In this document: in pieces, positions 1 through 64,000 of the stretch
Layout: each line of letters starts with the position of its first letter
How positions within the stretch are numbered: position 1 is the first letter of the stretch
Sequence record: OQ718158.1
Origin: Escherichia phage vB_Ec-M-J
Strand: one strand, 5' to 3'
Length of the DNA stretch: 64,000 nt
Made by a program: the position numbers and the translations under genes
The notes under the pieces: model-generated
The model's database searches: none
Told to the model about the DNA's origin: nothing
Seen by the model: only the letters and a program-made list of their open reading frames with translations

Positions 1-2459
1 TAGATACATTTGGCTCACCAATTTTCCAAATGAACAATGGTTCAGTTGTTCAAGGTGACGAACTAAACGAATATGGTCTACATGCTGTATATTCTTATCT
101 AGGTATCACCAACCGTGCATATGTTATTCGTGCTGATATCGATTTGGCTCAACTATCACCAAGTGCAACTGCACCAACTGGCCCAGTACCAAATGGTACT
201 CTATGGTTTGATGCTGCTCAATCACAAATTGAAGCTTATGTTGCTAAGAAAGACAGCCCAAGCAGCTTCTATGACTGGCAATTGAAGCCTGTTACCATCG
301 TAAGTTCTGAAGAAGTTGACGATGTTAGCCTAGTTGGTCTAAACGTTGATGATCTAGTTCTACGTTATAAGCCAAGTAATGGTCAAATGCTTATGTACAA
401 ACGTGCAGCATCTGGTCTAGTACAGGTTGAAACTTATCTATCACCAATCAACAAAGTTCCAGTTGGTTCAACTGTTGAACAAGGTAACGTATGGATTCGT
501 GATGGTTATACTCAAAATGGTTCAAACTATTTTGGCACTCGCTTTGTTCTAAAACGTTATGCATCTCTAACTCAAGTTTGGAATATCGTTCCAGCATATA
601 CTGGTAATTCTTTCCAAGAAGTTGAAGCTAAGAGTGGTGTACTAAACAACAGTTATATTGCTTGCCGTTTTGATGACGATAGTAAGAGTTTCTCTTTCTA
701 TATTCAAAGTGCAAAACTATCAGCAATTAGTGCTCCAGCAGTACCACTAGGTGAAACTGTTATTGAGCAAGCTGGTGAAGATAGTTATTTGACTTTCGCT
801 TACCTAAACAAATCTGTTAAAGTACTTGCAGTACCACAAGGTGGCGTAATTAATACTCAAACTATCATCGATAATCTAAATGTTAGTGCTGATCTTATCA
901 ATGATGGATTCAAATTCAAACGTGAATCTAATGGCGGTTTGGTAGTTACAAACACCAAAGGTTATAGCTTTAAAGTTACCCAAAGCGGTGATGATATTTT
1001 TGCAGCGAATGAACTAGCTAAACTAACTGTAGATAGTAACAACTATTCTCTAGTTAACGTTAATAACTTACGTGTTAGCTCTTCTGTTCCACGTAGTATT
1101 GCTAAAGACGGTACTATTTGGTATGATTTCGGTAATTCCGATAACCTAACTGTTACCATGTACATTGCAGATGTTGCAAATGACGAATGGGATCTAGTAC
1201 AAGAAGATAACAAATATGTTCAAGTTGATGAACCTGCGGCAGACCGTCTAATTTGGGTACGCCCTCTATCTCAAGGCATTGATGGTTATGATTTCTATCG
1301 TAACGTTGATGGTGAGTGGGTTAAACTAGACAATACTGACCAAAGTACTCTAAACGGTATGATTTTCGCTGACTTTAACTTCCCTGAACAAGTTGCTTCT
1401 GCTGCTCTTTATCAGAATGGTATGCTTGCAATTGACCTCGGTAATACCGAAGGTGTTGTTAAGAAAATGGTTAATGGTCAATGGCAAGTTGTTAGTGGTG
1501 TTAGTCTTGATGGTGCAGGTCTATTCGGTCGTGCAGCACAACGCAAACTAATCGTTGAAGCACTAGCTGCTGTAATCATCGGTAATGATGATATCCGTTC
1601 TGAATTCATCAACTTTAACCTAATCTGTGTTCCTGGTTATGTAGAAACTCTAGATGAATGTATTACCCTAAACACTGATCGTAAAGAAACAGCGTTTATC
1701 GTAACTGATGTACCTGCTCGTTTGAACCCAACCGGAAACGGTAGTGCAGTTCAAGAATGGGCTACCAACGCAAACAACGCACCAAGTAATGGTTCAGTAG
1801 GCCGTACTTCTGCATATGATTATGCTGCTCAGTACATGGGCTGGTGTTTAAGTACTAACGTTGATGGTGAAGAAGTTGCAGTTCCAGGCAGTACTGTTGC
1901 AATGCGTACCTATGCGTACAGTGATAGTGTTAGTTATGTGTGGTATCCACCTGCTGGTACTACTCGTGGTGTTGTAACCAACGCTGCAAGTACTGGTTTC
2001 ATTAATAGTGAAGGTGAATATCAACCAGTAGTATACAACCAAGGTCAACGTGACGTGATGTATACCAACAACATTAACCCAATTGCAATGCGTCCTAACC
2101 GTGGCTTGCTAGTATATGGTGATAAAACACTATCTGCTAACCAAACCTCTGCACTAAGCCGTGTTAACGTTGCTCGTTTGGTTGTTTACATTCGTCGTCA
2201 ACTAGAAATCATCTCTGAACCATTCCTATTCCGTTTGAATACTCCAAGTACTCGTCAGGAATTCAGTGGTGTAGTGAATAGCTTCCTAGCTGAAATCGTT
2301 CAACAACAAGGTCTATATAACTTCGCAGTAGTTTGTGACGAAAGTAACAACACTTCTGAACGTATTGACCGTAACGAACTTTGGATGGATATTGCAATCC
2401 AACCTACCAAGTCTATCAACTTCATTTACGTACCTATTCGTATTGAAAAGACTCAATAA
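1..2459 (+). CDS. tail sheath protein (T4 gp18-like); 5' end probably outside the window
   Basis: Track ORF starts at ATG 30, but the frame stays open to position 1 and ATG 30 has no Shine-Dalgarno, unlike almost every other gene here. C-terminus ...FAVVCDESNNTSERIDRNELWMDIAIQPTKSINFIYV matches the conserved sheath C-terminal motif (T4 gp18 ...VCDTTNNTP..IDRNEF...IQPARSINYI, recalled from memory). Tube-like genes follow directly. Confidence 0.9.
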   Translation, partial: DTFGSPIFQMNNGSVVQGDELNEYGLHAVYSYLGITNRAYVIRADIDLAQLSPSATAPTGPVPNGTLWFDAAQSQIEAYVAKKDSPSSFYDWQLKPVTIVSSEEVDDVSLVGLNVDDLVLRYKPSNGQMLMYKRAASGLVQVETYLSPINKVPVGSTVEQGNVWIRDGYTQNGSNYFGTRFVLKRYASLTQVWNIVPAYTGNSFQEVEAKSGVLNNSYIACRFDDDSKSFSFYIQSAKLSAISAPAVPLGETVIEQAGEDSYLTFAYLNKSVKVLAVPQGGVINTQTIIDNLNVSADLINDGFKFKRESNGGLVVTNTKGYSFKVTQSGDDIFAANELAKLTVDSNNYSLVNVNNLRVSSSVPRSIAKDGTIWYDFGNSDNLTVTMYIADVANDEWDLVQEDNKYVQVDEPAADRLIWVRPLSQGIDGYDFYRNVDGEWVKLDNTDQSTLNGMIFADFNFPEQVASAALYQNGMLAIDLGNTEGVVKKMVNGQWQVVSGVSLDGAGLFGRAAQRKLIVEALAAVIIGNDDIRSEFINFNLICVPGYVETLDECITLNTDRKETAFIVTDVPARLNPTGNGSAVQEWATNANNAPSNGSVGRTSAYDYAAQYMGWCLSTNVDGEEVAVPGSTVAMRTYAYSDSVSYVWYPPAGTTRGVVTNAASTGFINSEGEYQPVVYNQGQRDVMYTNNINPIAMRPNRGLLVYGDKTLSANQTSALSRVNVARLVVYIRRQLEIISEPFLFRLNTPSTRQEFSGVVNSFLAEIVQQQGLYNFAVVCDESNNTSERIDRNELWMDIAIQPTKSINFIYVPIRIEKTQ

Positions 2460-2467
2460 AACACTAA

Positions 2468-2491
2468 GGGAACCTTTTGGTTCCCTTTTTT
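2468..2491 (+). terminator. rho-independent terminator after the sheath gene
   Basis: gggaacc-tttt-ggttccc hairpin followed by a T-run, just 3' of the stop at 2459. Confidence 0.7.
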
Positions 2492-2846
2492 ATTGTTTAA
2501 AATTAAATACGTTATGTTATTAATTCAACGATCAGGAATAATATGGAAGAAATACTTAAAAAAACATTACAAGATGTAAGTAAAACTGTAGCAACACAGG
2601 ACGATGCCGTAAAAATCCTTAAAGCTTTTATACAAAATTTGGAACATTGTCGGTATAATTCGAGAATACAATGTTTACACAAATGGTAAATGGTCGGTTG
2701 GTGTAAACTATACAGATCATAAACAAGAAAAAAAGTACTTGTATTGTGTGAATATAGATTGGTTTCCTGTTGATGAGATACTTCAATAAAAGTGTAAGTA
2801 ATAGATAAATAATATAAAGATGTCATTCCATAACAGGAGAATATAA

Positions 2847-3533
2847 ATGGCTACAATGCTTGATCGATATGGCGTTCCGCTCGCTGGCGGTGGTCGTATC
2901 TCTATGAAACAACCTAAAGCAAAATATAAATTCCGTGTTGTTTTCTTTGGCTTCGGTGCTAACGACGATGGCAATATGATTACTCTAGATACCAACACCG
3001 TTGGTGCTGTATCTGTATCACATGAAAACGTCACTGTGCATAGTTATAACAGTTCTGCTCACTATAAAGGTAAGTATACTTGGGATACTATTGATGTGGC
3101 TTTCCGTGATTCAGTTGGTAATGCTTCTGCTAAAGCTCTTTATAACCAAATGCGTAAAGAATTTAACTATTACAGTCAAGAATCTCGTATGACTGATTCC
3201 CAGTTCAAATTTGAAATGTGGATTCAAGAACTAGATGGTTCTAATAGTGAAAACACTTCTAACCTTTTTGAAGGTACTTTGAGTACTTGGGTATGTCAAG
3301 GCTGCTTTATTGAATCTAGTAACTTTGGTGACTGGGATTATTCCTCAAGTGAAGCACAAGTTATTTCTATGACAATTCAACCAGACGGCTGTGCAAAACT
3401 CGGTCCTAATGGTGAAGCGTTCGGTGATGAAATTACTGGTTTCGGTAACCCATCCACTGCTACCTCTATTAGTGGTGCACAAACCAACATTAGTAGTACT
3501 ACTCTACCAGATAGTAACTTCTACGAAAATTAA
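2847..3533 (+). CDS. putative tail tube protein, paralog A
   Basis: ATG with AGGAGA Shine-Dalgarno. Sits directly downstream of the sheath gene. N-terminus MATMLDRYGVPLAGGGRISMKQPKAKYKFRVVFFGFG is paralogous to the next ORF. Size (228 aa) fits a tube protein. Assignment is by position and size, not by recognised tube motifs. Confidence 0.6.
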   Translation: MATMLDRYGVPLAGGGRISMKQPKAKYKFRVVFFGFGANDDGNMITLDTNTVGAVSVSHENVTVHSYNSSAHYKGKYTWDTIDVAFRDSVGNASAKALYNQMRKEFNYYSQESRMTDSQFKFEMWIQELDGSNSENTSNLFEGTLSTWVCQGCFIESSNFGDWDYSSSEAQVISMTIQPDGCAKLGPNGEAFGDEITGFGNPSTATSISGAQTNISSTTLPDSNFYEN

Positions 3534-3551
3534 TTTTTCTTTTAAACGTAA

Positions 3552-3578
3552 GCCTCGAACTAGTTCGGGGCTTTTTTT
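3552..3578 (+). terminator. rho-independent terminator
   Basis: gcctcga-actagt-tcggggc hairpin (one G-U pair) followed by a run of seven T. Confidence 0.65.
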
Positions 3579-3582
3579 ATGC

Positions 3583-3597
3583 TAAATAAAGTATAAT
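3583..3597 (+). promoter_or_regulatory. late-promoter-like motif TAAATAaaGTATAAT
   Basis: TAAATA-N2-GTATA motif 26 nt upstream of ATG 3623; the same motif recurs upstream of the minus-strand fibre genes. Confidence 0.4.
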
Positions 3598-3622
3598 ACC
3601 TTATAAAATAAAAGAGGTTGCT

Positions 3623-4399
3623 ATGGCAAATAACATGATTAATAAATATGGCGTTCCTCTACCATCAGGACGTAACCGTTCAATGTTACAACCGAAAGCA
3701 AAATACAAATTTCGTGTTATTGTATATAATTTCGGTACTGATATAGATGAGCGTGATCACATTGCATTAGATGTTGATAAAGTTGATAGACCTACTGTTA
3801 CTTTCAGTACTCATAAACTATATCAATTTACAACAAATACATCTTACATTGGTAGTCACGATTGGGACCCAATTACTTTAACTATCCGTGATTCAGTTGG
3901 TAATGCATCAGCAAAAGCCTTGTCACGACAATTACAGAAACAATTAGATTTTCAACGAAGAATTACTTCCAGAACTGACCATGATTATGGTTCATATAAG
4001 TTCGGAGTTGTCATTCAGATGTTGAATGGTCGCAACTCTGATGATACACTAGAAGACTTGGGAAGAAACACATTAGTTAATGCAACAACTGCCGCTACCA
4101 ACAATACTGGATTAGTCAACGCTGTTGATCAGTTCATTGGTGGTTCATCATACAATAGTGCTGGCGTTATGGAGTACTTTGTACTAACAGGATGTGTTAT
4201 ACAAAATATATCATATGATTCACTTGACTATAGTTCAAGTTCTCCTGTTGAAATGGTTATTACAATAAAACCTGATAATTGTATCCAATTCGATAATATC
4301 GAAGAAATGTACAGTACTAGAATAAATTCACTTTTACCTGAAAACGTAAACCAAGGATTAGATATCATTGACCGTGTTTTCGGTAGCATTGGATTATAA
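3623..4399 (+). CDS. putative tail tube protein, paralog B
   Basis: ATG with AGAGG Shine-Dalgarno. N-terminus MANNMINKYGVPLPSGRNRSMLQPKAKYKFRVIVYNFG and the internal motif RDSVGNASAKAL are shared with ORF 2847-3533. Confidence 0.6.
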   Translation: MANNMINKYGVPLPSGRNRSMLQPKAKYKFRVIVYNFGTDIDERDHIALDVDKVDRPTVTFSTHKLYQFTTNTSYIGSHDWDPITLTIRDSVGNASAKALSRQLQKQLDFQRRITSRTDHDYGSYKFGVVIQMLNGRNSDDTLEDLGRNTLVNATTAATNNTGLVNAVDQFIGGSSYNSAGVMEYFVLTGCVIQNISYDSLDYSSSSPVEMVITIKPDNCIQFDNIEEMYSTRINSLLPENVNQGLDIIDRVFGSIGL

Positions 4400-4410
4400 G
4401 GAGATAACCC

Positions 4411-5505
4411 ATGAGTGATTTTTTTGATTCATTTGTCAGTACTGGGACTAGTATAGTTAATGGTGTTATTGATAATATCAACATCATTAGAGAACCAGCT
4501 TTTGAGAATTATAACGCTGCACAACGTGTGTTTGGTACAGCAGGTGAAATGGGTTTTTCATTCTATAATTTACCAAAATTTAAGAACAGTTTTATTATCG
4601 AATTCGTACTAACCCCGTTCGCAAAGAATTTTATTAAAACTCAACTCCCAGATACACATACTGATTTTGATGTTAATAATGTATCGTGCTTTGTAAAAGA
4701 TGTAACACTTCCTAGTTTTTCTTTTAGTGTTGAAACCGTAAACCAATACAACAAAAAACGTTTAGTTACTGGTGATATTGTTTATAAACCCAGTAATGTT
4801 GTTTTCTATGATACTGTTGATGGTGCTGGATATCTCCTAATGGATGCATATCGTAAGTTCTACTATGGTGACTTCTTTGACAAGAACCCACAATCTTACC
4901 GAAATGACGTACTCAGTACACCAGAAAATTTCAATGGTTTAGGTGGAAACTGGGGTCGTTCTGTAATGAACAATGGTAACTACGACAACCAGTACTTTTT
5001 CAAATCAATTAATATCTATGAAATTGATAATGAAACCTATACAGTTCATAACATGATAAATGTATTCATCGAAGATATACAATTAGAAACTAAATCTATG
5101 GAAAGTGAAGGTGACCCAGCACTATTATCTTTGACTATGCGTTATGAAGCGTGTAACAACTTTGGTCCTGAAGGGTACTTGAGTATTGGTGTCCCTACAA
5201 TGGAAATTGCACAACTCATCACCGATACTGAAGGTCTTGGTGTGAGTGGATTCTTTAAGTACTTTGGTGAACTTGATGACAAAACTAAAGGAATTTCGAC
5301 AGTTGGTAAAATTATCCGAGCAGGAACATCAGTTAGTGATATAATCAGTAGTGCTGGTGATATCCTTCGTGGTGACATTACTCCTGATACCATCCGAAAC
5401 ATAGGTTCCGCAGTGACAAGAGGTGCAAATGCTATTGGTTTAGGAAGCATCGTTTCTTCTGCAAGCTCAAAATTCGGATTAGGTAATATATTAGGAGATT
5501 TTTAA
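4411..5505 (+). CDS. hypothetical protein in the tail module (364 aa) with a Gly/Ser-rich C-terminal tail
   Basis: Strong Shine-Dalgarno (AAGGAGA); 4-nt gap to the next gene. No recognisable catalytic motif. Confidence 0.7.
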   Translation: MSDFFDSFVSTGTSIVNGVIDNINIIREPAFENYNAAQRVFGTAGEMGFSFYNLPKFKNSFIIEFVLTPFAKNFIKTQLPDTHTDFDVNNVSCFVKDVTLPSFSFSVETVNQYNKKRLVTGDIVYKPSNVVFYDTVDGAGYLLMDAYRKFYYGDFFDKNPQSYRNDVLSTPENFNGLGGNWGRSVMNNGNYDNQYFFKSINIYEIDNETYTVHNMINVFIEDIQLETKSMESEGDPALLSLTMRYEACNNFGPEGYLSIGVPTMEIAQLITDTEGLGVSGFFKYFGELDDKTKGISTVGKIIRAGTSVSDIISSAGDILRGDITPDTIRNIGSAVTRGANAIGLGSIVSSASSKFGLGNILGDF

Positions 5506-6522
<1,017 letters not shown>

Positions 6523-6549
6523 CTTAAACGACCTTATGGAGTTATTAAA

Positions 6550-7083
6550 ATGAATAGATTACAACAAATCCTAACGGATAAAAAACCAGTTTTTGAATAC
6601 CGAGTCAAGTTTGCAGTTGAACCTACCAATGAGCAACTAAGTAAAGTATCACAACGCCTAATGGATCGTTATGATGCATTTGATATTGGTGCACTAAAGA
6701 AAACTATTTTCATGGAAAGACCACTAGATTTTTATGAATTAGATTGTGGTGAAATTTGGATGTTTGATTTCAAATGCCACCGTGGTGTTCAATCAAACGT
6801 ACTAATGTATGAAATTGGCAACCTACTAAGTATGACTGAAGCTCTAATCCGTGTACGTAGTAAAGATGAACCACGTCAACAAGAAATGACCGAACTCGAA
6901 GATGATATTGACTTTGACGATTACGAACCAGTAATTGGTGTTGATTTTGGTAAACCAGAAGACAGCCACGATTTAGCTGGTGAAGAACGTGCTGTAACCG
7001 CAGTTAAAGATGCGATTGAAGCAGTAAAAAGTGACAATAAATACTCTCAATATATGAGTGCTGGTTTTGGTAAAAAGGATTGA
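6550..7083 (+). CDS. hypothetical protein
   Basis: 177-aa ORF with GGAG Shine-Dalgarno, tightly packed in the operon. Confidence 0.7.
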   Translation: MNRLQQILTDKKPVFEYRVKFAVEPTNEQLSKVSQRLMDRYDAFDIGALKKTIFMERPLDFYELDCGEIWMFDFKCHRGVQSNVLMYEIGNLLSMTEALIRVRSKDEPRQQEMTELEDDIDFDDYEPVIGVDFGKPEDSHDLAGEERAVTAVKDAIEAVKSDNKYSQYMSAGFGKKD

Positions 7084-7086
7084 GAC

Positions 7087-7632
7087 ATGAGTATACTTAA
7101 TGAAATGTTAGATTATAATGATGAAGAGCTAAATGAAGCTCGTCCATATAGTCGTTCACAAAGTGCAGTAGATAGTGCAAAAGGAAAAGTAAAAGGCTTT
7201 TTCGGTAGTGGTCAAGTAGAACAAGGTGCACAAGAAGTTGGTGCAGAAGCAAACCGTCTTTGGGCTGAATTTAAACGCTATGTTGGACGCAAATACGGTA
7301 AAGCACAGCCATCAGTACCATATGCTGATGTTGCACAATTCTTCAAAGGAAATAACCTTGATATAAAACATTTGGGCAATAACAGTCGTCGTACTTTTAC
7401 TCCTAAAGATGTTGGTTCTGCTCTATTGGCAGCAGCACGTGACTTGATGAATGATTATCGTGATGATGATAAAGGTGAAGAACAACAACGTCCTGCACCA
7501 CAAGCTCAACCTGACAATGCTCCACAATCAGCACCACAGGAACAGCCAAAAGCACAAGGTTCTAGTATCCCTGATGCTCTACAAAAATTAAGTCCAGAGC
7601 AGCGTGAACAACTTTTGCGTATGCTTTCTTAA
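7087..7632 (+). CDS. hypothetical protein with a Q/P-rich C-terminus
   Basis: 181-aa ORF with AGGA Shine-Dalgarno. Confidence 0.7.
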   Translation: MSILNEMLDYNDEELNEARPYSRSQSAVDSAKGKVKGFFGSGQVEQGAQEVGAEANRLWAEFKRYVGRKYGKAQPSVPYADVAQFFKGNNLDIKHLGNNSRRTFTPKDVGSALLAAARDLMNDYRDDDKGEEQQRPAPQAQPDNAPQSAPQEQPKAQGSSIPDALQKLSPEQREQLLRMLS

Positions 7633-7645
7633 GGAGAATCAACAC

Positions 7646-9157
7646 ATGGATAATTTTTTCAGTACTGAAACTACCACAGTACCTAATGGATATGTATATA
7701 CTTCTCACACTGGTGGCAAATATGTATTTCTAGAAGGTTTCTGGTTTAACGACAATAATATGTTAATGGTAGACCCTAAAAAATACCCATCCATGTACGC
7801 AAGTGCTCGACAACAGATTGTTGAGCACAATCTATCTTCTAGTGAATATAAAATTGGTAACAAATATATTCTTGAAGGTAAAGAGTGTACATTTCTTGGT
7901 GAAAATCGTTTCAATTCTAAAGATGGAATTCTACTAACTGAAAGTGAAATTATCACTGAACTAATGGCAGATGACCACCGTGTATATAATGTTTCAAAAG
8001 AAACTCTACAAAAAGAATGGAACTCCCTAAAATTCTATATCCTTCCACCATATGCTGATGATATTTCTATTCCAGCAGGTATGGAAGTTAGTGGATTTAA
8101 ATTCATCCCTAAAAATCACCGTTTTGTTGATGCAAAATCTGGACGTCCAGTTGACCCAGCAATGACACGTAAACTTTCCGATGAAGGTATGCGTATTGCT
8201 CGCCAATTAGCACCAAAAAACAAACTAATTCCAATTAAATCTACTTTAGTACAAGGTAATACTCGTTCCGAATGGAATGGTAAAGAATTTTGTGATAATG
8301 ATGGTAATGTTGTAATTCCAGAACAAAATGCACATGTAATCTTTAATGCATATCAGCAATTTGTTAAGGCTAACCCTGGTGATTTTCCTTCACTAACTGG
8401 TGATCATGAATCAGGTGAACAACGTTTTGGTTCAGGTGAAAAGCCAGAACAACCCAAACAACCAGTAAAACAGCCAGTATTCGCAACAAAAGAATCCATT
8501 AATGAAGCAGATGAAGAGATTGAAGAAACTGAATCTGTTGTGGTTCCACATGGTTACCGCATTACTTCAAATAAAGGTAAAACATACATTAAACAAAAAA
8601 ATGCATGGTTTGATGTAGAAACTAAAAAACAACTAAATTCTAGTGCTGCAAAAAGTGTTGAACGTGCTGCTCAACGTGATATAATTCGCCATAATAGTTC
8701 TGGTGCAATGAAAATCGGAACTAAAGTAAAATCTAAGAAAGGCACAGAGTATTCTTATATCGGTGGTAACCGCTTTATTAGTGCTGATGGTAAATTGATT
8801 CCAAAATCAACTGCTGATGACATTCTTGCTCGTTATGATGCAGAACGTGCTGATAAGAAAGAAGAAGAACCTGAAGATAAAGTAGATGCTGAAGTATCAA
8901 GTACTGATGTAGTTGAACCAAAAGCTGAACCTACTAAAGAACCAGAACCTGTATCAGAGCCAGAACCTGAAGTTCCTGCTCCTGGTGATGAAGTTCAATC
9001 ATTGGCTTCACGAATTAAAGAATCACCTTACGCTAAGAAAATTACAGTACTCTTAACGCGTGGTGATGAGGTTTCTCTAATTGCTGCTGACATTTTACTA
9101 TCTGGTAAAAAGGATGAAACAGTGCAAATTTTAAAATCATTAAATAAGAATGATTGA
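7646..9157 (+). CDS. hypothetical protein with an internal duplicated module and a Pro/Glu-rich linker
   Basis: Track start 7604 is GTG and overlaps the upstream gene; ATG 7646 has an AAGGAGA Shine-Dalgarno. Duplicated segments PNGYVYTSHTGGKYVF... / PHGYRITSNKGKTYIK... and KIGNKYILEGKECTFLGENRFNSKDG / KIGTKVKSKKGTEYSYIGGNRFISADG. Confidence 0.7.
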   Translation: MDNFFSTETTTVPNGYVYTSHTGGKYVFLEGFWFNDNNMLMVDPKKYPSMYASARQQIVEHNLSSSEYKIGNKYILEGKECTFLGENRFNSKDGILLTESEIITELMADDHRVYNVSKETLQKEWNSLKFYILPPYADDISIPAGMEVSGFKFIPKNHRFVDAKSGRPVDPAMTRKLSDEGMRIARQLAPKNKLIPIKSTLVQGNTRSEWNGKEFCDNDGNVVIPEQNAHVIFNAYQQFVKANPGDFPSLTGDHESGEQRFGSGEKPEQPKQPVKQPVFATKESINEADEEIEETESVVVPHGYRITSNKGKTYIKQKNAWFDVETKKQLNSSAAKSVERAAQRDIIRHNSSGAMKIGTKVKSKKGTEYSYIGGNRFISADGKLIPKSTADDILARYDAERADKKEEEPEDKVDAEVSSTDVVEPKAEPTKEPEPVSEPEPEVPAPGDEVQSLASRIKESPYAKKITVLLTRGDEVSLIAADILLSGKKDETVQILKSLNKND

Positions 9158-9179
9158 TAACTAAAAGGATTTATTTAAA

Positions 9180-10169
9180 ATGGCTAAAAAAATTAATGAA
9201 GCACAAGTTAAAATCGATATCGCAGGACTAGAATCTGAAGATCTAGAAACACTATCTCGTATGCTTGCACTAGCTGGTCAAGCCGAGCGTCAAGCTTCTC
9301 CTGTTGCTGCTCCAGTTCCTTCTATGGGGTCAATGACCCCTTCTCTACCACCAATCGCTCCACTCGATATGGATTCAATTGGTGCTGGTGCAGAAGAAGA
9401 AGTTGGTGGTTCAATGGATGGTGCAATTGATGCACCTGTTGAAGACCCATTAGAAGTTGCTGCTGACTCACTATCTGCTGAAGCTGGTGATTTTGGTGGT
9501 GATTCTGAAGAAGTAAGTATGGATGCAGAGTTCGAAGAGCCTGGTGTTGCAGATGAAGAAGAGTTTTCTTTAGATCTTTCCGGTCAACCTCAACTAGAAT
9601 CAGTTGAAGAAGAGGAAGAAGAAGAAATCATCGAAGAAGAATTCGATTTCAGTCGTATGCTATCTCTAGCTGGTCTTCAAGACGAACCAGAAGATGAATA
9701 TTCAGTAGAAGGTAACCCAGATACTGAAGTTAAAGTTGAAGAAAACACTTTCCTACCAGACCTAACCATCTCTGAAGATGAAGAACAAGGTGACAGTACT
9801 GATTTTGGACCTTACAACACTGAAGCTGATGCCGTTCGTGACGGTCAAGCTAAAACTAATGGTGTAGAAGGTGACCACTTTGTTGTTATTACCAAGGGTA
9901 ACAAGTTTTACTGGAGACGTGTCGTTGATGAAGATGTTGACAACCGTCCTGAACCAGAGTACTATGACAATGACGGTAACGAGAACCGTGTTCACAAATT
10001 TGAACCTAAGTTCCCAGGTACTGCTCTAGGTGACAACCCACTCAATGTTAATGAGAGTGATGAGTCCGTGGAAGGTAACGAAGAACTAGAAGATGAAAGC
10101 GATGAAGAAGTCGAAGACATTTTCGAAAGTCTCCAGAAGAAATATCAACAATTTCTAGGGGACAAATAA
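9180..10169 (+). CDS. highly acidic protein (Asp/Glu-rich; repeated SRMLxLAG motif)
   Basis: 329-aa ORF with AAAGGA Shine-Dalgarno; long E/D tracts (EEEEEEEIIEEEFDF); LSRMLALAGQ and FSRMLSLAGLQ both present. Confidence 0.7.
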   Translation: MAKKINEAQVKIDIAGLESEDLETLSRMLALAGQAERQASPVAAPVPSMGSMTPSLPPIAPLDMDSIGAGAEEEVGGSMDGAIDAPVEDPLEVAADSLSAEAGDFGGDSEEVSMDAEFEEPGVADEEEFSLDLSGQPQLESVEEEEEEEIIEEEFDFSRMLSLAGLQDEPEDEYSVEGNPDTEVKVEENTFLPDLTISEDEEQGDSTDFGPYNTEADAVRDGQAKTNGVEGDHFVVITKGNKFYWRRVVDEDVDNRPEPEYYDNDGNENRVHKFEPKFPGTALGDNPLNVNESDESVEGNEELEDESDEEVEDIFESLQKKYQQFLGDK

Positions 10170-10170
10170 G

Positions 10171-10563
10171 ATGGGATATAATTATCGTGAATTGGTTGAA
10201 GCATTAGATGAAATCACTTCTAGTGAAGAATCTACTGAAGAAGAAAGTTTTGCAGTTGAGACTCCTTCTGATGCTGTTGCCACCGATTTACTTAAAGATA
10301 TCACCGAATGCCTTATCCACATTGTGGATAAGGTTAAATCAGGTGAAGATCAAAAAGAAATCGTAGAAAAGCTTCAAAAAGCGTGTGACATTTTATCGGA
10401 TGTTCGATATAATGATGAAAGTACTGAAGAAGTTGATGAATCCACTGATTGCTGCTTCGGAACCAAAGATATGGGTCCGAAAATTGGTAAAGATGGTGTC
10501 CAAGACTATAAAGTTAAAGATGCTCCTTCATATGCAGCAAGACAGGGTTTCGTGGGGATGTAA
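10171..10563 (+). CDS. hypothetical acidic protein
   Basis: 130-aa ORF starting 2 nt after the previous stop, with GGGGA Shine-Dalgarno. Confidence 0.65.
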   Translation: MGYNYRELVEALDEITSSEESTEEESFAVETPSDAVATDLLKDITECLIHIVDKVKSGEDQKEIVEKLQKACDILSDVRYNDESTEEVDESTDCCFGTKDMGPKIGKDGVQDYKVKDAPSYAARQGFVGM

Positions 10564-10566
10564 TTT

Positions 10567-10944
10567 ATGATTCCTGAACCACACAACAGTACTGAATTTC
10601 AAAACGATGTACTTTTAAAAGTTAGAGAAGTACATGGATCAGACGCTGAATTAACAGACCGTATGCTTCTGATGTCAATTTTTGAAAATTTCAGAACTGG
10701 CGGTGGTTTAAGACTTAGCAAGTTTGGATATACAATTTGTAAAGAAAACATTCTTTATGAATTTACAAAAATCCCCTTGCAAAGAGAGTTCAAAAGTTCT
10801 ATAATCTTTACATCGCTTGATAGGATATGTACTTCACCCTACTATGTAGAAGGGCAGTACATATACCTCTCGGACGCAATGATAGTTACAGAGTTAACAT
10901 TGTGTGGTGATGATTTTAGAATGTTATTTTCGATGCACATGTAG
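10567..10944 (+). CDS. hypothetical protein
   Basis: 125-aa ORF, 4-nt gap after the previous stop, GGGGA Shine-Dalgarno. Confidence 0.6.
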   Translation: MIPEPHNSTEFQNDVLLKVREVHGSDAELTDRMLLMSIFENFRTGGGLRLSKFGYTICKENILYEFTKIPLQREFKSSIIFTSLDRICTSPYYVEGQYIYLSDAMIVTELTLCGDDFRMLFSMHM

Positions 10945-10969
10945 CTTCGAAAATAAAGAAAAAAAGATG

Positions 10970-10997
10970 TTGACAACGCCGAATGATGTGTTATAAT
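10970..10997 (+). promoter_or_regulatory. strong sigma70-type promoter P1 (TTGACA-N16-TGtTATAAT, A-rich upstream)
   Basis: Exact -35 TTGACA at 10970-10975 and exact -10 TATAAT at 10992-10997 with extended TGn; A-tract upstream. Confidence 0.75.
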
Positions 10998-11061
10998 GAC
11001 CATCACGAAGCAAGTTTTCAAAATCACAAGATGTGAGATTGAAAAAGAAATAAAAAAGTTG

Positions 11062-11089
11062 TTGACAAGCCTGAACGATGTGATATAAT
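11062..11089 (+). promoter_or_regulatory. strong sigma70-type promoter P2 (TTGACA-N16-TGaTATAAT), tandem copy of P1
   Basis: Exact -35 at 11062-11067 and -10 at 11084-11089. Flanking sequence is nearly identical to P1 (gatgtg.TATAATGACCA). Confidence 0.75.
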
Positions 11090-11150
11090 GACCACATCAA
11101 GACGGCAAAGAGAAATGCCTTTTTAAATACACGGATGATTCATGAAGTAA

Positions 11151-11194
11151 CAAAGGAACTGATAAGTTAAAAATTCTTTTAACACAGTTCCTTT
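11151..11194 (+). promoter_or_regulatory. leader hairpin (9-bp stem aaggaactg / cagttcctt, ~26-nt loop) in the 5' UTR of the ATPase gene
   Basis: Perfect inverted repeat between P2 and ATG 11261. Confidence 0.4.
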
Positions 11195-11260
11195 ACTTTT
11201 GCCCACGGATTGGCTATAATAGAAACCTAAACGATTTTATCCAACAAAAGGAAAATATAC

Positions 11261-12589
11261 ATGTCTACTCAAAACAACGATATCCTGAACGTAAAACTGA
11301 CTCCTAAGAAAGCTAAAGAAGCAATGGCACTGGCTGACATGATTCAAGATAGCCTGATGATTTGGGGTAGCCCTGGTATCGGTAAATCTGCTATCGCACG
11401 TCAATACGCTGATGAGAACTACCCACTGCGTAAAGATAACGTGGCAAAAATTGAGTTCATGAAACAACAAATCGAAGCTGATACTGAAAATGCTGATCAA
11501 CTTCGCCGTGAACTGGCAGCGTTTGAAGCCAAACTAATCGACCAAGACACTAACTTTATCGATTTCCGTTTGTCTCAGATTGAACCAAGTGACCTTCGCG
11601 GTATCCCAGTTCCAGAGAAAGTGTTCCTTGATATGGATGGTAAGCAACTGATTGAATCTGAACTGGCTAGTGCACAAGATTACATCGCTGAAACAGCAGT
11701 TGTGTGGGCAGCACCTAAAGTACTGAAGCTGTCTCCAGATTGGAAAGGTGTTATTCTGTTTGACGAAATCAACTCTGCAATGCCGATTGTACAGGCAGCG
11801 TCTTATCAGCTAATCCTCGACCGTTGTGTTGGTGAGATGAAGCTACCTAAGACTGCACTGATTCTCGCAGCAGGTAACCGTGAAACTGATGGCGGTGTAA
11901 CGTTCTCTCTAGCTACACCACTGCGTGACCGTATGACCCACATCGAAATGATTCCTTATCATCAAGATTGGATTAACGATTATGCGATTGGTAAGCGTTT
12001 GAACCCAGCAACTGTAGCGTTCATCAACAACACTGGTGCTAAACACTTCAACACCCTTAGCCCACAAGATCCTTCTCACTGTGGTGGTACTTCTCCACGT
12101 TCATGGGAAGCAGTAGCACGCTACGAAGATCTGAAGAAAGTTAAGAACATTGATAAAGAAGTGTTCCGTGCGATGATTGCAGGTCGTGTTGGTGAAGGCG
12201 TAGCAACTGAATACATCGAGTATGTTGATAACGTAGCTAAACTACCAGATACCATGTCCATCCTACAGGGTGAGATTAAAGAGATTGATGCTTCGCTTGA
12301 TATTTCCGCGAACTACTTCATCACTCTGAATCTGGTTTACAAAATTATCGACCTCTACAATGAGAAGCAAGAACAACGTCTACCAGTGGAAGATTGGGGT
12401 AAGCTGTGCAACAACTTCATCACCTTCCTAGACCATAACTTCTCTGCAACTCAAGCAGAACTGGCAGTACTGGCGATTCGTACCATCACGCTTCATAAAG
12501 TAGCGATTACGATTAAAGATGTACCAGCGTTTAAAGACTTCGTTATGAAGTACTCTGACCTAGTACGTAAAGCACGCTCTCTTGGTTAA
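11261..12589 (+). CDS. AAA+ ATPase, MoxR/CobS-like (AAA_5-type)
   Basis: Walker A GSPGIGKS and Walker B ILFDEIN; 442 aa; AAAGGA Shine-Dalgarno; immediately followed by a vWA-domain gene, the typical MoxR/CobS partner. Confidence 0.85.
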   Translation: MSTQNNDILNVKLTPKKAKEAMALADMIQDSLMIWGSPGIGKSAIARQYADENYPLRKDNVAKIEFMKQQIEADTENADQLRRELAAFEAKLIDQDTNFIDFRLSQIEPSDLRGIPVPEKVFLDMDGKQLIESELASAQDYIAETAVVWAAPKVLKLSPDWKGVILFDEINSAMPIVQAASYQLILDRCVGEMKLPKTALILAAGNRETDGGVTFSLATPLRDRMTHIEMIPYHQDWINDYAIGKRLNPATVAFINNTGAKHFNTLSPQDPSHCGGTSPRSWEAVARYEDLKKVKNIDKEVFRAMIAGRVGEGVATEYIEYVDNVAKLPDTMSILQGEIKEIDASLDISANYFITLNLVYKIIDLYNEKQEQRLPVEDWGKLCNNFITFLDHNFSATQAELAVLAIRTITLHKVAITIKDVPAFKDFVMKYSDLVRKARSLG

Positions 12590-12613
12590 TAATTAAAAAG
12601 AGTGTTGACAAGG

Positions 12614-12640
12614 AGGATACCACATGGTATCCTTCTTTTA
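12614..12640 (+). terminator. rho-independent terminator or attenuator between the ATPase and vWA genes
   Basis: aggatacc-acat-ggtatcct hairpin followed by tcttttatc. A TTGACA hexamer sits just upstream at 12605-12610. Confidence 0.5.
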
Positions 12641-12664
12641 TCTTAACTAAACGAGGAAATACAA

Positions 12665-14074
12665 ATGTCAGATAAACGTTTCAGTGATGTTACTCCGGCT
12701 CTCCAGAAAGAATGTCAAGATCGTCTGATCTTAGCTCGCACATCTTTAATGCTAACATTCCCATTCTTTGGTGTACTGGCTTCTCGTCTGCGTCCAGTTG
12801 CAAACAACACATGGTGTCGTACTTTGGCTGTAGATGGTAAGCATTTATTCTACAACGTAGAATTCATCATGGGTATTCAGGACCAATCCAAAAAGTCAGC
12901 ATACGAAGAAGCAATTCGTGAGAAACATCCTGAAGTAACTGAAGAACAACTTAAAGAAATGACAGAAGGTTTGACCGATGAAAACCTGATTGCAGTTATC
13001 TGTCATGAGATTCTTCACTGTGCATATGACCACTTCTTGCGTCGTGGTATGCGTGACCCGCAGCGTTATAACCGTGCTGCTGACTATGCAATTAACCAGA
13101 TTCTTGTTCGTGATAAAATTGGTAAAATCCAAAGCCAATGGCTGTACGATAAAAAGTACGATGGTATGACTGCTGAAGAGATTTATAACATTCTCGAAGA
13201 AGAAGATAAGCAGGATCAAGACGGAGAAGGTGAAGGAAATCCACAGGCTGGTAGTGGTGAGGGTGAAGGTAAATCACGCGGTACTTTTGGTGATATCAAA
13301 GATGGTAAAGGCAAAGGTACAACAATTGACCAGCATGACGTTCCACAAGAAGGTCAAGAGGGTGGTTCAAGTGAGAAACAAAAACGTGATTATATGGATG
13401 ATTTCAAAACAGCAATGATGAATGCTGCTCGTGCAGGTGGTACTCCTGCTGAAATCGCACGTATGATTAACAACTTCAAAGAACCTAAGATTGACTGGCG
13501 TTCCAAACTTCACCGCACACTGCGTAGCTGGTTGAAGTCTGATGCAACTTATCAAAATCCTAATCGTCGTTCATGGGGTGCTGGTTTTGGTAGTTCTGGT
13601 TCATTCTACGGGAATCCAATCTTCCCTGGTATGAAACCAGATGATGATATTGATATTGCAATTGCACTAGATGCATCCGGTTCTATCTCTGAAGATATGC
13701 TCCGTGATTTCATCAGTGAAGTACTGGGTATCACTAAGCAGTTTAAACAATTTAAAATCCGTATCATGACGTTCGATACTGAAGTTTATACTGTTAAAGA
13801 TTACAAAACTGGTGAAGAGAGTAAGATTCTCGAATATCCAGTGAAAGGTGGTGGTGGTACTGACTTTGAAGCAGTATGGGTTCATATGAAGCATGACAAC
13901 TATAAGCCTAAACAGCTTATTATGTTTACCGATGGTGAGCCGTGGCAGTCATGGGGTGATCCTGATTACTGTAAGACACTGTTTGTTATCCACAGTAATC
14001 CTAACAAACAAGCACCATTTGGCGAAACTGTACACTACGAATATGAAGCTGACAAAAAGCGTCAACGTAGCTAA
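12665..14074 (+). CDS. vWA-domain protein with N-terminal HExxH putative metallopeptidase (DUF2201/CobT-like)
   Basis: HEILH motif in the N-terminal half; C-terminal vWA MIDAS-like residues DASGSIS ... GGGTDF ... FTDGEP; Gly-rich acidic linker; GAGGAA Shine-Dalgarno. Confidence 0.8.
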   Translation: MSDKRFSDVTPALQKECQDRLILARTSLMLTFPFFGVLASRLRPVANNTWCRTLAVDGKHLFYNVEFIMGIQDQSKKSAYEEAIREKHPEVTEEQLKEMTEGLTDENLIAVICHEILHCAYDHFLRRGMRDPQRYNRAADYAINQILVRDKIGKIQSQWLYDKKYDGMTAEEIYNILEEEDKQDQDGEGEGNPQAGSGEGEGKSRGTFGDIKDGKGKGTTIDQHDVPQEGQEGGSSEKQKRDYMDDFKTAMMNAARAGGTPAEIARMINNFKEPKIDWRSKLHRTLRSWLKSDATYQNPNRRSWGAGFGSSGSFYGNPIFPGMKPDDDIDIAIALDASGSISEDMLRDFISEVLGITKQFKQFKIRIMTFDTEVYTVKDYKTGEESKILEYPVKGGGGTDFEAVWVHMKHDNYKPKQLIMFTDGEPWQSWGDPDYCKTLFVIHSNPNKQAPFGETVHYEYEADKKRQRS

Positions 14075-14086
14075 GTACTAAATAAT

Positions 14087-14117
14087 GAGAACGGAAAATT
14101 CCGTTCTCTACTTTTTT
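14087..14117 (+). terminator. rho-independent terminator
   Basis: gagaacgg-aaaatt-ccgttctc perfect hairpin followed by tacttttttc. Confidence 0.75.
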
Positions 14118-14121
14118 CAGC

Positions 14122-14149
14122 GGGACAGCTTGGAAAAAGGTGATATAAT
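14122..14149 (+). promoter_or_regulatory. sigma70-like promoter (GGGACA-N16-TGaTATAAT)
   Basis: Extended -10 TGATATAAT at 14141-14149 with a partial -35 GGGACA; the same architecture occurs at 63587-63628. Confidence 0.5.
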
Positions 14150-14183
14150 TATATTTGTAACAACATACATGGAGAGTATTAAA

Positions 14184-14414
14184 ATGGAACAAGAACCAGA
14201 AAAAATTCAACTAACACTAATCGACCTAATCAACGCTGCTAAAATCATGGAAGCTGCTGTGGCTCGTAATTCATTTAAAGTCGAAGAACTTGTTGATGTT
14301 GCTCCAGTCGTATCTAAGTTTGTTGAGTTTGCTAACTCTGCACTCGAAGATATCAAAGCACAAGAAGAAGCTGATGCTGCACAAGCTGCTGCTGAACAAA
14401 ATAAAGGAGAATAA
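14184..14414 (+). CDS. small hypothetical protein (76 aa, Ala/Glu-rich helical)
   Basis: ATG 14184 has a GGAGAG Shine-Dalgarno and lies downstream of the terminator and promoter; the longer track ORF from 14085 would read through the terminator. Confidence 0.6.
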   Translation: MEQEPEKIQLTLIDLINAAKIMEAAVARNSFKVEELVDVAPVVSKFVEFANSALEDIKAQEEADAAQAAAEQNKGE

Positions 14415-14416
14415 TA

Positions 14417-15070
14417 ATGGCTATTCGTCACGTTGGTGTAGTACGTAATACGGGTTCACGAGTATTTGTGGTATGGCGTTCACTCCCTGATGATCCAGAA
14501 CATTGTCTCATTGTTTATCGCGACTCACTTCCTGAAGCATATGCTCAATCTGTTGCAGATTTAGTAATGAATCAAGGTCAATCGAATGTGGATTTGTGGG
14601 AAGTTATGCATAAGATTGGTCATCTAGACGGTCGCAAAATGCTAGATGTTCTTCATAATCTACAACATTTGCGTCGTGCACGTACTTGTGATATTGATAT
14701 GCATGTTGGTGGAAACAGTAAGATTTCTCTTGATGTTCTAAACAACGCAATCAATGATAATGATGCTAAAAAACATGAAGATGGTAAAGTTAAAGAATAC
14801 AACCCATTCAAGCCACAAGAAGTTGATACTTCTGTTGAAGAAGCTACCATTGTTGAGCAACTACTTAAAGATGCACAACGTTATGAGCAGTTGGCTAAAG
14901 AGCACTTTGAACGTGCTTACAACTTAGAACCATCTCTACGTCCACAAGTTCAAGCAACACCTGGAGCACCTGATAGCAAAACTTTCTATATTGAAATCCC
15001 AGAAGGAATTTCACAAACCAAAGCAATTGAGAAAGTTAAACAGGCATTTGCAGAACGTAAAGCAAAATAA
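14417..15070 (+). CDS. hypothetical protein
   Basis: 217-aa ORF with AAAGGAGA Shine-Dalgarno. Confidence 0.7.
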   Translation: MAIRHVGVVRNTGSRVFVVWRSLPDDPEHCLIVYRDSLPEAYAQSVADLVMNQGQSNVDLWEVMHKIGHLDGRKMLDVLHNLQHLRRARTCDIDMHVGGNSKISLDVLNNAINDNDAKKHEDGKVKEYNPFKPQEVDTSVEEATIVEQLLKDAQRYEQLAKEHFERAYNLEPSLRPQVQATPGAPDSKTFYIEIPEGISQTKAIEKVKQAFAERKAK

Positions 15071-15075
15071 TATAA

Positions 15076-15672
15076 ATGAATAAAATAGAATTAGATGAAG
15101 CAATCAATGGTTTATCTAATGTATGTTTCAGTGGCGGGGCAGCAGGTGCTGACCGCCTTTTTTCTATCTATGCAAAAGACAATGGATTTGAAGTAATAAA
15201 TTTTTCATTCAAGGGTCACCAAAGCAGCGTAGATGAAAATACTATATTAGAAATTCCACCCAATATCCTTTGTGATAGTTCAATATTAAAACAATTAAAC
15301 ATTGCATGTTACTCTTTACGCCGTAAAGTTCCTAAGCCTGGTTCGTATGTATATAACTTACTTGCAAGGAATAGTTACCAGATACTTAATACAAAAAGAG
15401 TATATTGTATTGCAAATATTACATCACCTACGCAAGTTTCAGGTGGAACTGCATGGGCCGTACAGATGTATATGGATTCAGTTGACAATCCAGAAATATA
15501 TTGTTATGATATGAACACTCGCTCTGTATTTTATTATGATACAGTACTGAAAGAGTTTACTGAAACATTCTCAATACCAGCACCACACGGTAACTGGACT
15601 GGGATTGGTTCACGTAATGCTACACAAAAACACATGGAACACTTTATTACATTTTTCAAGGACGTAAAATGA
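15076..15672 (+). CDS. Rossmann-fold protein with a DprA/SLOG-like glycine motif (FSGGAAGAD)
   Basis: 198-aa ORF; N-terminal beta-strand plus SGGAxGxD loop resembling the DprA/YpsA/LOG (SLOG) nucleotide-binding signature. Weak Shine-Dalgarno. Overlaps the thymidylate synthase start by 4 nt. Confidence 0.45.
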   Translation: MNKIELDEAINGLSNVCFSGGAAGADRLFSIYAKDNGFEVINFSFKGHQSSVDENTILEIPPNILCDSSILKQLNIACYSLRRKVPKPGSYVYNLLARNSYQILNTKRVYCIANITSPTQVSGGTAWAVQMYMDSVDNPEIYCYDMNTRSVFYYDTVLKEFTETFSIPAPHGNWTGIGSRNATQKHMEHFITFFKDVK

Positions 15673-16598
15673 AACAACTACAAGAACTATATCAAAGAAT
15701 TCTGGATCAAGGTGTCGAAAGCGTTGATCGTACTGGTGTTGGCACTATCAAGCTAATCGGACAACAAATGCGTTTTGACCTAAAAGAAGGTTTCCCAGCA
15801 GTAACTACTAAACGTTTGGCTTGGAAAGCAATGACTTCAGAATTGTTATGGTTTATTGAAGGTTCTCACGATGAGCGTCGTCTGTGTGAAATTTTACACG
15901 GGACACGTGATGTAGAAAAGAAAACAATTTGGACAGACAACTACCTTAATCAAGGTGTAAGCCTTGGTTATTCTGATGGTGAGCTTGGCCCAGTTTATGG
16001 TAAACAATGGCGTGAATGGGAAGATTATAAATTCAGTTCCAGTACTGAAGAAATTCAAGAACTAAAAGATAAAGGGTATAAAGTTATTGATTATACTGGT
16101 TCACATGGTGTTATTATGCGTCGTGTAACTGACCAGCTAAAACAAGTTATTGAAGGTATCAATACTGATCCATACGGTCGTCGTCACATTCTAAGTGCAT
16201 GGAACGTTGGTGAGCTTGATGCTATGACTTTGCCACCCTGTCATAGCTTTGTGCAGTTTTGTGTTGTACAGGGTAAACTAAGTTGTATTCTTCATCAACG
16301 TAGTGCTGATCTATTCCTTGGTGTGCCATTTAATATTAGTAGTTACTCACTACTAACTCATATGATTGCACAAATTACAGGGTTAGATGTTGGTGAATTT
16401 ATTTGGAATGGTGGCGACTGCCATATCTACCAAAACCATATTGAACAAGTAAAAGAGCAACTCCAACGTGAACCACGTACATTACCAGAATTATGGCTAG
16501 ATCCTACTATTACTGATATTGAAGATTTCACTATGGATTCTTTCAAATTAGTTAATTACGATCCAATGCCAACAATCAAAGCACCAATGGCTGTATAA
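15669..16598 (+). CDS. thyA: thymidylate synthase
   Basis: Hallmark motifs TTKR, GPVYGKQWR, SAWNVGELD, LPPCHSF (catalytic Cys), QRSADLFLGVPFNI and GGDCHIYQNH; ~30-aa insertion relative to E. coli ThyA. Confidence 0.95.
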   Translation: MKQLQELYQRILDQGVESVDRTGVGTIKLIGQQMRFDLKEGFPAVTTKRLAWKAMTSELLWFIEGSHDERRLCEILHGTRDVEKKTIWTDNYLNQGVSLGYSDGELGPVYGKQWREWEDYKFSSSTEEIQELKDKGYKVIDYTGSHGVIMRRVTDQLKQVIEGINTDPYGRRHILSAWNVGELDAMTLPPCHSFVQFCVVQGKLSCILHQRSADLFLGVPFNISSYSLLTHMIAQITGLDVGEFIWNGGDCHIYQNHIEQVKEQLQREPRTLPELWLDPTITDIEDFTMDSFKLVNYDPMPTIKAPMAV

Positions 16599-16605
16599 AA
16601 GAAAA

Positions 16606-16629
16606 GGGAGACTTATGTCTCCCTTTTTT
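16606..16629. terminator. bidirectional rho-independent terminator between convergent genes
   Basis: gggagac-ttat-gtctccc hairpin flanked by an A-run and a T-run. Confidence 0.75.
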
Positions 16630-16630
16630 A

Positions 16631-18595
16631 TTATCTTAATGTAACCAGTGTACGTCCGGCAAATCTCACATCAGGAGTTGCAGGAATACTGAACACTACG
16701 CTTGTTCCATTGAATGTGACACTATCAACTTCAACACGAGTGTAAACACCAGTACTTACGAGTTCTTGAATTTCAGCAGTTACTATGTTACTAGCAGTTA
16801 CTGTTAATGTGTAATATGAGCCGTTTAAAACCCACGCTGACGCAGTAAACGGGTCAGTACGTACAGAACCAGAACCAATTGGAACCCATTGTCCTTGGAC
16901 CTTCTGCATCGATGTACGTTCGGTATTTGAGTATGCAATCATACCATCAACACCAACTGAGTTATCAATTGTAGCCAGTACTGGTAATTGAATACCATAT
17001 CGGTTGAAACGAGTACGAATAACACCGTTATCATATATACTTACATCAGCATAACTTCCCATAGTGAAACGTAAGTCTGCACCAAGTAGTTTTATATCAC
17101 TTTGGTTTGTAGTACTTTCTAATGTGAATACACCATTCTCTAGTAAGTTTATGTTTTTGAATTTGTTATTAGTTCCATTGAAATTAGTATTTGCATTATA
17201 AGTACTAACACCATTAACTGTAATAGTGTCACCAGTAGTGTCACCTAGTGTTGTATTACCTTTAACAACTAAATTCCCGCTGGCATTGATGTTACCTGCG
17301 TTTAAATCACCAGTTAGTGATGTTGAACCATCTACAATAATATTTCCATGAAAATGTGATTCACCATTTTTAAATTCAACTTGAACTTTATTCATTGAAC
17401 TTAAAGAAATAATATTACTACTTGCACTTATCCCTACGTTTGTGTTTGATGCATTATCAAAACGTATTACTGGCGTAGCTGCTGGTGTAGCGGTAGTTTG
17501 GAATAATGTTAATGTTCCATTATTAATTCTAACACGCTCAGTTCCGGCTGTTGTAAAACCAATTGCATCATCTGCTGGATGGAATATACCAGTATTAGCA
17601 TCGGACCACTTAGTTGGGTCATTACCTGGGTTGTTCGTTGGGTCAAACGGATTATTATTAAATGTCAATGCTGGTGCTGCTGCACTGCCATACACCACCC
17701 CAAAACGCCCAGAGCCGTCTGTTCCATCATTATACATGGAATCGCCAGTTCTACGTAAACACTCAATCACAACGTTATCTATGGATGTTTGAACGGTCCC
17801 TGCGTTTGTTCTAAATTGGCGATGATTTGCAATCATTACAGTATTGTCATATAATACTGAAGCAGCGGAAATGCTTGTTCTTGACTGACGAAGACGTATA
17901 TTCTTATCTTCAGTTATAATAATCCAATCACCATCTGAAAGTGCAGTTTGGTTCATTGGAACACCAGATGCAAATGGTTTGGTCAAGTCAGTATCTGTTG
18001 CTAAATTTTCAAGGCCATCATGTCCAGTACTGGGAATAGATGCAGTAATAATTCTAGCAAAAGCGTATGTTACTAGTTTAGCACCAGATATATTTGGATT
18101 AGAGTCAACATAATATAAAATTTCAATCCAATTACCTTGTCCAGTTGGATTTGTAGGTGTAAATGTAACAGGACTTGTTTGTGGATTATTTGCTTCATAA
18201 TGTGCTTGTGCTGCATCCATTATACCACGAACGACATAATAATCACCATTAAGCGATGGTGATGGTGCTGGTAGTGGAGTTTGTGCTAAAGGTGGATCGA
18301 TATCATCTGGGATGGGATTATATGTACCAACAAATTGTAAACCACTAGTTACTGAATCTGGTAATTGGGAAGTAAGAAGTTTACCGTTTGCATCTAGGTT
18401 TGCAAAACGTCGATATGCCATTGAACCATCTTCAAAGTCTAGTACACCTTCAAATGCTTTCCATCCTTTATTGTATCTAATCATCCCTGATCTAACCACA
18501 TCAGCGGTTTCTTTAGTCGGTGCTTTAGGTAATTCTAGAAATGCCTGACTATCTATAATTACACCACCATCACCTCTAATTCGATTTATACTCAT
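16631..18595 (-). CDS. tail fibre / receptor-binding protein
   Basis: 654-aa ORF with GAGGAA Shine-Dalgarno; Thr/Asn/Gly-rich beta-rich composition; last gene of the fibre block. Confidence 0.55.
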   Translation of the reverse strand: MSINRIRGDGGVIIDSQAFLELPKAPTKETADVVRSGMIRYNKGWKAFEGVLDFEDGSMAYRRFANLDANGKLLTSQLPDSVTSGLQFVGTYNPIPDDIDPPLAQTPLPAPSPSLNGDYYVVRGIMDAAQAHYEANNPQTSPVTFTPTNPTGQGNWIEILYYVDSNPNISGAKLVTYAFARIITASIPSTGHDGLENLATDTDLTKPFASGVPMNQTALSDGDWIIITEDKNIRLRQSRTSISAASVLYDNTVMIANHRQFRTNAGTVQTSIDNVVIECLRRTGDSMYNDGTDGSGRFGVVYGSAAAPALTFNNNPFDPTNNPGNDPTKWSDANTGIFHPADDAIGFTTAGTERVRINNGTLTLFQTTATPAATPVIRFDNASNTNVGISASSNIISLSSMNKVQVEFKNGESHFHGNIIVDGSTSLTGDLNAGNINASGNLVVKGNTTLGDTTGDTITVNGVSTYNANTNFNGTNNKFKNINLLENGVFTLESTTNQSDIKLLGADLRFTMGSYADVSIYDNGVIRTRFNRYGIQLPVLATIDNSVGVDGMIAYSNTERTSMQKVQGQWVPIGSGSVRTDPFTASAWVLNGSYYTLTVTASNIVTAEIQELVSTGVYTRVEVDSVTFNGTSVVFSIPATPDVRFAGRTLVTLR

Positions 18596-18651
18596 TTAAA
18601 TATTTCCTCAGAATAGATTATATATTAAGTATTTATTTTAGATAAAAGAAA

Positions 18652-18676
18652 AGGCCAACCATAGTTGACCTTTAAA
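18652..18676 (-). terminator. rho-independent terminator (minus strand)
   Basis: Hairpin aaaggccaac / gttgaccttt (one mismatch) followed on the minus strand by ttttctttt. Confidence 0.5.
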
Positions 18677-18685
18677 AAATATAAA

Positions 18686-19465
18686 TTAACGAGTACGCTC
18701 AGGAATATCAATACCTTCATATACCCAAATTGCAGCTTGTTGTGCTTTATAAATTGCATCAGGATCTAAATCATCAACTGCATCAATGTCAGCACATTGC
18801 TTATTACACTCTGCAAATAGAGATTCAACCATAGCAAATGCTTCAGTGTATAGTTGAGTCATTTCAGCAGCAGATAGTTTTACAATTGCGTCATCAAGGA
18901 AAATCGAAACGCTATCAGAACCGGAAGTTACTTGTGTATAATAATTAAGAAGCATTTGACGACCAGCTAGATCAGTACTATAACGATGACCGTTAAACAT
19001 ATAACCAGCATTAATACGATCACTACGAGATGATACTGTGCGTGCTTTCAGATCAGATTTAACTGCTGCAATGTCCATATCAACATAATTATAAGTTTTC
19101 AGTACTGTTAACTCTTTATATTCACCTTCTGCTTCTTCTAAGAATGTGATGACTGGTTGATTACTATCTTGTAGTTTAATATATTCCAAATTCTCATTAA
19201 TTGCGTTCACATTACCAACATTCTTATATTCCAACCACCAGAAACCCTCTTCTTTACGAACAGCGTTATTAGGTTCAATTTCAGAACCATCTTTACTTGA
19301 AATACCATAAAGTGCACGAATATCGCTGTACAAATAACGATATGTTTGTTCATCATCAGGAGTTGCCCCAGGGCGTTCTTTTAAACCCTTAACACCAACT
19401 GGGTTGGAGATGATGTTACCCAATTCATAATTTTCTTTAGAACTACCTTTTACATATGTAAACAT
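18686..19465 (-). CDS. hypothetical protein (possible tail-fibre assembly/accessory protein)
   Basis: 259-aa ORF with GAGG Shine-Dalgarno, immediately downstream of the giant fibre gene. Confidence 0.6.
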   Translation of the reverse strand: MFTYVKGSSKENYELGNIISNPVGVKGLKERPGATPDDEQTYRYLYSDIRALYGISSKDGSEIEPNNAVRKEEGFWWLEYKNVGNVNAINENLEYIKLQDSNQPVITFLEEAEGEYKELTVLKTYNYVDMDIAAVKSDLKARTVSSRSDRINAGYMFNGHRYSTDLAGRQMLLNYYTQVTSGSDSVSIFLDDAIVKLSAAEMTQLYTEAFAMVESLFAECNKQCADIDAVDDLDPDAIYKAQQAAIWVYEGIDIPERTR

Positions 19466-19530
19466 ATAACTACCTCACTTGTTAAGATGGTGTCACCATA
19501 ATTGATGACACCGTTTTTTTATTATAATTA

Positions 19531-22500
19531 TTAAGCAGTACGTTGTGCAATGAACAAATCAGTAACTGGACTTACACCATCATAAATTACTTGGTAAATG
19601 GTCACGCTACCAGCAGTTTTGTTTAGTTCACCATCAACAACAGCATAAGTACCATCAGTTGTAAAGTTTCTGTTACCAGTTGCATCTTGTTTAACATAGA
19701 TGTATACTGATGCAGCTTTACCGCCACCAATTAGGCCAGTAATTGGAGCCAACGTGGTATCTTGGTCTAGAGTGATGAAGTATACGTTACTTGTACCATC
19801 TGGAGTCCATGTTCCGGTTGGAGCAATTACTGATGATGTAACTTGAGTTGGGATTACATCATACTTTTTGGTAGTTACTGTTGTAGTAGTTAAGTTAGCA
19901 TTAGTAGTGGTTAGTTCACCAGTCACTGTTACTGCCTTATCAAACACAGCATTTTCTTTAAATGATGAAGTTGCATTAACGGTTAGAACGTCAGCCGCTG
20001 CGTCACCTAATGTTACGTTACCATTCACAGTTAGTGCTCCACCTACTGTTGCGTTACCAGTAATGGATGCACTTGCAAGTGTAGCCAAACCTGATGTTGT
20101 AATTGTAGAAACGGTTGTTGCAGCGAATCCAGCAGTACCAGTTGCAGTGATATTGCCACCCACTGTTATGTTACCCGCAGTGGTCACTGCACCAGTGATA
20201 TTTGCACCACTTGACATAGTTACTAAACCACCAAATGAACCAGTAGTAGTAACTTCTAAAGTATTACCTTTAAGTAATCCAGTTGCAGTGATGGAAGTAC
20301 CAGCAGTAATTGCAGTACCTGCACTTAATGTGGTTCCAGCAGCTACGTTGTTAGCTGCAGTCAAAGACTTAACAGCTACATCGGAATCTGCTTGGTTCAA
20401 TTGTGCATTTAGTACGCCAGTAACAGTGAAGTTACCGTTGTTTACAACGTTACCATTAACGATTAGGTTGTTGTTTTGTGAACCGACTTCACCAATGGTT
20501 GCAGCCTTGGATATAAGTGATGCACCAGATGTAATATCACTTGCTGCCTGTATTGTTTGTTCGGCAACAATTGCATATGGTTCAATTGTTTGACCACTAA
20601 CATCAATATCAGCATTTATACCACCGTCAACACGCAAGGAACCTGCGATGAACGTATTTGGAAAAATCTGTACTGTTTCTGGGTTTTCACCAGTTTGTGT
20701 ACCAATTACAACATTTGCTCCAGTTTTCACTGCACCAGCAGTTGTGATAGAACCGAGTGTAGTAGCACCAGTTACTGATAGTGTTCCACCTATGGTTGCA
20801 TTGTTTGTTACTATTAAGCCAGTACCTGTACCATTAAAGGTAGACGATGGTGCTGAAATTGCACCAGTAACACCAAGAGAACCACCAACAGTTGCATTAC
20901 CATCTGAATGAATGGTTGTTGCGACAGAAATACTATTTGCAACAACATCAGTACTGGAAAGATCCAAACTACCAGGAGTTAATGTACCAGCAACAGTTAC
21001 ATCATCACTGAATGTAGCTGCACCAGTTACACCTAGTGTAGTACTAAAGTTACCGGATGTTGATGTAATACCAGATGTTACAATAGATCCCGCAGTTGCA
21101 GTTCCAGTTACATCAAGTGTTCCACCTATGGTTGCATTATTAGTAACAGATAGAGCAGTTCCTGAACCATTTAGTGTTACAGATGGAGCAGATACTACAC
21201 CAGTTACACCCAAATCGCCACCAACAGTTGTGTTACCGTCGGAATGCATGGTTGTTGCTACAGAAATACTATTTGCAGTAATATCAGATGATGCTAAATT
21301 CAAACCACCAGCAGGTGTAAATGTACCATTTACGGTTACATCCCCAGTAAAGGTTGAATCTCCTGACACATCAACTGTTGTTGTCGAAACACCACCATTT
21401 AAGTTTGTTAAACCAGTGACACTTAGTGTTCCACCAACCGTTGCGTTGTTGTTAACAGTTAAGCCAACACCTGGTCCAGTTAAGGACGCAGAAGGACTTG
21501 TTATTGCCCCACCAAAAGATGCAGTTCCAACAGAACTTATAGTTGTGGAAGATGATAATGATTTAACTTCAACATCAGATGCTGATAAATCAACACCACC
21601 ACTTGCAGTAAGTAATCCATCAACTTGTAAGGTTCCACCAAGTGTTGCTGCACCAGTACTAGATAGTGTATTTGTACTTACTGATGTTGCAGACAAACTA
21701 CCAGTATTAACAGTACCTAGTGTTGTTATGCCAGTTACGTTTAATGTACCATTTAAAACAGACGCCTTTGTAACAGACAAACTATCAATTGTAGCTGGAC
21801 CAGAAACATCGATAGTTTCTGCATCTAAACTACTTAATGTTGATGCACCAATTACATTAAGTGTTGTTGCAGCTTCTACACTGTTTACCACAAGATCAGC
21901 ACCAGCAAGATTCAAACCACCTTCTGGTATAAATTCACCTTTAACAGTTAATTTCTGAACAGTACTGTCACCTGAAATATCCAACGCAGATGCTGCTACG
22001 CCACCATTAAATGTACTTTGACCAGTAACTGCTAAAGTTGTTCCAACTGTTGCACTGTTTAGTGCTGCATTACCACTTATTGATGCGGCAGGTGCGGTTA
22101 TTGTACCTTCATCCAACTGCAACCCACCAGAAACAACTTGAACACCACCAGTTGCTACTGTAACTTTACCAGCGGTATTAACAGTACCAGATGTGGATAC
22201 TGCACCGACAAGAGTTGAAGTACCATTAACTGTCAAATTACCAGAAATTTCAGGACTACCAGTAACAATACCAGTTGTTAGAACCAAATCTCCACCAACA
22301 GTTGTTGAACCAGTACTTGCTAGTGTTGAAGCTGTGATATCAGCGGAACTTAGATCAATAGATCCATCAACACTAATATCCCCACCAACATGCACGTTTC
22401 CTAATGAATCTAACGATTTAACGGTCACATCAGTTGTGCTTAAGTCAATTATACCAGCAGTTAGTGTGCCAGATACAGCCAAATCACCAGTGATTGCAGT

Positions 22501-25497
22501 GCTTTTTGCAATTTCGATAGTATCATCAGCAGTTGTAATACTACCCACAGTTAGTGTACCGTTTATCGTTGCATTATTATCAACAACCAAACCTTCACCA
22601 ATAGCATTTAACGCAATACTAGTAGCAGTTACTTGAGTAGCTGATACACTCTGTAGTGTGCTATTTCCAGTTGCTTCAATGGTTGCTGCTCTAACCGAAC
22701 CAATTGTTGCATCTGTACTAATTAGTTTTGGTAAAGTACTTGAATTTACTGAATCACTTACTGTGATTACACCAGTACTATTAATGGTTTCAGCACTTGT
22801 TAGTGATTTAACAGTTACGTCAGCAGAACTAAGGTCAACTGTTCCTGATACAACTAAATCACCACCAATATTTGCACCTTCAGTTGTGGTAATTGATTTA
22901 GCATTAATATCAGTTGTTGCTAAGTCAATTGAACCAGGAGTTAAAACACCACTAACAGTTAGGTTACCTGTAATTGTTGTATCATTACTAATTTCAACAC
23001 CACCAGCATTAAAAATAACTGGCGTTTCAACAGAAATAGATTTCACATTACCACTTGCGACGACAGATGCTAATGAAGATGCTCCTGTAATATTTAAAGC
23101 AACACTGTTTGTTGTTGTAGCAGTTATAGTTCCAATACTTGCTTCAGTACTTGATAATTTAGGTAGAACACTAGTACCATTTAGATCATTACTAACGACT
23201 GGACCAGTACTTGTTAGTGATTTAACAGTTACATCTGCCGCACTAAGGTCAACTGTTCCTGATACAACTAAATCACCACCAATATTTGCACCCTCGGATG
23301 TGGCAATTGATTTAGCAGAAACGTCAGTTGTGCTTAGGTCAATTGAACCAGGAGTTACCGAACCACTTACTGTCAAGTTTCCATCAATTAAAGTATTATT
23401 TGTAATAGATACACCTGCTGGGTTAGAAATACTATCAGCTTGAACTACAACAGCAGTAACTTTACCAGAAGAATTTAAGTTAACAACACTAGAATTACCA
23501 CTAACTGTCAAATCTGTAATGGTTGCATCACTAACAGTTGCGTTTGTTGCAGTTAAATCAGTACTTGATAATTTAGGTAGAACACTAGTACCAGTTAGAT
23601 CATTACTAACGACTGGACCAGTACTGGTTAATGATTTAACAGTTACGTCTGCTGCACTCAAATCAACCACACCATCAACAGTTAAGTTACCATTAACAGT
23701 TACACCCTCTGTTACAGTTACAGACTTAGCAGCAACGTCAGTTGTGCTTAGGTCAATTGAACTAGGAGTTAGCGTTCCTTGAATAACAACATCATTTTCA
23801 AATGTGGTATTACCGGAAATTGTTGGCGAAGTTAATGTAGTTGTTGAAATTGAATCTGCACTTACGGAATCTGCACTTATTTCACCCGTTGATGTGATTT
23901 TTGGTGAAGTAATTTCAGTTGATGCTGAAATTGTTGGTGCTGAAACTAAAGTTGTTGCAGATACTGAATTTGAGTTAATAGTATTGGTATTTAGTACATT
24001 ACTAAGAACCATCGAACTACCATTAATTTCACCAGTTACACCAAGAGTTCCACCGATTGACGCATTACCAGTGCTTTCTAAGGTCACTGCTTTCACCAAT
24101 GTTGATGCATTAATCGAATTAGGAGTTAGGTCTTGACCACTTACATCAACAGTTAGGCCAGTTACTACACCAGTAAAGTCAACATCGTTTAAAATAGTCT
24201 TACCACCAACTCTTAGTTGTGGTGTGTTTGGGTCTTGTACCGCATTACCAGTAATTGTTAGGTAATCTAGTTTGTTTAGACCATTACCTGTGATACCGTA
24301 AGTAGCCAAAGATGCGTTACCAAAAGTTGCTGTTTTTAGAACATTTAATGTCGCTGGAGAAACAACTTCAGATTGTATTTCGTTTTGTAGTATTACTGTT
24401 GGACGTAAACCAGTACCAGTATATGCAAACGAAATTCTAGCAGCCGGATCTGCTACGTTTTGTCCTAAACTTACTGCTTTAAGTGTCGCAGTACTATTAA
24501 AACCAGTAATGTTACCACCTAAAGATACAGCACCACCTAATGAAGATGTACCAGAAACATTTAATGTTAGTGCGTTCAAATCATCCAATTGGAATGTACC
24601 ACCTAATGTTCCAGCGATATTAATATCATTAAAGTTTGCAGTACCTGAACTTTCGATATTAGGAATGGTTGCAGTTCCAGTTACTTCAAAATCATGAACT
24701 TTAGTTTTTCCAGATTTTACCTCCAACAATGGTGTTGTTGGGTCTTGAACAGCATTACCTGAAACTGTCAAGTAATCTAGTTTGTTTAGACCATTACCAG
24801 TGATACCATATGTTGAAAGTGATGCGTTACCAAATGATGCAGTAGAAAGAACTGTCAATTTTGCTGGTGACATCAACTCTGATTGAATTTCGTTTTGTAA
24901 TAGTACAGTTGGTCTTTGACCAGGAACAGTATAGCCAAAGTTAAGTCTATACGCTTGACCTGCCGCATCCGGTCCAATACGAACATCACGGAAGTTTGCA
25001 GTACTGTTTATACCAGTAATGTTTGCACCCAACGTAACTGCACCTTGTAGACCAGTAGTCCCAGACACATTAAGTGTTGTAGCATTAATATCAGAAAGAT
25101 TAAAAGTACCACCAAGTGTACCAGAAATGTTTACATCTTTAAAAGTTGCTGTGCCAGTTGAAGTAATATCAGTTGATTCAACAGAATCAAATGATCCTGA
25201 ATTAGCTTCTAAGTTATCAAATTTTGCAGTTGTTCCGACAGCAGCAGTAATGTTTCCTGCAAATGTCGCAGCACCTGAAACATCAGCACCAGCGGATAAG
25301 GTTGCCTTACCAGCAACATCCAATGTACCTGTGACATTCACAGTACCAGCGGTAATTGCAGTGAATACTGCGTTAGCAAAAGACACTTCCCCATTAACCG
25401 TTAGGTCATTACTGAATACTGCATTACCTTTGACCAAAAGATCCTTACCTACCGTGGAATTACCAGATACGTCAAGATCCGTTTTAATCGAGTACAT
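19531..25497 (-). CDS. giant repetitive tail fibre protein (1988 aa)
   Basis: ATG with AGGAGGGG Shine-Dalgarno; T/G/S/V/N-rich with multiple internal tandem repeat modules; paralogous to ORFs 27418-30567 and 25647-27395. Confidence 0.8.
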   Translation of the reverse strand: MYSIKTDLDVSGNSTVGKDLLVKGNAVFSNDLTVNGEVSFANAVFTAITAGTVNVTGTLDVAGKATLSAGADVSGAATFAGNITAAVGTTAKFDNLEANSGSFDSVESTDITSTGTATFKDVNISGTLGGTFNLSDINATTLNVSGTTGLQGAVTLGANITGINSTANFRDVRIGPDAAGQAYRLNFGYTVPGQRPTVLLQNEIQSELMSPAKLTVLSTASFGNASLSTYGITGNGLNKLDYLTVSGNAVQDPTTPLLEVKSGKTKVHDFEVTGTATIPNIESSGTANFNDINIAGTLGGTFQLDDLNALTLNVSGTSSLGGAVSLGGNITGFNSTATLKAVSLGQNVADPAARISFAYTGTGLRPTVILQNEIQSEVVSPATLNVLKTATFGNASLATYGITGNGLNKLDYLTITGNAVQDPNTPQLRVGGKTILNDVDFTGVVTGLTVDVSGQDLTPNSINASTLVKAVTLESTGNASIGGTLGVTGEINGSSMVLSNVLNTNTINSNSVSATTLVSAPTISASTEITSPKITSTGEISADSVSADSISTTTLTSPTISGNTTFENDVVIQGTLTPSSIDLSTTDVAAKSVTVTEGVTVNGNLTVDGVVDLSAADVTVKSLTSTGPVVSNDLTGTSVLPKLSSTDLTATNATVSDATITDLTVSGNSSVVNLNSSGKVTAVVVQADSISNPAGVSITNNTLIDGNLTVSGSVTPGSIDLSTTDVSAKSIATSEGANIGGDLVVSGTVDLSAADVTVKSLTSTGPVVSNDLNGTSVLPKLSSTEASIGTITATTTNSVALNITGASSLASVVASGNVKSISVETPVIFNAGGVEISNDTTITGNLTVSGVLTPGSIDLATTDINAKSITTTEGANIGGDLVVSGTVDLSSADVTVKSLTSAETINSTGVITVSDSVNSSTLPKLISTDATIGSVRAATIEATGNSTLQSVSATQVTATSIALNAIGEGLVVDNNATINGTLTVGSITTADDTIEIAKSTAITGDLAVSGTLTAGIIDLSTTDVTVKSLDSLGNVHVGGDISVDGSIDLSSADITASTLASTGSTTVGGDLVLTTGIVTGSPEISGNLTVNGTSTLVGAVSTSGTVNTAGKVTVATGGVQVVSGGLQLDEGTITAPAASISGNAALNSATVGTTLAVTGQSTFNGGVAASALDISGDSTVQKLTVKGEFIPEGGLNLAGADLVVNSVEAATTLNVIGASTLSSLDAETIDVSGPATIDSLSVTKASVLNGTLNVTGITTLGTVNTGSLSATSVSTNTLSSTGAATLGGTLQVDGLLTASGGVDLSASDVEVKSLSSSTTISSVGTASFGGAITSPSASLTGPGVGLTVNNNATVGGTLSVTGLTNLNGGVSTTTVDVSGDSTFTGDVTVNGTFTPAGGLNLASSDITANSISVATTMHSDGNTTVGGDLGVTGVVSAPSVTLNGSGTALSVTNNATIGGTLDVTGTATAGSIVTSGITSTSGNFSTTLGVTGAATFSDDVTVAGTLTPGSLDLSSTDVVANSISVATTIHSDGNATVGGSLGVTGAISAPSSTFNGTGTGLIVTNNATIGGTLSVTGATTLGSITTAGAVKTGANVVIGTQTGENPETVQIFPNTFIAGSLRVDGGINADIDVSGQTIEPYAIVAEQTIQAASDITSGASLISKAATIGEVGSQNNNLIVNGNVVNNGNFTVTGVLNAQLNQADSDVAVKSLTAANNVAAGTTLSAGTAITAGTSITATGLLKGNTLEVTTTGSFGGLVTMSSGANITGAVTTAGNITVGGNITATGTAGFAATTVSTITTSGLATLASASITGNATVGGALTVNGNVTLGDAAADVLTVNATSSFKENAVFDKAVTVTGELTTTNANLTTTTVTTKKYDVIPTQVTSSVIAPTGTWTPDGTSNVYFITLDQDTTLAPITGLIGGGKAASVYIYVKQDATGNRNFTTDGTYAVVDGELNKTAGSVTIYQVIYDGVSPVTDLFIAQRTA
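22380..23790 (-). repeat. in-frame tandem repeats (~420-nt unit, about three copies) inside the giant fibre gene
   Basis: Near-identical nucleotide blocks around 22800-22940, 23220-23360 and 23630-23770, encoding ...TPSSIDLSTTDV...VDLSAADVTVKSLTS... modules. Confidence 0.7.
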
Positions 25498-25544
25498 AGA
25501 GTCCCCTCCTATAACGATGAACTATATATTCATAACCCATCTTT

Positions 25545-25568
25545 TGTTAATATACTTATATTTAGTTT
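25545..25568 (-). promoter_or_regulatory. late-promoter-like motif AACTAAATATAAGTATATTAACAA (minus strand)
   Basis: 48 nt upstream of ATG 25497; nearly identical 24-mer upstream of ATG 30567. Confidence 0.45.
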
Positions 25569-25597
25569 AATTCACAAAAACACTATTATCTAATACA

Positions 25598-25628
25598 AAA
25601 GAAAAAGCCAACTAAAAAAGTTGGCTTT
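25598..25628 (-). terminator. rho-independent terminator (minus strand) after ORF 25647-27395
   Basis: aaagccaac-taaaaaa-gttggcttt hairpin followed on the minus strand by a T-rich run. Confidence 0.65.
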
Positions 25629-25646
25629 AATTATTAATTTAAAATG

Positions 25647-27395
25647 TTATACACGTTGTGCAACGAAGGTATCAAACACAGTACTGAAACCATCATAGAT
25701 TACTTGGATAATACTTGTTTGACCAACTACAGCACTTACTGTACCAGAAACTACAGAGTATGCACCACCGAAGGTGAAAGTAGTATCAGCAACAGTTGGA
25801 GTTACATAGATATACACTGAACATGCTTGACCACTACCAATTAGACCCGCGATGGAATCCATTGTAACACTTTGGTCAAGAGTTAAGCGATATACGTTAG
25901 TAGTACCATCTGGTGTCCAAGTACCACCTACAGCAGCAGTAGAAGCAGTAACACTAGCAGGGATAACAGAATATTTCTTAGTTACCATGTTGTTTGTAGT
26001 GAAGTTTGCAGTGGTGGTGTTAATAGAACCAGTCACTGTTAGGTTCTTATCAAATGTTGCGTTCTCTTTAAATGTAGATGTTGCATTTACAGTTAAAGTA
26101 TCAGCAGCAGCATCACCAATCACAGTGTTACCATTTGCAGTTAATGTACCACCTACAGTTAGAGCACCAGTTACAGATGCACTTGCAAGGGTAGCTAAAC
26201 CTGATGTTGTAATGGTAGAAACGGTTGTTGCACCGAATCCAGCAGTACCAGTTGCAGAGATATTACCACCTACTGTTAGGTCACCAGCAGTGATACCAAC
26301 AGTACCAGTGATGTTTGCACCACTTGACATAGTTACTGCACCACCAAATGAACCAGTAGTGGTGACTTCTAACGAATTACCTTTTAGTAAGCCTGATGCA
26401 GTGATGGATGTTCCAGCAGTGATTGAAGTACCAGCCGCAACGTTATTAGTTGCAGTTAAAGATTTAACAGCTACATCGGAATCTGCTTGGTTCAATTGTG
26501 CATTTAGTACACCAGTAACGGTGAAGTCACCATTAGTTACTACGTTACCATTAACAGTTAGGTTGTTGTTTTGTGAACCAACATCACCAATTGTTGCAGC
26601 TTTAGAAACGATGGTTGCACCAGAAGTAATGTTACCAACAGCAGATAGTGTTGCAGCAGCTTCAATTGCATATGGTTCTAGTGTTTGACCACTTACGTCG
26701 ATTTCAGCGTTAATACCACCGATTACACGCAATTTACCAGCAATATAAGTATCTGGAATGATCTGTACAGTTTCAGGTTGTTCACCAACTGGAGTACCAA
26801 CAGTTAGGGTTGTACCAGTTTTCACTGCACCAGTAGCTGTTAGTGAAGATACAGTAGTTGCACCAGTAACACCTAGAGTTCCAGTTACACCCAAATTACC
26901 ACCAACTGATGCGTTTGCAGTAGAAGTTAAACTTCCAACAGTTGCTAGACCAGATGCAGTCACAGTAGAAGTACTAACACCACCACTTAGAGTACTTAGG
27001 CCAGTTGCATTGATAGTTGTCGCAGTAGTTAGACTATTAGCAGTAATGTCTGCACCGCTTAGGTCAAGACCACCTTGTGGGATCAATTCACCTTGGACAG
27101 TTAGTTTCTGAACAGTACTGTCACCAGAAACTGTTAGTGATGTCGCAGATACACCTGCTAGAGTAGAAGCACCAGTTACACCTAAAGTTCCAGTAATGGA
27201 AGTTCCTGCTAGAGTAGAAGCACCAGAAACGTTAATTGTGTTAGTATTGATACCACCATCAACTACCTGAATACCACCAGTACTCACTGTTACTTTCTTA
27301 CCGATATTAACAATATCAGTTAGGTTAACAGCACCAGTTACACCAAGAGTTCCACCGATTGTTGTATTACCAGAGATAGCTGGGCTACCAGTCAC
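25647..27395 (-). CDS. C-terminal part of the second tail-fibre paralog (frameshift-split)
   Basis: Track start is GTG without a Shine-Dalgarno. The frame is open upstream to a TAG at 27435-27437 and encodes QVVGTDLVLTTGVVTGSPAISG, collinear with the middle of the 1988-aa fibre. The whole 582 aa aligns with the C-terminal ~580 aa of that fibre. Confidence 0.7.
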   Translation of the reverse strand: MTGSPAISGNTTIGGTLGVTGAVNLTDIVNIGKKVTVSTGGIQVVDGGINTNTINVSGASTLAGTSITGTLGVTGASTLAGVSATSLTVSGDSTVQKLTVQGELIPQGGLDLSGADITANSLTTATTINATGLSTLSGGVSTSTVTASGLATVGSLTSTANASVGGNLGVTGTLGVTGATTVSSLTATGAVKTGTTLTVGTPVGEQPETVQIIPDTYIAGKLRVIGGINAEIDVSGQTLEPYAIEAAATLSAVGNITSGATIVSKAATIGDVGSQNNNLTVNGNVVTNGDFTVTGVLNAQLNQADSDVAVKSLTATNNVAAGTSITAGTSITASGLLKGNSLEVTTTGSFGGAVTMSSGANITGTVGITAGDLTVGGNISATGTAGFGATTVSTITTSGLATLASASVTGALTVGGTLTANGNTVIGDAAADTLTVNATSTFKENATFDKNLTVTGSINTTTANFTTNNMVTKKYSVIPASVTASTAAVGGTWTPDGTTNVYRLTLDQSVTMDSIAGLIGSGQACSVYIYVTPTVADTTFTFGGAYSVVSGTVSAVVGQTSIIQVIYDGFSTVFDTFVAQRV

Positions 27396-27417
27396 AACAC
27401 CAGTTGTTAGTACTAGA

Positions 27418-30400
27418 TCAGTACCAACAACTTGCTAGACTTGCAGCTACAAGGTTAGTTGCACTTAAGTCGAATGCACCATCTACAGTTAGGTTACCAG
27501 CAATGTGTGCGTTACCTAGTGAATCAAGAGATTTAACGGTTACATCAGTATTGCTTAGGTCGATTGAACCAGCAGTTAGTGTGCCAGATACAGCTAAATC
27601 ACCAGTGATTGCAGTATTTTTTGCAATATTAAGAGAAGCAGCAGTTGTTGTTAAAGAACCAACAGTTGCAATGCCACCAACAGATAATGCACCACCAACG
27701 TTTGCATCATTATCAACTTGAAGACCAAGGCCACCACCAGAAAATTCAGCACTATTAGCAGTTACTTGAGTAGCTGATACACTTTGTAGTACACTGTTGC
27801 CAGTTGCATTAATAGTACCTGCATTTACTGTAAAGAGTGTTGCATCAGTTGAAGTAATTTTAGGTAACGAACTAGTATTGGTTGAATCGGTAACGGTAAT
27901 AACACCAGCACTTGTAATTGTCTCTGCACTTGCAAGAGATTTCACAGACACATCAGCAGCACTTAGGTCAAAAGTACCATCAACTACTAAGTTTCCACCA
28001 ACATTAACATCAGCAGTAGTAGTTAGTGAGTTTGCAGTAATATCAACAGTTGTTAGATCAAGACCACCTTCAGGTTTGAATACACCAGTGACAGTTAGAT
28101 CTTTTGCCGCGACAACATTACTTGCTAGATTTAGTGTACCAGCACCAGCAGCTTCAGCTTGTAAAGTTGGAACTGTTACAGAAGTTGTGATTGTTGCAGT
28201 ACCAGAAGACAAACGCGAACCAGATACTACACCAGTACTAGTTAGTGTTCCTACTTTCGCTGCACCAGTAGTAGTTAGTGTGCCACCTGAAACGTCACCA
28301 GTTGCGGCAACAGAAGATGCATTAATTACACCAAATGTACTTGGGTTAGTTGCACTAACTGATTTTGTTACTACATCAGCAGCAGACAAATCAATAGCAC
28401 CAGTTACTGCAAGAGAACCACCAACAGTTACGTTACCAGTAGTTGTTAAAGAAGCAGCACTTACATCAGTAGTGCTTAAATCTATACTACTCGGAGTTAG
28501 TGTTCCAGTAATAGTTACGTTATTAGCAAAAGTAGTGTCACCAGTAATACTTGGAACAGTTAGTGAAGCCATAGAGCCAGCACCAGTTACTGCAAGAGAA
28601 CCACCAGATAGTGCACCAGCCGCAGTTACTGTATTACCAGATACAGACGCACCAGTAACATCACCAGTACTGGTTACTGAACTAGCAGTTAGGCCAGCTA
28701 AAGTAGTGTCCCCAGCAACAGATAGTGTTGTTGTAACATCAACTTTATTTGGGGCGATATCAAGACCATCAACATCAGCTTGGGCAGTTACACCAGTAGT
28801 TGTACCAGTTACTACTAAATCACGTACAGTTACAGTTTGACCAGTAACGCTAACATCACCACTGAAAGTACCTTTAGCAGCACTTACATCACCAGTGAAG
28901 GTAGCAGCAGTACCAGTTAGTGCACCAACAACATTAGCAGTTCCACCAACTTGTAGGTTAGTTCCTACTGTGGTTTGACCAACTGATTCAAGGGTTTGAC
29001 CTTTGATTGCTTCAGCAGCATCTACTGATTTAGGAGTTAGATCTTGTCCACTCACATCAACAGTTAGACCAGTTACAGTACCAGTGAATTCAACATCATT
29101 TAGTACTGATTTACCAGCAACTTGTAGTTGTGGGGTAGCTGGACTTTGTGTACCATTACCAGTAATAGATAGATAATCTAGTTTGTTTAGACCGTTACCT
29201 GTGATACCATAGGTTGCAAGAGATGCATCACCAAAGGTTGCAGTTTTTTGTACATTAAGTACTGCTGGAGATACTAGCTCAGACTGAATTTCATTTTGTA
29301 GAATTACAGTTGGACGTGCACCAGGGGCAGAATAAGCAAAACCATACTTAACGTTAGCATCGGCGGCGTTTTGTCCTAAACTTACTGCTTTAAAATTAGC
29401 AGTACTATTAGCACCGGAAATATCAGCACCTAAAGTTACACCACCAACAAGGCTAGTTAAACCGGATACAGTTAGTGTGTTTGCTTCAATATCATCAAGA
29501 CTGAAAGTACCACCGAGTGTACCAGATACGTTGATGTTATTAAAATTAGCAGTACCAGTACTTTCAATGTTAGGAATAGTTGCAGTTCCTGTTACTTCGA
29601 AATCATGAACTTTAGTTTTACCTGAAGTTACTTGTAATAGTGGAGTTGTTGGATCTTGAACAGAGTTACCAGATACTGTTAGGTAATCTAGTTTGTTTAG
29701 ACCATTACCAGTAATACCAAAAGTGGATAGTGACGAATCACCAAAAGATGCAGTTTTCAATACACTTAGGGTAGCTGGAGACATCAATTCTGATTGGATT
29801 TCGTTCTGTAGAATTACAGTTGGACGAAGACTTGGAGCAGAATAGTTAAAGCTCAAACGGTAGTTAGTGTTTGCAGCATTGGAACCAATTTTAATATCAC
29901 GGAAGTTTGCACTACTATTCACACCAGTAATGTTGGAACCTAATGTAACACCACCTTGTAGACTGGTTAAACCAGAAACAGTTAGAGTTGTTGCATTAAC
30001 ATCAGATAGACTAAATGTTCCACCTAGTGTACCGGAAATATTCACATCTTTAAAGTTTGCAGTTCCAGTTGATGTGATATCAGTAGTTGCAGTGTTTGTG
30101 AATGTTGCATCAGTTGCAGTTATTTTGTCAAATGCTGCGGTAGTGCCAGTTTCAGCAGTAATATTACCTTTAAATGAAGAAGTTCCAAGAACATCCATTG
30201 ATGCCACTTGGGTATCTTTTAGTACAGCAGTGCCAGCGGTTTGTGTTAGGTTACCTGCCATTGATACTGGGCTTTGGAATTGTGCATTAGAATTAATCGT
30301 TGCAGTATCAGAACCAACAGGCAAATTACCAATTACGGAATTACCATGAACTTCAATTCCACCATTCAATGATGCTTTACCAGCAACATCTAGTGTAGAT

Positions 30401-30567
30401 GAAATGTCTACAGTTTCTGCTTCAATTGCAGTGAATACAGCGTCAGCAAAAGTTACAGTTCCATTAACTGTTAGATTTTTATTGAATACTGCATCACCTT
30501 TCACAAGAAGATCTTTAGCAACCGTTGCACCACCAGTTATATCGAGATCTGTTTTAATCGAGTACAT
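27418..30567 (-). CDS. N-terminal part of the second tail-fibre paralog (1049 aa)
   Basis: ATG with GGAGGG Shine-Dalgarno; N-terminus MYSIKTDLD... matches the 1988-aa fibre. Ends ...SLASCWY* exactly where the homolog continues ...LASTGSTTVGG... Confidence 0.8.
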   Translation of the reverse strand: MYSIKTDLDITGGATVAKDLLVKGDAVFNKNLTVNGTVTFADAVFTAIEAETVDISSTLDVAGKASLNGGIEVHGNSVIGNLPVGSDTATINSNAQFQSPVSMAGNLTQTAGTAVLKDTQVASMDVLGTSSFKGNITAETGTTAAFDKITATDATFTNTATTDITSTGTANFKDVNISGTLGGTFSLSDVNATTLTVSGLTSLQGGVTLGSNITGVNSSANFRDIKIGSNAANTNYRLSFNYSAPSLRPTVILQNEIQSELMSPATLSVLKTASFGDSSLSTFGITGNGLNKLDYLTVSGNSVQDPTTPLLQVTSGKTKVHDFEVTGTATIPNIESTGTANFNNINVSGTLGGTFSLDDIEANTLTVSGLTSLVGGVTLGADISGANSTANFKAVSLGQNAADANVKYGFAYSAPGARPTVILQNEIQSELVSPAVLNVQKTATFGDASLATYGITGNGLNKLDYLSITGNGTQSPATPQLQVAGKSVLNDVEFTGTVTGLTVDVSGQDLTPKSVDAAEAIKGQTLESVGQTTVGTNLQVGGTANVVGALTGTAATFTGDVSAAKGTFSGDVSVTGQTVTVRDLVVTGTTTGVTAQADVDGLDIAPNKVDVTTTLSVAGDTTLAGLTASSVTSTGDVTGASVSGNTVTAAGALSGGSLAVTGAGSMASLTVPSITGDTTFANNVTITGTLTPSSIDLSTTDVSAASLTTTGNVTVGGSLAVTGAIDLSAADVVTKSVSATNPSTFGVINASSVAATGDVSGGTLTTTGAAKVGTLTSTGVVSGSRLSSGTATITTSVTVPTLQAEAAGAGTLNLASNVVAAKDLTVTGVFKPEGGLDLTTVDITANSLTTTADVNVGGNLVVDGTFDLSAADVSVKSLASAETITSAGVITVTDSTNTSSLPKITSTDATLFTVNAGTINATGNSVLQSVSATQVTANSAEFSGGGLGLQVDNDANVGGALSVGGIATVGSLTTTAASLNIAKNTAITGDLAVSGTLTAGSIDLSNTDVTVKSLDSLGNAHIAGNLTVDGAFDLSATNLVAASLASCWY

Positions 30568-30611
30568 TTAGTTCCCTCCAAATAGGCAAAAAGCATAAAA
30601 TACATTTGACC

Positions 30612-30635
30612 TTGTTAATATACATATATTTAGTT
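30612..30635 (-). promoter_or_regulatory. late-promoter-like motif AACTAAATATATGTATATTAACAA (minus strand)
   Basis: 45 nt upstream of ATG 30567. Confidence 0.45.
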
Positions 30636-30649
30636 ATTGATATAAAAAA

Positions 30650-30676
30650 TCCAGACTAGATGAATCATAGTCTGGA
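30650..30676. terminator. rho-independent terminator, bidirectional by sequence
   Basis: tccagacta-gatgaatca-tagtctgga hairpin flanked by an A-run and a T-run; lies just after the stop of ORF 30686-31585. Confidence 0.7.
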
Positions 30677-30685
30677 CTATTTTTT

Positions 30686-31585
30686 TTATTTACCGGAAAT
30701 TACTATTTTACCACTAAACGCTTCGTCAGAAGTGAATGTAACATTACCACTTGCATCAATTTGAGTTTCGGTTATTACCAGTTCAAATGGTGATGCTGCT
30801 GTACTGCCTGGTGTTTTATTTGAATATATAGAAATATACAAATTGTCAGGTGTTTGGTTATGTTCTGACGCTGGAACAGTAATGGTGTAATCATCACCAG
30901 ATGCTACCCAATCTGCTATATTAATTAATTTACTATAAGGTACTGTCATTGTTGTTGCTCCTATGATGTTGACTTTGACACTTGTGTATTCAGTGATTTG
31001 ACCAATAACATCAATCGTAATGTCACCAATACCACTCACAGTGACGTTAGTTTGGAATACAGTGTCAAGTGGGATGTTACCAGGATCACCCTGTAGCTGA
31101 ACCATAATATCTGGACCACGACCATGTACTGATTCAGGTAAAGAATAAGTATATTGATCTGTTGTTCCAGGAACTAATGTAAATGCCGATACAGGAACGA
31201 TTTCAGTAGTAACGTAAGAACTATCAGTACCTGGAGTTGTGCTTTGGAGAGGCTTCCAAACACCAAGGTCTTTAATATAGATCTGAATAATATTAGTACT
31301 GTCAACTAAGAAGTAAGCGTCACCATCTACACCGATTGATTCAGATGGTGCAATAGTTCCACGTAAAATACCGGAACCACCACCACCACCGCTATGTGTA
31401 TTCAAATAACCCAATGTAACCAAGTGTGTATTTGCGATTGGGTCACCTGCTGAAACAGGAAGAAGTTGTGTACCCGTGTAGTTCTGGATTTGAACAACAT
31501 TACCATTAGTGGCAATTTGTGCACCATTTTTACCAAGTATGAAGGTCTTCTTCATGGTTCCTTCTAAATTAGAAAAAACTGCCAT
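30686..31585 (-). CDS. receptor-binding protein with shared N-terminal anchor (MAVFSNLEGTM...)
   Basis: 299-aa ORF with AGGAGA Shine-Dalgarno; first ~60 aa paralogous to ORF 32660-33742; poly-Gly linker HSGGGGGSG. Confidence 0.7.
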   Translation of the reverse strand: MAVFSNLEGTMKKTFILGKNGAQIATNGNVVQIQNYTGTQLLPVSAGDPIANTHLVTLGYLNTHSGGGGGSGILRGTIAPSESIGVDGDAYFLVDSTNIIQIYIKDLGVWKPLQSTTPGTDSSYVTTEIVPVSAFTLVPGTTDQYTYSLPESVHGRGPDIMVQLQGDPGNIPLDTVFQTNVTVSGIGDITIDVIGQITEYTSVKVNIIGATTMTVPYSKLINIADWVASGDDYTITVPASEHNQTPDNLYISIYSNKTPGSTAASPFELVITETQIDASGNVTFTSDEAFSGKIVISGK

Positions 31586-31599
31586 TTTTATAATCTCCT

Positions 31600-32655
31600 T
31601 TAAGATAGGGTGATATATGTTATTGGTTGAGCAGCTTTCAATAATGCCCCTGCTGCGGTAGCAGTAACAATCGGATCGGCAATATCGATACGATACGCAT
31701 TATTAACAACATAAACTGCTCTAGTGATATATGTTTTTAAATCTTCGCCATTTTCCCCTGCTCCTGTGATTAGGATTTCGGTTCCAGCAGCTTTAGCATA
31801 TTGATTATCACCCCATGATACACCCAATGCTTCGATATAAGTTTGTCCTGCAACTGTTTGTCTAATTGTGTCATATCGACCAAAGAAAGAACCACCTACT
31901 GTAACAATAAATTTTCCACCTGATTGTTTATGGATAATTGTTCCTGCTGGGAAATATCTCCCACCAGGAAAAACATCATAAGGCACGTAATACTGTTCAA
32001 CTACAGGTATTACTACAGGTCCACGATGACCCGTTCCATCAATTGCAGTGGTTACTTTAAAGTTATTAGATGATTGGTCAATACGGTCAACATACATTCT
32101 TGAGAAACTATATTTTGATATGTTACAATCATCTTGAACAACACAATTAGTCCAGTTGGTATATGTATATTTAGAGCGAGTATATAAGCCCCCTCCTTCA
32201 CCTTCAGTTGCAAGGTGTTGTCCAATAACATCAAGTTCTTTAGTACTGATATTATTAAACTTGGAAGATGACGGCAATCCACGCCATTGAATTCTACTAC
32301 ATGTAATATTAGAAAGTTCAGTAGTATTTAGCCAATTATCAGAGCCTGAAGTATACACAATAATAGACGACTCAGGAATGTGGAGATTACATAATTTAAA
32401 GTTTCGTGGAGGACCAGCAAATTTACCAGATGTTACGCCCCAGTTAATAGAAACCATACGGTTAGTTACTGATGGATCATTTAATAGATGCCCAGATAGG
32501 CCATCAATAATAAAATCAACAGAACCATAAGTAATTACACCAGCGGTTGTCAAACCAGTACCAATTGATACCAACGTTGATGGATAAACTTCATTATTGA
32601 GAATTTTAAAGTCTTTACCCAACTCAACGTGAATACATTGACGGACATTGTACAA
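31600..32655 (-). CDS. probable C-terminal continuation of the tailspike/depolymerase (frameshift-split at an A8 run)
   Basis: Track start is TTG without a Shine-Dalgarno; frame open upstream into the A8 run (plus-strand T8 at 32677-32684); beta-rich composition. Confidence 0.6.
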   Translation of the reverse strand: MYNVRQCIHVELGKDFKILNNEVYPSTLVSIGTGLTTAGVITYGSVDFIIDGLSGHLLNDPSVTNRMVSINWGVTSGKFAGPPRNFKLCNLHIPESSIIVYTSGSDNWLNTTELSNITCSRIQWRGLPSSSKFNNISTKELDVIGQHLATEGEGGGLYTRSKYTYTNWTNCVVQDDCNISKYSFSRMYVDRIDQSSNNFKVTTAIDGTGHRGPVVIPVVEQYYVPYDVFPGGRYFPAGTIIHKQSGGKFIVTVGGSFFGRYDTIRQTVAGQTYIEALGVSWGDNQYAKAAGTEILITGAGENGEDLKTYITRAVYVVNNAYRIDIADPIVTATAAGALLKAAQPITYITLS

Positions 32656-32659
32656 GCGG

Positions 32660-33742
32660 TTATTTTTTATAACGAATTTTTTTTACATATTGTGAATCAT
32701 CAGCATTCACATCATAAGGACCAGAACCTGCAACACCGATACCAATACCCCAGTTTGAAAGAGGAATTGGTGCATTTGTACCATCTACGTTTTCAATCAA
32801 GTTACCTTCTATTACAAATCCGTCTGGGTAATGTGAGTTGACTACGTTCAATTCAATTGCATCACCATATATATCATGGATGTGGTTGTATGAATAACGC
32901 CCAACGGTCATTTTCTCACCAGTGCCTTGCTGAAGAACACCGTACTTACATTGTGTCATTTCATTAAAGCAGAAGTCGATAGTACCTGATTCAGTCATAC
33001 CTTGCATTAGAAATGCAGCAGTACTTGTAATATTAATAAATTTATTAAAATAAAATTTACCATTACCACCAAAGAATTTTAAATAACATCCTGTTAATGT
33101 TGCTTGTTGGATTGTACTATTCAGTACCGATACCATTGTGCCACCGTTACCAGTGATTGTACCACCAAACCATTGAATATCATTCAAATAAACAGCAGTT
33201 CTGATACGATAATTACCACCAGCTTGAATTTGGATTTTGTGTTCTTTAGCATAAACTGCACATGCGTTAACCGCCGCCGTGTCATCAGTGATGCCATCAC
33301 CTTTTGCACCAAACTCTTCTGGAGTTATGTAAAACTGTGCCTGTTGAAGTGTTCCTCCAGTAATAAGTCCGATATAATCAGCACCGTTAACACTGGAAAG
33401 GACATTTTTATTAATGTATAATGATTTTACCCAAACATCATTTGTTTTTGCAAAGATATCAACAATACCCTCAGAATCAACTTGAAAATAAGTGTTGTTA
33501 TTTTTACCAATGTCATTTGTTGGTGGAAGTACGCCAAATAAAGCATTTGGGTTATCTTCAAGATACCTAACGTTTACTGCGGAATCATCGTCATTAGGAG
33601 TTCCCACCTTAACAGGTAGGAACGTTTCGCCTAAAAAGTCTTTGATTGCGACAGAATCGTTTACAAAATTAATAGAAGCACCACGTTTACCCAACTTGAA
33701 TGTTGGCATCATGGTCCCTTCTAAATTGGAAAAAACTGCCAT
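32660..33742 (-). CDS. tailspike N-terminal part: shared anchor plus pectate-lyase-superfamily depolymerase motif
   Basis: ATG with AGAGGG Shine-Dalgarno; N-terminus MAVFSNLEGTMMPTF... shared with ORF 30686-31585; EEFGAKGDGITDDTAAVNA is the signature start of right-handed beta-helix pectate-lyase-type depolymerases; ends in the A-run ...YVKKIRYKK*. Confidence 0.75.
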   Translation of the reverse strand: MAVFSNLEGTMMPTFKLGKRGASINFVNDSVAIKDFLGETFLPVKVGTPNDDDSAVNVRYLEDNPNALFGVLPPTNDIGKNNNTYFQVDSEGIVDIFAKTNDVWVKSLYINKNVLSSVNGADYIGLITGGTLQQAQFYITPEEFGAKGDGITDDTAAVNACAVYAKEHKIQIQAGGNYRIRTAVYLNDIQWFGGTITGNGGTMVSVLNSTIQQATLTGCYLKFFGGNGKFYFNKFINITSTAAFLMQGMTESGTIDFCFNEMTQCKYGVLQQGTGEKMTVGRYSYNHIHDIYGDAIELNVVNSHYPDGFVIEGNLIENVDGTNAPIPLSNWGIGIGVAGSGPYDVNADDSQYVKKIRYKK

Positions 33743-33756
33743 TTATCAACCCTCTT

Positions 33757-34884
33757 TTAAATGTTATCTTGAATAGGCTGAATAGGTGCTTGCCATGATA
33801 AAGTACAAACGATCTTCATTTCACCAAATGAACTGTTGTTTACGGAATCATTGAATACACAAGAAATGATTTCATCTTTACTTGATACTTCGTGGTTGGT
33901 TTCGTTAACAATGTAACGCATTTTGCGGTTGATATCGAAATAATCAACAGGTGCAATTACAGTACCACCAATATCTTCTTGTGCTTCACCACCGAAACGT
34001 ACAAACATTTCATTTACTGGTTCATCATATGCTTGGTTAATATCAACTTCGATATTAGTTACTAGGTATCCAGCAGGGCATGTACCAATAACTAACAATG
34101 CGTTAGTCCATGAATGATCAATAGTGTTGATGATAACAACTGTATCTTTACCTGGTTCACCCTGAATACCTTGTTCACCTTGCTTACCTTCTTCACCGTC
34201 TTTTCCACGGAATAAGATACCAGCACTCCACTCTTTAGTTGGGGTTGATGATGTAGTTACGATATCGACATAATACAAATTACCATCTGTCGTGTTATAG
34301 AAGCAATAATCTTGTGGTAGATTATCAATGCTTGGGAATTGACTACCAGTACTATCAATATGGAAACGACCACGTAGACCTTGTTCACCACGGAAAGGAA
34401 TACCATCACTCCATGTTGCAGTTACGCTTTGATAGAAATATAATTTACCATCTTCAGTATTATAGAATGTGTAATTATTGAAAAGACCAGTTGTTGGAAA
34501 CACCGTACCAGAACTGTCAATGTGGAATGGTTTACCAGTTTCACCAGTATCGCCTTTACCAAACTCTACACGGTTCCAAGTACTAATTGCTTCTTGTGCA
34601 TCGTTTGATTTAAAATATAAAGTACTAGTGCCATTTGCAAGACTAAGATAACACCACCCTAGTTCTTCACCAACACGGAAGAGTTCATTAGGAACTTCAA
34701 AACCTATCTCATTTGGATAAAAGTTTCTACCGTTAGCACCATTTTGTCCAACCACTAGACCTAGGTCTTGGATTGTATTGTCGGAATAGGTTACAATTAA
34801 ATGTCCAGCAGCGTTAATAACTAAACTTTTGATGCCAGAATTATTACATGAACCACCTGACCCATTGTTGAATGAAATTGTCAT
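33757..34884 (-). CDS. tail fibre-like protein with a short collagen-like Gly-X-Y segment
   Basis: Track start 34920 is TTG and would cover the promoter-like motif; ATG 34884 has an AAGGGA Shine-Dalgarno. Contains GKDGEEGKQGEQGIQGEPGKD and duplicated ...LYFYQSV...W..GI.FRG.QG modules. Confidence 0.65.
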   Translation of the reverse strand: MTISFNNGSGGSCNNSGIKSLVINAAGHLIVTYSDNTIQDLGLVVGQNGANGRNFYPNEIGFEVPNELFRVGEELGWCYLSLANGTSTLYFKSNDAQEAISTWNRVEFGKGDTGETGKPFHIDSSGTVFPTTGLFNNYTFYNTEDGKLYFYQSVTATWSDGIPFRGEQGLRGRFHIDSTGSQFPSIDNLPQDYCFYNTTDGNLYYVDIVTTSSTPTKEWSAGILFRGKDGEEGKQGEQGIQGEPGKDTVVIINTIDHSWTNALLVIGTCPAGYLVTNIEVDINQAYDEPVNEMFVRFGGEAQEDIGGTVIAPVDYFDINRKMRYIVNETNHEVSSKDEIISCVFNDSVNNSSFGEMKIVCTLSWQAPIQPIQDNI

Positions 34885-34907
34885 AATATTTCCCTTGTAT
34901 GAGTTAA

Positions 34908-34930
34908 TGTCATATACCAATATTTATCAG
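34908..34930 (-). promoter_or_regulatory. late-promoter-like motif TAAATATtgGTATATGAC (minus strand)
   Basis: About 24 nt upstream of ATG 34884. Confidence 0.35.
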
Positions 34931-34993
34931 TACAAAATACATTTCGTTGCCATTAATAAATAAATGAAAGTTCACTACTAAAAGGGCTTAACA

Positions 34994-35491
34994 ATGGCAT
35001 TAAGATCAAAAGACTTCCTCTTCAAAAGAAAAACTAAAGATGGTTCATGGCAAGAATTTCCTGAATCAGATAGCTGGTATCCTGCTAACTTAGATTATCA
35101 TTGGAACGAACAAACATTACCATTAGCTAGTGGCGGCTATTATGGTAGTACTACAGGATTACATACAATATCCTTTACCCTACGTAACTTCATTGGTAGA
35201 ATTTACGTACTCGCTACACTGGCAAGTAATCCATCTGACGATGATTGGTTCCCAATTAAATTTACCGAAAGCTGCAACTTCTATCTTGAATTTACTGATA
35301 ATGTCATTCTTAACCCAAATGGCGGCGACCTTATTAGAGAACAAGGTACAACTGGTACATTCGCTGAAACCTTAACCGGAAACTTTACCTATCTGAAAGT
35401 TGGTATTGACCGTGATTACATTAGCAAGTATCCATCTGATGTACAAAAAAGTTTAGCTGGTAAGTTAGAACAAATTTTAATTAACTACTAA
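34994..35491 (+). CDS. hypothetical protein
   Basis: 165-aa ORF with AAGGG Shine-Dalgarno; first gene of a three-gene plus-strand operon. Confidence 0.65.
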   Translation: MALRSKDFLFKRKTKDGSWQEFPESDSWYPANLDYHWNEQTLPLASGGYYGSTTGLHTISFTLRNFIGRIYVLATLASNPSDDDWFPIKFTESCNFYLEFTDNVILNPNGGDLIREQGTTGTFAETLTGNFTYLKVGIDRDYISKYPSDVQKSLAGKLEQILINY

Positions 35492-35500
35492 GGATTAGAA

Positions 35501-36109
35501 ATGAAATTAGAAACAGAACAACCAAAACTATTTGTTAAGGGTCATGTACTAATTACTGACGTTACTGATCCATCTAACCAAAAAATCGTTTTGGATAAAT
35601 CAAACGCAATTCACCCTGAAAATATGAGTACTGCTATTGCTAATGCGTTGGCTTATAATCAAGATAGTACTGGTATTCCTATTGGATCTATTAGTGAGAT
35701 GCGTTTTGGTAATGGTGGAACAGTAGTTTTGAGTACTGGTCGTATCACATATAAGAAACCACGCGTGACTTCTTTCGGTGGGCTATACTCTCAGACTTAT
35801 CTGAAAAAAATCAACCCACGTATCTCTGCTGGCATTGATTCACAATATAACAACATTACAACTGTTCACATTCCAGGCCAAGCGTACACTGATATCGTCT
35901 GTATTTGTACATTAGGTTTAGGTGAGCCATCTGACCAAGGTGTTAGCTCTGGTACTAGCATGGATGGGACATATGTATTTGACGAATTGGGTTTATATAC
36001 AAATGGTGATAGCGGTATTCCACTTACCCATATTATTTTTCACCCAGTTGAGAAAAGTGCTAACCGTGTTTTGCAAATCAAATACACAGTTCGTGTCCAA
36101 CTACAATAA
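35501..36109 (+). CDS. hypothetical protein
   Basis: 202-aa ORF with AGGA Shine-Dalgarno. Confidence 0.65.
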   Translation: MKLETEQPKLFVKGHVLITDVTDPSNQKIVLDKSNAIHPENMSTAIANALAYNQDSTGIPIGSISEMRFGNGGTVVLSTGRITYKKPRVTSFGGLYSQTYLKKINPRISAGIDSQYNNITTVHIPGQAYTDIVCICTLGLGEPSDQGVSSGTSMDGTYVFDELGLYTNGDSGIPLTHIIFHPVEKSANRVLQIKYTVRVQLQ

Positions 36110-36121
36110 TAAGGTGATGAT

Positions 36122-37222
36122 ATGAGTGTAAGTTATACAATTTATAGAAGTAATGGTAGCGTTTATGCTACCATTCCAAATAACGTAATATTAGGACCAA
36201 ACCAACCTGGTAGTAACCCAGTACCGTTAAACTTTGCAGGTCGAAATAAAGTTGGTTACGGTCAAGCATGGAACGAAAACTTCCTCCACTTGGTTGAGAA
36301 CTTCAGTGGAGCTACTGCACCTCGTGGTAACGTTAATGGTCAGATTTGGTACAGAAATACTGGCAACACTGGCGAACTACTTCTTGCATTAGTTGATAAT
36401 GCTCGTCAGCCAGTAGATACTACATCTGAAGCTGACTGGGCATCTATCCCAATGATTTCAATTTTCAACACAGTACCAGATGGTGAAAATAGTATTATGG
36501 GTCGTATGGTTCTTACCAGTAATGGTGATTCCCTTCGTGTCCTAATGAAAAATAAAGAATGGCGTGAAATTCAAACATCTCGTCCAGAAAATAAAGAGTA
36601 CTCCACACTACTTGATATCAACTATGATACAGGTAAGAAATATATTGAATTTACACAAAGTAACAGTACTAAGCCATTAGCGTACTTCAATATGGGTGGT
36701 ACTTCACAGGTTGATTCAAATAACTGGACAACATTCACAAATGGTACTGGTGTGTTTGAATTTGGTAGTAACTATTTTTATGAATTGAAAATTATGATTC
36801 GTGAAGTTAGTGATTCATCAGGTGAAATTGTTTCTCTTCCGTATAATTCAAAAACATTTTTCATTAAAGGTCAGTTCTATGTTGATAACCAAGGTACATT
36901 TGTTCCTGGTTCAATTGGTGCAAGTCAGATTCCAGACCCACGTCGCATTACACAACTAGAATCAATCAAGGATGTAATTACAAGTAGTCGCCCTAATTGG
37001 GATGTATCTATGGTAATTAATGGTGTTGACCCAACTCTCCCAAATCCGAATGGTATTACAAAAGCGGATTACGAAAACTGGGTGGTTAACTCTCTTAACT
37101 CTAATAAAAACTTAGGGTTCCGCGTCGATGGTATAGTAAACAACCTTTCGGCAGGTGAGTCAGTTAAGCTTCAAGCATCTGTTCTACTTAATATAACAGG
37201 TATCCCACTAATTGGGGTATAA
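36122..37222 (+). CDS. hypothetical protein
   Basis: 366-aa ORF with AGGTGA Shine-Dalgarno. Confidence 0.7.
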   Translation: MSVSYTIYRSNGSVYATIPNNVILGPNQPGSNPVPLNFAGRNKVGYGQAWNENFLHLVENFSGATAPRGNVNGQIWYRNTGNTGELLLALVDNARQPVDTTSEADWASIPMISIFNTVPDGENSIMGRMVLTSNGDSLRVLMKNKEWREIQTSRPENKEYSTLLDINYDTGKKYIEFTQSNSTKPLAYFNMGGTSQVDSNNWTTFTNGTGVFEFGSNYFYELKIMIREVSDSSGEIVSLPYNSKTFFIKGQFYVDNQGTFVPGSIGASQIPDPRRITQLESIKDVITSSRPNWDVSMVINGVDPTLPNPNGITKADYENWVVNSLNSNKNLGFRVDGIVNNLSAGESVKLQASVLLNITGIPLIGV

Positions 37223-37232
37223 AAAGAAAAAA

Positions 37233-37254
37233 GGAGCCATTGGCTCCTTTTTTA
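37233..37254. terminator. bidirectional rho-independent terminator
   Basis: ggagcc-att-ggctcc hairpin flanked by an A-run and a T-run, between convergent genes. Confidence 0.75.
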
Positions 37255-37719
37255 TTAATATCGATATGGTAAGCTGTTGACAAACTGTGTACCTTGTCGT
37301 ATACTTTCCCACAATGAATAGAAATCCTTCATTAAATTTGTGTTGAGTAATGTGTTTTTTGCACCAGGATGTAATGGTTTGGGCCATGAGCCAATCTTAA
37401 CCCATGCATAACCAGAACTCTCATGATTTAAAGTAGGTACGAATTCATTTTCAACTACAATGACAAATGAATAATATTTAAATTTACCATTCTTCGTACA
37501 AAATACATCAAATGGTATAATATCTATTATCGTTGGAATAGAATCACCTAGCTCTTCTTTAATCTCACGCATAAGACCCTGTAACGGAGTTTCATTATAC
37601 TCAAGCTTCCCACCAACAAATGCCCAGTTGTTAGAATACGTACTTCTTTCTGATCTCAAGTTTAACATCATGTGTCCAGTACTTTTAGATAAAAATATAG
37701 CACCTACTGCTTCATTCAT
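37255..37719 (-). CDS. Nudix hydrolase
   Basis: Canonical Nudix box GGKLEYNETPLQGLMREIKEELG (Gx5Ex7REUxEExGU); strong AGGAGGTG Shine-Dalgarno. Confidence 0.85.
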   Translation of the reverse strand: MNEAVGAIFLSKSTGHMMLNLRSERSTYSNNWAFVGGKLEYNETPLQGLMREIKEELGDSIPTIIDIIPFDVFCTKNGKFKYYSFVIVVENEFVPTLNHESSGYAWVKIGSWPKPLHPGAKNTLLNTNLMKDFYSLWESIRQGTQFVNSLPYRY

Positions 37720-37731
37720 AACAACACCTCC

Positions 37732-39075
37732 TTATTTGTCAGTGAAAGTTATTTTCCAATATCCCTGACGATATACTGACATAATACTCTTATGCCATTT
37801 GAATTTGTCATTATATCTATAATATCCACTATCTTCCATATTATAAACATAGTTGTGTACTCGCGATGGCTCAATAAGTTCTGCTCCATCATTGGTAATT
37901 TTAAACAAATAGTTCGCTGGGATTTCAGTCTCTTTGTAAATGATGTTATGTATGCTATTATTTACATAATATTGTTCAGGTAGTGCGTTATATAACAAAG
38001 AGTCTTTACTAATGAATCCATGTATTGTATAATCAACAGTATAATTACTATTATCAAGCTGAACTACAATCTTGTTAGAATCAGCCCCTTCCCCAAATGA
38101 AGAGATATGTCCTTTTAGTGGGTTATCCTCTTCTATAGCTTGTTGGAATTTAATACCTACAGTCTTGTCTTCATATTCTGGGTCCAAGTACTTAAGGTAT
38201 TTTTCCCATGAATAAATCCCACCATTTGGTGATGTTTCCGATAGTGATTGACTAACAAGAGTGAGTTGGTAAGTATCTGGAATATTAAGTTCAGAGTTTG
38301 TTATTTCATCAACTTTAATACATAAGTTCTTTGGTGTGAATACATCAGTAATGATATCCGAGTAATTACCAATTTCAAAATCAAGTTCATCACGAGCACC
38401 TTTAATATTGGTGGTGATTTGTTGGATAAGTTTTGGTTTCTCAACAATAGCTGGCAAAGAGAACCAAATTGTGGTTTCAAATGTCAATACCATTATATCC
38501 AAATCACTATCGGTTCCTTGTGGGAAACCACGAGTAGTAAATTGACAGTCAATCAACTCCACATCACTCAATGATGTCCAATCCAATGGGTTCTCGGAGA
38601 GTTGTAGTTGAATACTAGGAGCAAACAATGTTGAAATTTGCTCAAATAGTTCCATTTTAGTTTGTGTTTGTGTAACCCAAATATTAACATCAAACGTAAA
38701 TGTCCAAGGTACTGGGTTATGACGAGTTACTTTATACTGTTTATCTAAGTCTTTAGTATATTCGTTAATTCCAGGGGACTTGTTAGTCCCCATAACTAAT
38801 GTTTCATTTGCGTTTGAACGAACTGACTTGCGATCTAGTTTAAGTTGGTTTACACTAATGGTCATGATTGGTGCTGTTGGAAGCACGTTCTCACTGTTAC
38901 CATTAATAATTGCGGCTGCCATACGTGAAATATCTGCATAGCGGCAAGGAACTTTCTTATATTTTGGTTTTCCGTCAGCATCAACACCATTTTGTACTTG
39001 AAATTCACCAAACACTCTGATAAGATGTTTCAGTACTCGACGAAATTGACCATCATAATAATAATCTATTTTCAT
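37732..39075 (-). CDS. hypothetical protein (447 aa)
   Basis: AAGGA Shine-Dalgarno; start overlaps the upstream stop (ATGA), suggesting translational coupling. Confidence 0.7.
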   Translation of the reverse strand: MKIDYYYDGQFRRVLKHLIRVFGEFQVQNGVDADGKPKYKKVPCRYADISRMAAAIINGNSENVLPTAPIMTISVNQLKLDRKSVRSNANETLVMGTNKSPGINEYTKDLDKQYKVTRHNPVPWTFTFDVNIWVTQTQTKMELFEQISTLFAPSIQLQLSENPLDWTSLSDVELIDCQFTTRGFPQGTDSDLDIMVLTFETTIWFSLPAIVEKPKLIQQITTNIKGARDELDFEIGNYSDIITDVFTPKNLCIKVDEITNSELNIPDTYQLTLVSQSLSETSPNGGIYSWEKYLKYLDPEYEDKTVGIKFQQAIEEDNPLKGHISSFGEGADSNKIVVQLDNSNYTVDYTIHGFISKDSLLYNALPEQYYVNNSIHNIIYKETEIPANYLFKITNDGAELIEPSRVHNYVYNMEDSGYYRYNDKFKWHKSIMSVYRQGYWKITFTDK

Positions 39076-40568
39076 TCTGAATCCTTATGTATACGATACG
39101 CTGTATTAGGTTTAACTGCATCATGTAATGGTACACGGTTCGGGCTATTAACAAATTCTGTTAGAGCAAGATCTGCACCTTCCCACGGTTTTCTACCACC
39201 GTAATCGAAAATCACCCAAGAATTCTTGGACGCACTGTATTCCCATAGGGTTACTGGTGTATAATCGGTACGATAGTAGTAATCACCATCAACTGCATCA
39301 CTTGGGAACATATTACCTTCAGGAACTGTACCTCGTGCTGGAGGAATCTTAGGACGATAATCTTGTTGTGAATCGATATTTCCATAAACACTATTAGAAG
39401 TGAATGGGTCATTAACGTAAGTTACTTCTGGTTCTCCCCATTTACCATTTAAGTACTGATAAATGTGTGGTTCTTTGTATTCAATATAAAAATCATCAAC
39501 CCCTTGTGGTGGTGTGCTTTCTGTAGTATACTCAACATCACAATTTAGCCACTTTTTGGCAGATTTATCGTATTGATACAATGAGAAGCCAGTGACATCA
39601 GCCTCGTTTTCTTTAAAGAAGAAGTCACCATCCATCGGTTTGCGAGGAAAGATTGTTCCACGCTTGACTTCTACAGAAATCCATGTATCATTAGATAGTT
39701 CTTTCAGTACTGGGTAAGTTTTCTTGAGGAAATACATTTTATTTGCTGGTTCCTCTGGTAATTCGTATCCATTTAGCATATACTTAGACAAATCAACAGT
39801 ATCTGGTCTGTCATCGAACAAGTGTTCGTTAGTAAAATGAATGTATGGTACTTCATCATCAGCTTGCATAATGATACGGTTCATAATATCCATTTCATTA
39901 CCATAGCTGCTGTTCTCTGAAGAGCCATCATCAGTATTACCATTGCCGTTGTTTGGATCATCTGGGTCATCAGGGTAGTTATTGTTACCTAGAAGGTCAG
40001 AGTACTCTGGTGAATCAGTAAGAGGTTTAACACGGAGTTTGTAAATGTGATGTTGCCATGTAACTGAGTAACCTTCTGACGTTCTAAACCCATCTTGTAC
40101 TACATAGAAGCGGTTTAAACCAGAATCTTTACCAAGTACATCAAAATCACGTAAGTTAGGAAGTTCGATTACGTCACCTGGCATAATTTTTCTTCCCAAA
40201 CGCTGAATCATTGTGTTATAATGAATTGTGATGTCCATAGTGTTAAAGTTGAAGAACAATCCTGGGATTTTCAAGTCAGGAGTTGCTTCTTGGACTTGGT
40301 AGACGCAACTTAAGGTGATAGCTTCGAGATTATAGTTACGACTTGGAGTGTCACCAAAAATTAAATCACCAATGCTTGACACAACGGTACTATCTGATCC
40401 ATAATAATCACCGCCGTATGATAAATCAGTGTTATCAGCGACTTGTTTTGGTCCGACATAGGCATAAAGCCACATGTCAACACCACCGATGTTGTATTGT
40501 TCTGCTATGGCAGAGTCAATGAACTTGTAATCATTGGTTCTACCTTTTTTCCACATTCTATATGCCAT
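39072..40568 (-). CDS. hypothetical protein (498 aa) with a D/N/G-rich low-complexity insert
   Basis: Track start 40580 is TTG; ATG 40568 has a GGAGA Shine-Dalgarno (MAYRMWKKG...). Confidence 0.7.
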   Translation of the reverse strand: MAYRMWKKGRTNDYKFIDSAIAEQYNIGGVDMWLYAYVGPKQVADNTDLSYGGDYYGSDSTVVSSIGDLIFGDTPSRNYNLEAITLSCVYQVQEATPDLKIPGLFFNFNTMDITIHYNTMIQRLGRKIMPGDVIELPNLRDFDVLGKDSGLNRFYVVQDGFRTSEGYSVTWQHHIYKLRVKPLTDSPEYSDLLGNNNYPDDPDDPNNGNGNTDDGSSENSSYGNEMDIMNRIIMQADDEVPYIHFTNEHLFDDRPDTVDLSKYMLNGYELPEEPANKMYFLKKTYPVLKELSNDTWISVEVKRGTIFPRKPMDGDFFFKENEADVTGFSLYQYDKSAKKWLNCDVEYTTESTPPQGVDDFYIEYKEPHIYQYLNGKWGEPEVTYVNDPFTSNSVYGNIDSQQDYRPKIPPARGTVPEGNMFPSDAVDGDYYYRTDYTPVTLWEYSASKNSWVIFDYGGRKPWEGADLALTEFVNSPNRVPLHDAVKPNTAYRIHKDSE

Positions 40569-40610
40569 GTTTGTCTCCAAAATAAATCGGGTATATCTTT
40601 ATTTACCTTG

Positions 40611-40638
40611 TTGACAAACGCAAAGAATGTGATATAAT
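40611..40638 (+). promoter_or_regulatory. strong sigma70-type promoter (TTGACA-N16-TGaTATAAT), third copy of the P1/P2 family
   Basis: Exact -35 at 40611-40616 and -10 at 40633-40638 with conserved gaatgtgaTATAATG context. Confidence 0.75.
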
Positions 40639-40676
40639 GTTTATTAATTAGAGTGACTACTCATTTAGGAGAATAC

Positions 40677-42965
40677 ATGAATCTTACCCAATTATTCAAA
40701 AAAAGCGACGAACTGGCAACTTCTCTGGGTCATACCTTCTTGACTATTGACCATCTAAGTGCTACAGTACTGACAATCGATAGCATCAAAGCAGTATTTG
40801 AAGATATGAACATCGATGCAGACAACCTACACGGTCGTTTGATTGCATATCTGAAGAATACAACATTCCCACATGCACCTAAAAGTGCTGATGGTGATGA
40901 AGCGAACCGCACATCACTTCTCGTGAACCGTGTAGTTCAGGAACTTTCTAAGAAATCAGTAATTGAGCAACTTAAACGTGATGATTTCTCAATTGATGCT
41001 TATTTTGTACTGTTTGAGTGTTTGTCCTTCCCAAATACTGCACTAGAAGCAGCATTGCGTGAAGAGGGTATCACTTGTACTGAAGCAGCACGAACTCTAC
41101 AGAAGCACGTAGAAGCAATCGACAACGGAATCAACCTTCAAAGCATTAGTGATGAGCCAACTGGGGAGAAAAAAGTGGCACAACAGCAACCATCGTCCAA
41201 ACAAAAAGGTTTAGAAGATTACACCACTAACCTAACCGCACTTGCAAAAGAAGGTAAACTTGACCCAATGATTGGTCGCCAGAAAGAGCTTTCTGCACTG
41301 ATTGAAACTCTGGCCCGTAAGACTAAGAAGAATGCCATCCTGACTGGTGAAGCTGGTGTTGGTAAAACTCAAATCATTGATGGTCTAGCACAGGCAATCG
41401 CTGATGGTGAAGTACCAGAGCATCTTAAAGATGTTGAAATTCTGTCTCTGAACGTAGGTGCACTGACGGCTGGTACTAAGTACCGTGGTGAGTTCGAAGA
41501 ACGTATCGATAACCTACTAAAAGAACTGAAGAAACGTGAAAACACTATTGTGTTCATCGATGAAATCCATATTATGGTTGGTGCTGGTTCAGCAAGCAAC
41601 GGTTCTATGGATATGAGCAACATGCTCAAACCTGCACTATCTCGTGGTGAGATTCGTGTAATCGGTGCAACAACTTACGATGAATATCGTAAAAACATCG
41701 AAAAAGATAGTGCACTAACTCGCCGTTTCATGAAAATTGATGTAGTTGAGCCAACAATTGATGAAACCCGTGCGATTGTGAATGGTTTGAAATCTACTTA
41801 TGAAACTTTCCATAACGTAGAGTTCAGTACTGAAGCAATGGATGCAGTTATTACACTAAGTGATAAGTTCCTGAAGAACAAACACTTCCCTGACAAAGCA
41901 ATCGACCTAATGGATGCGGCAGCAGCGAAAGTACGTTCTCGTGAAACTGATGATAACATCATCACTGTTGCACTGATTCAAGAAGTTGTTGCAGGTATCG
42001 CAAACCTAGATATTAACGTGGTTGCTTGCACTGAAAGTGAACGTATGCGTAATCTACCAGATGCACTGCGTTCTCGTGTATACGGTCAAGAAGAAGCAGT
42101 ACAGAAACTGGTTGATAACGTGATGGTAGCTCGTGCTGGTCTGCGTGATAAATCAAGTGTTCAAGGTGCATTCATGTTTGTTGGTCCATCTGGTACTGGT
42201 AAAACTGAAATTACCAAAGCACTGGCTGATGCAACTGGTTCTGAACTGATTCGTTTCGATATGTCCGAGTTTTCACAGGAACATACTGTTGCTAAACTGA
42301 TTGGTTCACCTCCAGGCTATGTTGGTCACGATTCTGGTAACGGTCTGCTACTCGACAAGATTGAGCAGTTCCCGAATGCAGTACTGTTGCTTGATGAAAT
42401 CGAAAAAGCTGATCGTAAAGTACTACTAACCTTCCTACAGGTTCTGGACGAAGGACGTTTGACTGGTTCACAAGGTAAAACTGTTTACTTCAATAACGTA
42501 ACTGTTATTATGACGACTAACCTTGGTGCAGCAGATTCAACCAAGCGTAGTATTGGGATGAGCGGTAGTGATACAGCACAAGATAAAGCTATTAAAGCAT
42601 TCTTGCCACCTGAATTCATCAACCGTATCGATAGTATTGTGACATTCAAAGACCTAAGCAGCGAAGCGATTGACAGCATCATTGATAAGTTCATGGGTAG
42701 TCTGAATGAACAAATCAAAGACCGCAAAGTTAAAGTTTCCCTGACTAAAGCGGCACGTGAGTGGTTGGCAACAAATGGTGTTAAAGTTGGGATGGGTGCA
42801 CGTCCAATGAAACGCACTATTGAGCAAAACATCCGTGTTCCACTAGCTAAAGAGATGTTGTGTGGTTCTCTAGTTAATGGTGGTAACGTGACGTTTGATG
42901 TGATTGATGGTAAATTGGCTATCAAACCTAAACGCACTAAAGCAGTAGAAAAAGTTATTGCGTAA
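40677..42965 (+). CDS. ClpA/ClpB-like AAA+ unfoldase (two nucleotide-binding domains)
   Basis: Track start 40653 is GTG; ATG 40677 has an AGGAGA Shine-Dalgarno. NBD1 Walker A GEAGVGKT and Walker B VFIDEIH; NBD2 Walker A GPSGTGKT and Walker B LLLDEIEKA; Clp-N-like N-terminal repeats. Confidence 0.9.
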   Translation: MNLTQLFKKSDELATSLGHTFLTIDHLSATVLTIDSIKAVFEDMNIDADNLHGRLIAYLKNTTFPHAPKSADGDEANRTSLLVNRVVQELSKKSVIEQLKRDDFSIDAYFVLFECLSFPNTALEAALREEGITCTEAARTLQKHVEAIDNGINLQSISDEPTGEKKVAQQQPSSKQKGLEDYTTNLTALAKEGKLDPMIGRQKELSALIETLARKTKKNAILTGEAGVGKTQIIDGLAQAIADGEVPEHLKDVEILSLNVGALTAGTKYRGEFEERIDNLLKELKKRENTIVFIDEIHIMVGAGSASNGSMDMSNMLKPALSRGEIRVIGATTYDEYRKNIEKDSALTRRFMKIDVVEPTIDETRAIVNGLKSTYETFHNVEFSTEAMDAVITLSDKFLKNKHFPDKAIDLMDAAAAKVRSRETDDNIITVALIQEVVAGIANLDINVVACTESERMRNLPDALRSRVYGQEEAVQKLVDNVMVARAGLRDKSSVQGAFMFVGPSGTGKTEITKALADATGSELIRFDMSEFSQEHTVAKLIGSPPGYVGHDSGNGLLLDKIEQFPNAVLLLDEIEKADRKVLLTFLQVLDEGRLTGSQGKTVYFNNVTVIMTTNLGAADSTKRSIGMSGSDTAQDKAIKAFLPPEFINRIDSIVTFKDLSSEAIDSIIDKFMGSLNEQIKDRKVKVSLTKAAREWLATNGVKVGMGARPMKRTIEQNIRVPLAKEMLCGSLVNGGNVTFDVIDGKLAIKPKRTKAVEKVIA

Positions 42966-42974
42966 AAAAGAAAA

Positions 42975-42997
42975 GGAGAGCATTTGCTCTCCTTTTT
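42975..42997. terminator. bidirectional rho-independent terminator
   Basis: ggagagc-attt-gctctcc hairpin flanked by an A-run and a T-run, between convergent genes. Confidence 0.75.
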
Positions 42998-42998
42998 G

Positions 42999-45900
42999 TT
43001 ATTTAACTTCTAATAGATTTTTAATGTCAGTACCACTTATTTGCAAACTATCGGAGTAAACAGATAGTTCGATTGGATAACTGTTAACACTATAACGTTT
43101 TAGTAAATTAACTTTACCTAAGTTCAAGCCATTAAATGAATATGTCACATTCTCTTTAAAGTCGTGTTCTGCACTATACATTACCCCACAGAGTAAGTTA
43201 TTTGCAAAACGTACTTCAACTTTTTCAAAACCAAGAGAAATAATATCATTCATACTTGCACCAGCACCAGATAGAACATTATTAGTAACACTATATGGAC
43301 TAACTGAATCTGGTTGTGAAACATAAGTAGTATTTTCTTCACTGATAGCAGTAATGTTAGTTACTGTTCCACCAACTACACCAATATATGTATCACTAAC
43401 TAGTGGATATGCATATTCCCATACCCCTTCAGCATTCAGTACTGGTTGAATAATACCAACATCATACTCGAACACGTTAATTTCCACACTATCAGTCATT
43501 TTGGTTCTCACTAACTCACTAAGAACACCTGCACCAGTAATTGGTAAGTTATATCCGTTATCAATGGTAACACCATCAACTTCAAATATCTCGTTAGACA
43601 CTACCCAAACATCAACGTCATCTGGTGTAATTCCATCATTATAAGAACCACCATATAGTGTTGTGTCGTAGAATACTTCATAGTTCATTGCGTCGATAGC
43701 ATAGTTTCTATTTGTTTCATACAACTTAACACCATCAACCAAGAATTCTGGATCAGAAAAGGTTCTAATACGAACGATGTTCAATGCTAGAGGTATTGCT
43801 GGTTCATTCTGTTGTTGTTTAGTGATGTTATCATAACGAAGTACAACTCCAGTACTATCTAGTAGTTCTACAGTTCCGTTCGCAGTGTTTCTTACTGTGT
43901 ACAAGGTTGGTGTGGTGTCAGTTTTGATTTTTGATACACTCAAGATGGTTTCCCATGCATTGTTTTGGTATCTCACGTAATCTTCACCATCAGTTGTGAA
44001 TATCATAACCTTATCACCATCAGATAGGGTATTGTCAATTACTTCAGCTTCTGTATCACTAACAATTGATTTTATTTTATAGAAGTATTTTTCATCATAC
44101 TTACTGTATGATTTACTAATATCATTTTCAATCTTAGCGTAAGAAGGAATACTAACAATTGCTTCTGTTGTTTTATAAGGGTTGATGATAACCATACCTT
44201 CAGTTTTATATCTACTATTGTCTCTCAATTGAACTAGTGAAACACTATTGAATCCATAACCATCAACTGTGAAGCGAATCTGACCAATCTTTCTTCCTGA
44301 TGGGTTAATATCAGAAATGTCGATTATGTACGGATCTACTTCGTCACCTTCAACTTCCCATTTTAACTCGGAAGTTTGTGATTCAAGTGCTAGGTTATCA
44401 AATGCATTCATATCATCGTAGTACTTAGCATCGGTGATGCTATCTAGGATGTGCTGATAATCACTGTACATTGGGTTATTTCTATCAAGAGGTAAGTCAT
44501 CAAGATTTATTTCTGCCAATTGAACTAGTTGACCGTCAGTTATGAATTTGTCTTCCATGAAATCATCAATGCTTTGGTCATCTGGGATACTCTCGTATAC
44601 ACCATTAACATTAACATAAACATATTTTCGTGGCATCATAGTAAATGCATGAATATCAATAGGCATTCTACTTAATATTTCTTCAGCCTTTTCATAATGG
44701 TCGGTAGCATCTTTGTCATACAAACCACGCATACCAGACAATACATGAATTGCGTCATTGTAGAATCGTTGATTTCCATCTTCATCTACATGGCGATATG
44801 AATAAACACCATATTCAACTTCAAGTATAATTCTAACTTCATCATCAGTTGCAGTAGTATTGTTTTCTTTAATTAAAGAAACATACTTTTTATACAACTC
44901 ACTACTAACTTCAAAGTAACCAAAGTTATAATCAGTACTGGATGCATAACCAAACGGTAGTCTGGTACTTGGATTATCATCATAGGTTAACCCACTAAAT
45001 CCACATCCAACCTCATCATGAATTACTTCATCATCTGCACCTGTGTACAATTTCAAACGGTTAGAGAGTGTGTTATACTGAACATAATGATTTACGTCAT
45101 TAAACATTTCATTTTGTGTTGATTCTTTATATACACGATTCAACGTTTCTGTGAATTCTGCGGTTGCTACCAAATCATCTGCATGGTCTGCATACCATTG
45201 GTTAACACCGTAAGCAATCCCTAGAGTTACGTTCAATTCTGGGTAATACAATTGCATCTGATAAGCAACCAATAGGTCGAAATCTTCATCACTGTATTCT
45301 GGGAATGTATATTTGTAACGTTGTAATTCAAAATTACTAACAACATCTTGTGCATTAGATTGATATTTCTTATTCACTTCTTCCAATACATCAACACTTG
45401 CCAAATTATCATTTGGTTTACATTGAGTGTTGTCGTAGTGCATGATAACATCAATTTCTTGGAAACGGCGATTAGGTGTTACGAAATCACTTGGCAATTC
45501 ACCAACTTGCTCCCAACGTTGAGTTACCTCATTGAATTGAGCATATTCATAATCCCAAATGTCTTTTTCCGTTTTAACCCAAGTCCCATCTGCAAATATA
45601 TAGCCATTAGGATCTAAATCATTACACAAACCTTTAATTAAATCATCATCTGAAGTTTTCTGTTCAATCTGGGAACGAATCTTAGTTCTATATGGTTTAA
45701 CTTCTTCAAAGTACTCAACGATTTGATTAATCAAGTTGTCGTTGGAATAGTTCTGTACTAATGATTGTTCTAAACCTACAATATAAATGTAAGATGTTTT
45801 GAATACCCAATCAACAACGCTTTGTTCTACGTGAACATACTTAACCATATCAAACACAATTTCACTCTGATGTAAGTCGAATGAGTTCTTCAATAAAGCT

Positions 45901-48900
45901 AGTGCTTTACGAACGTTAATCTCACGATTACTCAACGAACCATTAGCATCACGAACTGTATAGTCAGCGTATAACATATCATTCAATTCAACTGTACTAT
46001 TTTCACGACCAATTGCTTTCCAGTAAACTGAATCACGTGATTGTGCTTTAATGTACAATGTCCAGATGCCATCAACATCTGTAATTCTGATAATGTCACC
46101 AACTTGATAGTTCTTAGTGTTTGCATCTTCTAGGCTGGATTCTTGTGTATATGCAGTATTTTTATCGTAGCCAATATCATACCAATCTGCTAGTGACCAG
46201 TACTGGGTCATGTCCAATGAAGTTCCTAGTGCTTCAACATAGTCTGATTGTTTAATCATTTTCTGTTGACCTTCACCACGGTTTTCCAATGTAATGGTAA
46301 CCACACTACCAGCACTTGATGGACTATTCATTAGATGAATATAACCATTAGCATCAATATGCACAAAATATACAGAGCTAGTTGATAGTGGGTTAGGTAA
46401 TACACCACTAGTACTTACTAGTACTGCGTCGTTTTCTTTGAACTTGTCACTTTCAGGTGCAATGACTAATTCACTATTGTAAGTTAGTACACGATATGAT
46501 ACTTCATTCGGGTTAACTTCAGTAGTTTTAACATTAAACACTTCGTCCATTAGAACAGTGTTAGTTGTTATATTCTGTGAGCGATAATAGTTATTTGCAC
46601 TTTCTACAAAGTTTCTACGAGCTTCAATTACATCTTGGAACCAAGTCTTATTAGAACCTAAACCGTTTGGTACTAAAGGATATAGTAAATCAATAACAGT
46701 TCCTGATTCAGTAGTTTCTTGACCAATCATAGAATTCCACATAGAAGTCCAGATTGATGGATTGAAGTTATAGCTATCACCTTCTTTACATAATTGATAC
46801 TGGTCATGTTTAATAACTTCAGTATTATCCATGTAATAAGAAACAGTTAAAATACTTGTGTCATCGTTGACTTCAAATTGCATATTACTTAGAATGAACG
46901 AGCTTTCATTGATTGGTGCAAACCAAGGAATGTTAAGCTGTGCTGGTTCTTTAATAATACGAGCAATATCAGTACAAGATTTAGTTCTGGAATGCAATGG
47001 TGGTACATAGATTGTATCACGAACCCAGAAATAGTATTTTGTAACATAAGTATCAGTTGTGCTATCATATTCTAAGAACGTACTATAATTATCTTCCAAT
47101 GCGGTTCCGCTTGGTAGGTACATAGTGTTGTTTTTATTTTTGTTAGCAACGTCTTTGCAGTATTTGTCCCAGTTATATGGTTCAACTGGTGAACATACCC
47201 ATTCAAGAACATCAACAGTACTGTGCGGTAGCAATCTGCCCCAGTTATAACGTTTATATTCATTTGTTGCATCAACATCCACATTACCATCAGCATCATA
47301 GATTGCACGAGTGTAATCTAAGTAGAAAGCAGTGCTGGTGTTCCACCAAACCTGACCAACTTTATCAGCACCCCATGCTTGAATCAATTCACCATTGCTG
47401 TTGTATTGTGCTGGGTCAACTGGAGATGTGTAGGTAACGTTCTGCATCGCTGCACCAGGAATAACACCGTTGATTGGGTCAAACACGTTTAGGTACAACG
47501 CAGTAATGTTAGTACGCTCATCATATGTGGTTGGGCGGTCAAACAAAGTACTTTGTGGAGCTTTAAAACTATATTTTCTGTCAATGTATTCCTGACGCAT
47601 CTCTTCAGTACTGAATCGTGAAACATAACGATACAAGCGTGGGCGAGTATCAGGATCAGTGAAGTCAATAGTGATTGAAGTGTCAAACGGAACTACCATA
47701 ACTCTAGGGTCATTACCCGCAGTATAATATTGACTTTCTATAGTCAATGTATCTGGCATAAAGTTAGTTTCATCAACAAAGTAATAATAATCACCATCAT
47801 TTAGTGGGATATCATCACTTAGAGTTACTTTACAGAATTGTTCTGCATATACATCGGTATTTTCAATTGGAACGATAGAGAGCATCTCAACTTCAGTGTC
47901 TACTAGTTCGAAAATATTCCACAAATCATTACCATCTTTAAACATCCATACAGAATCTGGGATTTCACCACTGTTATTCATATAATTGATACGATCATTA
48001 TATGCAGTACTGAAATCTTTAGTAACGTATGAAATTTCATCTAGTGTTACAGGACCAATGTCTGGAAGTTGGATATTCTCACTTCTTCCACTACGCATTG
48101 GGAATGAAAACTTACCATTTGGACGAGTAATCCAGCGTGAGTCAACCCCTTGTTCACCGTAATAAACAATACCATTACCAGTACCATTTGATGTAGCATT
48201 AACATCAAACGAAACCATCTGTGGTTGTTGTTTAAATTGGTCATTGATTAGTTTAAATTGTAGATTTTTCTTACCATTGATATTACCATAAGTACCAATC
48301 TTAAATGCCCATTCCTGAAGTGCTTTATATTCATCAGTGTCGTAAGATTTAGAAACGCGTAGTACTTTTTCCATTACTTGGTTAGTACCTTTGTCATGAA
48401 TGAATCCTTTATAGAAATCAACACGACTAACATCACTACTAATCATACGTTGTAGATAATCACGAGTTTGATAGCCAATCAAGTGATTTGATAACTCTTG
48501 AAGCTGAACATCACTCACAGGAGTTTCACTATTATAATATAATTCAAAATCAGTTACTAATTTTTCAAATGATGGTAAAGTTCCTGCTTCTAGGATAATG
48601 AAACCAGGTGCTTGTAGGCGACCAGTCCATGACCCAGTAATGTAACCATACATTTTAATCAATTCTTGAATAGCACCATAAGTTGGTTGGTAAATGTAAT
48701 CACCAAAGATAGTTTTATCATCAAAAACAACTGCGTGTTCATATGAACTTAGGCTCAAACGAATCAACGCCATACGTTTTTGTGATTCAGTTGTAGTTCT
48801 CACTGTGAATACGTTACCGATACGCGAAGTTTCGATTTCATATTGACGGATACCTTGGTTTTCATCATCGAGTAGTGACCAAACACCACCACTATTCTGT

Positions 48901-51900
48901 GTAACAGATTGAACTGAACCAAAATCCGCACCAAATTTAGCATTAGCTGCACTTGGAGTACAGGAGATGAACTCACCAGTACTTAAATTATTCTGACTCC
49001 AAATAACAAAGTCTTTAGCAATAGTTGTCCAGTCTTGTTGAGTACCACTATCATTTACATCTTCAAAAATCCAGCCATGTTCTTTTAGATATTCACCATA
49101 TCCACAAATGAAAGTATAAACTTCTTGGTATGTATTGAATATTTTACCATATTCTAATGTACCTTCAGATTTCCATTCATTGTAATGAACAACAGTTCTG
49201 TCTTCCAATTTAAGAGTTACTTTTCTTCCATTTTTAACTGGAATTTTATATTTAAATTTAGCACCAACTAAATCATAACCATCAATTTGATATGCACTAC
49301 CATTCCAAGTAATTTTTACTGCACTCATTTGCTCATCGCGAATGTTATTAGAACGAACTAGACCGATAGTTTGGTTTTCTTGTGAAATCAAACCGAAAGA
49401 TTTAGCAGTGAATGTCAATTGGTCTGCTTTAGTAAAGCCACCAATTTTGTGAGCGACATTGACATAAGAAGAACGAACAACGTCACCGTATTTGGTGGTA
49501 ATGTTCTTATTCTGATACATCAAATAGTCACTAACAAACATTTGATAACCGATAGTACGGGTGTTTTTCTCACCATGTACTAATGTAGTACTGTCAAAGT
49601 TTAGACGCTTACGGGTTTCACCATAAAGGAACTGTGAACCATCAGTATAAACTGGTTTAAGGTTATCATTACGGGTATCCCAGTAATAGTTTGCAAACTG
49701 TGCTGGTTTTGCTTTGTATAGAAGAAGCATTTGGTCATAAGCAAACATCGCAGTGTTCATGTAAGTGAATTCCATGTCACCCATGTCACCATAAGACCAC
49801 GGTTCTGCACGATGATCTAAATTACCACTAACAAGACCTAAAACTTCAGGTGCAATATACTCAACTTCACAAATATCAATACCAGTACTGGTTTTCTCGC
49901 CAGTCTTAGTGATTTTAAATGGCTGTACACCGAAACGCTTGTATTTGTCATATTGACCACGGCGTTCACCTGACAAAATAGTACCAGTACTGCTATCACC
50001 GATAGTACCATCAATATCCCACAATCCACTTGGGACCAAATCACCATTTTCATTCATTACTAGTGCTTCATACACATAAACAACATCACCCTCACGTTCA
50101 CCAACTTGAACTGCGGTTGGTTCGTATTCTTGGTTCCACCAAGTAGGACGTTGAGAGAAGCCCATCATTTCCCACGGATGGGTTGCTGGACGATATGTGC
50201 CATATTGGTCAGTATAGATTGCACGCCATGAACCACGAGCAGGAATTTCAGTACGTTGACCATCAACAACATAATAACTACCAGTATAGTTCCAAGTTCT
50301 CCAGTTATTTGCATCATAATCATGAGTACTGTTACTAATGCCATTGGTTGCTGTGAAGTTAATGTAACCACGTAGTAATAGAGTTTTCTTTTCTTCTGCA
50401 CTATAATCAGTACCAGTGAAATATGGAGTTGGGAATAGGTCTTCACTGTTTAGTACTGGTTTATAATCAATATCCTTGAAAGTAAGATCAATACTATTAA
50501 AGATACGATTTTCCAATTCAAAAACTACGTCATCCATTTTATCAACACCATTGATAACACGGTATGCTTTTGAAATAATACCAGTATGACTGATATTATA
50601 ACAGCTAGATTTACTACCAGCAGTTAAGAATGTTGCTTTTTGTGGTGTATAAGCTTGCAAAATACCCAAGAACTGTGGAGTTGGTGGGACAAATGCACGA
50701 ATAAACCCAGCAGTGCTTGCAACGTTGTCATAGTAGAATGGGAATGTACTATCACGTCCCATATTAATAGCTGTTAGAATCGCATCTACGATGTTTGATG
50801 CACTATTACCAAGAAAAGCACTTGGGTCTTCTTCATACAAACGAAGCATTTGAGTGTTGAACTTGTTAATGAAGCGGAAGTATTCTGCTTGCATAAACAT
50901 GATTGATTCAAACAAATCAATATCTTCATTAGCGGTATGTGCCATTAGTGGTAACATGGACGCTTCGTTTTGAATAATTTTAGTGCCTACACCATTATTA
51001 ACCAAACCAGCAGCCAAACGTTCTTCGTAATTGTTAAAGTCATCAGCAGAACCAGATGTAATATTCTTTTGAATAATATCTTGGAAGTGCAGGGTGTAAT
51101 CACCTTGGTTGATGTATTCAATGTTTGAATTATATGGGTTATTTTGTAGATTAATTGGAACTTCATATGCACCCAACTCTTTATTAGGAGTGATAGTGCT
51201 ACTATAAGTTCTGATTTGTACAACAGAATCTTCATCCAAATCAACAGAGCTATCAATTGTAATACTTTGTACTTGATTATTAACTACAGTTTTTGTGTAT
51301 TCTTTTATTTCCACACCATCAACAACTAGTTCGATAATATCATCAGAATTATCTAGTACTTTTTGTGCCAATTCAAATGTATGATTGTACTTAACGCTTT
51401 GTACCCCATCACCAACGATAACATGCCAATCAAGATATGTTTCACGTTCTGCTTTGTAATATTGATAAGTTCTGTCAACTTCAATTACATAAGCATACAT
51501 TCCTTCAACTGGGTCTTTGAAACTTTCCATGTCATAAACAGTACTGAACACGCGGAACATTACTGTACGTTCAACCTGTGGAGTTTGTTTAACATATTGT
51601 TTGGAGTATTCAGTACTACGAACCCAATCAGTTTCTAGGTTCATTGTATTACCTTCACCAATTACGTTATAGTAATATAGTCCATCAATTTCAACTTCCA
51701 CACCCAAATGCTCGTAAGTATAACGAGTTGATTGTAGGAAATTCTCATATGTGTAATAATTGTAATCACCTAGTTCAATGTTATAACCATAAACGCTATC
51801 AGTTGCATAATTATAGTTAATTTTAAAACCAAATAGTGAAGAACCAGTAAAAGTACTTGATGGATAGGTAGTAGTGTTGTTTAGTTTAACACCATTACGG

Positions 51901-53000
51901 TCATACAATTGGAATTGTGGAAATACGTTCACAGAAGTTTTAGACTGTGCTTGAATCCAATGAGAACCGTCCCAATACATGGAACTGTTACCAAATTCAT
52001 TACCTTTGATAATAAGAACTACGTCACCATCTTGTGGTTCACCACTCGGACGGCTTTCAGATTCTTCGTCTGGGTCTAATGCTAGACCATACACACGTGT
52101 TCCATCTTGCATACGTTTAACATATACTTTATAAATTCGGTTGTTTTCACCATTGTTACCAATACTGGTGAAAAGAATACGCATACCATCTTGTGGAATA
52201 ATACCATCAATACGTATACCGCTGTTAATATCTTTTTGTACGATATCTTCAGGTTTAATAATATCAGAGAACAAATCAACTGTCCCACGGAATTTAGTAC
52301 CGTAGTTCATTAGTTCGATATTTTTATTGTATTCGATAATTGGTGCACGAGCACGAACAAAACGGGAATCTTGCATTAGTTCTTCAGTTAGGATAGTACC
52401 ATCTTCTAAAGTTTCACCTAATGTGTACCAGAAGTTTTGTAGTGACCAAGTGTTACCATTTTCTGCACCACGTTCCATTACAATATAATCTGGAGTTGTG
52501 ATATTATAGCTATTCTTGGAATCCCATAGGTATGAACTGTAGTTGTTCATTTTATTTGGGTTAATTGGTGGGGTCCATGAATAGAACTTACCATTAAACA
52601 AACGGCTTTCATTTTCGGTTAGTGCACCGTAATGATTCATATAGCCAACTAGATCATCATAAAATTGAATTGAACGAATGCTGGAGTTATCATTTCTTGA
52701 GACATACGCAGTGGACAACTGATATAGTTGACGTGCGACTGTTGACTCGTGTAAGAAGATGTTCCCTGCTGCTGCCGGAGAACCCATGTCACCAATGTAG
52801 CCGTCAACTAATTCGTTTTCAGCCGGATTAAACCATTGTTGGATAACATCATCACTGACTTTCTGAATATCTTCTAAGCCTTGCATCCACTCAGGCAATC
52901 TTTTTATGAAAAGCTTCTTCTGTACTGCTTCAGCCATCTGTGTAGGTTGAAACTTAAAATTATTAGTCATTTTTGGACTCCATATAATTCGTTCATTCAT
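42999..53000 (-). CDS. giant virion protein (3333 aa); probable baseplate/fibre protein in the gp7 position
   Basis: Uninterrupted 10-kb ORF directly downstream of gp25-like and gp6-like genes; Y/N/W/T-rich beta-type composition. ATG 53000 lacks a Shine-Dalgarno; in-frame ATG 52970 has GGAG. Confidence 0.75.
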   Translation of the reverse strand: MNERIIWSPKMTNNFKFQPTQMAEAVQKKLFIKRLPEWMQGLEDIQKVSDDVIQQWFNPAENELVDGYIGDMGSPAAAGNIFLHESTVARQLYQLSTAYVSRNDNSSIRSIQFYDDLVGYMNHYGALTENESRLFNGKFYSWTPPINPNKMNNYSSYLWDSKNSYNITTPDYIVMERGAENGNTWSLQNFWYTLGETLEDGTILTEELMQDSRFVRARAPIIEYNKNIELMNYGTKFRGTVDLFSDIIKPEDIVQKDINSGIRIDGIIPQDGMRILFTSIGNNGENNRIYKVYVKRMQDGTRVYGLALDPDEESESRPSGEPQDGDVVLIIKGNEFGNSSMYWDGSHWIQAQSKTSVNVFPQFQLYDRNGVKLNNTTTYPSSTFTGSSLFGFKINYNYATDSVYGYNIELGDYNYYTYENFLQSTRYTYEHLGVEVEIDGLYYYNVIGEGNTMNLETDWVRSTEYSKQYVKQTPQVERTVMFRVFSTVYDMESFKDPVEGMYAYVIEVDRTYQYYKAERETYLDWHVIVGDGVQSVKYNHTFELAQKVLDNSDDIIELVVDGVEIKEYTKTVVNNQVQSITIDSSVDLDEDSVVQIRTYSSTITPNKELGAYEVPINLQNNPYNSNIEYINQGDYTLHFQDIIQKNITSGSADDFNNYEERLAAGLVNNGVGTKIIQNEASMLPLMAHTANEDIDLFESIMFMQAEYFRFINKFNTQMLRLYEEDPSAFLGNSASNIVDAILTAINMGRDSTFPFYYDNVASTAGFIRAFVPPTPQFLGILQAYTPQKATFLTAGSKSSCYNISHTGIISKAYRVINGVDKMDDVVFELENRIFNSIDLTFKDIDYKPVLNSEDLFPTPYFTGTDYSAEEKKTLLLRGYINFTATNGISNSTHDYDANNWRTWNYTGSYYVVDGQRTEIPARGSWRAIYTDQYGTYRPATHPWEMMGFSQRPTWWNQEYEPTAVQVGEREGDVVYVYEALVMNENGDLVPSGLWDIDGTIGDSSTGTILSGERRGQYDKYKRFGVQPFKITKTGEKTSTGIDICEVEYIAPEVLGLVSGNLDHRAEPWSYGDMGDMEFTYMNTAMFAYDQMLLLYKAKPAQFANYYWDTRNDNLKPVYTDGSQFLYGETRKRLNFDSTTLVHGEKNTRTIGYQMFVSDYLMYQNKNITTKYGDVVRSSYVNVAHKIGGFTKADQLTFTAKSFGLISQENQTIGLVRSNNIRDEQMSAVKITWNGSAYQIDGYDLVGAKFKYKIPVKNGRKVTLKLEDRTVVHYNEWKSEGTLEYGKIFNTYQEVYTFICGYGEYLKEHGWIFEDVNDSGTQQDWTTIAKDFVIWSQNNLSTGEFISCTPSAANAKFGADFGSVQSVTQNSGGVWSLLDDENQGIRQYEIETSRIGNVFTVRTTTESQKRMALIRLSLSSYEHAVVFDDKTIFGDYIYQPTYGAIQELIKMYGYITGSWTGRLQAPGFIILEAGTLPSFEKLVTDFELYYNSETPVSDVQLQELSNHLIGYQTRDYLQRMISSDVSRVDFYKGFIHDKGTNQVMEKVLRVSKSYDTDEYKALQEWAFKIGTYGNINGKKNLQFKLINDQFKQQPQMVSFDVNATSNGTGNGIVYYGEQGVDSRWITRPNGKFSFPMRSGRSENIQLPDIGPVTLDEISYVTKDFSTAYNDRINYMNNSGEIPDSVWMFKDGNDLWNIFELVDTEVEMLSIVPIENTDVYAEQFCKVTLSDDIPLNDGDYYYFVDETNFMPDTLTIESQYYTAGNDPRVMVVPFDTSITIDFTDPDTRPRLYRYVSRFSTEEMRQEYIDRKYSFKAPQSTLFDRPTTYDERTNITALYLNVFDPINGVIPGAAMQNVTYTSPVDPAQYNSNGELIQAWGADKVGQVWWNTSTAFYLDYTRAIYDADGNVDVDATNEYKRYNWGRLLPHSTVDVLEWVCSPVEPYNWDKYCKDVANKNKNNTMYLPSGTALEDNYSTFLEYDSTTDTYVTKYYFWVRDTIYVPPLHSRTKSCTDIARIIKEPAQLNIPWFAPINESSFILSNMQFEVNDDTSILTVSYYMDNTEVIKHDQYQLCKEGDSYNFNPSIWTSMWNSMIGQETTESGTVIDLLYPLVPNGLGSNKTWFQDVIEARRNFVESANNYYRSQNITTNTVLMDEVFNVKTTEVNPNEVSYRVLTYNSELVIAPESDKFKENDAVLVSTSGVLPNPLSTSSVYFVHIDANGYIHLMNSPSSAGSVVTITLENRGEGQQKMIKQSDYVEALGTSLDMTQYWSLADWYDIGYDKNTAYTQESSLEDANTKNYQVGDIIRITDVDGIWTLYIKAQSRDSVYWKAIGRENSTVELNDMLYADYTVRDANGSLSNREINVRKALALLKNSFDLHQSEIVFDMVKYVHVEQSVVDWVFKTSYIYIVGLEQSLVQNYSNDNLINQIVEYFEEVKPYRTKIRSQIEQKTSDDDLIKGLCNDLDPNGYIFADGTWVKTEKDIWDYEYAQFNEVTQRWEQVGELPSDFVTPNRRFQEIDVIMHYDNTQCKPNDNLASVDVLEEVNKKYQSNAQDVVSNFELQRYKYTFPEYSDEDFDLLVAYQMQLYYPELNVTLGIAYGVNQWYADHADDLVATAEFTETLNRVYKESTQNEMFNDVNHYVQYNTLSNRLKLYTGADDEVIHDEVGCGFSGLTYDDNPSTRLPFGYASSTDYNFGYFEVSSELYKKYVSLIKENNTTATDDEVRIILEVEYGVYSYRHVDEDGNQRFYNDAIHVLSGMRGLYDKDATDHYEKAEEILSRMPIDIHAFTMMPRKYVYVNVNGVYESIPDDQSIDDFMEDKFITDGQLVQLAEINLDDLPLDRNNPMYSDYQHILDSITDAKYYDDMNAFDNLALESQTSELKWEVEGDEVDPYIIDISDINPSGRKIGQIRFTVDGYGFNSVSLVQLRDNSRYKTEGMVIINPYKTTEAIVSIPSYAKIENDISKSYSKYDEKYFYKIKSIVSDTEAEVIDNTLSDGDKVMIFTTDGEDYVRYQNNAWETILSVSKIKTDTTPTLYTVRNTANGTVELLDSTGVVLRYDNITKQQQNEPAIPLALNIVRIRTFSDPEFLVDGVKLYETNRNYAIDAMNYEVFYDTTLYGGSYNDGITPDDVDVWVVSNEIFEVDGVTIDNGYNLPITGAGVLSELVRTKMTDSVEINVFEYDVGIIQPVLNAEGVWEYAYPLVSDTYIGVVGGTVTNITAISEENTTYVSQPDSVSPYSVTNNVLSGAGASMNDIISLGFEKVEVRFANNLLCGVMYSAEHDFKENVTYSFNGLNLGKVNLLKRYSVNSYPIELSVYSDSLQISGTDIKNLLEVK

Positions 53001-53017
53001 TTGATTTATTTATGATA

Positions 53018-53042
53018 TAAAAAAGACGTTCCGAAGAACGCC
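53018..53042 (-). terminator. rho-independent terminator with UUCG tetraloop (minus strand)
   Basis: Minus-strand ggcgttc-ttcg-gaacgtc followed by tttttt, between the gp6-like stop and the giant gene start. Confidence 0.65.
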
Positions 53043-53050
53043 TTAATGTG

Positions 53051-56000
53051 TTATGAACCAATGTTAATGTTACTCTTAGCCAAGGAATTGACTATCTGTA
53101 CGTTATCAACTGATGCAGTACTTAAGAAAATCTGGTCAGAACGTGAAGGGATTTCAAATAGTGAGCCAAATTTAGAGTTAGGGTTTTGAGCTACGATAAC
53201 AATAGTACTAATATGTCGTCCTAATTGGGAGTGAATGTATGTACACAAGTCTGTGTAATAGAAACTTTCACCAAAATCCCAGTTGTCAACATTAAAATAC
53301 TCGTTAGTTAGTGCTACGACATTTTGACGAATTTCATCATCACTCATTGTACTGTTAGGCAATTTGACGACTTTAAAATCTGCTTTATAATCTTCAGCAG
53401 CACTCGCACCAAATAATGGTAGATATTCTGCACTATGCCAAATAATACTGTCACTGATGACTATTTTTTGTTCAACTTCTTTAAAAATGTCTTTCAATTC
53501 AACAGATGTTGGCGGTTTAGGCATATTACCTTGTGTTCCATTCTTCAACCATACATCAACTTCAGTTTTGTATGAATTGGTTAATACATACATGTCAATC
53601 AAGTTTGTTCTACTTGGGTCAATGCGATTATCATCTGGTGCATAATGTTTCCAGTGGAAATCAATACCAGTTCTTGCATTCGTTTTTACGGTATATTGTG
53701 AAGTTACATCTTTATAACCATAATAATCTAACTTTTGGTTAACATCAGCATTAGTACCGATATTAACAATAGCACGATAAAACGCAAGTTCAGGAGTTGC
53801 AGCAGTTGTATCATCAGAATAGGTCAAGTTCTCAATTAATTGGTTTAAACGGTCATTATTATTACCAACAGTTTGTTCAATGAAGTAATATTTACCATCA
53901 TAGTTAAAGCCAACTATAAAGCCTGAACCTTTACTATAGATACCACTCAATGTTGTTGAGCGAATAGCATTGTTGCGAACAAATTCACTTCTCTTATACG
54001 CATTAGTTTCTGCAAGTGCCTGATCCATTGTATAAGCCCATGAAGAATCAAGAATAGTGAAAGTATCATTCGGTAATGACAGTACTGATATAGTGAAATC
54101 ATCGTTTTCTTGGAAAACCAATATACCACCATATTTAACTGAATCTTCACCAGTCCAATTTGGTACAATTTCTCTGAATTGATTAGGTTCTAGTGGGATT
54201 CCATTACTATCAACGTTTTCAGAGGTGATAACCACACGAGAACCATCAAGATACCCGTTTTCTTGTTGAATTGTGTCATAAATTTGGAAATCTATGTTAC
54301 TTGTCAACCCAGCATTACTATTGCTTGTGGTATTTGATGATAAAATTTCAATTTTGTCACTTTGAACACTACCAGTACTAATATCAGTTATCTTTTTAGA
54401 AGAAACGAAGTAAAAACGAACTTTATCACCACCAACGAACACATATTCAACGCCATTCGCATCAAATTCCCAGGTTTCAGCAGTATATTTGATGTTAATC
54501 ATAACAAGAACTTCATTTCCATTATAAGAAATAGTATCTTCATCAGTACTGATTTCTAATGGAATCCAAGAAGTTGTTTCTTTATCATGAATAATAACAA
54601 AATCTGTCTTTTTATCAAGCATTGCAGCGATTGCTTGCACTTCGACACTATTAAAACGTGTTCTGTATTGTAAAATGTACTCTTGTGCTTGCATATTTGA
54701 TGAAACTGAAGTACTTAGAACGTAATATCCATTATCAAGAACACTAACAATACTAGCCCACACAGTAGTTCCGGCATTTGAAAACTTAATCAACGTACCA
54801 ACTTGATAATTTCCGAATACGTTACCTGTTGCCCCCATAATACGACCATACGTATTAGTTGCGTAATTAGAATTGTATTCAGGTGTCCATTTTTGTTGAA
54901 TTTCAATACCAATTGTATTCGGTGGATATGCTTGATAACGTTGGATTACAGCATTCTCACCAATCAATGGCTGAATATTATCAATTACAATACTAGCATT
55001 TGTTTTGGTAGTTGGTAATTGTAAAGATTTATTAAATTGTGTGTTTTCTTGATACATTGAACCATCATCACTAAACACATCAGTGTTTTGATACTTACCA
55101 GTTGGATCATTAATATCAATGAATCGTGACTGTCCACTATATAAACGGTTAATTGCTTTAGATTTAAGAACTGTGTTACCCAAACTCAACGGAGCAATGT
55201 TATAGTCTTCACCGTTAACAAAACGGTTTTGAGTGTAATACATTTGTGGAGCACGAGCCTTAATTTGTTCAATTGTTTCTGCACTTTGTGCACGATCTGA
55301 TTCATATTGCAATGTGAAACGAATATCCAAAGTACTGGATTCATAGCTTGATTGTGTTTTGGTTCTATAGGTGTATTTTACACTTTTGTTCTGGATTTCA
55401 GACGTTTTAATGTTGTATGTTTCACCATTACTAACACGATACCATACACGATACGTCCCACGAGGAACAACACCACTACGAGAATCAGGATACTTAATAG
55501 TAATCTGGTCTTTATCACGAGTTGTGACAGCAAAGATTGTTTTTAGTTGACGGTTAACAGTATTGTATGCGATACTTTCCATAGATGGAACTTTGGTCCA
55601 TTTAGTACGTACAATACCATCTTCGTTGATTTCCTGAACCCAAACATCAGTTTCGTTGATATTATCTACGTTGATGTCTTGGATACGGTTTTCTTCACGA
55701 ATATTATATTGGTAATCTTGGTATGTCAATGTCCCTTGAACAAAATAAACGAAGAAACCAGTATTTGGTGAACTAAATCCGTTACCATCATTCTGATAAA
55801 CGATATATTTTTGCTCTTGTGGTTCAGGGTGACGCTCTTCAACACCAACTGCTGTAATATCAGGGTTGACAACTTCAAATGTCATCGATTCACCATTAAC
55901 TGTAGCTGTGAATGGAAGACTTGGTGCTGACATTGGAATTGTATTCATACGATATAGCTGACGAGAAACACCATTGATATCGATACGTTTAACCGGATTA

Positions 56001-56512
56001 CCAAACTGGTTAGTACTGACAAATGAACTGTTCATAACTAGAATGAAGTTCTCATACCAGTTTGTGTCCATTGGGTCATTCCAACGAATGATTTTATCCT
56101 TAAGTGATTCGTTAAAACTATTACGAACGTCTTGGTTGGTTTTTATTTCTGTTAATTTAGCAACTGCACGACCTGGATATGAACGGCGTGGAGAGTAAGA
56201 AATCATTTTTGCGAGTTTCAGTACTGATGCACGACGAGTAGCAGTATCTAGGAAGTTCTCACGAGTGTTTAAATCCATACGGAATGCTAAGTTCTGTCCT
56301 AGCATAGAAATGGTATCTAGAATAAAGATGAACTGGTCGTTTTCGATCCAGTCGTTGAAAGAATCTGGGTACGTAGCACGTAGATAGTCAATCATACTTT
56401 GACGGATTGTATCAAAGTCATAAGCTGTTAGATTGATCTTATAAAAGCTTTCATATACTTGAGTCCAATCTTCACCAGCGTATAAATTTGATTGCCTTTT
56501 TTGTTGTGACAT
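53051..56512 (-). CDS. baseplate wedge protein (T4 gp6 / P2 gpJ-like), 1153 aa
   Basis: AAGGAA Shine-Dalgarno. N-terminal region NLTAYDFDTIRQSMIDYLRATYP... resembles the gp6/gpJ N-terminal domain (T4 gp6 ...FLDYDFEGSRLNVLCDLLAYNT..., recalled from memory). Sits directly downstream of the gp25-like gene. Confidence 0.7.
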   Translation of the reverse strand: MSQQKRQSNLYAGEDWTQVYESFYKINLTAYDFDTIRQSMIDYLRATYPDSFNDWIENDQFIFILDTISMLGQNLAFRMDLNTRENFLDTATRRASVLKLAKMISYSPRRSYPGRAVAKLTEIKTNQDVRNSFNESLKDKIIRWNDPMDTNWYENFILVMNSSFVSTNQFGNPVKRIDINGVSRQLYRMNTIPMSAPSLPFTATVNGESMTFEVVNPDITAVGVEERHPEPQEQKYIVYQNDGNGFSSPNTGFFVYFVQGTLTYQDYQYNIREENRIQDINVDNINETDVWVQEINEDGIVRTKWTKVPSMESIAYNTVNRQLKTIFAVTTRDKDQITIKYPDSRSGVVPRGTYRVWYRVSNGETYNIKTSEIQNKSVKYTYRTKTQSSYESSTLDIRFTLQYESDRAQSAETIEQIKARAPQMYYTQNRFVNGEDYNIAPLSLGNTVLKSKAINRLYSGQSRFIDINDPTGKYQNTDVFSDDGSMYQENTQFNKSLQLPTTKTNASIVIDNIQPLIGENAVIQRYQAYPPNTIGIEIQQKWTPEYNSNYATNTYGRIMGATGNVFGNYQVGTLIKFSNAGTTVWASIVSVLDNGYYVLSTSVSSNMQAQEYILQYRTRFNSVEVQAIAAMLDKKTDFVIIHDKETTSWIPLEISTDEDTISYNGNEVLVMINIKYTAETWEFDANGVEYVFVGGDKVRFYFVSSKKITDISTGSVQSDKIEILSSNTTSNSNAGLTSNIDFQIYDTIQQENGYLDGSRVVITSENVDSNGIPLEPNQFREIVPNWTGEDSVKYGGILVFQENDDFTISVLSLPNDTFTILDSSWAYTMDQALAETNAYKRSEFVRNNAIRSTTLSGIYSKGSGFIVGFNYDGKYYFIEQTVGNNNDRLNQLIENLTYSDDTTAATPELAFYRAIVNIGTNADVNQKLDYYGYKDVTSQYTVKTNARTGIDFHWKHYAPDDNRIDPSRTNLIDMYVLTNSYKTEVDVWLKNGTQGNMPKPPTSVELKDIFKEVEQKIVISDSIIWHSAEYLPLFGASAAEDYKADFKVVKLPNSTMSDDEIRQNVVALTNEYFNVDNWDFGESFYYTDLCTYIHSQLGRHISTIVIVAQNPNSKFGSLFEIPSRSDQIFLSTASVDNVQIVNSLAKSNINIGS

Positions 56513-56583
56513 AATTTATTCCTTTAAATCAGTAAAGTACTAGTTCAGTACTGGGAATTATATATAGAAATATTTATCCAAAA

Positions 56584-56610
56584 AGAAAAGCACCCCGAAG
56601 AGTGCTTTTA
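56584..56610 (-). terminator. hairpin with flanking A/T runs (putative terminator or attenuator)
   Basis: agcac-cccgaaga-gtgct stem-loop followed on the minus strand by ttttcttttt. Confidence 0.45.
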
Positions 56611-56614
56611 TAAT

Positions 56615-57010
56615 TTACAAAGATGATACAGAATAGGTAGCCATTCTGTTGTTACTTCTTGCATCAAAAACTATAGTTAATTCTTCAAGAGTATTGAGAA
56701 CAACATATTCAAGTACTATATCCATCTGATAACCGTACTCAATTCTTGATATTTGAAGTTTCTTTAAGCTTAAACGTGGGTCCAAGCTAATAATTCTACG
56801 GGCATCTGCTTCCAAAAGGTTGATTGTATTATAACCATCCAATTCAAATAGCAAATCCCACGCAATGAACCCATAATCAGCATCAAATGCACGTTCACCT
56901 TTTTTTGTATTGAAATGATTCATTAAATCCTGACGAACCAATTCACTGTCATACAATGTTTCAGTTCTTCCAACTACTGGAGTTGAAAAACCTTTAAAAA
57001 CAATTGCCAT
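56615..57010 (-). CDS. baseplate wedge protein (T4 gp25 / P2 gpW-like)
   Basis: 131 aa with AAGGAA Shine-Dalgarno; size and position fit gp25/gpW; ...GERAFDADYGF... resembles the gp25 ...GSRPFDPEFGC... core. Confidence 0.7.
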   Translation of the reverse strand: MAIVFKGFSTPVVGRTETLYDSELVRQDLMNHFNTKKGERAFDADYGFIAWDLLFELDGYNTINLLEADARRIISLDPRLSLKKLQISRIEYGYQMDIVLEYVVLNTLEELTIVFDARSNNRMATYSVSSL

Positions 57011-57025
57011 TATGTATTTCCTTTA

Positions 57026-57514
57026 TTATACGGATTCGACGATGCGAGCCATCTTCTCCGCTCTGGATGTGGTTTGTTTGTACCACGAACTATCACGCAT
57101 TTCTTTACCAGCAGTTTTATAATCACCACGACCGAGAGCAGCCATCGCTTTTTTGAAATTTAAAACTTTTGATTTACCCATTTGGAACACCATAAACCAC
57201 AATACACGCTGAACCTGTACTGGAGCAGTCATTCCAAATTGATCATAGATTGATTTTGCGTCATTGTAAGCGGTCTGAGCATCTTTTATAAGGAGAGCAT
57301 CAGCTTCTGCTTCAGTGAGTCCATTTTTGAAACTTTCACCCTTAAGTACAAGGTGACCGTAACCAATGGTATCAAGACCTAGACTGTCTTTATATACCCA
57401 AAACTTATCATTTTTAAAATAACCAAGTTTTTTCTGATACGCAATAGTACCTTCAAATTCTTTAATTTCTTTAAAAAATTGTTCGTCGGTATTTTTGATT
57501 TCCCATTTACTCAT
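57026..57514 (-). CDS. endolysin, T4-lysozyme-type (GH24)
   Basis: 162 aa; EFEGT...KD..G..TIGYGH catalytic region and C-terminal ...MVFQMG...W..QT..RA... as in T4 lysozyme; GAGGAA Shine-Dalgarno. Confidence 0.85.
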   Translation of the reverse strand: MSKWEIKNTDEQFFKEIKEFEGTIAYQKKLGYFKNDKFWVYKDSLGLDTIGYGHLVLKGESFKNGLTEAEADALLIKDAQTAYNDAKSIYDQFGMTAPVQVQRVLWFMVFQMGKSKVLNFKKAMAALGRGDYKTAGKEMRDSSWYKQTTSRAEKMARIVESV

Positions 57515-57551
57515 AAAGATTTCCTCATTATTATTTATAGTACTGAAATAT

Positions 57552-60215
57552 TTATTGACATGCCTCTAATCTACGTGCCATTAATTCAGCACGGCGTGTA
57601 GTTTGACGATACCAAGCTGAATTTCGAATTTGAGCAGCAGCTTGCTTGTAGTTACCTTTAGCCATTTCAGATAGCATTGACTTAAATTTCATTACACCAC
57701 CTTTACCCATCTGGAATACCATTTGACATAGAACTTGTTGTGCCATGTAAGGTGTTTTCATCTTATAAGAAGCGTAAATGGATTTTGCGTCATATATAGC
57801 CTTACTACTATCACGCACCAACATATCATTGGCTTCCTGTTCGGTAATCCCACCAGAGAAGTTTTCACCACCAACAATCAAGTGACCGTAACCAATAGTT
57901 GGGAATCCACGACTATCCAAATATCTCCAAAATTTGCCATTACGGTAATATCCTTTAGCTTGTTGATACGCCATTGTTCCTTCATATTCTTTCAATTCAG
58001 AAATAAATTGTGAATCACCCGGAACAACTTTCCAATCAATTGCAGTCTTATCAACATTACCCACATTGTATGATTCTTGTGCAGTAGGTACTGGAGTACC
58101 ACCTGAACGTTGTGTTCTTCTACGACGAGGGACATGACGAGAACCACGTTGAGAATACCCAGTACCGATAGTTTTAATTTTAGTTGTTACAACTAATTCA
58201 TCACTATCAACAGAAGGTTGAACAACAGCTTTCGGTGCTGCTTGGTTCGTTGCTTGTCCTGCAATTAATGTTTTATTTCCCGCTTCAGAACCTGTACCAG
58301 TCTGGGATGCATAGAATAATCCAGGGTCAACTGAACCACTAAATCCTAGTACGTTGGCAGAGGTAACTCTTATTTCAAATTGAATAACACCATTAGCTTT
58401 ACCGATAACTTGACCTTTTTGAACAACGTCTTTATTGAGCAAATCTGATTGAATATTATAAAATACAGATTTATATCCAGACTTATGTTGAACCAATAAA
58501 GCACCATTAGTGATAACAACTACACCGCCATCTGGAGCTACAACATCACCCTTGCACTGTATTTCCCAGCCACTTCTATCAGCTTTACCACCACCACTAG
58601 TCGGGACACCTTTCCCCCAATAACCGTATTGGCGAATGGTTCCACTACACGGCATGAACATATGAAGACCTTCATATGTAATGCTATAACCAGTCATACC
58701 AGGATCAGAAGTCATTAAATCTTGTGTTTGAACTTGTTCTGTTTCTGTTGTATAATTTACATATTGAATTGCTTCAGTGTCCTGTACTGGAGCTAAAGTT
58801 GGAGCTACATCATTAGCAGGTTCAGGTTGAACTGGGGATTCACTATTCCCACTACCACCACCTTGACGTGGAGGTTCAACAGTACTGCCGTGATTCTCAG
58901 CATCAACCCAAGCCGATATATCATGTATATGATCATTCAAGCCAGCAGATGGGGTGCGGAAGTTTGGTGCATTAAATTCAGCAGTACCACTATTACCACC
59001 ACTGTTAACAGTAAGAGTTTGACCACCACCACTAATAATAGCTGATGAAGAACCAATAAGATTAGCACTGGTAGCAGCAGAGATTGACGCATTAGAACCA
59101 GCAGTTATATCAGTACTGCTACCACTTTGCATACGTAATGAAGCTGCTGTTACTAAACGTAAATCTGCTCCAGCGTTAATAACAACCTGACCACCAACTT
59201 TAGCATCCAATGCACCAACCAAATCTAGTTTAGTGTTTGCACCAACACGAGCATTGAAGTCTGCTCCACTTTCAATATTATATGAGCGTCCAGCAACCAT
59301 GTTAATATCTTGACCTGCACGAATGTTAATATTCTTATCACAGTGCATTTCAATATCACCTTCACCAGTGAATTTAATACGTGCAGTACCATCACGGTTA
59401 ATTAAAAGAACATCACCAGAGGCTTCAGATAACAACAACTGTGCACCACTACGTGTTTTAATTACAACGCCTTCATTTTTACGAGAACCAACACGAGTAT
59501 CGTTCACTGGGTTATTGAATTGGGTATCCTGATAACCATCTGGATCTTGATCCCAAGTAGGTGCTGTTAATTCTTCTTCTGTGTAACCATCATCAATAAT
59601 AAAACTGTTACCACGAGGTGAGGAAAGACCATAAACAGTACTGGTGGTCTGGCGAGTACTACTACGGTTAGCAACACCCGCTTCCTCATCATAAAGTAAG
59701 TTTTGTTTTTTCAGACCTGCAATAATTGGAACGTTTGCATATTTGTCTTGAGTACTGGTAGAAATTGTATTACGGTCATAATCAGTTACGGGTAATGGCA
59801 TATCAGTACCTGCATAATTGCTTATTTCAGTAGCCATCCCAGGAACCATCGTATTCATACGTTGGTCATAAACACAACCAATCCAATACGCTTGGAATGT
59901 TCTTGCTTGTGCAAATATAACAACAACAGTACATCCGACATCAGGTGGAACCGCCCAAAAACCATATCCCTTTGGATATTGACCATAAGCATCAGCACTT
60001 GGTATCCCTGGAGTTTTACCAGCGAATGGAGACATGTATGATGCTTCAATCCATGACTCTTTTGAATTTTTATCACTTTGTGAACCTTGAATCCACACTT
60101 TTAGCTTACCGGATTTAGTTGGGTCACGGTTATCCATCACGGTTGCTAGTTGTGGATACGAAGGGTCAAAACGACCCAACTGTTGTTGGGCATATTTCTT
60201 ACTTGTATCTGCCAT
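57552..60215 (-). CDS. baseplate central spike / tail-associated lysin (gp5-like) with C-terminal GH24 lysozyme domain
   Basis: N-terminal OB-fold region ...VMDNRDPTKSGKLKVWIQG...FWAVPPDVGCTVVVIF... resembles the gp5/VgrG N-domain; central Gly/Ala/Ser-rich beta-helix-like repeats; C-terminal ~160 aa paralogous to endolysin 57026-57514. Confidence 0.8.
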   Translation of the reverse strand: MADTSKKYAQQQLGRFDPSYPQLATVMDNRDPTKSGKLKVWIQGSQSDKNSKESWIEASYMSPFAGKTPGIPSADAYGQYPKGYGFWAVPPDVGCTVVVIFAQARTFQAYWIGCVYDQRMNTMVPGMATEISNYAGTDMPLPVTDYDRNTISTSTQDKYANVPIIAGLKKQNLLYDEEAGVANRSSTRQTTSTVYGLSSPRGNSFIIDDGYTEEELTAPTWDQDPDGYQDTQFNNPVNDTRVGSRKNEGVVIKTRSGAQLLLSEASGDVLLINRDGTARIKFTGEGDIEMHCDKNINIRAGQDINMVAGRSYNIESGADFNARVGANTKLDLVGALDAKVGGQVVINAGADLRLVTAASLRMQSGSSTDITAGSNASISAATSANLIGSSSAIISGGGQTLTVNSGGNSGTAEFNAPNFRTPSAGLNDHIHDISAWVDAENHGSTVEPPRQGGGSGNSESPVQPEPANDVAPTLAPVQDTEAIQYVNYTTETEQVQTQDLMTSDPGMTGYSITYEGLHMFMPCSGTIRQYGYWGKGVPTSGGGKADRSGWEIQCKGDVVAPDGGVVVITNGALLVQHKSGYKSVFYNIQSDLLNKDVVQKGQVIGKANGVIQFEIRVTSANVLGFSGSVDPGLFYASQTGTGSEAGNKTLIAGQATNQAAPKAVVQPSVDSDELVVTTKIKTIGTGYSQRGSRHVPRRRRTQRSGGTPVPTAQESYNVGNVDKTAIDWKVVPGDSQFISELKEYEGTMAYQQAKGYYRNGKFWRYLDSRGFPTIGYGHLIVGGENFSGGITEQEANDMLVRDSSKAIYDAKSIYASYKMKTPYMAQQVLCQMVFQMGKGGVMKFKSMLSEMAKGNYKQAAAQIRNSAWYRQTTRRAELMARRLEACQ

Positions 60216-60228
60216 CTTAAATTATTCC

Positions 60229-62484
60229 TTATTCAATTATACTATCGTGACGTTTGAGTGCACGAATTACAATTGCAGCCTGAATTTGTTGTGTAAATGA
60301 ACCACCTGCACCAAAATCATGAACAATTTTGTTAACACGATATACAGTTTGGTTAAATGTAGTTGGTGTATTAATATCAAGAACACCAGTATTATCATTT
60401 ATAGAAACCACAGGTTGTAATTTCAATAAAAGATATGCTTCAGATGTAATATAGTTAGCAACATGGTAATCTTCGGGATTAATTTCCATATCTTCCCCAT
60501 TAATTACCTGTTCAAGATATTGGATATATGAATAATCACTCCAACCCAACCAGAATGGGTCACCAACAACACGCATATCCAATTTACACAAGAATGGACG
60601 ATTGTAATAGTTGTCACGAATTTTACGGCGATCCATTTCATATGTGCTACTGTTATCGTTCAATGATGCAGACAATGTTGTTTCATTATTTGTTGCTTCA
60701 GTCGGCATTGTAAACACTTCACCATATCGATGACCAATTCCATCGGTTCCACCGTCATTTTCTTCATATGTGGTTACATAATCTTCAATATACTGTGGTA
60801 GAACGTTTACTTGATAGTTATTATAACGATCCTGTTCTTCAGCATTACCAACTTGCATTTGTTCTTTTGCTAAAGTTTCAACTTGATTGAGTAGTTGTTC
60901 CTGTGCCTGTGTTAACATACCACCAAGATCACGGGTGACGCGTAAATCACTTGTTTTTGCCCATGCATCTGGTATACTGTTGTACTGAACCCCTTGGATA
61001 TTCAATTCTTGGGAGGTGTGAGTACCAGAGTGGTTAGCAACATCCTGTATCGGTCCAGGGTTACGAGTTGTAGCTACAAAGAATTGCTGATCAAACTTCA
61101 AATCAAGGTCTAGAATCTCACTATTGAGTCCACTAAACTGATAATTGTAAGTTTTCATGTTAATCTTTGGTTTTTGGTCATTTGGGTCTACATATTTCTC
61201 GGCATTTTCAAAGAAATACTCAAATGTAAAGTTTTCTGGCTGTAAATCTGATTCATGAACAATATCACCAATTTTAAAACGAACAATATAGAAAACAACT
61301 TTATAAACTGATGTATTTCTGTAATTATCAAATCCAACATATTGTTTAAGCGGGATTATATTAACAAATTGACGAACACTAGTACTATCATCAGCCTGTA
61401 CAGTACAGGTATCTATTACGTCATCGATAATTCGAGAAATTGGAGTACTTGGATTCCATGAAAAGTTTTTAGAACCCTGTGCACCACTTTTTGTAGCTCC
61501 AGCTTCTGCCATCTGTTTAGAATCATAGTTTATAAACAAATCCTGTAAATCTGGGGCAACTTTAAATTCAAAGAACTTCCCTTCTGCTAACTCACCAAAT
61601 TTATAACGCAAATAACCATATTGCTGGTCTGCCATTTGATTCAATTTATCTTCCAAATCAAAACAAAAATCACCAAAGTTTTCTGCTGTGCAGTTAAATG
61701 GTTCTTTAAGAGTCCATTCCACATTATCCACTAGAGCCGCACGGTTATGAACAAGACTCATAGAATACATCATAGTACTACCACTTTGTGATGCACTAGC
61801 GGTAACACTGTTAATCTTCACGGACCATCTACGAGTTGTTTCTGGTATAGTTTCAGGTACACCATTAGTATTGAATCCAATAAATTTCAATTCTAATATC
61901 AAAGGTAAGTCCATGAACTTATGATACCTTAGTTTATTACTTAAAGAAATTAGTTCATCATATAAACTCATACTATTATTTTCTGAAAGGTTCAGTACTG
62001 CTGTGTTGAAGCAATAGTTGGTTGTCATCCCTGGAGTTGAAGGACCAGCTTGCGTCATCTGAACACTTGTGATATTATACTTTCCAGTTACACCACTTTC
62101 AGAGATGACATGACGTTGAACTTCAGCATCTGGGTAAAGCCAGAAGTTTTTGAAATCATCCTTGTCTAATGCGAAAAGGGAAAAGTGCCAAGTTGGATTG
62201 TCATACTTTAACAATTTATTGTCATAAGGAATAACAAACTCACTTAGATCCAAGTCTTCATACACTTGGTCAACGCTTGCACTTTGCTTTGGTAAAGACT
62301 GTACGTTACTAACCTTAGCTTTAAAATTGTTTTTTACTTTTTCAAGATCATTTTGCAAAGTATTAGCAGTGGCTTTTAAGCTTTCAATAGTACTTGTTGC
62401 AGTTTCTTTTGCTGCCTTTGCAGAACTTGTGATGTTTGAAATATCATTTTTAAAATTATCAACAGAACTTTGTAAATCTGCCAT
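60229..62484 (-). CDS. hypothetical baseplate-module protein (751 aa) with N-terminal coiled coil
   Basis: GGAG Shine-Dalgarno; immediately upstream of the gp5-like gene. Confidence 0.65.
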   Translation of the reverse strand: MADLQSSVDNFKNDISNITSSAKAAKETATSTIESLKATANTLQNDLEKVKNNFKAKVSNVQSLPKQSASVDQVYEDLDLSEFVIPYDNKLLKYDNPTWHFSLFALDKDDFKNFWLYPDAEVQRHVISESGVTGKYNITSVQMTQAGPSTPGMTTNYCFNTAVLNLSENNSMSLYDELISLSNKLRYHKFMDLPLILELKFIGFNTNGVPETIPETTRRWSVKINSVTASASQSGSTMMYSMSLVHNRAALVDNVEWTLKEPFNCTAENFGDFCFDLEDKLNQMADQQYGYLRYKFGELAEGKFFEFKVAPDLQDLFINYDSKQMAEAGATKSGAQGSKNFSWNPSTPISRIIDDVIDTCTVQADDSTSVRQFVNIIPLKQYVGFDNYRNTSVYKVVFYIVRFKIGDIVHESDLQPENFTFEYFFENAEKYVDPNDQKPKINMKTYNYQFSGLNSEILDLDLKFDQQFFVATTRNPGPIQDVANHSGTHTSQELNIQGVQYNSIPDAWAKTSDLRVTRDLGGMLTQAQEQLLNQVETLAKEQMQVGNAEEQDRYNNYQVNVLPQYIEDYVTTYEENDGGTDGIGHRYGEVFTMPTEATNNETTLSASLNDNSSTYEMDRRKIRDNYYNRPFLCKLDMRVVGDPFWLGWSDYSYIQYLEQVINGEDMEINPEDYHVANYITSEAYLLLKLQPVVSINDNTGVLDINTPTTFNQTVYRVNKIVHDFGAGGSFTQQIQAAIVIRALKRHDSIIE

Positions 62485-62495
62485 ACTTTACTCCA

Positions 62496-62810
62496 TTAAC
62501 CTATGTTACGAGTACCGTTCAAATAGTTTTGCACTCGTTGATTTGAGGGAACACGAATTGTGATACCACTATTAAAATTGTATATTGGGTCTTCTCCTAA
62601 TATATCAGGATTCAATAGGGCAAATACATAATACAGACGTTCATTACCATACATTTCGTATGCTAAACGCCAAGGTTGATGCTCATACTTCAATGGAATT
62701 ACATAGAAGTCGTCAGTATCAGCAGGAACCATATCACGTGGTAAATTGTAACCAAGATACCACGTTTGTTTAACCTTTGCATAAGGAGAGTATTGACTAT
62801 AATTGGACAT
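62496..62810 (-). CDS. hypothetical protein (104 aa)
   Basis: GGAGG Shine-Dalgarno; start overlaps the upstream stop by 1 nt. Confidence 0.6.
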   Translation of the reverse strand: MSNYSQYSPYAKVKQTWYLGYNLPRDMVPADTDDFYVIPLKYEHQPWRLAYEMYGNERLYYVFALLNPDILGEDPIYNFNSGITIRVPSNQRVQNYLNGTRNIG

Positions 62811-63541
62811 TAGATAAATCCTCCATTACGTAATAGTTCACCACGCTTAAATGCATTTAGGTTGAACTTTTTAGTCATGTAATCAGATGTTGGTTGTTCT
62901 TCAAGTTGAAGCGTTACCGATATTTTCTGTGGAACCCATACCTCATCTTGTGGATTCATATATCCAGTACTTCTAAGCTGTTCGAAGAATTTACGACTAT
63001 CCATATCAGATAAATTAAAAGTACTATCACTACTATTCAATGGAACCTGAATGTAAGAAACATCATTTGGATATGTAAAATTATATGCTTTCAAAATAAC
63101 AGGAATATCATTATATGTATAACGACCATACCCACTTAATAGTAAAATTGGCGGTGGTGCACCTGCAATTGCTAGTTCGGGATTATTAGCAGATGCTGCT
63201 TGACGACCAAAGTCCATTAAGGACACGGAACGAATAAAATGAACACAAGCCAATGCATACATTGCTTCAGCAGCAGTGTTTGCATAAAACTCACCTTGGA
63301 TAGTGAAAATTGTGTTTGTTGTATTCTTGTAGTTGTTGTAGTTACTGTTAGTATGTATAGGGGACTGTGTTTCATATTGAACCGACCTTTGTTCAGTTAC
63401 AGTTGGGGTTACAGTCCAAACCAAACCATTTGTTGGACGCAGAAACGATAGCAATGTTGGCTCTGAACTGTTGCCAAAATCACCATACACATAGTTAGCA
63501 CCTGCGGTTTTAGGTCTTAATCGGATTCTACGATCAATCAT
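62810..63541 (-). CDS. hypothetical baseplate-module protein
   Basis: Track start 63631 is TTG; ATG 63541 has a GGAGA Shine-Dalgarno at 8-nt spacing. Confidence 0.6.
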   Translation of the reverse strand: MIDRRIRLRPKTAGANYVYGDFGNSSEPTLLSFLRPTNGLVWTVTPTVTEQRSVQYETQSPIHTNSNYNNYKNTTNTIFTIQGEFYANTAAEAMYALACVHFIRSVSLMDFGRQAASANNPELAIAGAPPPILLLSGYGRYTYNDIPVILKAYNFTYPNDVSYIQVPLNSSDSTFNLSDMDSRKFFEQLRSTGYMNPQDEVWVPQKISVTLQLEEQPTSDYMTKKFNLNAFKRGELLRNGGFI

Positions 63542-63586
63542 CTTTTTGATTCTCCATAAGAAGGGAACATTTGATGTATTTATACG

Positions 63587-63628
63587 TGGGACAAAGACGT
63601 TTTTGGTGCTATAATAACATTGATGGTA
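63587..63628 (+). promoter_or_regulatory. sigma70-like promoter (GGGACA-N16-TGcTATAAT)
   Basis: Same architecture as the promoter at 14122-14149. Confidence 0.45.
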
Positions 63629-63672
63629 CAAGGAATGTACCTATTGGATTTAAAACATGGAGAGTTGAAATA

Positions 63673-64000
63673 ATGACAAATAGGCCGAAGCGTAAAAAGT
63701 ATCTTAACAATGCTGATTTACTTCGTGAGATACAAAAAAGTAAAATCTCATATTGCTGGTTACTTGATAAGTGCTACAGTATGTACGATTATATCGTTTT
63801 TGATGAATCCGAAATCACAGCAGAACTTTTAGATAAAGCTAAAGCAGCACGTATTAAACGTCTCAACAATGAAATGCTTGATGCAATTCGTGAAAAAGAA
63901 GGTATGAGTGCGAAGAAAGCGAAGGAATACGCAGATGAGCACAATTTAGTACTAACTGATGTACCTATCGATGAGGTGGTTATTCGTGTAATTACCGATG
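63673..64000 (+). CDS. possible late sigma factor (T4 gp55-like); 3' end outside the window
   Basis: ATG 63673 with GGAGA Shine-Dalgarno; open to the window end. N-terminus MTNRPKRKKYLNNADLLREIQ resembles the gp55 N-terminus (...KPKYNYVNNKELLQAII..., recalled from memory). Confidence 0.4.
   Translation, partial: MTNRPKRKKYLNNADLLREIQKSKISYCWLLDKCYSMYDYIVFDESEITAELLDKAKAARIKRLNNEMLDAIREKEGMSAKKAKEYADEHNLVLTDVPIDEVVIRVITD

Follow-up and report, generated by a model that had tools for sequence, protein, structure and literature searches.

The window analyzed here is a 64,000-nucleotide stretch of the jumbo Escherichia phage vB_Ec-M-J (sequence record OQ718158.1). Within it, an ORF for a 198-residue protein carrying the motif VCFSGGAAGADRLF is present on the plus strand, at the position where the original prediction had placed a DprA/SLOG-like protein (Table 1). 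Because it has homologues in many phages and 15 positions that are invariant across 68 diverse aligned members, this ORF is a real gene and not a chance reading frame. It appears to be the third of four co-transcribed genes, in a predicted unit that runs from a sigma-70-like promoter to a strong terminator. In phage 121Q the upstream hairpin is kept at about 83% identity with changes in the loop, and both promoter hexamers and the upstream TG are identical. The downstream hairpin closes the unit and faces converging tail-fibre genes; its stem is kept in both 121Q and RaK2, and its loop varies.

The first gene of the unit is a small ORF found in 10 of 14 Rak2-like loci. We place its likely start at the internal ATG, since the PHROG match begins only at residue 29 and the first 28 codons of the listed ORF overlap the hairpin and the promoter-like site. 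The second gene encodes a 217-residue protein with no Pfam or NCBIfam match, and every one of the 14 Rak2-like loci carries it alongside the SLOG gene and thyA; its phAPEC6 orthologue, gp262c, has been detected in virions. We considered this protein as a diverged dNMP kinase and rejected the idea, as searches with Pfam, NCBIfam and phmmer gave it no match and a reading of the sequence showed no P-loop. The same phAPEC6 virion proteomics was considered as a sign that the SLOG protein is not packaged and was found uninformative, because that record splits the SLOG ORF into two fragment CDSs.

Table 1. Features of the SLOG-thyA unit and of the SLOG gene, in window coordinates.
Feature	Position	Strand	Basis
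Terminator-like hairpin, 9-bp stem and T run, just after the VWA/DUF2201 gene; upstream unit boundary	14087..14108	.	consensus scan
Sigma-70-like promoter candidate: GGGACA, 16 nt, TATAAT, upstream TG	14122..14149	+	scan 10/12, consensus match only
Small ORF, phrog_13789; listed as 14085..14414, likely start ATG 14169	14169..14414	+	PHROG match
217-aa protein, phrog_15894; ends 5 nt before the SLOG gene	14417..15070	+	PHROG (E 2.9e-112)
SLOG-domain ORF, 198 aa; stand-alone, circularly permuted, DprA/YpsA branch	15076..15672	+	ORF call, alignment, AF2, Foldseek, permutation control
Motif VCFSGGAAGADRLF, aa 16-29; strand, then SGxAxGxD loop	15121..15162	+	alignment
L95-L-A-R98-N99; equivalent of DprA motif F/L/Y-x-x-R-N/D	15358..15372	+	alignment
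G123-G124-T125 loop; N-terminus of helix 125-135	15442..15450	+	alignment, AF2 model
G176-I-G-S-R180; permuted strand-1 loop, equivalent of DprA G-S/T/A-R (Arg52 gate)	15601..15615	+	alignment, permutation
thyA, thymidylate synthase, 309 aa	15669..16598	+	PF00303 (E 3.6e-101), phrog_160 (E 9.7e-116)
Bidirectional intrinsic-terminator-like hairpin, 13-bp stem, T runs on both strands	16600..16629	.	scan

The junction with thyA reads GTA AAA TGA / ATG AAA, with the SLOG stop codon TGA (15670-15672) overlapping the thyA ATG (15669-15671), which confirms the predicted ATGA overlap at 15669-15672. Translational coupling from the SLOG gene to thyA, also part of the original prediction, is suggested by the geometry of this overlap. 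Within the SLOG gene, at 15658-15662, thyA has a Shine-Dalgarno-like AAGGA, and the promoter scan marked a possible internal promoter-like site for thyA at 15482-15510.

We then counted gene neighborhoods across 79 viral loci from 31 lineages. The association with thyA is real at the vB_Ec-M-J locus but limited to Rak2-like phages (14 of 79 loci, 2 of 31 lineages), which form one clade, and a dNMP kinase is the commoner partner in the family as a whole. Each of the 14 Rak2-like loci encodes ThyA at position +1 or +2 of the SLOG gene. In its exact form, the ATGA overlap is peculiar to the sub-clade of vB_Ec-M-J; ORF calls give a 1-nt overlap in 121Q and a 2-nt gap in RaK2, and in the other 12 Rak2-like loci an ORF of 87-145 residues separates the two genes. 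These observations raise the question of whether the two genes are functionally linked at all. Adjacency and overlap could be packing accidents in a dense genome, with the SLOG protein acting independently of thymidylate synthesis. The confinement of the linkage to one clade would fit such an explanation, as would the ORF that intervenes in most Rak2-like loci, the separate AAGGA and possibly separate promoter-like site of thyA, and the occurrence of SLOG homologues in many unrelated contexts. However, SLOG-thyA synteny survives to about 50% protein identity across phages of seven host genera (Escherichia, Klebsiella, Cronobacter, Erwinia, Serratia, Yersinia, and Pectobacterium), and conserved promoter-like and terminator elements bracket the unit. 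We regard the absence of any link as unlikely; it is also compatible with, rather than opposed to, binding of single-stranded DNA (ssDNA) by the SLOG protein, which we discuss below.

The AF2 model of the SLOG protein (pLDDT 96.9, pTM 0.92) places all 198 residues in one domain with a three-layer α/β Rossmannoid fold, to which a three-stranded β insert is added at residues 141-164. Its nearest structural relatives are SLOG proteins, and an order-dependent Foldseek search returned 3imk as the sole match (E 1.9e-3, probability 1.0). The fold and the SLOG relationship that the original prediction had left to structure prediction were thus both recovered. A PDB sequence search with the single SLOG protein or with the native-order family profile gave nothing meaningful. 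As a control for permutation, the same 68 sequences were compared in native order and after permutation at one common column. In native order, Pfam DprA matched 2 of the 68 sequences and the family profile found no DprA in the PDB, whereas in permuted order the Pfam matches rose to 14 of 68 (best E 3.9e-5) and the profile reached Streptococcus pneumoniae DprA (3uqz, E 0.0036) in an alignment that was contiguous through GSR, the following helix, and SGxAxGxD. This control showed that the predicted SLOG domain is circularly permuted, with its opening strand-loop-helix unit (GIGSR and helix) moved to the C-terminus. Together, the Rossmannoid model, the 3imk match, the permuted DprA matches, and the DprA pocket motifs support assignment to the SLOG superfamily.

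Because the domain is permuted, its strand-1 loop is the C-terminal GIGSR. VCFSGGAAGADRLF, which had been read as the SLOG glycine loop, is indeed a SLOG motif, but it represents the second motif (SGxAxGxD) and not the strand-1 loop. Residues S19, G20, A22, G24, and D26 of this second motif are invariant among the 68 members, and its loop aligns with SGLAKGID of S. pneumoniae DprA. In the next motif, R98 is invariant, as is Q102 shortly downstream, and conservation of L95 and N99 is at least 90%. As judged from motif order, the G123-G124-T125 loop probably corresponds to SGxxxTA of DprA and to GGxGT of LOG. In GIGSR, residues G176, I177, G178, and R180 are invariant, and the segment aligns with VVGSR of DprA 3uqz once permuted in silico. 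SGGAxGAD, GGT, and GIGSR are all invariant or nearly so, and a predicted strand precedes each of them. The protein is near-neutral (pI 6.4, net charge -1; family median pI 6.8).

A tblastn search found the SLOG gene in 85 phage records at 30-100% identity. The 90% cluster database held 104 homologues, and an exhaustive profile search delimited a family of 2,816 clusters at 50% identity that is almost entirely viral and spans jumbo, T4-like, N4-like, and crAss-like phages. The domain also occurs within giant virion-associated proteins, namely an N4-like virion RNA polymerase and a 4,328-residue crAss-like protein, and in fusions with His_Phos_1, with NADAR (one giant protein, SLOG followed by NADAR), and with a helicase (BFVD). 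Cellular SLOG copies adjoin a WYL regulator and a topoisomerase. A flavobacterial downstream gene of 309 residues, suspected to be ThyA from its identical length, proved to encode a WYL-WCX regulator, and neither ThyA nor a dNMP kinase was found in the flavobacterial chromosomal SLOG loci. No Pfam or NCBIfam model reached threshold for the SLOG protein and PADLOC gave zero matches; weak ShosA matches in the NCBIfam/PADLOC search were limited to two distant family members. The view that phage SLOG proteins are poorly characterized needs qualification, as PHROGs (phrog_768) and RefSeq already label this gene "DprA-like" and Iyer et al. treat jumbo-phage SLOG/DprA proteins (PMC7824862, PMC9503650). 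Phage reports on ICP1 HelB and KP8 DUF2493 were set aside because they concern other SLOG families and hold no functional data for the present one.

The commonest partner of the SLOG gene is a dNMP kinase (PF21448), which is encoded no more than 6 kb away in 39 of 79 loci (17 of 31 lineages) and immediately upstream on the same strand in 29 loci, usually with a 1- or 4-nt overlap. In the phage group of vB_Ec-M-J, the orthologous kinase (E 1.7e-51 to the Phosso kinase) directly precedes the tail sheath gene, at the position of the kinase-SLOG-sheath order of other phages, so that the SLOG gene here neighbors another enzyme of the pathway to which the kinase belongs. A dUTPase is encoded two genes upstream of the SLOG gene in locus L059, and L006 has a dCMP deaminase at a distance of about 3 kb. 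In the family tree, kinase linkage and ThyA linkage are each found in one clade, and a third clade has neither.

These neighbors suggest that the ligand could be a free 5'-phosphorylated deoxynucleotide (dUMP, dTMP, or another dNMP), giving the protein a role in the thymidylate branch of phage dNTP synthesis. It could act as an enzyme (e.g., a LOG/PpnN-like N-glycosidase), as a buffer of the dNMP pool, or as a regulatory or scaffold subunit for ThyA or the dNMP kinase. The prevalence of the kinase and its placement before the tail sheath gene here, the constancy of ThyA in the Rak2-like clade, the nearby dUTPase and dCMP deaminase, and the histidine phosphatase and NADAR fusions are in line with this proposal. 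So are the near-neutral charge, the concentration of the 15 invariant residues in strand-end loops, like an enzyme or ligand pocket, and the precedent within the superfamily of LOG enzymes, which cleave nucleoside 5'-monophosphates (PMC9503650). However, the kinase and ThyA linkages, being restricted to one clade each, may be inherited T4-like synteny and not repeatedly selected coupling; the third clade has neither partner, and short overlaps are common between any neighboring phage genes. Moreover, the conserved motifs are those of DprA and not of LOG; where LOG has its catalytic Glu, the family has an invariant Ala. We hold a free-dNMP enzyme or regulator to be possible but somewhat doubtful. 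The roles named in the original prediction, nucleotide metabolism linked to dTMP and binding of nucleotide signals, are candidates.

Signal binding would take a different form if the SLOG protein served in counter-defense, sponging or cleaving immune messengers derived from NAD+ or ADP-ribose, such as cADPR isomers. In their 2022 model, which includes viral SLOG domains of the YpsA clade, Iyer et al. predict such a role for most viral SLOG domains from Macro and NADAR fusions (PMC9503650). In our survey, the SLOG-NADAR giant protein agrees with it, as does the presence of the domain in the N4-like virion RNA polymerase and the crAss-like protein, a location from which, for the N4-like polymerase at least, the domain would be delivered as infection begins. 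NadM-Nudix and NAMPT genes occur near one homologue and an NAD synthetase gene near another. However, NAD- or ADP-ribose-related genes were not enriched around stand-alone SLOG genes (0-1 of 79 loci), and the PADLOC result does not point to defense. NADAR may also act on ADP-ribosylated DNA bases, which makes the fusion ambiguous. We consider counter-defense improbable for the present protein.

We favor the reading that the SLOG protein is a non-catalytic binder of a deoxynucleotide unit, most probably within ssDNA, over a free-dNMP enzyme or regulator, and put its probability at roughly 0.38; both the ligand and the lack of catalysis are inferred. The argument is the pocket. In DprA, this pocket takes one flipped-out base of ssDNA, and the family keeps its residues: the R180 gate, the R98/N99 helix, and the SGxAxGxD and GGT loops. 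This conservation makes binding of a deoxynucleotide unit, without catalysis, the most likely function, and ssDNA would be the best-precedented ligand. The protein would then serve the replication and recombination program of the phage, and the overlap with thyA would reflect co-expression with DNA-precursor synthesis, not shared chemistry. DNA-related contexts are consistent with this function: in Cr30 the SLOG gene adjoins the gp46/47 recombination nuclease genes, in locus L079 a PD-(D/E)XK nuclease is encoded two genes downstream (L082 has a similar-sized ORF in the same position), and the helicase fusion, the virion RNA polymerase, and the WYL regulator and topoisomerase beside cellular copies belong here as well. 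Iyer et al. proposed that phage DprA/Smf copies are extra ssDNA binders (PMC7824862).

Several observations weigh against ssDNA binding, namely the near-neutral pI, the absence of the DprA SAM and C-terminal domains, and a closest structure, 3imk, that has no known function. The main neighbors are thymidylate-branch enzymes (the dNMP kinase, ThyA in the Rak2-like clade, and dUTPase once); together with the His_Phos_1 and NADAR fusions, they agree no less well with a small-molecule ligand, and a single-base pocket could equally hold a free dNMP. We also considered the SLOG protein as a stand-in for a missing UvsY. UvsX, UvsY, and UvsW are reported to be conserved in group 2 jumbo phages, to which Rak2-like phages may belong, so no mediator role is obviously vacant and this candidate is weakened.

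A bolder proposal, to which we give little credence, is a dNMP-directed SLOG module kept beside the dNMP kinase or ThyA, which would edit or sequester a specific dNMP or else tether dNTP-synthesis enzymes to ssDNA at the fork. By analogy with T5 Dmp, which counters Kongming by removing dAMP, the editing or sequestering version would forestall an immune response set off by phage dNMP kinases. In the tethering version, the DprA-type base pocket would hold dNTP-synthesizing enzymes at the ssDNA of replication forks. If this module exists, the SLOG domain gains a role in deoxynucleotide-pool control, for which we know of no precedent.

For the vB_Ec-M-J stretch alone, this is an ordinary accessory gene that is already annotated and belongs to a known class. 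The family, in turn, is widespread and strongly constrained and lies outside any Pfam or NCBIfam model, while databases pass on the putative name "DNA recombination-mediator". Its permuted DprA-type pocket, clade-specific partners, and virion-protein copies make it a cheap and well-defined target. Should the ligand be ssDNA, an accessory ssDNA binder is added to phage replication and recombination; should it be a free dNMP, the family bears on the newly recognized conflict over phage dNMP kinases.

One of the nearest known SLOG systems is DprA/Smf (PF02481), from which the phage protein differs in having the GSR unit at the C-terminus and not in collinear order. In native order it gave no match to PF02481, and after permutation it scored 17.4 bits against a gathering score of 29.6. 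The N-terminal SAM and C-terminal winged-helix/Z-alpha domains of DprA are absent from the model and from Pfam searches. The DprA domain is identified by two motifs, G-S/T/A-R and F/L/Y-x-x-R-N/D (PMC3950713). The first is present as G178-S179-R180, with G178 and R180 invariant, and the second as L95-L-A-R98-N99, an equivalence drawn from motif pattern and order rather than structural superposition. In DprA, Arg143 and Asn144 hold the inserted base and Arg52 is the gate of the base pocket; R52E and R143E lower ssDNA affinity more than 170-fold, and high-affinity binding requires two pockets, supplied by a dimer, and ssDNA of at least ~20-35 nt (PMC3950713). A positive charge is described for the pocket region of DprA, in contrast to the near-neutral SLOG protein.

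The SLOG clade definitions used here are second-hand, from PMC6459960 and PMC9503650. GxD/E is the signature of the YpsA clade, where it is predicted to bind substrate (PMC6459960), and it is present as G24-A25-D26, with G24 and D26 invariant in the 68 sequences. YpsA proper is not permuted, and the part that it plays in Firmicutes, in cell division and oxidative stress, has no evident parallel in the phage protein. The "circularly permutated YpsA SLOG family" (cpYpsA, PF12694; gathering score 26.2 bits) shares the C-terminal strand-1 unit, but the SLOG protein had no match to this model at E up to 1, nor did any of the 68 aligned sequences with a cut-off of E 0.01, and weak matches were confined to two distant fusion proteins. 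The Foldseek match 3imk, which we take to be a member of PF12694, is a bacterial (Syntrophus) protein; the SLOG protein is 40 residues longer and has the β insert. The YAcAr/DUF2493 model (PF10686) reached 19.1 bits against a gathering score of 28.2 (E 0.0012) over residues 15-44 only, a span of 30 residues, with a best E of 1.2e-4 among the 68 members. Finally, the catalytic motif of LOG is PGGxGTxxE, in which the Glu is catalytic. The Pfam LOG model (Lysine_decarbox) gave no match for the SLOG protein, whose corresponding segment reads SGGTAWAVQ, so that the position of the LOG/PpnN Glu is taken by A128, three residues past T125, in a protein whose conserved motifs are of the DprA type.

We found the predicted 198-aa open reading frame in the window with its motif VCFSGGAAGADRLF in place, and it is clearly a real gene: tblastn matched it in 85 phage records at 30-100% identity, a 90% cluster database holds 104 homologues of its protein, an exhaustive profile search returned 2,816 homologous clusters at 50% identity (741 at E ≤1e-30), and 15 positions are invariant in 68 aligned diverse homologues. 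The overlap with thyA is also present, the TGA stop (15670-15672) and the ATG start (15669-15671) meeting in GTA AAA TGA / ATG AAA, and an AAGGA within the SLOG gene, 6 nt 5' of that ATG, reads as a plausible ribosome-binding site of thyA. The window matches Escherichia phage fEgEco12 at 99.9% identity across 3 kb; WPEC3, WPEC5, Ecwhy_1, CMSTMSU and others are about 99% identical (99.7% for WPEC3), and 121Q, PBECO4 and phAPEC6, the last classified as Asteriusvirus, are ~83% identical. These relatives (fEgEco12, WPEC3, 121Q, phAPEC6 and so on) all belong to the Rak2-like jumbo myoviruses. In public records the SLOG gene appears under three names: 'hypothetical protein', 'DUF2493 domain-containing protein' and 'DprA-like DNA recombination-mediator protein'. 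In phAPEC6 (MK817115, 2520-3094) the intact ORF is annotated solely as the fragment CDSs gp261c and gp260c, and fragments of 64-133 aa also stand as separate UniProt/BFVD entries; proteomic and comparative analyses built on such split annotations therefore miss the protein.

In Pfam, the YAcAr/DUF2493 match of the protein was sub-threshold (19.1 bits vs a cut-off of 28.2, aa 15-44), as were all the YAcAr matches found in 17 of the 68 members. The 'DprA-like' PHROGs family phrog_768 matched it at E 4.7e-27, and searches of NCBIfam and PADLOC gave no matches. An AlphaFold2 model from the 68-sequence alignment was very confident (pLDDT 96.9, pTM 0.92), and its only match in Foldseek, whose comparison depends on sequence order, was 3imk (E 1.9e-3, probability 1.0). 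With a SLOG match in hand and a fold that is not non-Rossmann, the SLOG-like protein of the original prediction stands, and its fold is established as that of the YpsA/DprA branch.

The order of its elements differs from that of DprA. In DprA, GSR precedes SGxAxGxD, whereas here a predicted strand with SGGAAGAD comes first, at the N-terminus, and a strand, GIGSR and a helix come last, at the C-terminus. As a permutation control, we cut each of the 68 members at one shared alignment column and moved residues 167-196 ahead of 12-166. In native order, 2/68 matched Pfam DprA (E ≤0.01) and the family profile found no DprA in the PDB; in permuted order, 14/68 matched (best E 3.9e-5) and the profile found S. 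pneumoniae DprA (3uqz, E 0.0036), with an alignment unbroken across 'vvGSRacs...vivSGlAkGiDtaAH'. This identifies the C-terminal strand-loop-helix as the unit that normally opens the fold, and establishes that the protein is circularly permuted. Permutation also explains why the sole collinear structural match is 3imk, the structure on which Pfam's 'circularly permutated YpsA' family is based. The cpYpsA Pfam model matched none of the 68 members, and it is established that the family has neither a covering Pfam model nor a curated one.

The SLOG gene is the third of four closely packed genes (see table). The first 28 codons of the ORF listed for gene 1 overlap the hairpin and the promoter-like site, and its PHROG match begins at residue 29; its true start is probably ATG 14169. 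Phage 121Q retains the hairpin and promoter, and both 121Q and RaK2 retain the downstream terminator; these promoter and terminator calls are consensus matches, known here from sequence and not from transcripts. A further promoter-like site inside the SLOG coding sequence, ~160 nt 5' of thyA, may drive thyA from within the SLOG gene, or may simply result from the codons for the conserved DNPEIYCYD. ThyA has 309 aa against the 266 positions of the Pfam profile that it matches end to end, which implies at least one insertion, ~45 aa in total.

Features of the window around the SLOG gene
Feature	Coordinates	Strand	Details
Perfect sigma-70 promoter	10970-10997	+	12/12; TTGACA, 16 nt, TATAAT, upstream TG
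Perfect sigma-70 promoter	11062-11089	+	12/12; TTGACA, 16 nt, TATAAT, upstream TG
MoxR-like ATPase	11261-12589
DUF2201/VWA metallopeptidase-like gene	12665-14074	+	DUF2201_N (E 1.5e-36) and DUF2201/VWA domains
Terminator-like hairpin	14087-14108		upstream of four genes; sequence scan
Sigma-70-like promoter	14122-14149		upstream of four genes; TG-extended TATAAT; consensus match
Gene 1 of four	14169(14085)-14414	+	ORF listed 14085-14414, 109 aa
Gene 2 of four	14417-15070	+	217-aa neighbour
SLOG gene	15076-15672	+	198-aa ORF
Motif	15121-15162	+	residues 16-29; sequence read
Promoter-like site	15482-15510	+	TTGACA, 17 nt, TATGAT; 11/12 matches, with TG
AAGGA	15658-15662		sequence read
thyA, full-length thymidylate synthase	15669-16598	+	PF00303 E 3.6e-101; phrog_160 E 9.7e-116
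Bidirectional terminator	16600-16629		13-bp; downstream of four genes; sequence scan

Genes for the MoxR-like ATPase and the DUF2201/VWA protein lie 5' of the four genes; tail sheath, tube and neck genes precede this block, and converging tail-fibre genes lie downstream of the four-gene set. The two perfect promoters ahead of the ATPase gene, ~90 nt apart, look like a strong host-RNAP promoter pair amid the virion-gene block. The DUF2201/VWA protein is 'N4 gp25-like' in phAPEC6, and the label 'HNH endonuclease' on its orthologues in WPEC3 and several other records looks like a mis-annotation. Mass spectrometry of phAPEC6 found orthologues of three window proteins associated with the virion: thymidylate synthase (3 peptides), the 217-aa neighbour (1) and the MoxR-like ATPase (6) (PMC7247149). 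A nucleotide-metabolism enzyme in these particles is odd. It recalls Td and DHFR, which old reports are said to have placed in T4 baseplates.

We fetched 79 viral loci, called their ORFs and grouped them into 31 lineages at 60% SLOG-protein identity. A dNMP kinase (DNMK, PF21448) is a neighbour in 39 loci (17 lineages), directly upstream on the same strand in 29 and usually overlapping the SLOG gene by 1 or 4 nt. Tail sheath (22 loci, 14 lineages), PTH2-like hydrolase (20 loci, 9 lineages), gp15-like sheath stabiliser (15 loci, 9 lineages) and ThyA (14 loci, 2 lineages) are others; all the ThyA loci are Rak2-like, with ThyA directly adjacent in 2 and a small ORF between in 12. The orthologous kinase of WPEC3 (E 1.7e-51 to the Phosso kinase) lies immediately 5' of the tail sheath gene, as is also reported for phage CBB (PMC5259590), so that the DNMK-SLOG-sheath order of other phages appears here as DNMK-sheath ... 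SLOG-thyA. Homologues of ~304 aa (P0084, P0085, P0088, P0092) share a conserved ~110-aa C-terminal extension with no Pfam match, and in the two loci examined (L001, Phosso, 4983-5897; L007, 6001-6915) their gene lies between dNMP kinase and tail sheath.

A neighbour-joining tree divides the family into three clades. ThyA linkage occurs in only one of them and kinase linkage in only one other, which is large and deep; the third has neither, and its neighbours include PD-(D/E)XK nuclease, dUTPase and homing endonuclease. Clade specificity of the two linkages is thus established, and each looks like one ancestral arrangement that has persisted rather than a coupling gained several times. One of two main readings, rated only a little below the ssDNA reading given at the end, is that the protein would bind or process free dNMP in the thymidylate branch. 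Its neighbours (kinase, ThyA, dUTPase) speak for this, as does one protein with a histidine phosphatase domain followed by the SLOG domain; the lineage structure and the missing LOG catalytic residues speak against it. The Kongming work (10.1101/2024.12.20.629578) shows that a phage's dNMP kinase can expose it to immunity and that phages also encode enzymes which deplete dNMPs; purely by analogy, a counter-defence version of the free-dNMP role is conceivable. The general proposal that viral SLOG domains act on ADP-ribose signals (PMC9503650) is improbable for this family, as NAD/ADPr genes near SLOG genes are essentially absent (0-1/79 loci). One 2,942-aa protein has a SLOG domain followed by NADAR, which would fit that proposal.

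Other large proteins carry the domain as well: the 3,819-aa virion RNA polymerase of the N4-like Klebsiella phage Pylas (~aa 980-1144), a 4,328-aa protein of crAss-like cr109_1 (near the C-terminus) and, in BFVD, further giant or helicase-fused viral proteins. RefSeq gives the whole crAss-like protein the name 'DprA-like DNA recombination-mediator protein'. The family is established as viral. Cellular homologues occupy at least 27 loci among 185,579 species genomes, mostly Flavobacterium, Myroides and Paenimyroides, and the single strict pattern of the scan makes this count a minimum; genes for a WYL-WCX regulator and a topoisomerase come after the SLOG gene there, and some copies are fused to an alpha/beta hydrolase. 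On chromosomes of these three genera (loci L091-L113), the SLOG/WYL-WCX pair is conserved between MiaB-like radical-SAM and topoisomerase genes, possibly as a small system of two genes that has yet to be characterised; the fused hydrolase in L100 and L106 is UPF0227/FSH1.

The invariant positions are S19, G20, A22, G24, D26, A77, R98, Q102, G123, T125, A128, G176, I177, G178 and R180, and R83, P86, L95, L96, N99, G124 and W127 are among those nearly invariant. All conserved positions lie in post-strand loops or helix N-termini, the usual site of Rossmannoid ligand pockets. The catalytic glutamate of LOG sits in PGGxGTxxE; the SLOG protein lacks it and has an invariant alanine at the equivalent position. 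G24-x-D26 is the GxD/E motif that marks the YpsA clade (PMC6459960). In H. pylori DprA bound to ssDNA, the motifs G-S/T/A-R and F/L/Y-x-x-R-N/D define the DprA domain: Arg52 of the first gates a small pocket taking one base, Arg143 and Asn144 of the second hold that base, and any one of the substitutions R52E, K137E and R143E weakens binding to ssDNA >170-fold (PMC3950713). Both motifs are kept here, as G178-S-R180 and L95-x-x-R98-N99, and at motif level the pocket is DprA-type and not a LOG-type active site.

We tentatively favour, at a probability of roughly 0.38, a non-catalytic, DprA-like protein that would bind a deoxynucleotide unit in ssDNA. The identity of its motifs to residues shown to bind ssDNA argues for this, as does the company of the domain: helicase, nuclease and polymerase in viruses, WYL regulator and topoisomerase in cells; its near-neutral charge (pI 6.4; family median 6.8) and the lack of an evident vacant mediator role argue against it. 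The finding is unsurprising to a specialist, and it concerns a very widespread uncharacterised phage protein and defines a cheap, clear experiment. Databases and the literature already hold the fold class and the 'DprA-like' label, and already record that jumbo phages carry genes of this kind; apparently new for the family, as far as we found, are the demonstrated permutation, the clade-specific partner map and the finding that both DprA pocket motifs are kept.

What the first reader, a model, noticed from the sequence alone, without database searches (positions are those of the whole stretch)
19531..30567. Duplicated giant fibre genes with long dispersed and tandem in-frame repeats
The two fibre paralogs share long high-identity nucleotide blocks, for example 20389-20470 versus 26475-26590 and the 5' ends around 24240-24300 versus 29155-29230. 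Each also carries internal tandem duplications: a ~500-nt unit duplicated near 24140-25140 and again in 29050-30050, and a ~420-nt unit in about three copies across 22380-23790. Such repeats are substrates for homologous recombination, domain shuffling and length variation, a plausible host-range diversification mechanism. They are also an assembly hazard.
Basis: seen in the sequence. Interest (0 to 1): 0.5.

Follow-up and report, generated by a model that had tools for sequence, protein, structure and literature searches.

The report
Duplicated, repeat-built jumbo-phage fibre genes
Two neighbouring giant virion-fibre genes of an E. coli jumbo phage are old copies of each other, built from repeated modules that related phages have visibly gained, lost and swapped by recombination; this is an ordinary way for phage fibres to evolve, and here one copy is broken by a 14-base deletion.

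Summary
The window comes from an Asteriusvirus (121Q/PBECO4-like) E. coli jumbo phage, 99% identical to fEgEco12 outside this locus.

- **Genes.** Gene A (19531-25497, minus strand, 1988 aa) and gene B (25647-30567) are collinear paralogs, 64% identical in protein.
- **Repeats.** They share nucleotide blocks of 68-76% identity, 80-89% locally. Both carry a 510-nt in-frame unit twice. A also has a 414-nt unit three times and a 336-nt unit twice. The longest exact repeat is 51 nt, against 15 at most in shuffles.
B is split in this genome by a 14-nt deletion at 27429|27430; six relatives have it intact.
- **Mosaic A.** A 4.56-kb shaft cassette (20497-25060) has sharp borders and is only 30-80% identical to any relative.
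- **Recombination in relatives.** JP4 differs from UB by exactly one 170-aa unit. UB differs from 121Q by exactly one 112-aa unit. Both extra units are chimeras, as unequal crossing-over predicts. TH47 carries a B::A fusion gene.

So the recombination and length-variation reading is supported by comparison with relatives. An effect on host range is untested. The assembly hazard looks small, though a mis-join remains one possible origin of the TH47 fusion. This is a new member of a known kind and of modest interest.

The parts
19531..25497 (-). Fibre gene A, intact, 1988 aa
   Evidence: ORF. PHROG 4549 tail fiber, E 3e-195. 70.6% aa identity to 121Q gp571. Syntenic with fEgEco12 g316.
27418..30567 (-). 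Fibre gene B, 5' fragment (1049 aa), ending at a premature TGA at 27420-27418
   Evidence: Relatives have a single 4917-4935-nt CDS here.
25647..27434 (-). Fibre gene B, 3' fragment. The frame is open from 27434. The first start codon is GTG at 27395, with no Shine-Dalgarno sequence visible upstream.
   Evidence: Putting back the 14 nt gives a 1644-aa protein 99.9% identical to Ecwhy_1 gp207.
27429..27430 (-). Junction of a 14-nt deletion. Coding-strand ACTGGTTCTACTAC is missing, which shifts gene B out of frame.
   Evidence: Alignment with fEgEco12, Ecwhy_1 and BF17. Sequence read directly.
24166..25185 (-). Two tandem 510-nt (170-aa) units in A: aa 105-274 and 275-444
   Evidence: 66% aa and about 63% nt identity between the units.
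29077..30096 (-). Two tandem 510-nt (170-aa) units in B: aa 158-327 and 328-497
22534..23775 (-). Three tandem 414-nt (138-aa) units in A: aa 575-712, 713-850 and 851-988. They contain the longest exact repeat (51 nt, 22828-22878 = 23242-23292).
20671..21342 (-). Two tandem 336-nt (112-aa) units in A: aa 1386-1497 and 1498-1609
19540..20788 (-). C-terminal block of A that is paralogous to 25653-26883 in B (74%). It includes a 47-nt exact match (20369-20415 = 26464-26510) and an 18-nt mini-tandem (20285-20323 / 26398-26435).
   Evidence: The switch point of the TH47 B::A fusion maps here.
20497..25060 (-). Allelic 'shaft cassette' of gene A, aa about 147-1667. It is 30-80% nt identical to every relative, while the flanks are at least 98% identical.
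   Evidence: Sliding identity and mismatch map. No closer allele was found in the phage collection, IMG/VR, metagenome contigs or the protein database.
19534..19821 (-). Conserved C-terminal domain of about 95 aa, predicted to be all-beta
   Evidence: AlphaFold2 pLDDT about 90. Conserved in 20 homologues. Homologous to the C-terminus of the phiTE tail fibre, PDB 9CUY chain g (E 1e-23).
25544..25567 (-). 24-nt motif AACTAAATATAAGTATATTAACAA, 46 nt upstream of the start of A; a possible promoter
   Evidence: It occurs only twice in the window and never in 100 shuffles.
30612..30635 (-). The same 24-nt motif, 44 nt upstream of the start of B
25604..25628 (-). Terminator-like hairpin followed by a T-run, between B and A

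Best explanation
The region holds two tandem paralogous genes for giant virion fibres, most likely tail fibres, of an Asteriusvirus jumbo coliphage.

Layout of each protein: a conserved N-terminal part of about 100-150 aa, inferred to attach it to the virion; a long beta-rich shaft built from reiterated in-frame modules of 170, 138 and 112 aa; and a conserved C-terminal beta domain of about 95 aa. Each gene has its own copy of a 24-nt upstream motif and a ribosome-binding site. A terminator-like hairpin follows B and another lies upstream of B's motif.

The modules are old. Two 170-aa units are present even in distant homologues. The blocks that stay most conserved between modules, and between the two paralogs, serve as crossover sites for homologous recombination. 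Related phages show three outcomes:
1. Unequal crossing-over between tandem units adds or removes exactly one unit.
2. Recombination between A and B fuses them into one gene.
3. Double crossovers in the conserved ends replace the whole shaft. The window's gene A is an example.

In this particular phage, B is inactivated or truncated by a 14-nt deletion, so only A is expected to give a full-length fibre.

Shown here: the repeats, the paralogy, the disruption of B, the mosaic borders, and the unit indels and fusion in relatives. Inferred: a trimeric fibre structure, attachment at the baseplate, and any effect on fibre length, adsorption or host range.
For: - Repeats and paralogy.
- Fibre identity: PHROG 4549; orthologue phAPEC6 gp256, 180 kDa, found in virions by MS (PMC7247149; locus confirmed); C-terminal homology to the phiTE tail fibre 9CUY_g; the gene sits among baseplate and tail genes.
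- Clade-specific tandem pair versus a single gene.
- Unit-exact indels: JP4 vs UB (98.6% aa) differ by 170 aa; UB vs 121Q (96.2%) differ by 112 aa.
- Chimeric middle units: in JP4 the 5' two-thirds of the middle unit is 84-100% identical to UB unit 2 (98-100% over its first 200 nt) and the 3' third is 88-94% identical to unit 1. The middle 112-aa unit of UB behaves the same way.
- TH47 fusion: B-type up to about window-B 26400, then 100% fEgEco12-type A plus A's downstream flank.
- Mosaic gene A: no mismatches to Ecwhy_1 in 25061-25233, then dense mismatches from 25060 to 20497, then sparse again. The other six A alleles are 97-99.7% identical to one another but only 72% to the window's.
- The B deletion is unique to this genome.
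- The rest of the window is 99.1-99.3% identical to fEgEco12, with a single intergenic 1-nt indel, so sequence quality is good.
Against: - Within this window the tandem units are only 58-67% identical and the longest exact match is 51 nt. Ongoing recombination here is not demonstrated and may be rare.
- Two 170-aa units are conserved across most of the family, so copy number is mostly stable.
- TH47 is an 'UNVERIFIED' record. Its fusion could be a mis-assembly at the shared block.
- The function as a tail fibre, rather than one of the sheath or capsid 'hair' fibres described for phAPEC6 and 121Q, rests on annotation, synteny and MS in a relative.
- The monomer model of the 170-aa unit was poor (pLDDT 68), so the shaft fold is not established.
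- The swapped part is the shaft while the C-terminal domain is conserved. That is not the usual pattern for host-range switching.
Confidence: 0.78

Rival explanations
1. The repeats are only fossil domain repeats of a fibrous protein. They reflect how a long shaft was built in the distant past and play no present role in recombination or variation.
For: Tandem units in the window are 58-67% identical. Two 170-aa units are present in nearly all of 22 family members, including distant ones. B is 97.5-99.9% conserved among seven isolates.
Against: Relatives that are 96-99% identical differ by indels of exactly one unit, with chimeric junction units. Three-unit versions occur in several homologues: JP4, P0002, P0008 and P0009. 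There is also the TH47 fusion and the sharp mosaic in the window's gene A.
Confidence: 0.12
2. The apparent duplication and repeats are assembly artefacts: a collapsed or expanded repeat, or a chimeric contig.
For: Repeated fibre genes are known trouble spots for assemblers. TH47 and CMSTMSU are flagged UNVERIFIED, and CMSTMSU is full of frameshifts.
Against: A and B are only 64% identical in protein, far too diverged to arise from mis-assembly. Six independently sequenced phages from Finland, Poland, China, Thailand and elsewhere show the same intact two-gene layout, and CMSTMSU shows it in fragmented form. The flanks are 99% collinear with fEgEco12 and have essentially no indels.
Confidence: 0.02
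3. Gene B is functional in this phage. The 14-nt gap is a consensus or assembly error, or is bypassed by frameshifting or by separate translation of two fragments that assemble together.
For: Outside the gap the B sequence is 99.9% identical in protein to Ecwhy_1, so there is no decay. The second frame stays open through to the normal stop.
Against: A 14-nt loss is not a typical base-calling error, and the other 45 kb of the window show no coding indels. No slippery site is evident, and no Shine-Dalgarno sequence is visible before the GTG at 27395. A second frameshift in the nearby depolymerase-like gene (T8 vs T7, 32677-32684) suggests real loss-of-function mutations in host-recognition genes.
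Confidence: 0.15
4. A and B are not baseplate tail fibres. They encode the 'hairy' whisker fibres seen on the sheath or capsid of 121Q-like phages.
For: phAPEC6 and 121Q carry long flexible fibres at three rings on the sheath and on the capsid, and the genes for them are unassigned (PMC7247149, PMC5646251). Conservation of the C-terminal domain argues against a hypervariable receptor tip.
Against: The genes sit in a tail and baseplate gene block. There is C-terminal homology to a baseplate-attached fibre protein of phiTE. The phAPEC6 authors list gp256 among the putative tail fibres.
Confidence: 0.2

Closest known systems
Single-copy giant fibre gene of Asteriusvirus phages (121Q gp571, phAPEC6 gp256, PBECO4, UB, JP4)
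   Same: Same locus, between the 259-aa DUF4376 protein and the 299-aa structural protein. Same module order (170-aa x2, 138-aa x3, 112-aa x2-3, conserved C-terminal domain). 64-71% aa identity.
   Different: One gene there, two tandem paralogs here. The window's A lacks 53 aa near residue 78.
Tandem pair g316/g317 of fEgEco12 (also Ecwhy_1, BF17, EC.P1, WPEC3, WPEC5)
   Same: Identical two-gene architecture and flanks. B is 97.6-99.9% identical. The first ~146 and last ~320 aa of A are at least 98% identical in nucleotides.
   Different: The window's A carries a different 4.56-kb shaft (72% aa overall, 1988 vs 1899-1906 aa). The window's B has a 14-nt frameshifting deletion.
Mosaic tail-fibre loci of T-even and P2/Mu-type phages, where recombination at conserved motifs swaps fibre segments (Sandmeier 1994; Tetart et al. 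1998; cited from my own knowledge, not checked here)
   Same: Sharp-edged segment exchange between otherwise near-identical genomes, with crossovers in short conserved blocks, and internal repeated motifs in fibre shafts.
   Different: Here the exchanged part is the shaft and the C-terminal domain stays conserved. No sequence homology to T4 gp34 or gp37 was detected.
Putative tail fibre protein of Pectobacterium phage phiTE (PDB 9CUY/9MJN chain g, 793 aa)
   Same: Homologous C-terminal ~170 aa (E 1e-23), including the terminal beta domain and a similar G/T/V-rich shaft.
   Different: Less than half the length. The paper reports modelling only N-terminal residues of the phiTE fibres, so the shared C-terminal domain apparently has no experimental structure.
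T4 gp34 'long tail fiber proximal subunit' (the product name used in GenBank for these genes)
   Same: A very long fibre protein with reiterated shaft domains, encoded next to smaller fibre-associated genes.
   Different: No detectable sequence similarity. No gp34 chain was hit in the PDB at E<=1, and there were no Pfam or NCBIfam matches. The name is an analogy, not a tested membership.

Membership tests
Asteriusvirus/RaK2-like giant fibre family (PHROG 4549; 121Q gp571 / phAPEC6 gp256) | Full-length sequence homology | tested here: met
   PHROG 4549 at E 3e-195 (A), 5e-130 and 3e-54 (the two B fragments). 64-71% aa identity to 121Q gp571.
Asteriusvirus/RaK2-like giant fibre family (PHROG 4549; 121Q gp571 / phAPEC6 gp256) | Conserved genomic position between the 259-aa DUF4376 protein and the 299-aa structural protein, near thyA and baseplate genes | tested here: met
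Asteriusvirus/RaK2-like giant fibre family (PHROG 4549; 121Q gp571 / phAPEC6 gp256) | The product is a virion component | not testable with these tools
   Shown by MS only for the phAPEC6 orthologue gp256 (PMC7247149).
Asteriusvirus/RaK2-like giant fibre family (PHROG 4549; 121Q gp571 / phAPEC6 gp256) | Conserved C-terminal ~95-aa domain (WTPDG...DVFIAQR) | tested here: met
   Present in A and in the 3' fragment of B. There are 18 invariant columns over 16 sequences. Modelled as a beta domain with pLDDT about 90.
T4 gp34-type long tail fibre proximal subunit | Sequence or profile similarity to gp34 | tested here: not met
   No gp34 chain among PDB hits at E<=1. No Pfam or NCBIfam hit.
YadA-like trimeric adhesin (the PBECO4 annotation 'YadA domain protein') | Pfam YadA head, stalk or anchor domains | tested here: not met
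   No Pfam family at E<=10 for A.
Recombination-driven mosaic or repeat-variable phage fibre genes | Sharp mosaic boundaries between otherwise near-identical genomes | tested here: met
   Borders lie in 25061-25233 and 20417-20496. The flanks are 99% identical.
Recombination-driven mosaic or repeat-variable phage fibre genes | Copy-number change of whole repeat units, with chimeric junction units | tested here: met
   Seen in the relatives JP4, UB and 121Q, not within this window.
Recombination-driven mosaic or repeat-variable phage fibre genes | The variation changes adsorption or host range | not testable with these tools
   No phenotype data. The papers on fEgEco12, JP4 and BF17 do not analyse these genes.

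The most novel reading that the evidence does not exclude
Compared with near-identical relatives, this phage has remodelled three host-recognition genes at once. It has a novel shaft in fibre A with both ends conserved, a frameshift in fibre B, and a frameshift in the adjacent 'colanic acid-degrading' protein gene. If these changes are linked, they could record a host shift. Specificity or reach would then be set by the repeat-built shaft, by lateral binding or by fibre length, rather than by the conserved C-terminal tip.
Probability: 0.15. Interest if true: 0.5.

Novelty: new member of a known kind. Interest (0 to 1): 0.3.

Why it matters
Asteriusvirus jumbo phages are being proposed for therapy and biocontrol of pathogenic E. 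coli, yet their host-recognition apparatus is barely characterised. This analysis gives a concrete map of one locus:
- It exists in three states: a single gene, a tandem pair, or a B::A fusion.
- Fibre length changes by whole 170-aa or 112-aa modules.
- The shaft can be exchanged as a cassette.
- Individual isolates can carry inactivated copies.

This helps when annotating and comparing isolates, when designing chimeric fibres (the crossover points are natural module boundaries), and when interpreting host-range differences. It does not reveal a new biological principle.

Tried and rejected
- Tandem Repeats Finder found only short 7-18-nt arrays. The large units are too diverged for it.
- Self-BLASTP of whole proteins returned no off-diagonal hits. 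I replaced it with unit-versus-protein BLASTP and an HMM.
- Pfam and NCBIfam gave no family for A or B. PF26209 is precomputed on the homologues, but my Pfam scans of two of them (P0001, P0005) did not return it, so I could not name it.
- Search for the donor of the window's A shaft: nothing above about 71% nt in the phage collection; nothing in IMG/VR or metagenome contigs; best protein 53% identical; no exact-protein records for A or the B fragment.
- Structure: the C-terminal domain model is confident but has only weak PDB matches (best Pa223 capsid spike, E 7e-3, TM 0.42). The 170-aa unit modelled as a monomer was poor, so no fold search was run on it.
- I checked whether the window's A shaft came from B by gene conversion and rejected this. 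A vs B identity is no higher than in relatives (64% vs 69% aa).
- I rejected slipped-strand deletion between direct repeats as the cause of the 14-nt loss. There is only 1 nt of microhomology.
- No further paralog of A exists elsewhere in the window.
Full report
**Source of the window.** The window is part of an E. coli jumbo myophage of the genus Asteriusvirus (the 121Q / PBECO4 / phAPEC6 group). The fibre region matches 36 phage records, nearly all Escherichia jumbo phages. Outside the fibre locus the window is 99.35% (1-16371, no gaps) and 99.09% (35601-64000, one intergenic 1-nt gap) identical to phage fEgEco12. The exact proteins are not on record in the public gene-position index.

**The observation.** All genes in 16.6-34.9 kb lie on the minus strand.
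- Gene A is 19531-25497 (1988 aa).
- The second 'fibre gene' is two ORFs in this window: 27418-30567 (1049 aa) and 25647-27395 (582 aa from a GTG; the frame is open from 27434).
- Collinear A/B blocks from gapped self-BLASTN: 19540-20788 ~ 25653-26883 (74% over 1262 nt), 22124-22962 ~ 27253-28098 (68%), 24116-25173 ~ 29027-30084 (76%), and 25303-25567 ~ 30373-30635 (74%, which includes about 70 nt upstream of each ATG).
- In-frame tandem units: 510 nt x2 in both genes, 414 nt x3 in A only, and 336 nt x2 in A.
- Random in-frame 300-nt pairs within the region average 29% identity and reach 47% at most. The longest exact repeats are 51 and 47 nt, against 15 nt at most in shuffles.

**What the genes are.**
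- Both hit PHROG 4549 'tail fiber' and nothing in Pfam or NCBIfam.
- The single orthologue in phAPEC6, gp256 (1841 aa, same locus), was detected in virions by mass spectrometry as a 180-kDa putative tail fibre protein (PMC7247149).
- The last ~170 aa are homologous (E 1e-23) to the C-terminus of a fibre protein in the phiTE baseplate structure, PDB 9CUY chain g. In that structure the paper reports modelling only N-terminal, baseplate-proximal residues of the fibres.
- The terminal ~95 aa are strongly conserved in all 20 database homologues and model confidently as a beta domain with no convincing solved relative.
- The GenBank names 'long tail fiber proximal subunit' and 'YadA domain protein' are not backed by any detectable similarity.
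- phAPEC6 and 121Q also carry unassigned 'hairy' fibres on the sheath and capsid. Placement at the baseplate is therefore inferred, not shown.

**Duplication.**
- 121Q, slurp01, phAPEC6 (1841 aa), ph0011 (1834), UB (1959) and JP4 (2129) have one gene at this locus.
- fEgEco12, Ecwhy_1, BF17, EC.P1, WPEC5 and WPEC3 have the tandem pair: A of 1899-1906 aa and B of 1638-1644 aa. CMSTMSU has it in fragmented form.
- Each copy has the same 24-nt upstream motif, AACTAAATATA[A/T]GTATATTAACAA. It occurs only at these two places in the window and never in shuffles. Each also has a GGAGG ribosome-binding site, and a terminator-like hairpin follows B.
- A and B are 64-69% identical in protein, about as far from each other as from the single-copy genes. 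The duplication, or the stacking of two alleles, is therefore old.

**The repeats as modules.**
- The 170-aa unit occurs twice in every orthologue and in distant homologues.
- 138-aa and 112-aa units also recur across the family.

**Copy number changes between close relatives.**
- JP4 and UB are 98.6% identical and differ by one gap of exactly 170 aa. UB and 121Q (96.2%) differ by one gap of exactly 112 aa.
- In JP4 the 5' two-thirds of the middle 170-aa unit is 84-100% identical to UB's unit 2 (98-100% over its first 200 nt), and the 3' third is 88-94% identical to unit 1. The middle 112-aa unit of UB is likewise 5' like the following unit and 3' like the preceding one. This is the expected product of unequal crossing-over between tandem units.
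- Three-unit versions also occur in the more distant homologues P0002, P0008 and P0009.

**Recombination between the paralogs.**
- TH47 has a single 1652-aa gene.
- It is B-type over its 5' part (95% nt to Ecwhy_1 B overall, 100% in most windows just before the switch). From about window-A 20290 / window-B 26400 it becomes 100% fEgEco12-type A, and it continues into A's downstream flank.
- The switch lies about 80 nt beyond the 47-nt A/B exact match, at an 18-nt mini-tandem present in both genes.
- This is a B::A fusion that removed about 6.1 kb.
- The record is 'UNVERIFIED', so a mis-join cannot be excluded. A small 3-site B-type patch inside the A-type part fits real recombination slightly better.

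**Peculiarities of this genome.**
1. *Gene B is broken.* The 14 nt ACTGGTTCTACTAC, present in fEgEco12, Ecwhy_1 and BF17, are missing between 27429 and 27430. This creates a TGA at 27420-27418. EC.P1, WPEC5 and WPEC3 also have an intact B. Restoring the 14 nt gives a protein 99.9% identical to Ecwhy_1 gp207, so the lesion is recent. No Shine-Dalgarno sequence is visible before the downstream GTG.
2. *Gene A is a mosaic.* Against Ecwhy_1 there are 6 mismatches in 25497-25234 and none in 25233-25061. Mismatches are dense from 25060 to 20497, and only 14 remain from 20416 to the stop codon. The other six A alleles are 97-99.7% identical to each other but only 72% to the window's. No closer allele was found anywhere I could search. 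The 3' border abuts the most conserved A/B block.
3. *A second frameshift nearby.* The adjacent 'colanic acid-degrading protein' gene, one 2142-nt CDS in relatives, is split by a T8-for-T7 insertion at 32677-32684.

No other gene in the window is disrupted (and ORF lengths). Two frameshifts both falling in host-recognition genes, which make up about 11% of the window, looks like biology rather than noise. This remains an inference.

**Assessment.** Three caveats apply:
- The units in this window are too diverged to be efficient substrates now.
- Host-range consequences are untested.
- The assembly hazard is minor in general, although a mis-join is one possible explanation of the TH47 fusion.

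Duplicated, repeat-rich, mosaic fibre genes are a classic theme in phage biology. The papers I read on BF17, fEgEco12, JP4 and phAPEC6 mention these genes only in passing. The specifics are therefore new, but the kind is known.

Noticed in passing
window 31600-33742 (minus strand); T-run at 32677-32684: The 'colanic acid-degrading protein' gene is a single 2142-nt CDS in fEgEco12, Ecwhy_1, BF17, EC.P1, WPEC3/5, 121Q and UB. Here it is split into 360-aa and 351-aa ORFs by a 1-nt homopolymer insertion (T8 vs T7).
   Followed up: partly
window 25544-25567 and 30612-30635 (minus strand): An identical 24-nt AT-rich motif, AACTAAATATA[A/T]GTATATTAACAA, lies about 45 nt upstream of both fibre start codons and nowhere else in the 64 kb (up to 3 mismatches allowed). 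It may be a phage promoter duplicated together with the gene.
   Followed up: partly
L013 (TH47, MT446416) 7479-12437: A single 1652-aa fibre gene that is a B::A hybrid. It implies deletion of about 6.1 kb by recombination between the paralogs, or a mis-assembly in an UNVERIFIED record.
   Followed up: yes
L007 (JP4, PQ330092) 10442-11047: In JP4 the 'colanic acid degradation' CDS is annotated at only 606 nt, against 2142 nt in the relatives. It may be truncated or deleted there too.
   Followed up: no
L004 (UB) 5735-7102; L008 (ph0011) 109-2400: UB has an extra 1368-nt gene between the 654-aa and 259-aa structural genes downstream of the fibre. In ph0011 the homologue of the 654-aa gene is longer (2292 nt). 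The whole fibre neighbourhood is therefore variable.
   Followed up: no
L006 (CMSTMSU, MH494197): The two fibre genes are chopped into about ten ORFs annotated 'flagellar hook-length control protein FliK'. The record is UNVERIFIED_ORG, and the cause appears to be many frameshifts and a misleading automatic name.
   Followed up: no
window 18686-19465 (minus strand): The 259-aa protein encoded just downstream of gene A carries Pfam DUF4376 (E 7e-9) and weakly matches tail-fibre PHROGs. It is a candidate distal partner or assembly factor for the conserved C-terminal domain of A.
   Followed up: no
window 42999-53000 (minus strand): A 3333-aa ORF next to the baseplate wedge genes. It is the homologue of fEgEco12 g328 and, judged only from its size and its place next to the baseplate wedge gene, probably corresponds to phAPEC6 gp245 (382 kDa, found in virions by MS).
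   Followed up: no
homologues P0001-P0020: Nearly all homologues carry a precomputed Pfam hit to PF26209. My Pfam scans of two of them (P0001, P0005) did not return it, so I could not name this family or test it on A and B.
   Followed up: no
window ~37247: This is the only other indel against fEgEco12 in 45 kb of flanking sequence: a 1-nt difference in an intergenic T-run (T6 vs T7).
   Followed up: yes

Follow-up and report, generated by a model that had tools for sequence, protein, structure and literature searches.

Genes and predicted promoter sites in the window

The window, which is the whole 64,000-nt stretch of DNA analysed here, derives from a 121Q/RaK2-like jumbo coliphage of the genus Asteriusvirus and is 99% identical to Ecwhy_1. 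It carries tail tube, fibre, baseplate and other structural genes on both strands and ends inside the gene for a gp55-family sigma factor. Many of the structural genes are preceded by a co-oriented copy of the hexamer TAAATA, and these copies are listed below with their predicted roles. PWM scores are in bits, and Porf numbers denote orthologous promoters of phage CBB.

2805..2822 (+), predicted promoter of tail tube paralogue A (2847-3533), ATAAATAATATAAAGATG; PWM 14.3; Porf_205
3582..3597 (+), predicted promoter of tail tube paralogue B (3623-4399), CTAAATAAAGTATAAT, of which 3583-3597 is TAAATAAAGTATAAT; directly 3' of a terminator hairpin (3552-3578); Porf_206
6516-6521 and 9141-9146 (+), weaker intragenic candidates
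7037..7058 (+), intragenic candidate 49 nt upstream of a structural gene (7087-7632), AATAAATACTCTCAATATATGA; PWM 13.0
18615..18636 (-), predicted promoter of a structural gene (16631-18595; Ecwhy1_210), AATAAATACTTAATATATAATC; preceded by a terminator (18673-18650); Porf_224
25544..25567 (-), predicted promoter of a giant fibre gene (19531-25497; Ecwhy1_208 orthologue), AACTAAATATAAGTATATTAACAA; preceded by a terminator hairpin (25628-25604)
30612..30635 (-), predicted promoter of the second giant fibre gene (27418-30567 plus 25647-27395), AACTAAATATATGTATATTAACAA
34908..34930 (-), predicted promoter of a structural gene (33757-34884; Ecwhy1_204 / 121Q_574), CTGATAAATATTGGTATATGACA; PWM 13.6
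34956..34972 (+), candidate promoter of a structural gene (34994-35491; Ecwhy1_203), AATAAATAAATGAAAG; lacks the TATA element; divergent from the preceding site
40589..40606 (-), predicted promoter of a structural gene (39072-40568; Ecwhy1_198), GTAAATAAAGATATACCC
52997..53013 (-), predicted promoter of a giant 3,300-aa virion gene (42999-~52970), CATAAATAAATCAAATG
56558..56577 (-), predicted promoter of a baseplate wedge (gp6-like) gene (53051-56512), GATAAATATTTCTATATATA; PWM 13.5
57521..57555 (-), tandem TAAATA copies (57554-57549 and 57537-57532) before a baseplate lysozyme gene (57026-57514)
63566..63583 (-), predicted promoter of a structural gene (62810-63541; Ecwhy1_189), TATAAATACATCAAATG
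63587..63615 (+), putative middle-type promoter upstream of the sigma gene, TGGGAC-N14-TGCTATAAT, spotted by eye
63673..64000 (+), first 109 codons of a gp55-family late sigma factor gene, identified by profile and BLAST matches

The first-pass annotation had pointed to four of these sites, and they are present as it described them: 25544-25567(-), 30612-30635(-), 34908-34930(-) and 3583-3597(+), the last with a spacing one base shorter than in the other three. Its distances of 24-48 nt from the 3' end of the motif to the start codon are correct, and the weaker variants that it reported upstream of 2847 and 53000 are real (GATAAATAATATAAAG and CATAAATAAATCAA, respectively). Equivalent TAAATA sites at 18635(-), 34957(+), 40605(-), 56576(-), 57537/57554(-) and 63582(-) were absent from it, as were intragenic copies at 6516, 7038 and 9141(+). 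The site at 40589..40606(-) stands back-to-back with a sigma70-type promoter of a ClpA-like gene (40611-40638(+)), with 5 nt between them. For the giant virion gene, the start codon was corrected to ~52970 from the 121Q and Ecwhy_1 annotation.

The two fibre genes are paralogous and have identical 5' coding ends. In the first fibre site TAAATA occupies 25564-25559, TATA begins 4 nt later, and the ATG is 67 nt away, counted from the T of the hexamer; in the second TAAATA occupies 30632-30627. The 24-mers had been called nearly identical, and they match at 23/24 positions after correction of a 1-nt register slip in the earlier coordinates. Outside the 24-mer, conservation between the copies is limited to the Shine-Dalgarno sequence and the coding start; the flanks, and the part of the leader that precedes the Shine-Dalgarno sequence, are unrelated. 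121Q has a single fibre gene with the same block upstream, and there the block of 25544..25567 is kept beside a diverged leader. The near-identity of the 24-mers is best read as paralogy plus selection.

Anatomy of the conserved element

The unit conserved across 34 sites is (A/C)TAAATA followed by a looser TATA/YATA element that starts 3-5 nt further on. Thus the composite TAAATA-N2-GTATA proposed at first holds in part: the TAAATA core is constant, but GTATA occurs in just 7/34 sites and its G is not conserved. The base immediately 5' of TAAATA (position -1) is A in 22/34 sites and C in 7/34, and none of the positions from -20 to -2 reaches 0.35 bit, which agrees with the earlier statement that a -35 element is lacking. 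TATA at offset 3-5 is found in 17/34 sites compared with 1.9 in shuffles; TAAATA copies that precede non-virion genes have it in 0/17 cases and copies elsewhere in 4/83. The 20 nt 3' of the box are 76% A+T. Virion-gene start codons follow TAAATA at a distance of 23-93 nt (median 41), and the hexamer is oriented with the gene and often comes right after an intrinsic terminator. The heptamer (A/C)TAAATA is the sole strongly constrained element.

The motif is low in information and a PWM discriminates weakly. With fixed spacing and training on sites outside the window region, the PWM gave 29 matches at >=8 bits vs 19 in random sequence, and the composite pattern with 2 mismatches was not enriched (18 vs 18.7 and 38 vs 55). 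Because loose matches are not enriched, significance rests on the exact core and its position; we set loose motif searches aside and relied on exact core, position and conservation. Exact patterns in the window gave a different result: TAAATATNNGTATA occurs 3 times against 0.05 expected and TAAATA-N4-TATA 6 times against 0.49, and neither count was reached in any of 100 shuffles. In an unbiased k-mer search of all upstream gaps, (A)TAAATA(A) and TATAAT (in the context TGATATAAT) were among the commonest words and strongly orientation-biased. An Rfam scan of the window gave no match.

Depletion of TAAATA and its concentration before virion genes

Genome-wide counts were run on 235 kb of Ecwhy_1 and then on 285 kb, after addition of a 50-kb block that holds no virion genes. 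Copies of TAAATA are 2.5-6-fold fewer than expected genome-wide, and it ranks 27-28 among 2786 hexamers for depletion. The window has 34 copies against 85.9±10 expected. Over the 235 kb, coding regions hold 59 copies in sense vs 194 expected and 21 in antisense vs 129, with 57 more in the non-coding 6%, while the 50-kb block has 10+7 vs 55+50 expected. Codon constraint was rejected as the cause of the depletion: the hexamer brings a stop codon in just one sense frame, and the depletion is strongest in antisense.

The remaining copies are concentrated upstream of virion genes, whose labels are taken from a GenBank record marked 'UNVERIFIED' and were assigned there through homology to 121Q. Within 100 nt upstream, sense TAAATA occurs before 33/59 virion genes vs 22/262 other genes (p=6e-15, 235 kb); the reverse-orientation control gave 6/59 and 8/262. 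With the 50-kb block added, the figures are 33/59 vs 26/377 (p=7e-18, 285 kb; OR 17), and the motif is therefore enriched upstream of virion genes genome-wide, the check that the first-pass annotation had proposed. Another 26 of the 59 virion genes have no upstream TAAATA and are presumably internal to operons, and some of the 22 non-virion copies sit in spacers of sigma70-type promoters. Of the 34 window copies, 16 stand 20-70 nt upstream of starts, an interval that makes up 1.7% of strand positions (p=8e-20); these 16 are co-oriented, 23-67 nt from the start codon, and precede 15/29 virion genes vs 0/13 others (p=0.001).

Sigma70-type promoters show the converse distribution. They precede non-virion genes only, such as the ATPase gene at 11261 and the ClpA-like gene at 40653, and TTGAC-N16-19-TAnAAT was found before 0/59 virion genes vs 22/262 others.

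Conservation in related phages

Since most 121Q intergenic regions are >90% identical to the window, they are of no use for footprinting except at the fibre gene, and we used RaK2 and CBB for comparison across genera. When orthologous upstream regions are compared between 121Q, RaK2 and CBB, TAAATA is the sole block that does not vary. It is unchanged amid diverged flanks before the sheath, tube A, tube B, neck and structural-210 genes (Ecwhy_1/121Q, RaK2, CBB), and in a five-phage alignment of the tube B promoter region only GCTAAATA is invariant. One departure is the baseplate wedge gene, whose 121Q orthologue has the variant TAAATT upstream. Baseplate-wedge homologues from IMG/VR (L008-L014; 28-39% identity) were uninformative, as they belong to other phage groups and their genes are mostly embedded in operons.

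An element of this type had been predicted before. In the RaK2-like jumbo phages CBB and GAP32, a 'promoter 3' consisting of ATAAATA plus an AT-rich downstream segment has been described, as a MEME prediction, together with a gp55-like sigma factor (Buttimer et al. 2017, PMC5259590, citing Abbasifar et al. 2014). The discovery is consequently incremental, because the motif was already predicted in these sister genera. In the literature searched we found no promoter analysis for Asteriusvirus, the papers on PA5oct, Sharanji, fEgEco12 and RaK2 report no late promoter, and for this phage group the search yielded neither transcript 5' ends nor results on expression timing or in vitro transcription.

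A gp55-family sigma factor

The possible gp55-like sigma factor that the first-pass annotation had noticed at the window end is a truncated gene for a genuine gp55 homologue. The full protein has 279 aa in EC.P1 and Ecwhy_1, and its gp55-homologous core (residues 142-248) lies past the window end. It matches PHROG phrog_234, 'late sigma transcription factor', at E=1e-16 and annotated cyanophage gp55 genes (S-PM2, P-HM1, S-RSM4) at E=1e-8 to 1e-6 by tblastn; BLASTP to T4 gp55 gives 25% identity over 121 aa (E=2e-4), and the CBB late sigma is an orthologue at 76% identity. Pfam and PDB sequence searches gave no match. The gene adjoins SbcD/SbcC genes, as T4 gene 55 lies near genes 47 and 46, the SbcD/SbcC counterparts.

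Compared with the 185-aa T4 gp55, the phage sigma is enlarged by a ~118-aa insertion that follows the first helix, and, judged by eye, it has no tail similar to the C-terminal clamp-binding tail SLDFLYEAND. Without such a tail, its activation mechanism may differ from that of T4. A gp44-like clamp loader was confirmed, and a PHROG scan of 10 proteins around the clamp-loader gene found neither a sliding clamp (gp45) nor a gp33 homologue; no gp33 or gp45 homologue was detected in CBB (PMC5259590). The putative middle-type promoter before the sigma gene is built like CBB 'promoter 2', TGAAAC-N14-TGnTATAAT, which precedes the CBB gp55-like gene (PMC5259590), and the exact CBB middle pattern TGAAAC-N17-21-TATAAT had no match in the window.

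A probable T4-like late promoter and the alternatives to it

Sequence comparison supports the T4-like reading suggested in the first-pass annotation: the TAAATA sites are most likely late promoters of this 121Q/RaK2-like jumbo phage, built on the T4 plan and read by the gp55-like sigma. TAAATA would occupy -11 to -6, as it does in T4 TATAAATA, and would be recognised by the gp55-family sigma (gene from 63673) on the host RNA polymerase core. The second half-site, (G/C/A)TATA at 3-5 nt past TAAATA, would be the melting AT-rich segment that holds the start site, and transcription would begin at an A ~6 nt past TAAATA. The resulting cascade may run from sigma70-type early promoters to middle promoters, one of which would drive the sigma gene itself, then to the gp55-like sigma and finally to the TAAATA promoters of virion genes. 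We propose that TAAATA has been purged elsewhere in the genome, most on antisense strands, because the signal is so short.

A bolder version of this scheme, in which the enlarged, tailless gp55 of the RaK2/121Q clade has a second point of contact, specific for the start-site TATA, would make these promoters bipartite (TAAATA plus an initiator-like TATA), independent of clamp and gp33 and without coupling to replication; we regard it as unlikely.

It is very unlikely that TAAATA…TATA instead marks the site of another late regulator (an activator, a repressor or a DsbA-like AT-binding protein) or a leader RNA processing or stability signal. T4 DsbA does bind AT-rich sites that overlap late promoters, the fibre copies keep an additional block, TATTAACAA, past the general motif, and a small hairpin is conserved just downstream in the sheath leader. 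The distance between motif and start codon, however, varies from 23 to 93 nt, and the short gaps between terminator and gene offer no other candidate promoter. An RNA signal would not account for a depletion strongest in antisense, which fits avoided spurious initiation instead, while the phage encodes a gp55-family sigma whose T4 counterpart has targets with the same core and downstream profile.

We give slightly less weight still, and only a slim chance, to the view that (G)TATAAT or TATATT is an ordinary -10 for host sigma70 or a phage RpoD-like sigma (Ecwhy1_4 class), with TAAATA as an upstream AT-rich (extended/UP-like) element at about -17 to -22. Good hexamers exist at some sites (TATAAT at 3590-3595, TATATT at both fibre promoters), the phage group encodes an RpoD-like sigma, and a scan with the sigma70 consensus finds matches of 9/12 that overlap both fibre sites; in the fibre region as a whole, though, sigma70-like matches are below chance (30 vs 53). 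True sigma70-type promoters of this phage are near-consensus and precede none of the 59 virion genes, whereas the sites in question carry no -35 information, the would-be hexamer positions -8 and -7 are not conserved, and TATA is missing at offset 3-5 from half of the virion-gene sites even though TAAATA is invariant across genera. Moreover, where leaders are shortest, with the ATG 23 and 28 nt away, initiation ~7 nt after the -10 would fall at or past the Shine-Dalgarno sequence.

Chance AT-richness combined with recent duplication of a fibre gene and its upstream region, without function, is effectively refuted by the enrichment and conservation tests: loose matches are indeed at chance level, the 24-mers stand before paralogues that share the same 5' coding end and 121Q has just one such gene, but exact-pattern counts exceed all shuffles, the hexamer is depleted genome-wide yet concentrated before virion genes and conserved in three genera inside otherwise diverged intergenic DNA, and the fibre copies have nothing conserved between them but the 24-mer, the Shine-Dalgarno sequence and the coding start.

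Comparison with known systems

Under the preferred reading, a gp55-dependent late promoter, the closest parallel is CBB, which like GAP32 belongs to a genus other than Asteriusvirus. Motif core and position before structural genes are as here, and so are the three promoter classes, including the middle-type one upstream of the sigma gene. CBB Table S7 lists orthologous promoters Porf_201 (neck), 204 (sheath), 205 (tube A), 206 (tube B) and 224 (structural), and each of the five aligns with its orthologous counterpart. The present analysis adds to the CBB work that TAAATA is depleted genome-wide, that a discrete TATA stands at offset 3-5 and that the downstream profile agrees with that of T4. 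For 121Q-like jumbo coliphages, which are under development for therapy, this provides an annotation rule for late transcription units: (A/C)TAAATA 25-70 nt upstream of a gene, often after a terminator.

The sigma70-type early promoters of the phage, which have a clear -35 and a TGnTATAAT -10 (TTGACA-N17-TATAAT), are also AT-rich and intergenic, and some late sites contain a TATAAT-like hexamer, but late sites lack the -35.

A review places the T4 late element TATAAATA at -13 to -6, followed by an AT-rich segment and unaccompanied by a -35, and the TAAATA core, the missing -35 and the AT-rich downstream segment are common to both phages. Late promoters occur on both strands in T4, likewise here. 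The T4 TA at -13/-12 is replaced by a weak A/G and then A/C, leaving a core of 7 bp, and the first two bases of TATAAATA are not conserved in the 34 sites; the second core before the lysozyme gene (57537-57532) is a perfect T4 TATAAATA. TATA at offset 3-5 is commoner here (50% of sites) than in T4 (25%; 6/24 of its own late sites vs 1.06 expected). Under T4 spacing, +1 falls on A in 25/34 sites, compared with 16/24 in T4, where T stands at -2 in 14/24, and the profile near the predicted +1 (T at -2, T/A at -1, A at +1) is common to the two. The T4-like logic suggested at first thus extends, as far as the sequences indicate, to spacing and downstream base profile. With a much larger gp55 and apparently neither gp33 nor gp45, the clade offers a natural test of whether the sliding clamp is necessary, and T4 late-promoter logic, including the base profile near the predicted start, appears to have been kept in a distant jumbo-phage lineage.

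Motif sites and their association with virion genes

The window corresponds to approximately 118.5-182.5 kb of Escherichia phage Ecwhy_1 (MH791411, Asteriusvirus) in reverse orientation, and its fibre region is 99% identical to that phage and ~73% identical to 121Q. Its virion genes encode the tail sheath, tube paralogues, fibres, baseplate and other "structural proteins", and a few non-virion genes (ATPase, hydrolase, thymidylate synthase, MutT and a ClpA-like protein) are interspersed among them. The first-pass annotation had proposed that TAAATA followed by a GTATA half forms a late promoter of structural genes, and the four sites that it quoted are present with the sequence it gave:

3583-3597, plus strand: motif before tube paralogue B, with one base fewer between the TAAATA and TATA halves
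25545-25568, minus strand: motif before a giant fibre gene
30612-30635, minus strand: motif before the other giant fibre gene; the two fibre 24-mers match at 23/24 positions once a 1-nt register slip is corrected
34908-34930, minus strand: fourth quoted motif site

The exact sequence TAAATATNNGTATA occurs 3 times in the window (0.05 expected) and TAAATA-N4-TATA 6 times (0.49 expected), with 5 of the 6 preceding virion genes; relaxed versions of the composite pattern were not enriched and stayed at chance level. One full TAAATA-N4-TATA match, TAAATATACATATA at 32160-32173 (minus strand), lies within the depolymerase-like gene; the next gene start is 588 nt downstream, and the match may have arisen by chance or serve as an internal late promoter.

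When all intergenic gaps were listed, two kinds of signal appeared: near-consensus sigma70-type promoters (TTGACA-N17-TATAAT) before the ATPase and ClpA-like genes, and nTAAATA in gaps before virion genes. An unbiased k-mer count over all upstream gaps in the assembled part of Ecwhy_1 placed TATAAT (context TGATATAAT) and (A)TAAATA(A) among the commonest, strongly orientation-biased words. Within the 316-nt gap ahead of the N4 gp24-like ATPase gene (10945-11260), two strong sigma70-type promoters of nearly the same sequence (10970-10997 and 11062-11089) are spaced 92 nt apart, and a further GCTATAAT is present; the gap yielded neither an ORF nor an Rfam family.

Of the 34 TAAATA copies in the window, 16 stand 23-67 nt ahead of 15 virion genes in the same orientation; so many would fall within that 1.7% of strand positions with a probability of 8e-20. 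TAAATA precedes 15/29 virion genes and 0/13 others (p=0.001), and just one antisense intragenic copy is found in the window. The predicted enrichment held at genome scale in the 285 kb (80%) of Ecwhy_1 that was assembled: sense-oriented TAAATA within 100 nt precedes 33/59 virion or morphogenesis genes vs 26/377 others (odds ratio 17, p=7e-18), with virion labels taken from the deposited annotation and non-virion starts from a greedy ORF caller. A reverse-orientation control was flat, and sigma70-type promoters were found upstream of 0/59 Ecwhy_1 virion genes. Ecwhy1_16, a lone plus-strand structural gene within a minus-strand early block, carries its own ATAAATA.

Depletion of TAAATA elsewhere

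TAAATA is under-represented in the window as a whole (34 copies vs 85.9±10 expected). In Ecwhy_1 coding sequence it is depleted in the sense orientation (59 vs 194 expected) and more strongly in the antisense (21 vs 129 expected), with a further 57 copies in the non-coding 6% of the sequence; a 50-kb block free of virion genes has 17 (105 expected). Under an order-2 Markov model, its depletion ranks 27-28 of 2786 hexamers; the words more depleted than it are restriction-type palindromes, GATC words and a small number of others that contain G/C. Reading the motif as a regulator-binding site or an RNA signal leaves the antisense-strand depletion unaccounted for.

Six palindromes (CAGCTG, CCATGG, CGTACG, CTGCAG, GCATGC and GGTACC; 68-127 expected each) have zero copies in the 285 kb of Ecwhy_1 and 0, 0, 0, 1, 0 and 0 in the window, and GATC-containing words are depleted 3-4-fold. 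Judged by these counts, this looks like strong restriction-site avoidance.

Anatomy of the sites

Across 34 virion-gene TAAATA sites, 22 have A and 7 have C immediately before the hexamer (-1). Further upstream, each position between -20 and -2 carries at most 0.35 bit, which bears out the proposed lack of a -35 element. TATA begins 3-5 nt past TAAATA at 17/34 sites vs 1.9 in shuffles, at 0/17 sites before non-virion genes and at 4/83 other copies. The GTATA half therefore needs rewording: a TATA/YATA element is present, but the G form, seen in just 7/34 sites, is a subset of it. Start codons lie 23-93 nt (median 41) downstream of the T of TAAATA, and many sites have a terminator hairpin no more than ~25 nt upstream (3552-3578, 18673-18650 and 25628-25604).

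The downstream TATAAT/TATATT could instead be taken for a sigma70 -10 box. This reading fails: the -35 element is absent, TATA at offset 3-5 is missing from half of the sites, the fibre region has fewer sigma70-like matches than chance would give (30 vs 53), and the shortest leaders would forfeit their Shine-Dalgarno sequence.

Conservation across genera

TAAATA is invariant before the sheath, tube A, tube B, neck and structural-210 genes of Ecwhy_1/121Q, RaK2 (Alcyoneusvirus) and CBB (Mimasvirus), whose proteins are only ~60-75% identical between genera and whose promoter flanks have diverged. The sole invariant block upstream of tube B in five phages is GCTAAATA; upstream of the sheath gene, neither AATAAATAA..TATACGA nor the Shine-Dalgarno sequence varies. 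The offset of the TATA element is gene-specific and kept across genera. The 121Q fibre promoter, CTAAATATATACATATTAACAAGG, matches both fibre copies in the window, and the leaders are unlike in length and sequence, so the 24-mer identity reflects inheritance plus selection. Chance or duplication alone is excluded as the source of the similarity, since the motif is enriched and is conserved across genera.

AATCCT is also invariant upstream of the sheath promoter. The sheath mRNA leader, just outside window position 1 (32476-32571 of Ecwhy_1 sequence piece L002), has a small conserved hairpin immediately 3' of the predicted start (CGAATATAATTCG in Ecwhy_1, CGAATATTCG in CBB and CGAGAATAATCG in RaK2).

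When window positions 25647-30685 were compared with 121Q, there was one giant fibre gene in 121Q vs two in tandem in vB_Ec-M-J and Ecwhy_1, and the extra copy has its own promoter 24-mer, Shine-Dalgarno sequence and first codons. Where Ecwhy_1 has a single 1644-aa gene, the proximal gene of the window (25647-30567, minus strand) carries a 14-nt deletion (ACTGGTTCTACTAC) at ~27429 that breaks it into two ORFs of 1049 and 582 aa; elsewhere the two versions differ by just 13 mismatches. The colanic-acid-degrading (depolymerase-like) gene (31600-33742, minus strand) is frameshifted into two ORFs; its sole difference from Ecwhy_1 is that a poly-A run is longer by one A (A8 vs A7, 32677-32684), and this could stem from a sequencing error or from a tract prone to slippage.

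In CBB, a MEME motif of ATAAATA with AT-rich sequence downstream was reported at 35 sites before structural genes, was stated to occur in GAP32 too, and was compared to T4 TATAAATA; orthologues of the promoters described here are listed in Table S7 of that study, which also described a gp55-like sigma and no gp33 or gp45 homologues (Buttimer et al. 2017, PMC5259590). The window promoters therefore belong to a kind already predicted in related phages. The literature searched contained neither a promoter analysis for Asteriusvirus nor mapped transcription starts for any clade member.

The candidate sigma factor

The following features lie around the proposed late sigma gene and a second, similarly arranged gap:

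40600-40638: minus-strand late TAAATA back to back with the -35 element of a plus-strand early/middle promoter, 5 nt from the TTGACA of the ClpA-like gene
63577-63615: the same arrangement, 4 nt from the TGGGAC of the sigma gene
63673, plus strand: start of the sigma gene, 109 codons before the window end

From their layout, the back-to-back pairs may be a divergent early/late switch architecture.

The gp55-like sigma factor suspected at the window end was borne out by a PHROG "late sigma transcription factor" match (E=1e-16). The full protein is 279 aa in EC.P1 (100% identical) and Ecwhy_1, and also matches annotated gp55 genes of cyanomyophages. A direct match to T4 gp55 (25% identity across 121 aa, E=2e-4) pairs its residues 142-248 with gp55 23-134. 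By eye, its first helix, KYLNNADLLREIQKSK, resembles that of gp55, NYVNNKELLQAIIDWK, and ~118 additional residues separate this helix from the conserved core. Upstream of the gene is TGGGAC-N14-TGCTATAAT, which has the format of the CBB middle-type "promoter 2" that is also found before the CBB gp55-like gene. The sigma gene adjoins SbcD/SbcC genes, an arrangement that parallels T4, where gene 55 is close to genes 47 and 46. Sigma70-type early promoters would lead to middle promoters, then to the gp55-like sigma and finally to TAAATA late promoters.

Comparison with T4 late promoters

The motif is genuine and looks functional, and its interpretation as a T4-like late promoter is supported, with function inferred from sequence alone. 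In T4 the late promoter, TATAAATA, spans -13 to -6, has AT-rich sequence downstream and lacks a -35 element (PMC2988020). When T4 spacing was imposed on our 34 sites, the predicted +1 was A in 25, preceded by T/A and, before that, by T. Similarly, among 24 [T/A]ATAAATA sites of the T4 late region, A is at +1 in 16 and T at -2 in 14, and TATA begins at offset 3-5 in 6 (1.06 expected). Since T4 sites have the same downstream TATA, the "second half-site" is common to T4-type late promoters, in which it would be the melting and initiation region.

Follow-up and report, generated by a model that had tools for sequence, protein, structure and literature searches.

A probable recent, strain-specific 14-nt deletion interrupts a giant tail fibre gene in the genome sequence of Escherichia phage vB_Ec-M-J

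A giant tail fibre gene of Escherichia phage vB_Ec-M-J, a jumbo coliphage of the genus Asteriusvirus, is split into two ORFs in a 64,000-nt stretch of its genome sequence (OQ718158.1; hereafter the window). This gene (fibre 1), the orthologue of Ecwhy1_207, has probably undergone a recent 14-nt deletion in this lineage only and is most readily regarded as a fresh pseudogene or the source of a truncated stub, not as a recoding site. The break is an ordinary, strain-specific one, a sequence error being less likely, and it provides no new mechanism. By sequence comparison, the window is ~99% identical to Ecwhy_1 across most of its length, and the gene order (tailspike, 299-aa structural protein, fibre 1, fibre 2, and a 259-aa protein) is conserved with relatives; the position of fibre 1 between the genes for the 299-aa structural protein and fibre 2 is common to its orthologues. 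The features discussed below are listed in Table 1.

Table 1. Positions in the window of the fibre and tailspike features of vB_Ec-M-J
Feature	Position	Strand	Remarks
Fibre 1, 5' fragment, 1049 aa	27418..30567	-	Premature TGA at 27420-27418; orthologous to Ecwhy1_207 codons 1-1046
Fibre 1, 3' fragment, +1 frame	25647..27434	-	Open from CAA 27434; first possible start GTG 27395
Deletion junction	27429..27430	-	14 nt ACTGGTTCTACTAC missing here, present in all relatives
Lineage-specific base change	27423	-	Coding-strand T, against A in relatives
Hairpin from both changes	27402..27432	-	Arms 27432-27420 and 27414-27402, loop 27419-27415
Fibre 2, intact paralog, 1988 aa	19531..25497	-	Downstream of fibre 1
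Colanidase-like tailspike, broken	31600..33742	-	Extra A in the run 32677-32684

The 1049-aa upstream ORF, ending in ...SLASCWY, was present as an earlier note on this DNA had described it, and its product exactly matches GenBank WGM49547.1 ('tail fiber protein', Escherichia phage vB_Ec-M-J); it comprises 1046 native residues followed by Cys-Trp-Tyr. The downstream ORF (25647-27395, minus strand; 582 aa) was likewise found with its GTG start, and reading of the sequence upstream of this GTG revealed no AGGAG-like Shine-Dalgarno (SD) element, as had been claimed. Its frame, which is +1 relative to that of the upstream ORF, is indeed open as far back as CAA 27434-27432, which directly follows TAG 27437-27435. 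This stretch reads QVVGTDLVLTTG; the junction contains no homopolymer, again as noted earlier. Each piece aligns collinearly with the 1988-aa paralog (fibre 2), as had been proposed, the N-terminal piece sharing 49% identity from residue 1 and the C-terminal piece 59% identity across the last 587 aa, and VGTDLVLTTGVVTGSP aligns with residues 1067 onward of the paralog. The 5' and 3' ORFs match phrog_4549 (tail fiber) with E-values of 4.7e-130 and 1.4e-54, respectively, and both halves thus show similarity to the Asteriusvirus giant tail fibre family. The 3' fragment codes for the distal part of the shaft and for the tip domain at the C-terminus; over its final ~170 aa it is similar to the C-terminal end of the phiTE tail fibre 9cuy_g (E = 4.6e-10). 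A homologous-protein search with the 582-aa piece, in which the word index was swamped, returned one irrelevant low-complexity match, an AlphaFold model of the last 197 aa built without an alignment was unusable (pLDDT 41), and a promoter and terminator scan at the junction detected nothing above background.

That the two ORFs are halves of one fibre gene separated by a frameshift is borne out by five close relatives, in which a single intact CDS is annotated. Its length is 4935 nt in Ecwhy_1 (Ecwhy1_207, QAY00486.1), EC.P1 (XOD30142.1), WPEC5 (XUI95520.1), and fEgEco12 (g317, XBS49399.1) and 4917 nt in WPEC3 (XTQ13599.1). Fibre 1 differs from these orthologues at 13 (Ecwhy_1) to 97 (WPEC3) of 4935 aligned positions (98-99.7% identity; nucleotide identity to Ecwhy_1 is 99.5%). 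The earlier note had placed a single-nucleotide indel near 27425-27437, but alignment of the junction with four close relatives defined a lesion of another size, namely the deletion of 14 nt (ACTGGTTCTACTAC) between 27430 and 27429, accompanied by a base change at 27423. The base change lies 6 nt from the deletion and is silent in the ancestral frame, where it replaces the Gly codon GGA with GGT, and the net change of -14 nt is equivalent to +1 in frame. Comparison with related phage genomes, which had been suggested as a check, showed that the 14 nt are kept in all nine of the close relatives compared, and distant Serratia and Erwinia phages also span the junction with about 14 extra nt. Re-insertion of the 14 nt restored a clean ORF of 1644 aa, in agreement with the ~1640 aa estimated for the whole fibre. 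The restored ORF contains no further stops and only five lineage-specific substitutions, four of which are synonymous, indicating that the break is recent. After restoration, the vB_Ec-M-J copy is equal in length to its orthologues; these are unbroken, whereas the vB_Ec-M-J copy is frameshifted, lacks a single uninterrupted frame of ~1640 aa, and has its first 1046 native residues alone in frame with the start codon. Judged from sequence, it is a disrupted member of the Asteriusvirus giant tail fibre family. A 35-mer across the deletion junction was absent from viral, metagenome, and genome contig collections, and no copy of the junction region was found in complete E. coli genomes.

Several simple origins of the deletion were considered and rejected. 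Simple microhomology-mediated deletion would require a direct repeat at the breakpoints, which is absent, and a nearby ACTG...ACTG repeat would take out 12 nt, not 14. Gene conversion by, or collapse with, the paralog does not account for the loss, as the paralog still has 14 nt of its own (ACTGGTTCAACAAC). A hotspot for deletions common to vB_Ec-M-J and WPEC3 was also discarded, since the deletion in that phage is an in-frame one of 18 nt located ~1.1 kb away. The GGT at the base-change position carries the same base as the paralog, although one base is uninformative.

The deletion most likely arose by template switching during replication at a quasi-palindrome. The ancestral sequence contains a pre-existing imperfect inverted repeat, the arms of which (TGTTGGAACT and AGTACTAACA) form 8 of 10 pairs, including one G-T. 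Both changes unique to vB_Ec-M-J turn this weak quasi-palindrome into a hairpin of 13 pairs (one G-T) whose loop and uppermost stem hold the premature stop codon; through the base change at 27423, an A-A mismatch of the quasi-palindrome becomes a pair. The DNA fold energy, computed on 60 nt around the junction, was -5.1 kcal/mol for the ancestral sequence, -9.4 kcal/mol with the deletion only, and -12.3 kcal/mol with the deletion and the base change. The deletion-only value was reached by 0.6% of all 14-nt deletions in the gene and the observed value by 1 of 14,583 random variants carrying a deletion plus a nearby base change; the gain in complementarity is above chance, as expected of a quasipalindrome template switch. 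Mutations of this kind are an established class (PMC7202029). As in the Ripley-model mutations known from work in E. coli (PMC7202029), an imperfect inverted repeat existed beforehand, a deletion and a nearby substitution together raise the complementarity of the arms, the deletion ends where the ancestral stem ends, and re-annealing takes place at the closest 3-nt match upstream. The nascent strand may have folded onto the arm AGTACTAACAACT, gained 3 nt (ACT) by copying it, and then paired again with the nearest AGT upstream, and the deletion fits such a 3-nt templated extension with re-annealing. However, the base change and the deletion junction are still separated by a G-T mismatch (27425/27409), and therefore one contiguous templated patch cannot explain both changes; unlike in a Ripley-type single patch, one mismatch within the stem has been left uncorrected. 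The template-switch model is post hoc, and the two changes do not satisfy it in full; the base change may be a polymorphism of independent origin. Because the deletion shifts the frame, translation from the normal ATG would end after 1049 aa, and the last ~590 codons, corresponding to the distal shaft and the C-terminal tip, would be out of frame and lack their own ribosome-binding site.

Three readings of the junction had been offered in the earlier note, namely pseudogenisation, an assembly error, and a programmed +1 frameshift. The last is not supported (see below), and between the other two the evidence leans towards a real mutation, because the loss of 14 nt in non-repetitive, non-homopolymeric sequence is an atypical error and because the deletion and the base change perfect a quasi-palindrome, which is a signature of template switching. 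It is possible, if rather unlikely, that the phage carries an intact 1644-aa gene and that the gap was introduced during assembly or polishing, with the extra A of the tailspike gene described below being likewise erroneous. In favour of an error, the lesion is unique to one database record, the remainder of the fibre 1 gene is conserved, and the surroundings consist of tandem paralogous fibre genes with internal repeats. Homopolymers whose length is specific to this lineage occur in the record at 32685, 19521, 18680, and 37254, and four such differences in 64 kb could reflect a platform prone to homopolymer errors. With one event in the tailspike gene and three in intergenic regions, a comparison of coding with intergenic sequence has too few events to tell sequencing errors from genuine variants. 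Among the long homopolymers in coding sequence, however, only one differs from the relatives, and therefore the assembly is not generally poor. Moreover, neither short- nor long-read platforms typically lose 14 nt in locally unique, non-homopolymer sequence, the corresponding site of the paralog has a different sequence (ACTGGTTCAACAAC) so that paralog collapse would not give this product, and the joint perfecting of the quasi-palindrome (1/14,583) points to a polymerase event on real DNA.

A functional fibre made of two pieces, in which the 1049-aa stub is incorporated at the baseplate and reinitiation after termination, at GTG 27395, yields small amounts of a C-terminal piece that joins it non-covalently or acts alone, appears improbable. 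The downstream frame has no further damage and the GTG lies 23 nt after the stop. In the related phage phiTE, the N-terminus of the long tail fibre binds the baseplate (PMC11972413), and the stub would therefore keep its attachment end. Nevertheless, the GTG has no SD, a GGTG being located only 2 nt from it, no relative is split at the same position, the break interrupts a continuous repetitive shaft midway and not at a domain boundary with an adaptor, and a recent lesion accounts equally well for the intact 3' part. In half-fibres of the T4 gp34-gp37 type, the split is conserved and each half has its own start and ribosome-binding site; the 3' half of fibre 1 has neither an SD nor an ATG and does not belong to this type.

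A second adsorption gene is also broken in this genome. The colanidase-like tailspike, which is 713 aa long in relatives, is represented in vB_Ec-M-J by ORFs of 360 and 351 aa, both of which exactly match vB_Ec-M-J proteins (WGM49550.1 and WGM49549.1). The frameshift, due to an extra A in the run 32677-32684 (A8 in vB_Ec-M-J and A7 in relatives), is unique to this phage. It is very improbable that these losses are non-random, i.e. that vB_Ec-M-J turns its accessory receptor-binding proteins off, and possibly back on, via locally hypermutable sequences (the A7/A8 run of the tailspike gene and the quasi-palindrome of fibre 1), with the 1049-aa stub or a reinitiated C-terminal piece perhaps being functional. 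If so, the adsorption apparatus of a jumbo phage would be tuned in a manner resembling contingency loci.

Programmed +1 ribosomal frameshifting of the prfB kind, yielding a full-length fibre from the two frames, is the least credible alternative, with hardly any likelihood: the downstream frame is +1 and the short overlap of the frames (27434-27418) ends in a UGA stop, but the lesion occurs in this genome only, and neither a re-pairing codon nor an SD-like stimulator is present. Every relative encodes the protein in one frame, and the five-codon overlap (AGU UGU UGG UAC UGA) contains no slippery codon; by established decoding rules, the tRNAs of AGU, UGU, UGG, and UAC are not cognate or near-cognate for the respective +1 codons (GUU, GUU, GGU, and ACU). 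There is no SD-like element 3 nt upstream and no GGAGG-like element upstream, the stop codon is contained within the hairpin rather than preceding it, and the product would lack 4-5 residues conserved in all homologues and in the paralog. The junction thus resembles prfB-type sites only in its geometry, in which a UGA stop in frame 0 is followed by an open +1 frame, and not in the slippery codon, the SD stimulator, or the conservation. Recoding of the TGA itself was also rejected, as read-through in the upstream frame meets a TAG 11 codons later.

The closest analogue of the fibre 1 break, taken as a recent deletion, is the stf frameshift of lambda PaPa. This frameshift (orf401/orf314; Hendrix & Duda 1992) abolishes the side fibres while viability is kept (PMC12617516). 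In both cases, the gene is intact in relatives (Ur-lambda, the wild relative, in the case of lambda) and split in one lineage, a propagated one for lambda PaPa, by a frameshift that gives two adjacent ORFs. Lambda PaPa stays viable through another receptor-binding protein that remains, and such frameshifts are selected in plaques or structured media; plaque growth has been reported to select stf frameshifts (PMC2762979). The two breaks differ in that lambda PaPa lost a single base whereas fibre 1 lost 14 nt, and, unlike lambda stf, fibre 1 is one of two tandem giant paralogs in a jumbo myovirus. The intact fibre 2 (1988 aa) is a possible source of functional redundancy, and the loss of fibre 1, which the sequence predicts for the virion of vB_Ec-M-J, may have been tolerated through this divergent paralog immediately downstream. 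By analogy with stf, loss of an accessory fibre could even have been favoured during plaque propagation.

The main value of these observations lies in annotation and in phage-therapy or host-range work, in which vB_Ec-M-J should presumptively be treated as having no functional fibre 1 and probably no functional colanidase tailspike; WGM49547.1 should carry a truncated-product flag. If the lesions are real, vB_Ec-M-J would be a natural double knockout beside the nearly isogenic Ecwhy_1 and fEgEco12, and their pairing could show the contribution of each fibre to adsorption in the many-fibred Asteriusvirus phages. In phAPEC6, a single giant fibre, gp256, is found at the fibre 1 position, and gp256 has been identified as a virion protein by mass spectrometry (PMC7247149).

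The broken giant tail-fibre gene of vB_Ec-M-J (fibre 1) consists of two ORFs, both collinear with an intact paralog (fibre 2): the 1049-aa N-terminal piece aligns with the paralog from residue 1 (49% identity) and the 582-aa C-terminal piece shares 59% identity with its last 587 aa. The frame of the 3' ORF is open upstream to a CAA codon at 27434-27432, located directly after TAG (27437-27435), and reads QVVGTDLVLTTGVVTGSP; the peptide immediately past the junction matches paralog residues 1067 onward. The junction contains no homopolymer, and the GTG of the 582-aa ORF is not preceded by any AGGAG-like element. Because the ORFs, open frame, junction and paralog alignments are all as the earlier note had claimed, its descriptive part is correct. 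By exact-sequence look-up, the 1049-aa product is WGM49547.1 of Escherichia phage vB_Ec-M-J (378,573 bp), named 'tail fiber protein'; the phage's record is given as OQ718158.1 (PMC13070987).

Nine Asteriusvirus jumbo coliphages (Ecwhy_1, EC.P1, WPEC5, CMSTMSU, fEgEco12, WPEC3, Turkey3, BF17, and TH47) match the fibre region at 97.3-99.5% identity; the top match is below 100% because OQ718158.1 is absent from the phage collection searched. A single CDS of 4935 nt (1644 aa) is annotated at the fibre 1 position in Ecwhy_1, EC.P1, WPEC5, and fEgEco12, and one of 4917 nt in WPEC3, in line with the intact fibre of ~1640 aa expected in the earlier note, which had called for this comparison with related genomes. 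The single-nucleotide indel proposed there was not found: multiple alignment revealed a lineage-specific deletion of 14 nt (ACTGGTTCTACTAC), equivalent to +1 in frame, and a base change at 27423, 6 nt downstream of the deletion; in the ancestral frame, this change is silent (GGA to GGT). In each of the nine close relatives, a 141-nt junction query aligned with 155 nt, and Serratia phage BF and the Erwinia pEa_SNUABM phages likewise have ~14 extra nt at the junction. The ancestral sequence encodes ...SLAS-TGSTT-VGTDLVLTTG..., and the paralog retains the equivalent STGSTTVGG. A 35-mer over the deletion junction had no exact match in viral, metagenome, or genome contig collections, and no copy of the junction region was found in complete Escherichia coli genomes. 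Five 1-2 nt deletions set the CMSTMSU orthologue (L004; MH494197.1, 1501-6509) apart from the other four sequences, and its annotation comprises four fragments, three of which are named 'flagellar hook-length control protein FliK'; the record bears the mark UNVERIFIED_ORG, so the sequence is probably of low quality and the annotation misleading.

Features of the window and non-compensated indel sites relative to Ecwhy_1
Feature	Position	Strand	Description
Fibre 1, 5' ORF	27418-30567	(-)	1049 aa; ends ...AASLASCWY, TGA at 27420-27418
Fibre 1, 3' ORF	25647-27395	(-)	582 aa; GTG start; +1 frame
Fibre 2 ORF	19531-25497	(-)	1988 aa
Fibre 2, divergent centre	20745-24119		
Hairpin	25604-25628		perfect, 10 bp
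Tailspike gene	31600-33742	(-)	360-aa and 351-aa ORFs
Giant ORF	42999-53000	(-)	3333 aa
Indel, fibre 1	between 27430 and 27429		14-nt deletion
Indel, tailspike gene	32677-32684		extra A; A8 here, A7 in relatives; unique to window
Indel, intergenic	19514-19520		A7 here, A8 in relatives; unique to window
Indel, intergenic	~18680		T6 here, T7 in relatives; unique to window
Indel, intergenic	~37254		A6 here, A7 or A8 in relatives, which vary among themselves
Indel, TTC repeat	~9627		one TTC unit lost, in-frame, inside ORF 9180-10169 (structural protein in Ecwhy_1)

When the junction was folded, the allele of the window formed a strong hairpin. With DNA parameters, the 60 nt around the junction gave energies of -5.1 kcal/mol for the ancestral sequence, -9.4 kcal/mol for the deletion only, and -12.3 kcal/mol for the deletion plus base change. 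Junctions of 14-nt deletions gene-wide averaged -4.0 (standard deviation, 1.9); of the possible 14-nt deletions in fibre 1, only 0.6% reach the junction stability of the deletion alone, and -12.3 was reached by only one of 14,583 random variants ('deletion plus nearby substitution'). The deletion starts at the exact end of an ancestral imperfect stem (TGTTGGAACT/AGTACTAACA), and the AGT that it brings to the junction pairs with ACT of the opposite arm. Both points are as expected if the nascent strand folded back, underwent a 3-nt templated extension and re-annealed at the closest upstream AGT, which is how mutations of the quasipalindrome template-switch class arise (PMC7202029). These features support a template switch as the origin of the deletion, with an imperfect fit: the stretch from the base change to the junction still contains a G-T mismatch, and thus one contiguous patch cannot account for both changes. 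The inferred mechanism speaks for a genuine polymerase event rather than an assembly error.

Restoration of the 14 nt generates a clean 4935-nt ORF, the same length as in relatives, with only five substitutions unique to the window lineage (four synonymous) and no secondary damage in the 3' part. Either purifying selection acted on fibre 1 up to the very recent past, or the deletion is an artefact. We regard a real mutation as probable and an artefact as rather unlikely. The window is ~99% identical to Ecwhy_1 across 64 kb, apart from the central part of fibre 2. Only six non-compensated indel sites distinguish the two over this length, which speaks against a generally poor assembly; the few window-specific homopolymer changes could be due to natural slippage or to errors of the platform. 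The colanidase-like tailspike gene (phrog_6117), which encodes 713 aa in Ecwhy_1, fEgEco12, WPEC3, and most members of its two protein clusters, is split by an extra A where eight relatives have A7 (200 nt aligned to a 201-nt query). Its two ORFs correspond exactly to WGM49549.1 and WGM49550.1 of vB_Ec-M-J, each named 'colanidase tailspike'. This uniquely frameshifted second adsorption gene fits a loss like that in lambda PaPa, described below, and equally a sequence-quality problem. The last option of the earlier note, a programmed +1 frameshift producing full-length fibre 1, is highly improbable: the frameshift occurs in no homologue, no codon in the frame overlap (AGU UGU UGG UAC UGA) allows its tRNA to move to the +1 codon and pair there, no SD-like element lies upstream, the sole notable RNA structure at the junction surrounds the stop codon and is not downstream of it, and the product would miss 4-5 residues kept in all homologues.

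The nearest precedent for the fibre 1 break, as a frameshift-split accessory fibre gene, is stf of lambda PaPa, which is divided into orf401 and orf314 with loss of the side fibres and retention of viability (PMC12617516); plaque growth selects stf-type frameshifts (PMC2762979). The break is a commonplace disruption of one tail-fibre paralog, specific to this strain and involving no new mechanism; it has value for annotation and may serve as a natural knockout. The fibre 1 family is a trimeric, beta-helical long fibre, and over its C-terminal 170 aa fibre 1 resembles the C-terminal end of the tail fibre protein of phiTE (9cuy_g, E = 4.6e-10). Because the trimeric phiTE long tail fibre binds the baseplate by its N-terminus (PMC11972413), truncated fibre 1 would by analogy retain its attachment end and lack the distal shaft and the tip. 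In phAPEC6, the sole giant fibre at this position is gp256 (180 kDa), a virion protein (PMC7247149).

Fibre 2 is intact; no phage in the collection searched has an allele like it, and no record there covers at least 80% of fibre 2. Its centre differs from all relatives, whose fibre 2 CDSs are 5700-5721 nt (~1900 aa), and it looks like a mosaic or exchanged allele specific to vB_Ec-M-J. The interval from the fibre 1 stop codon to the fibre 2 start contains a hairpin with an A-rich flank on one side and a T-rich flank on the other, which scores as a terminator on both strands; the two fibre genes may be separate transcription units. The giant 3333-aa ORF is an orthologue of Ecwhy1_196 (9972 nt, hypothetical), and we take its probable counterpart to be phAPEC6 gp245, a 382-kDa virion protein just past the baseplate wedge protein.
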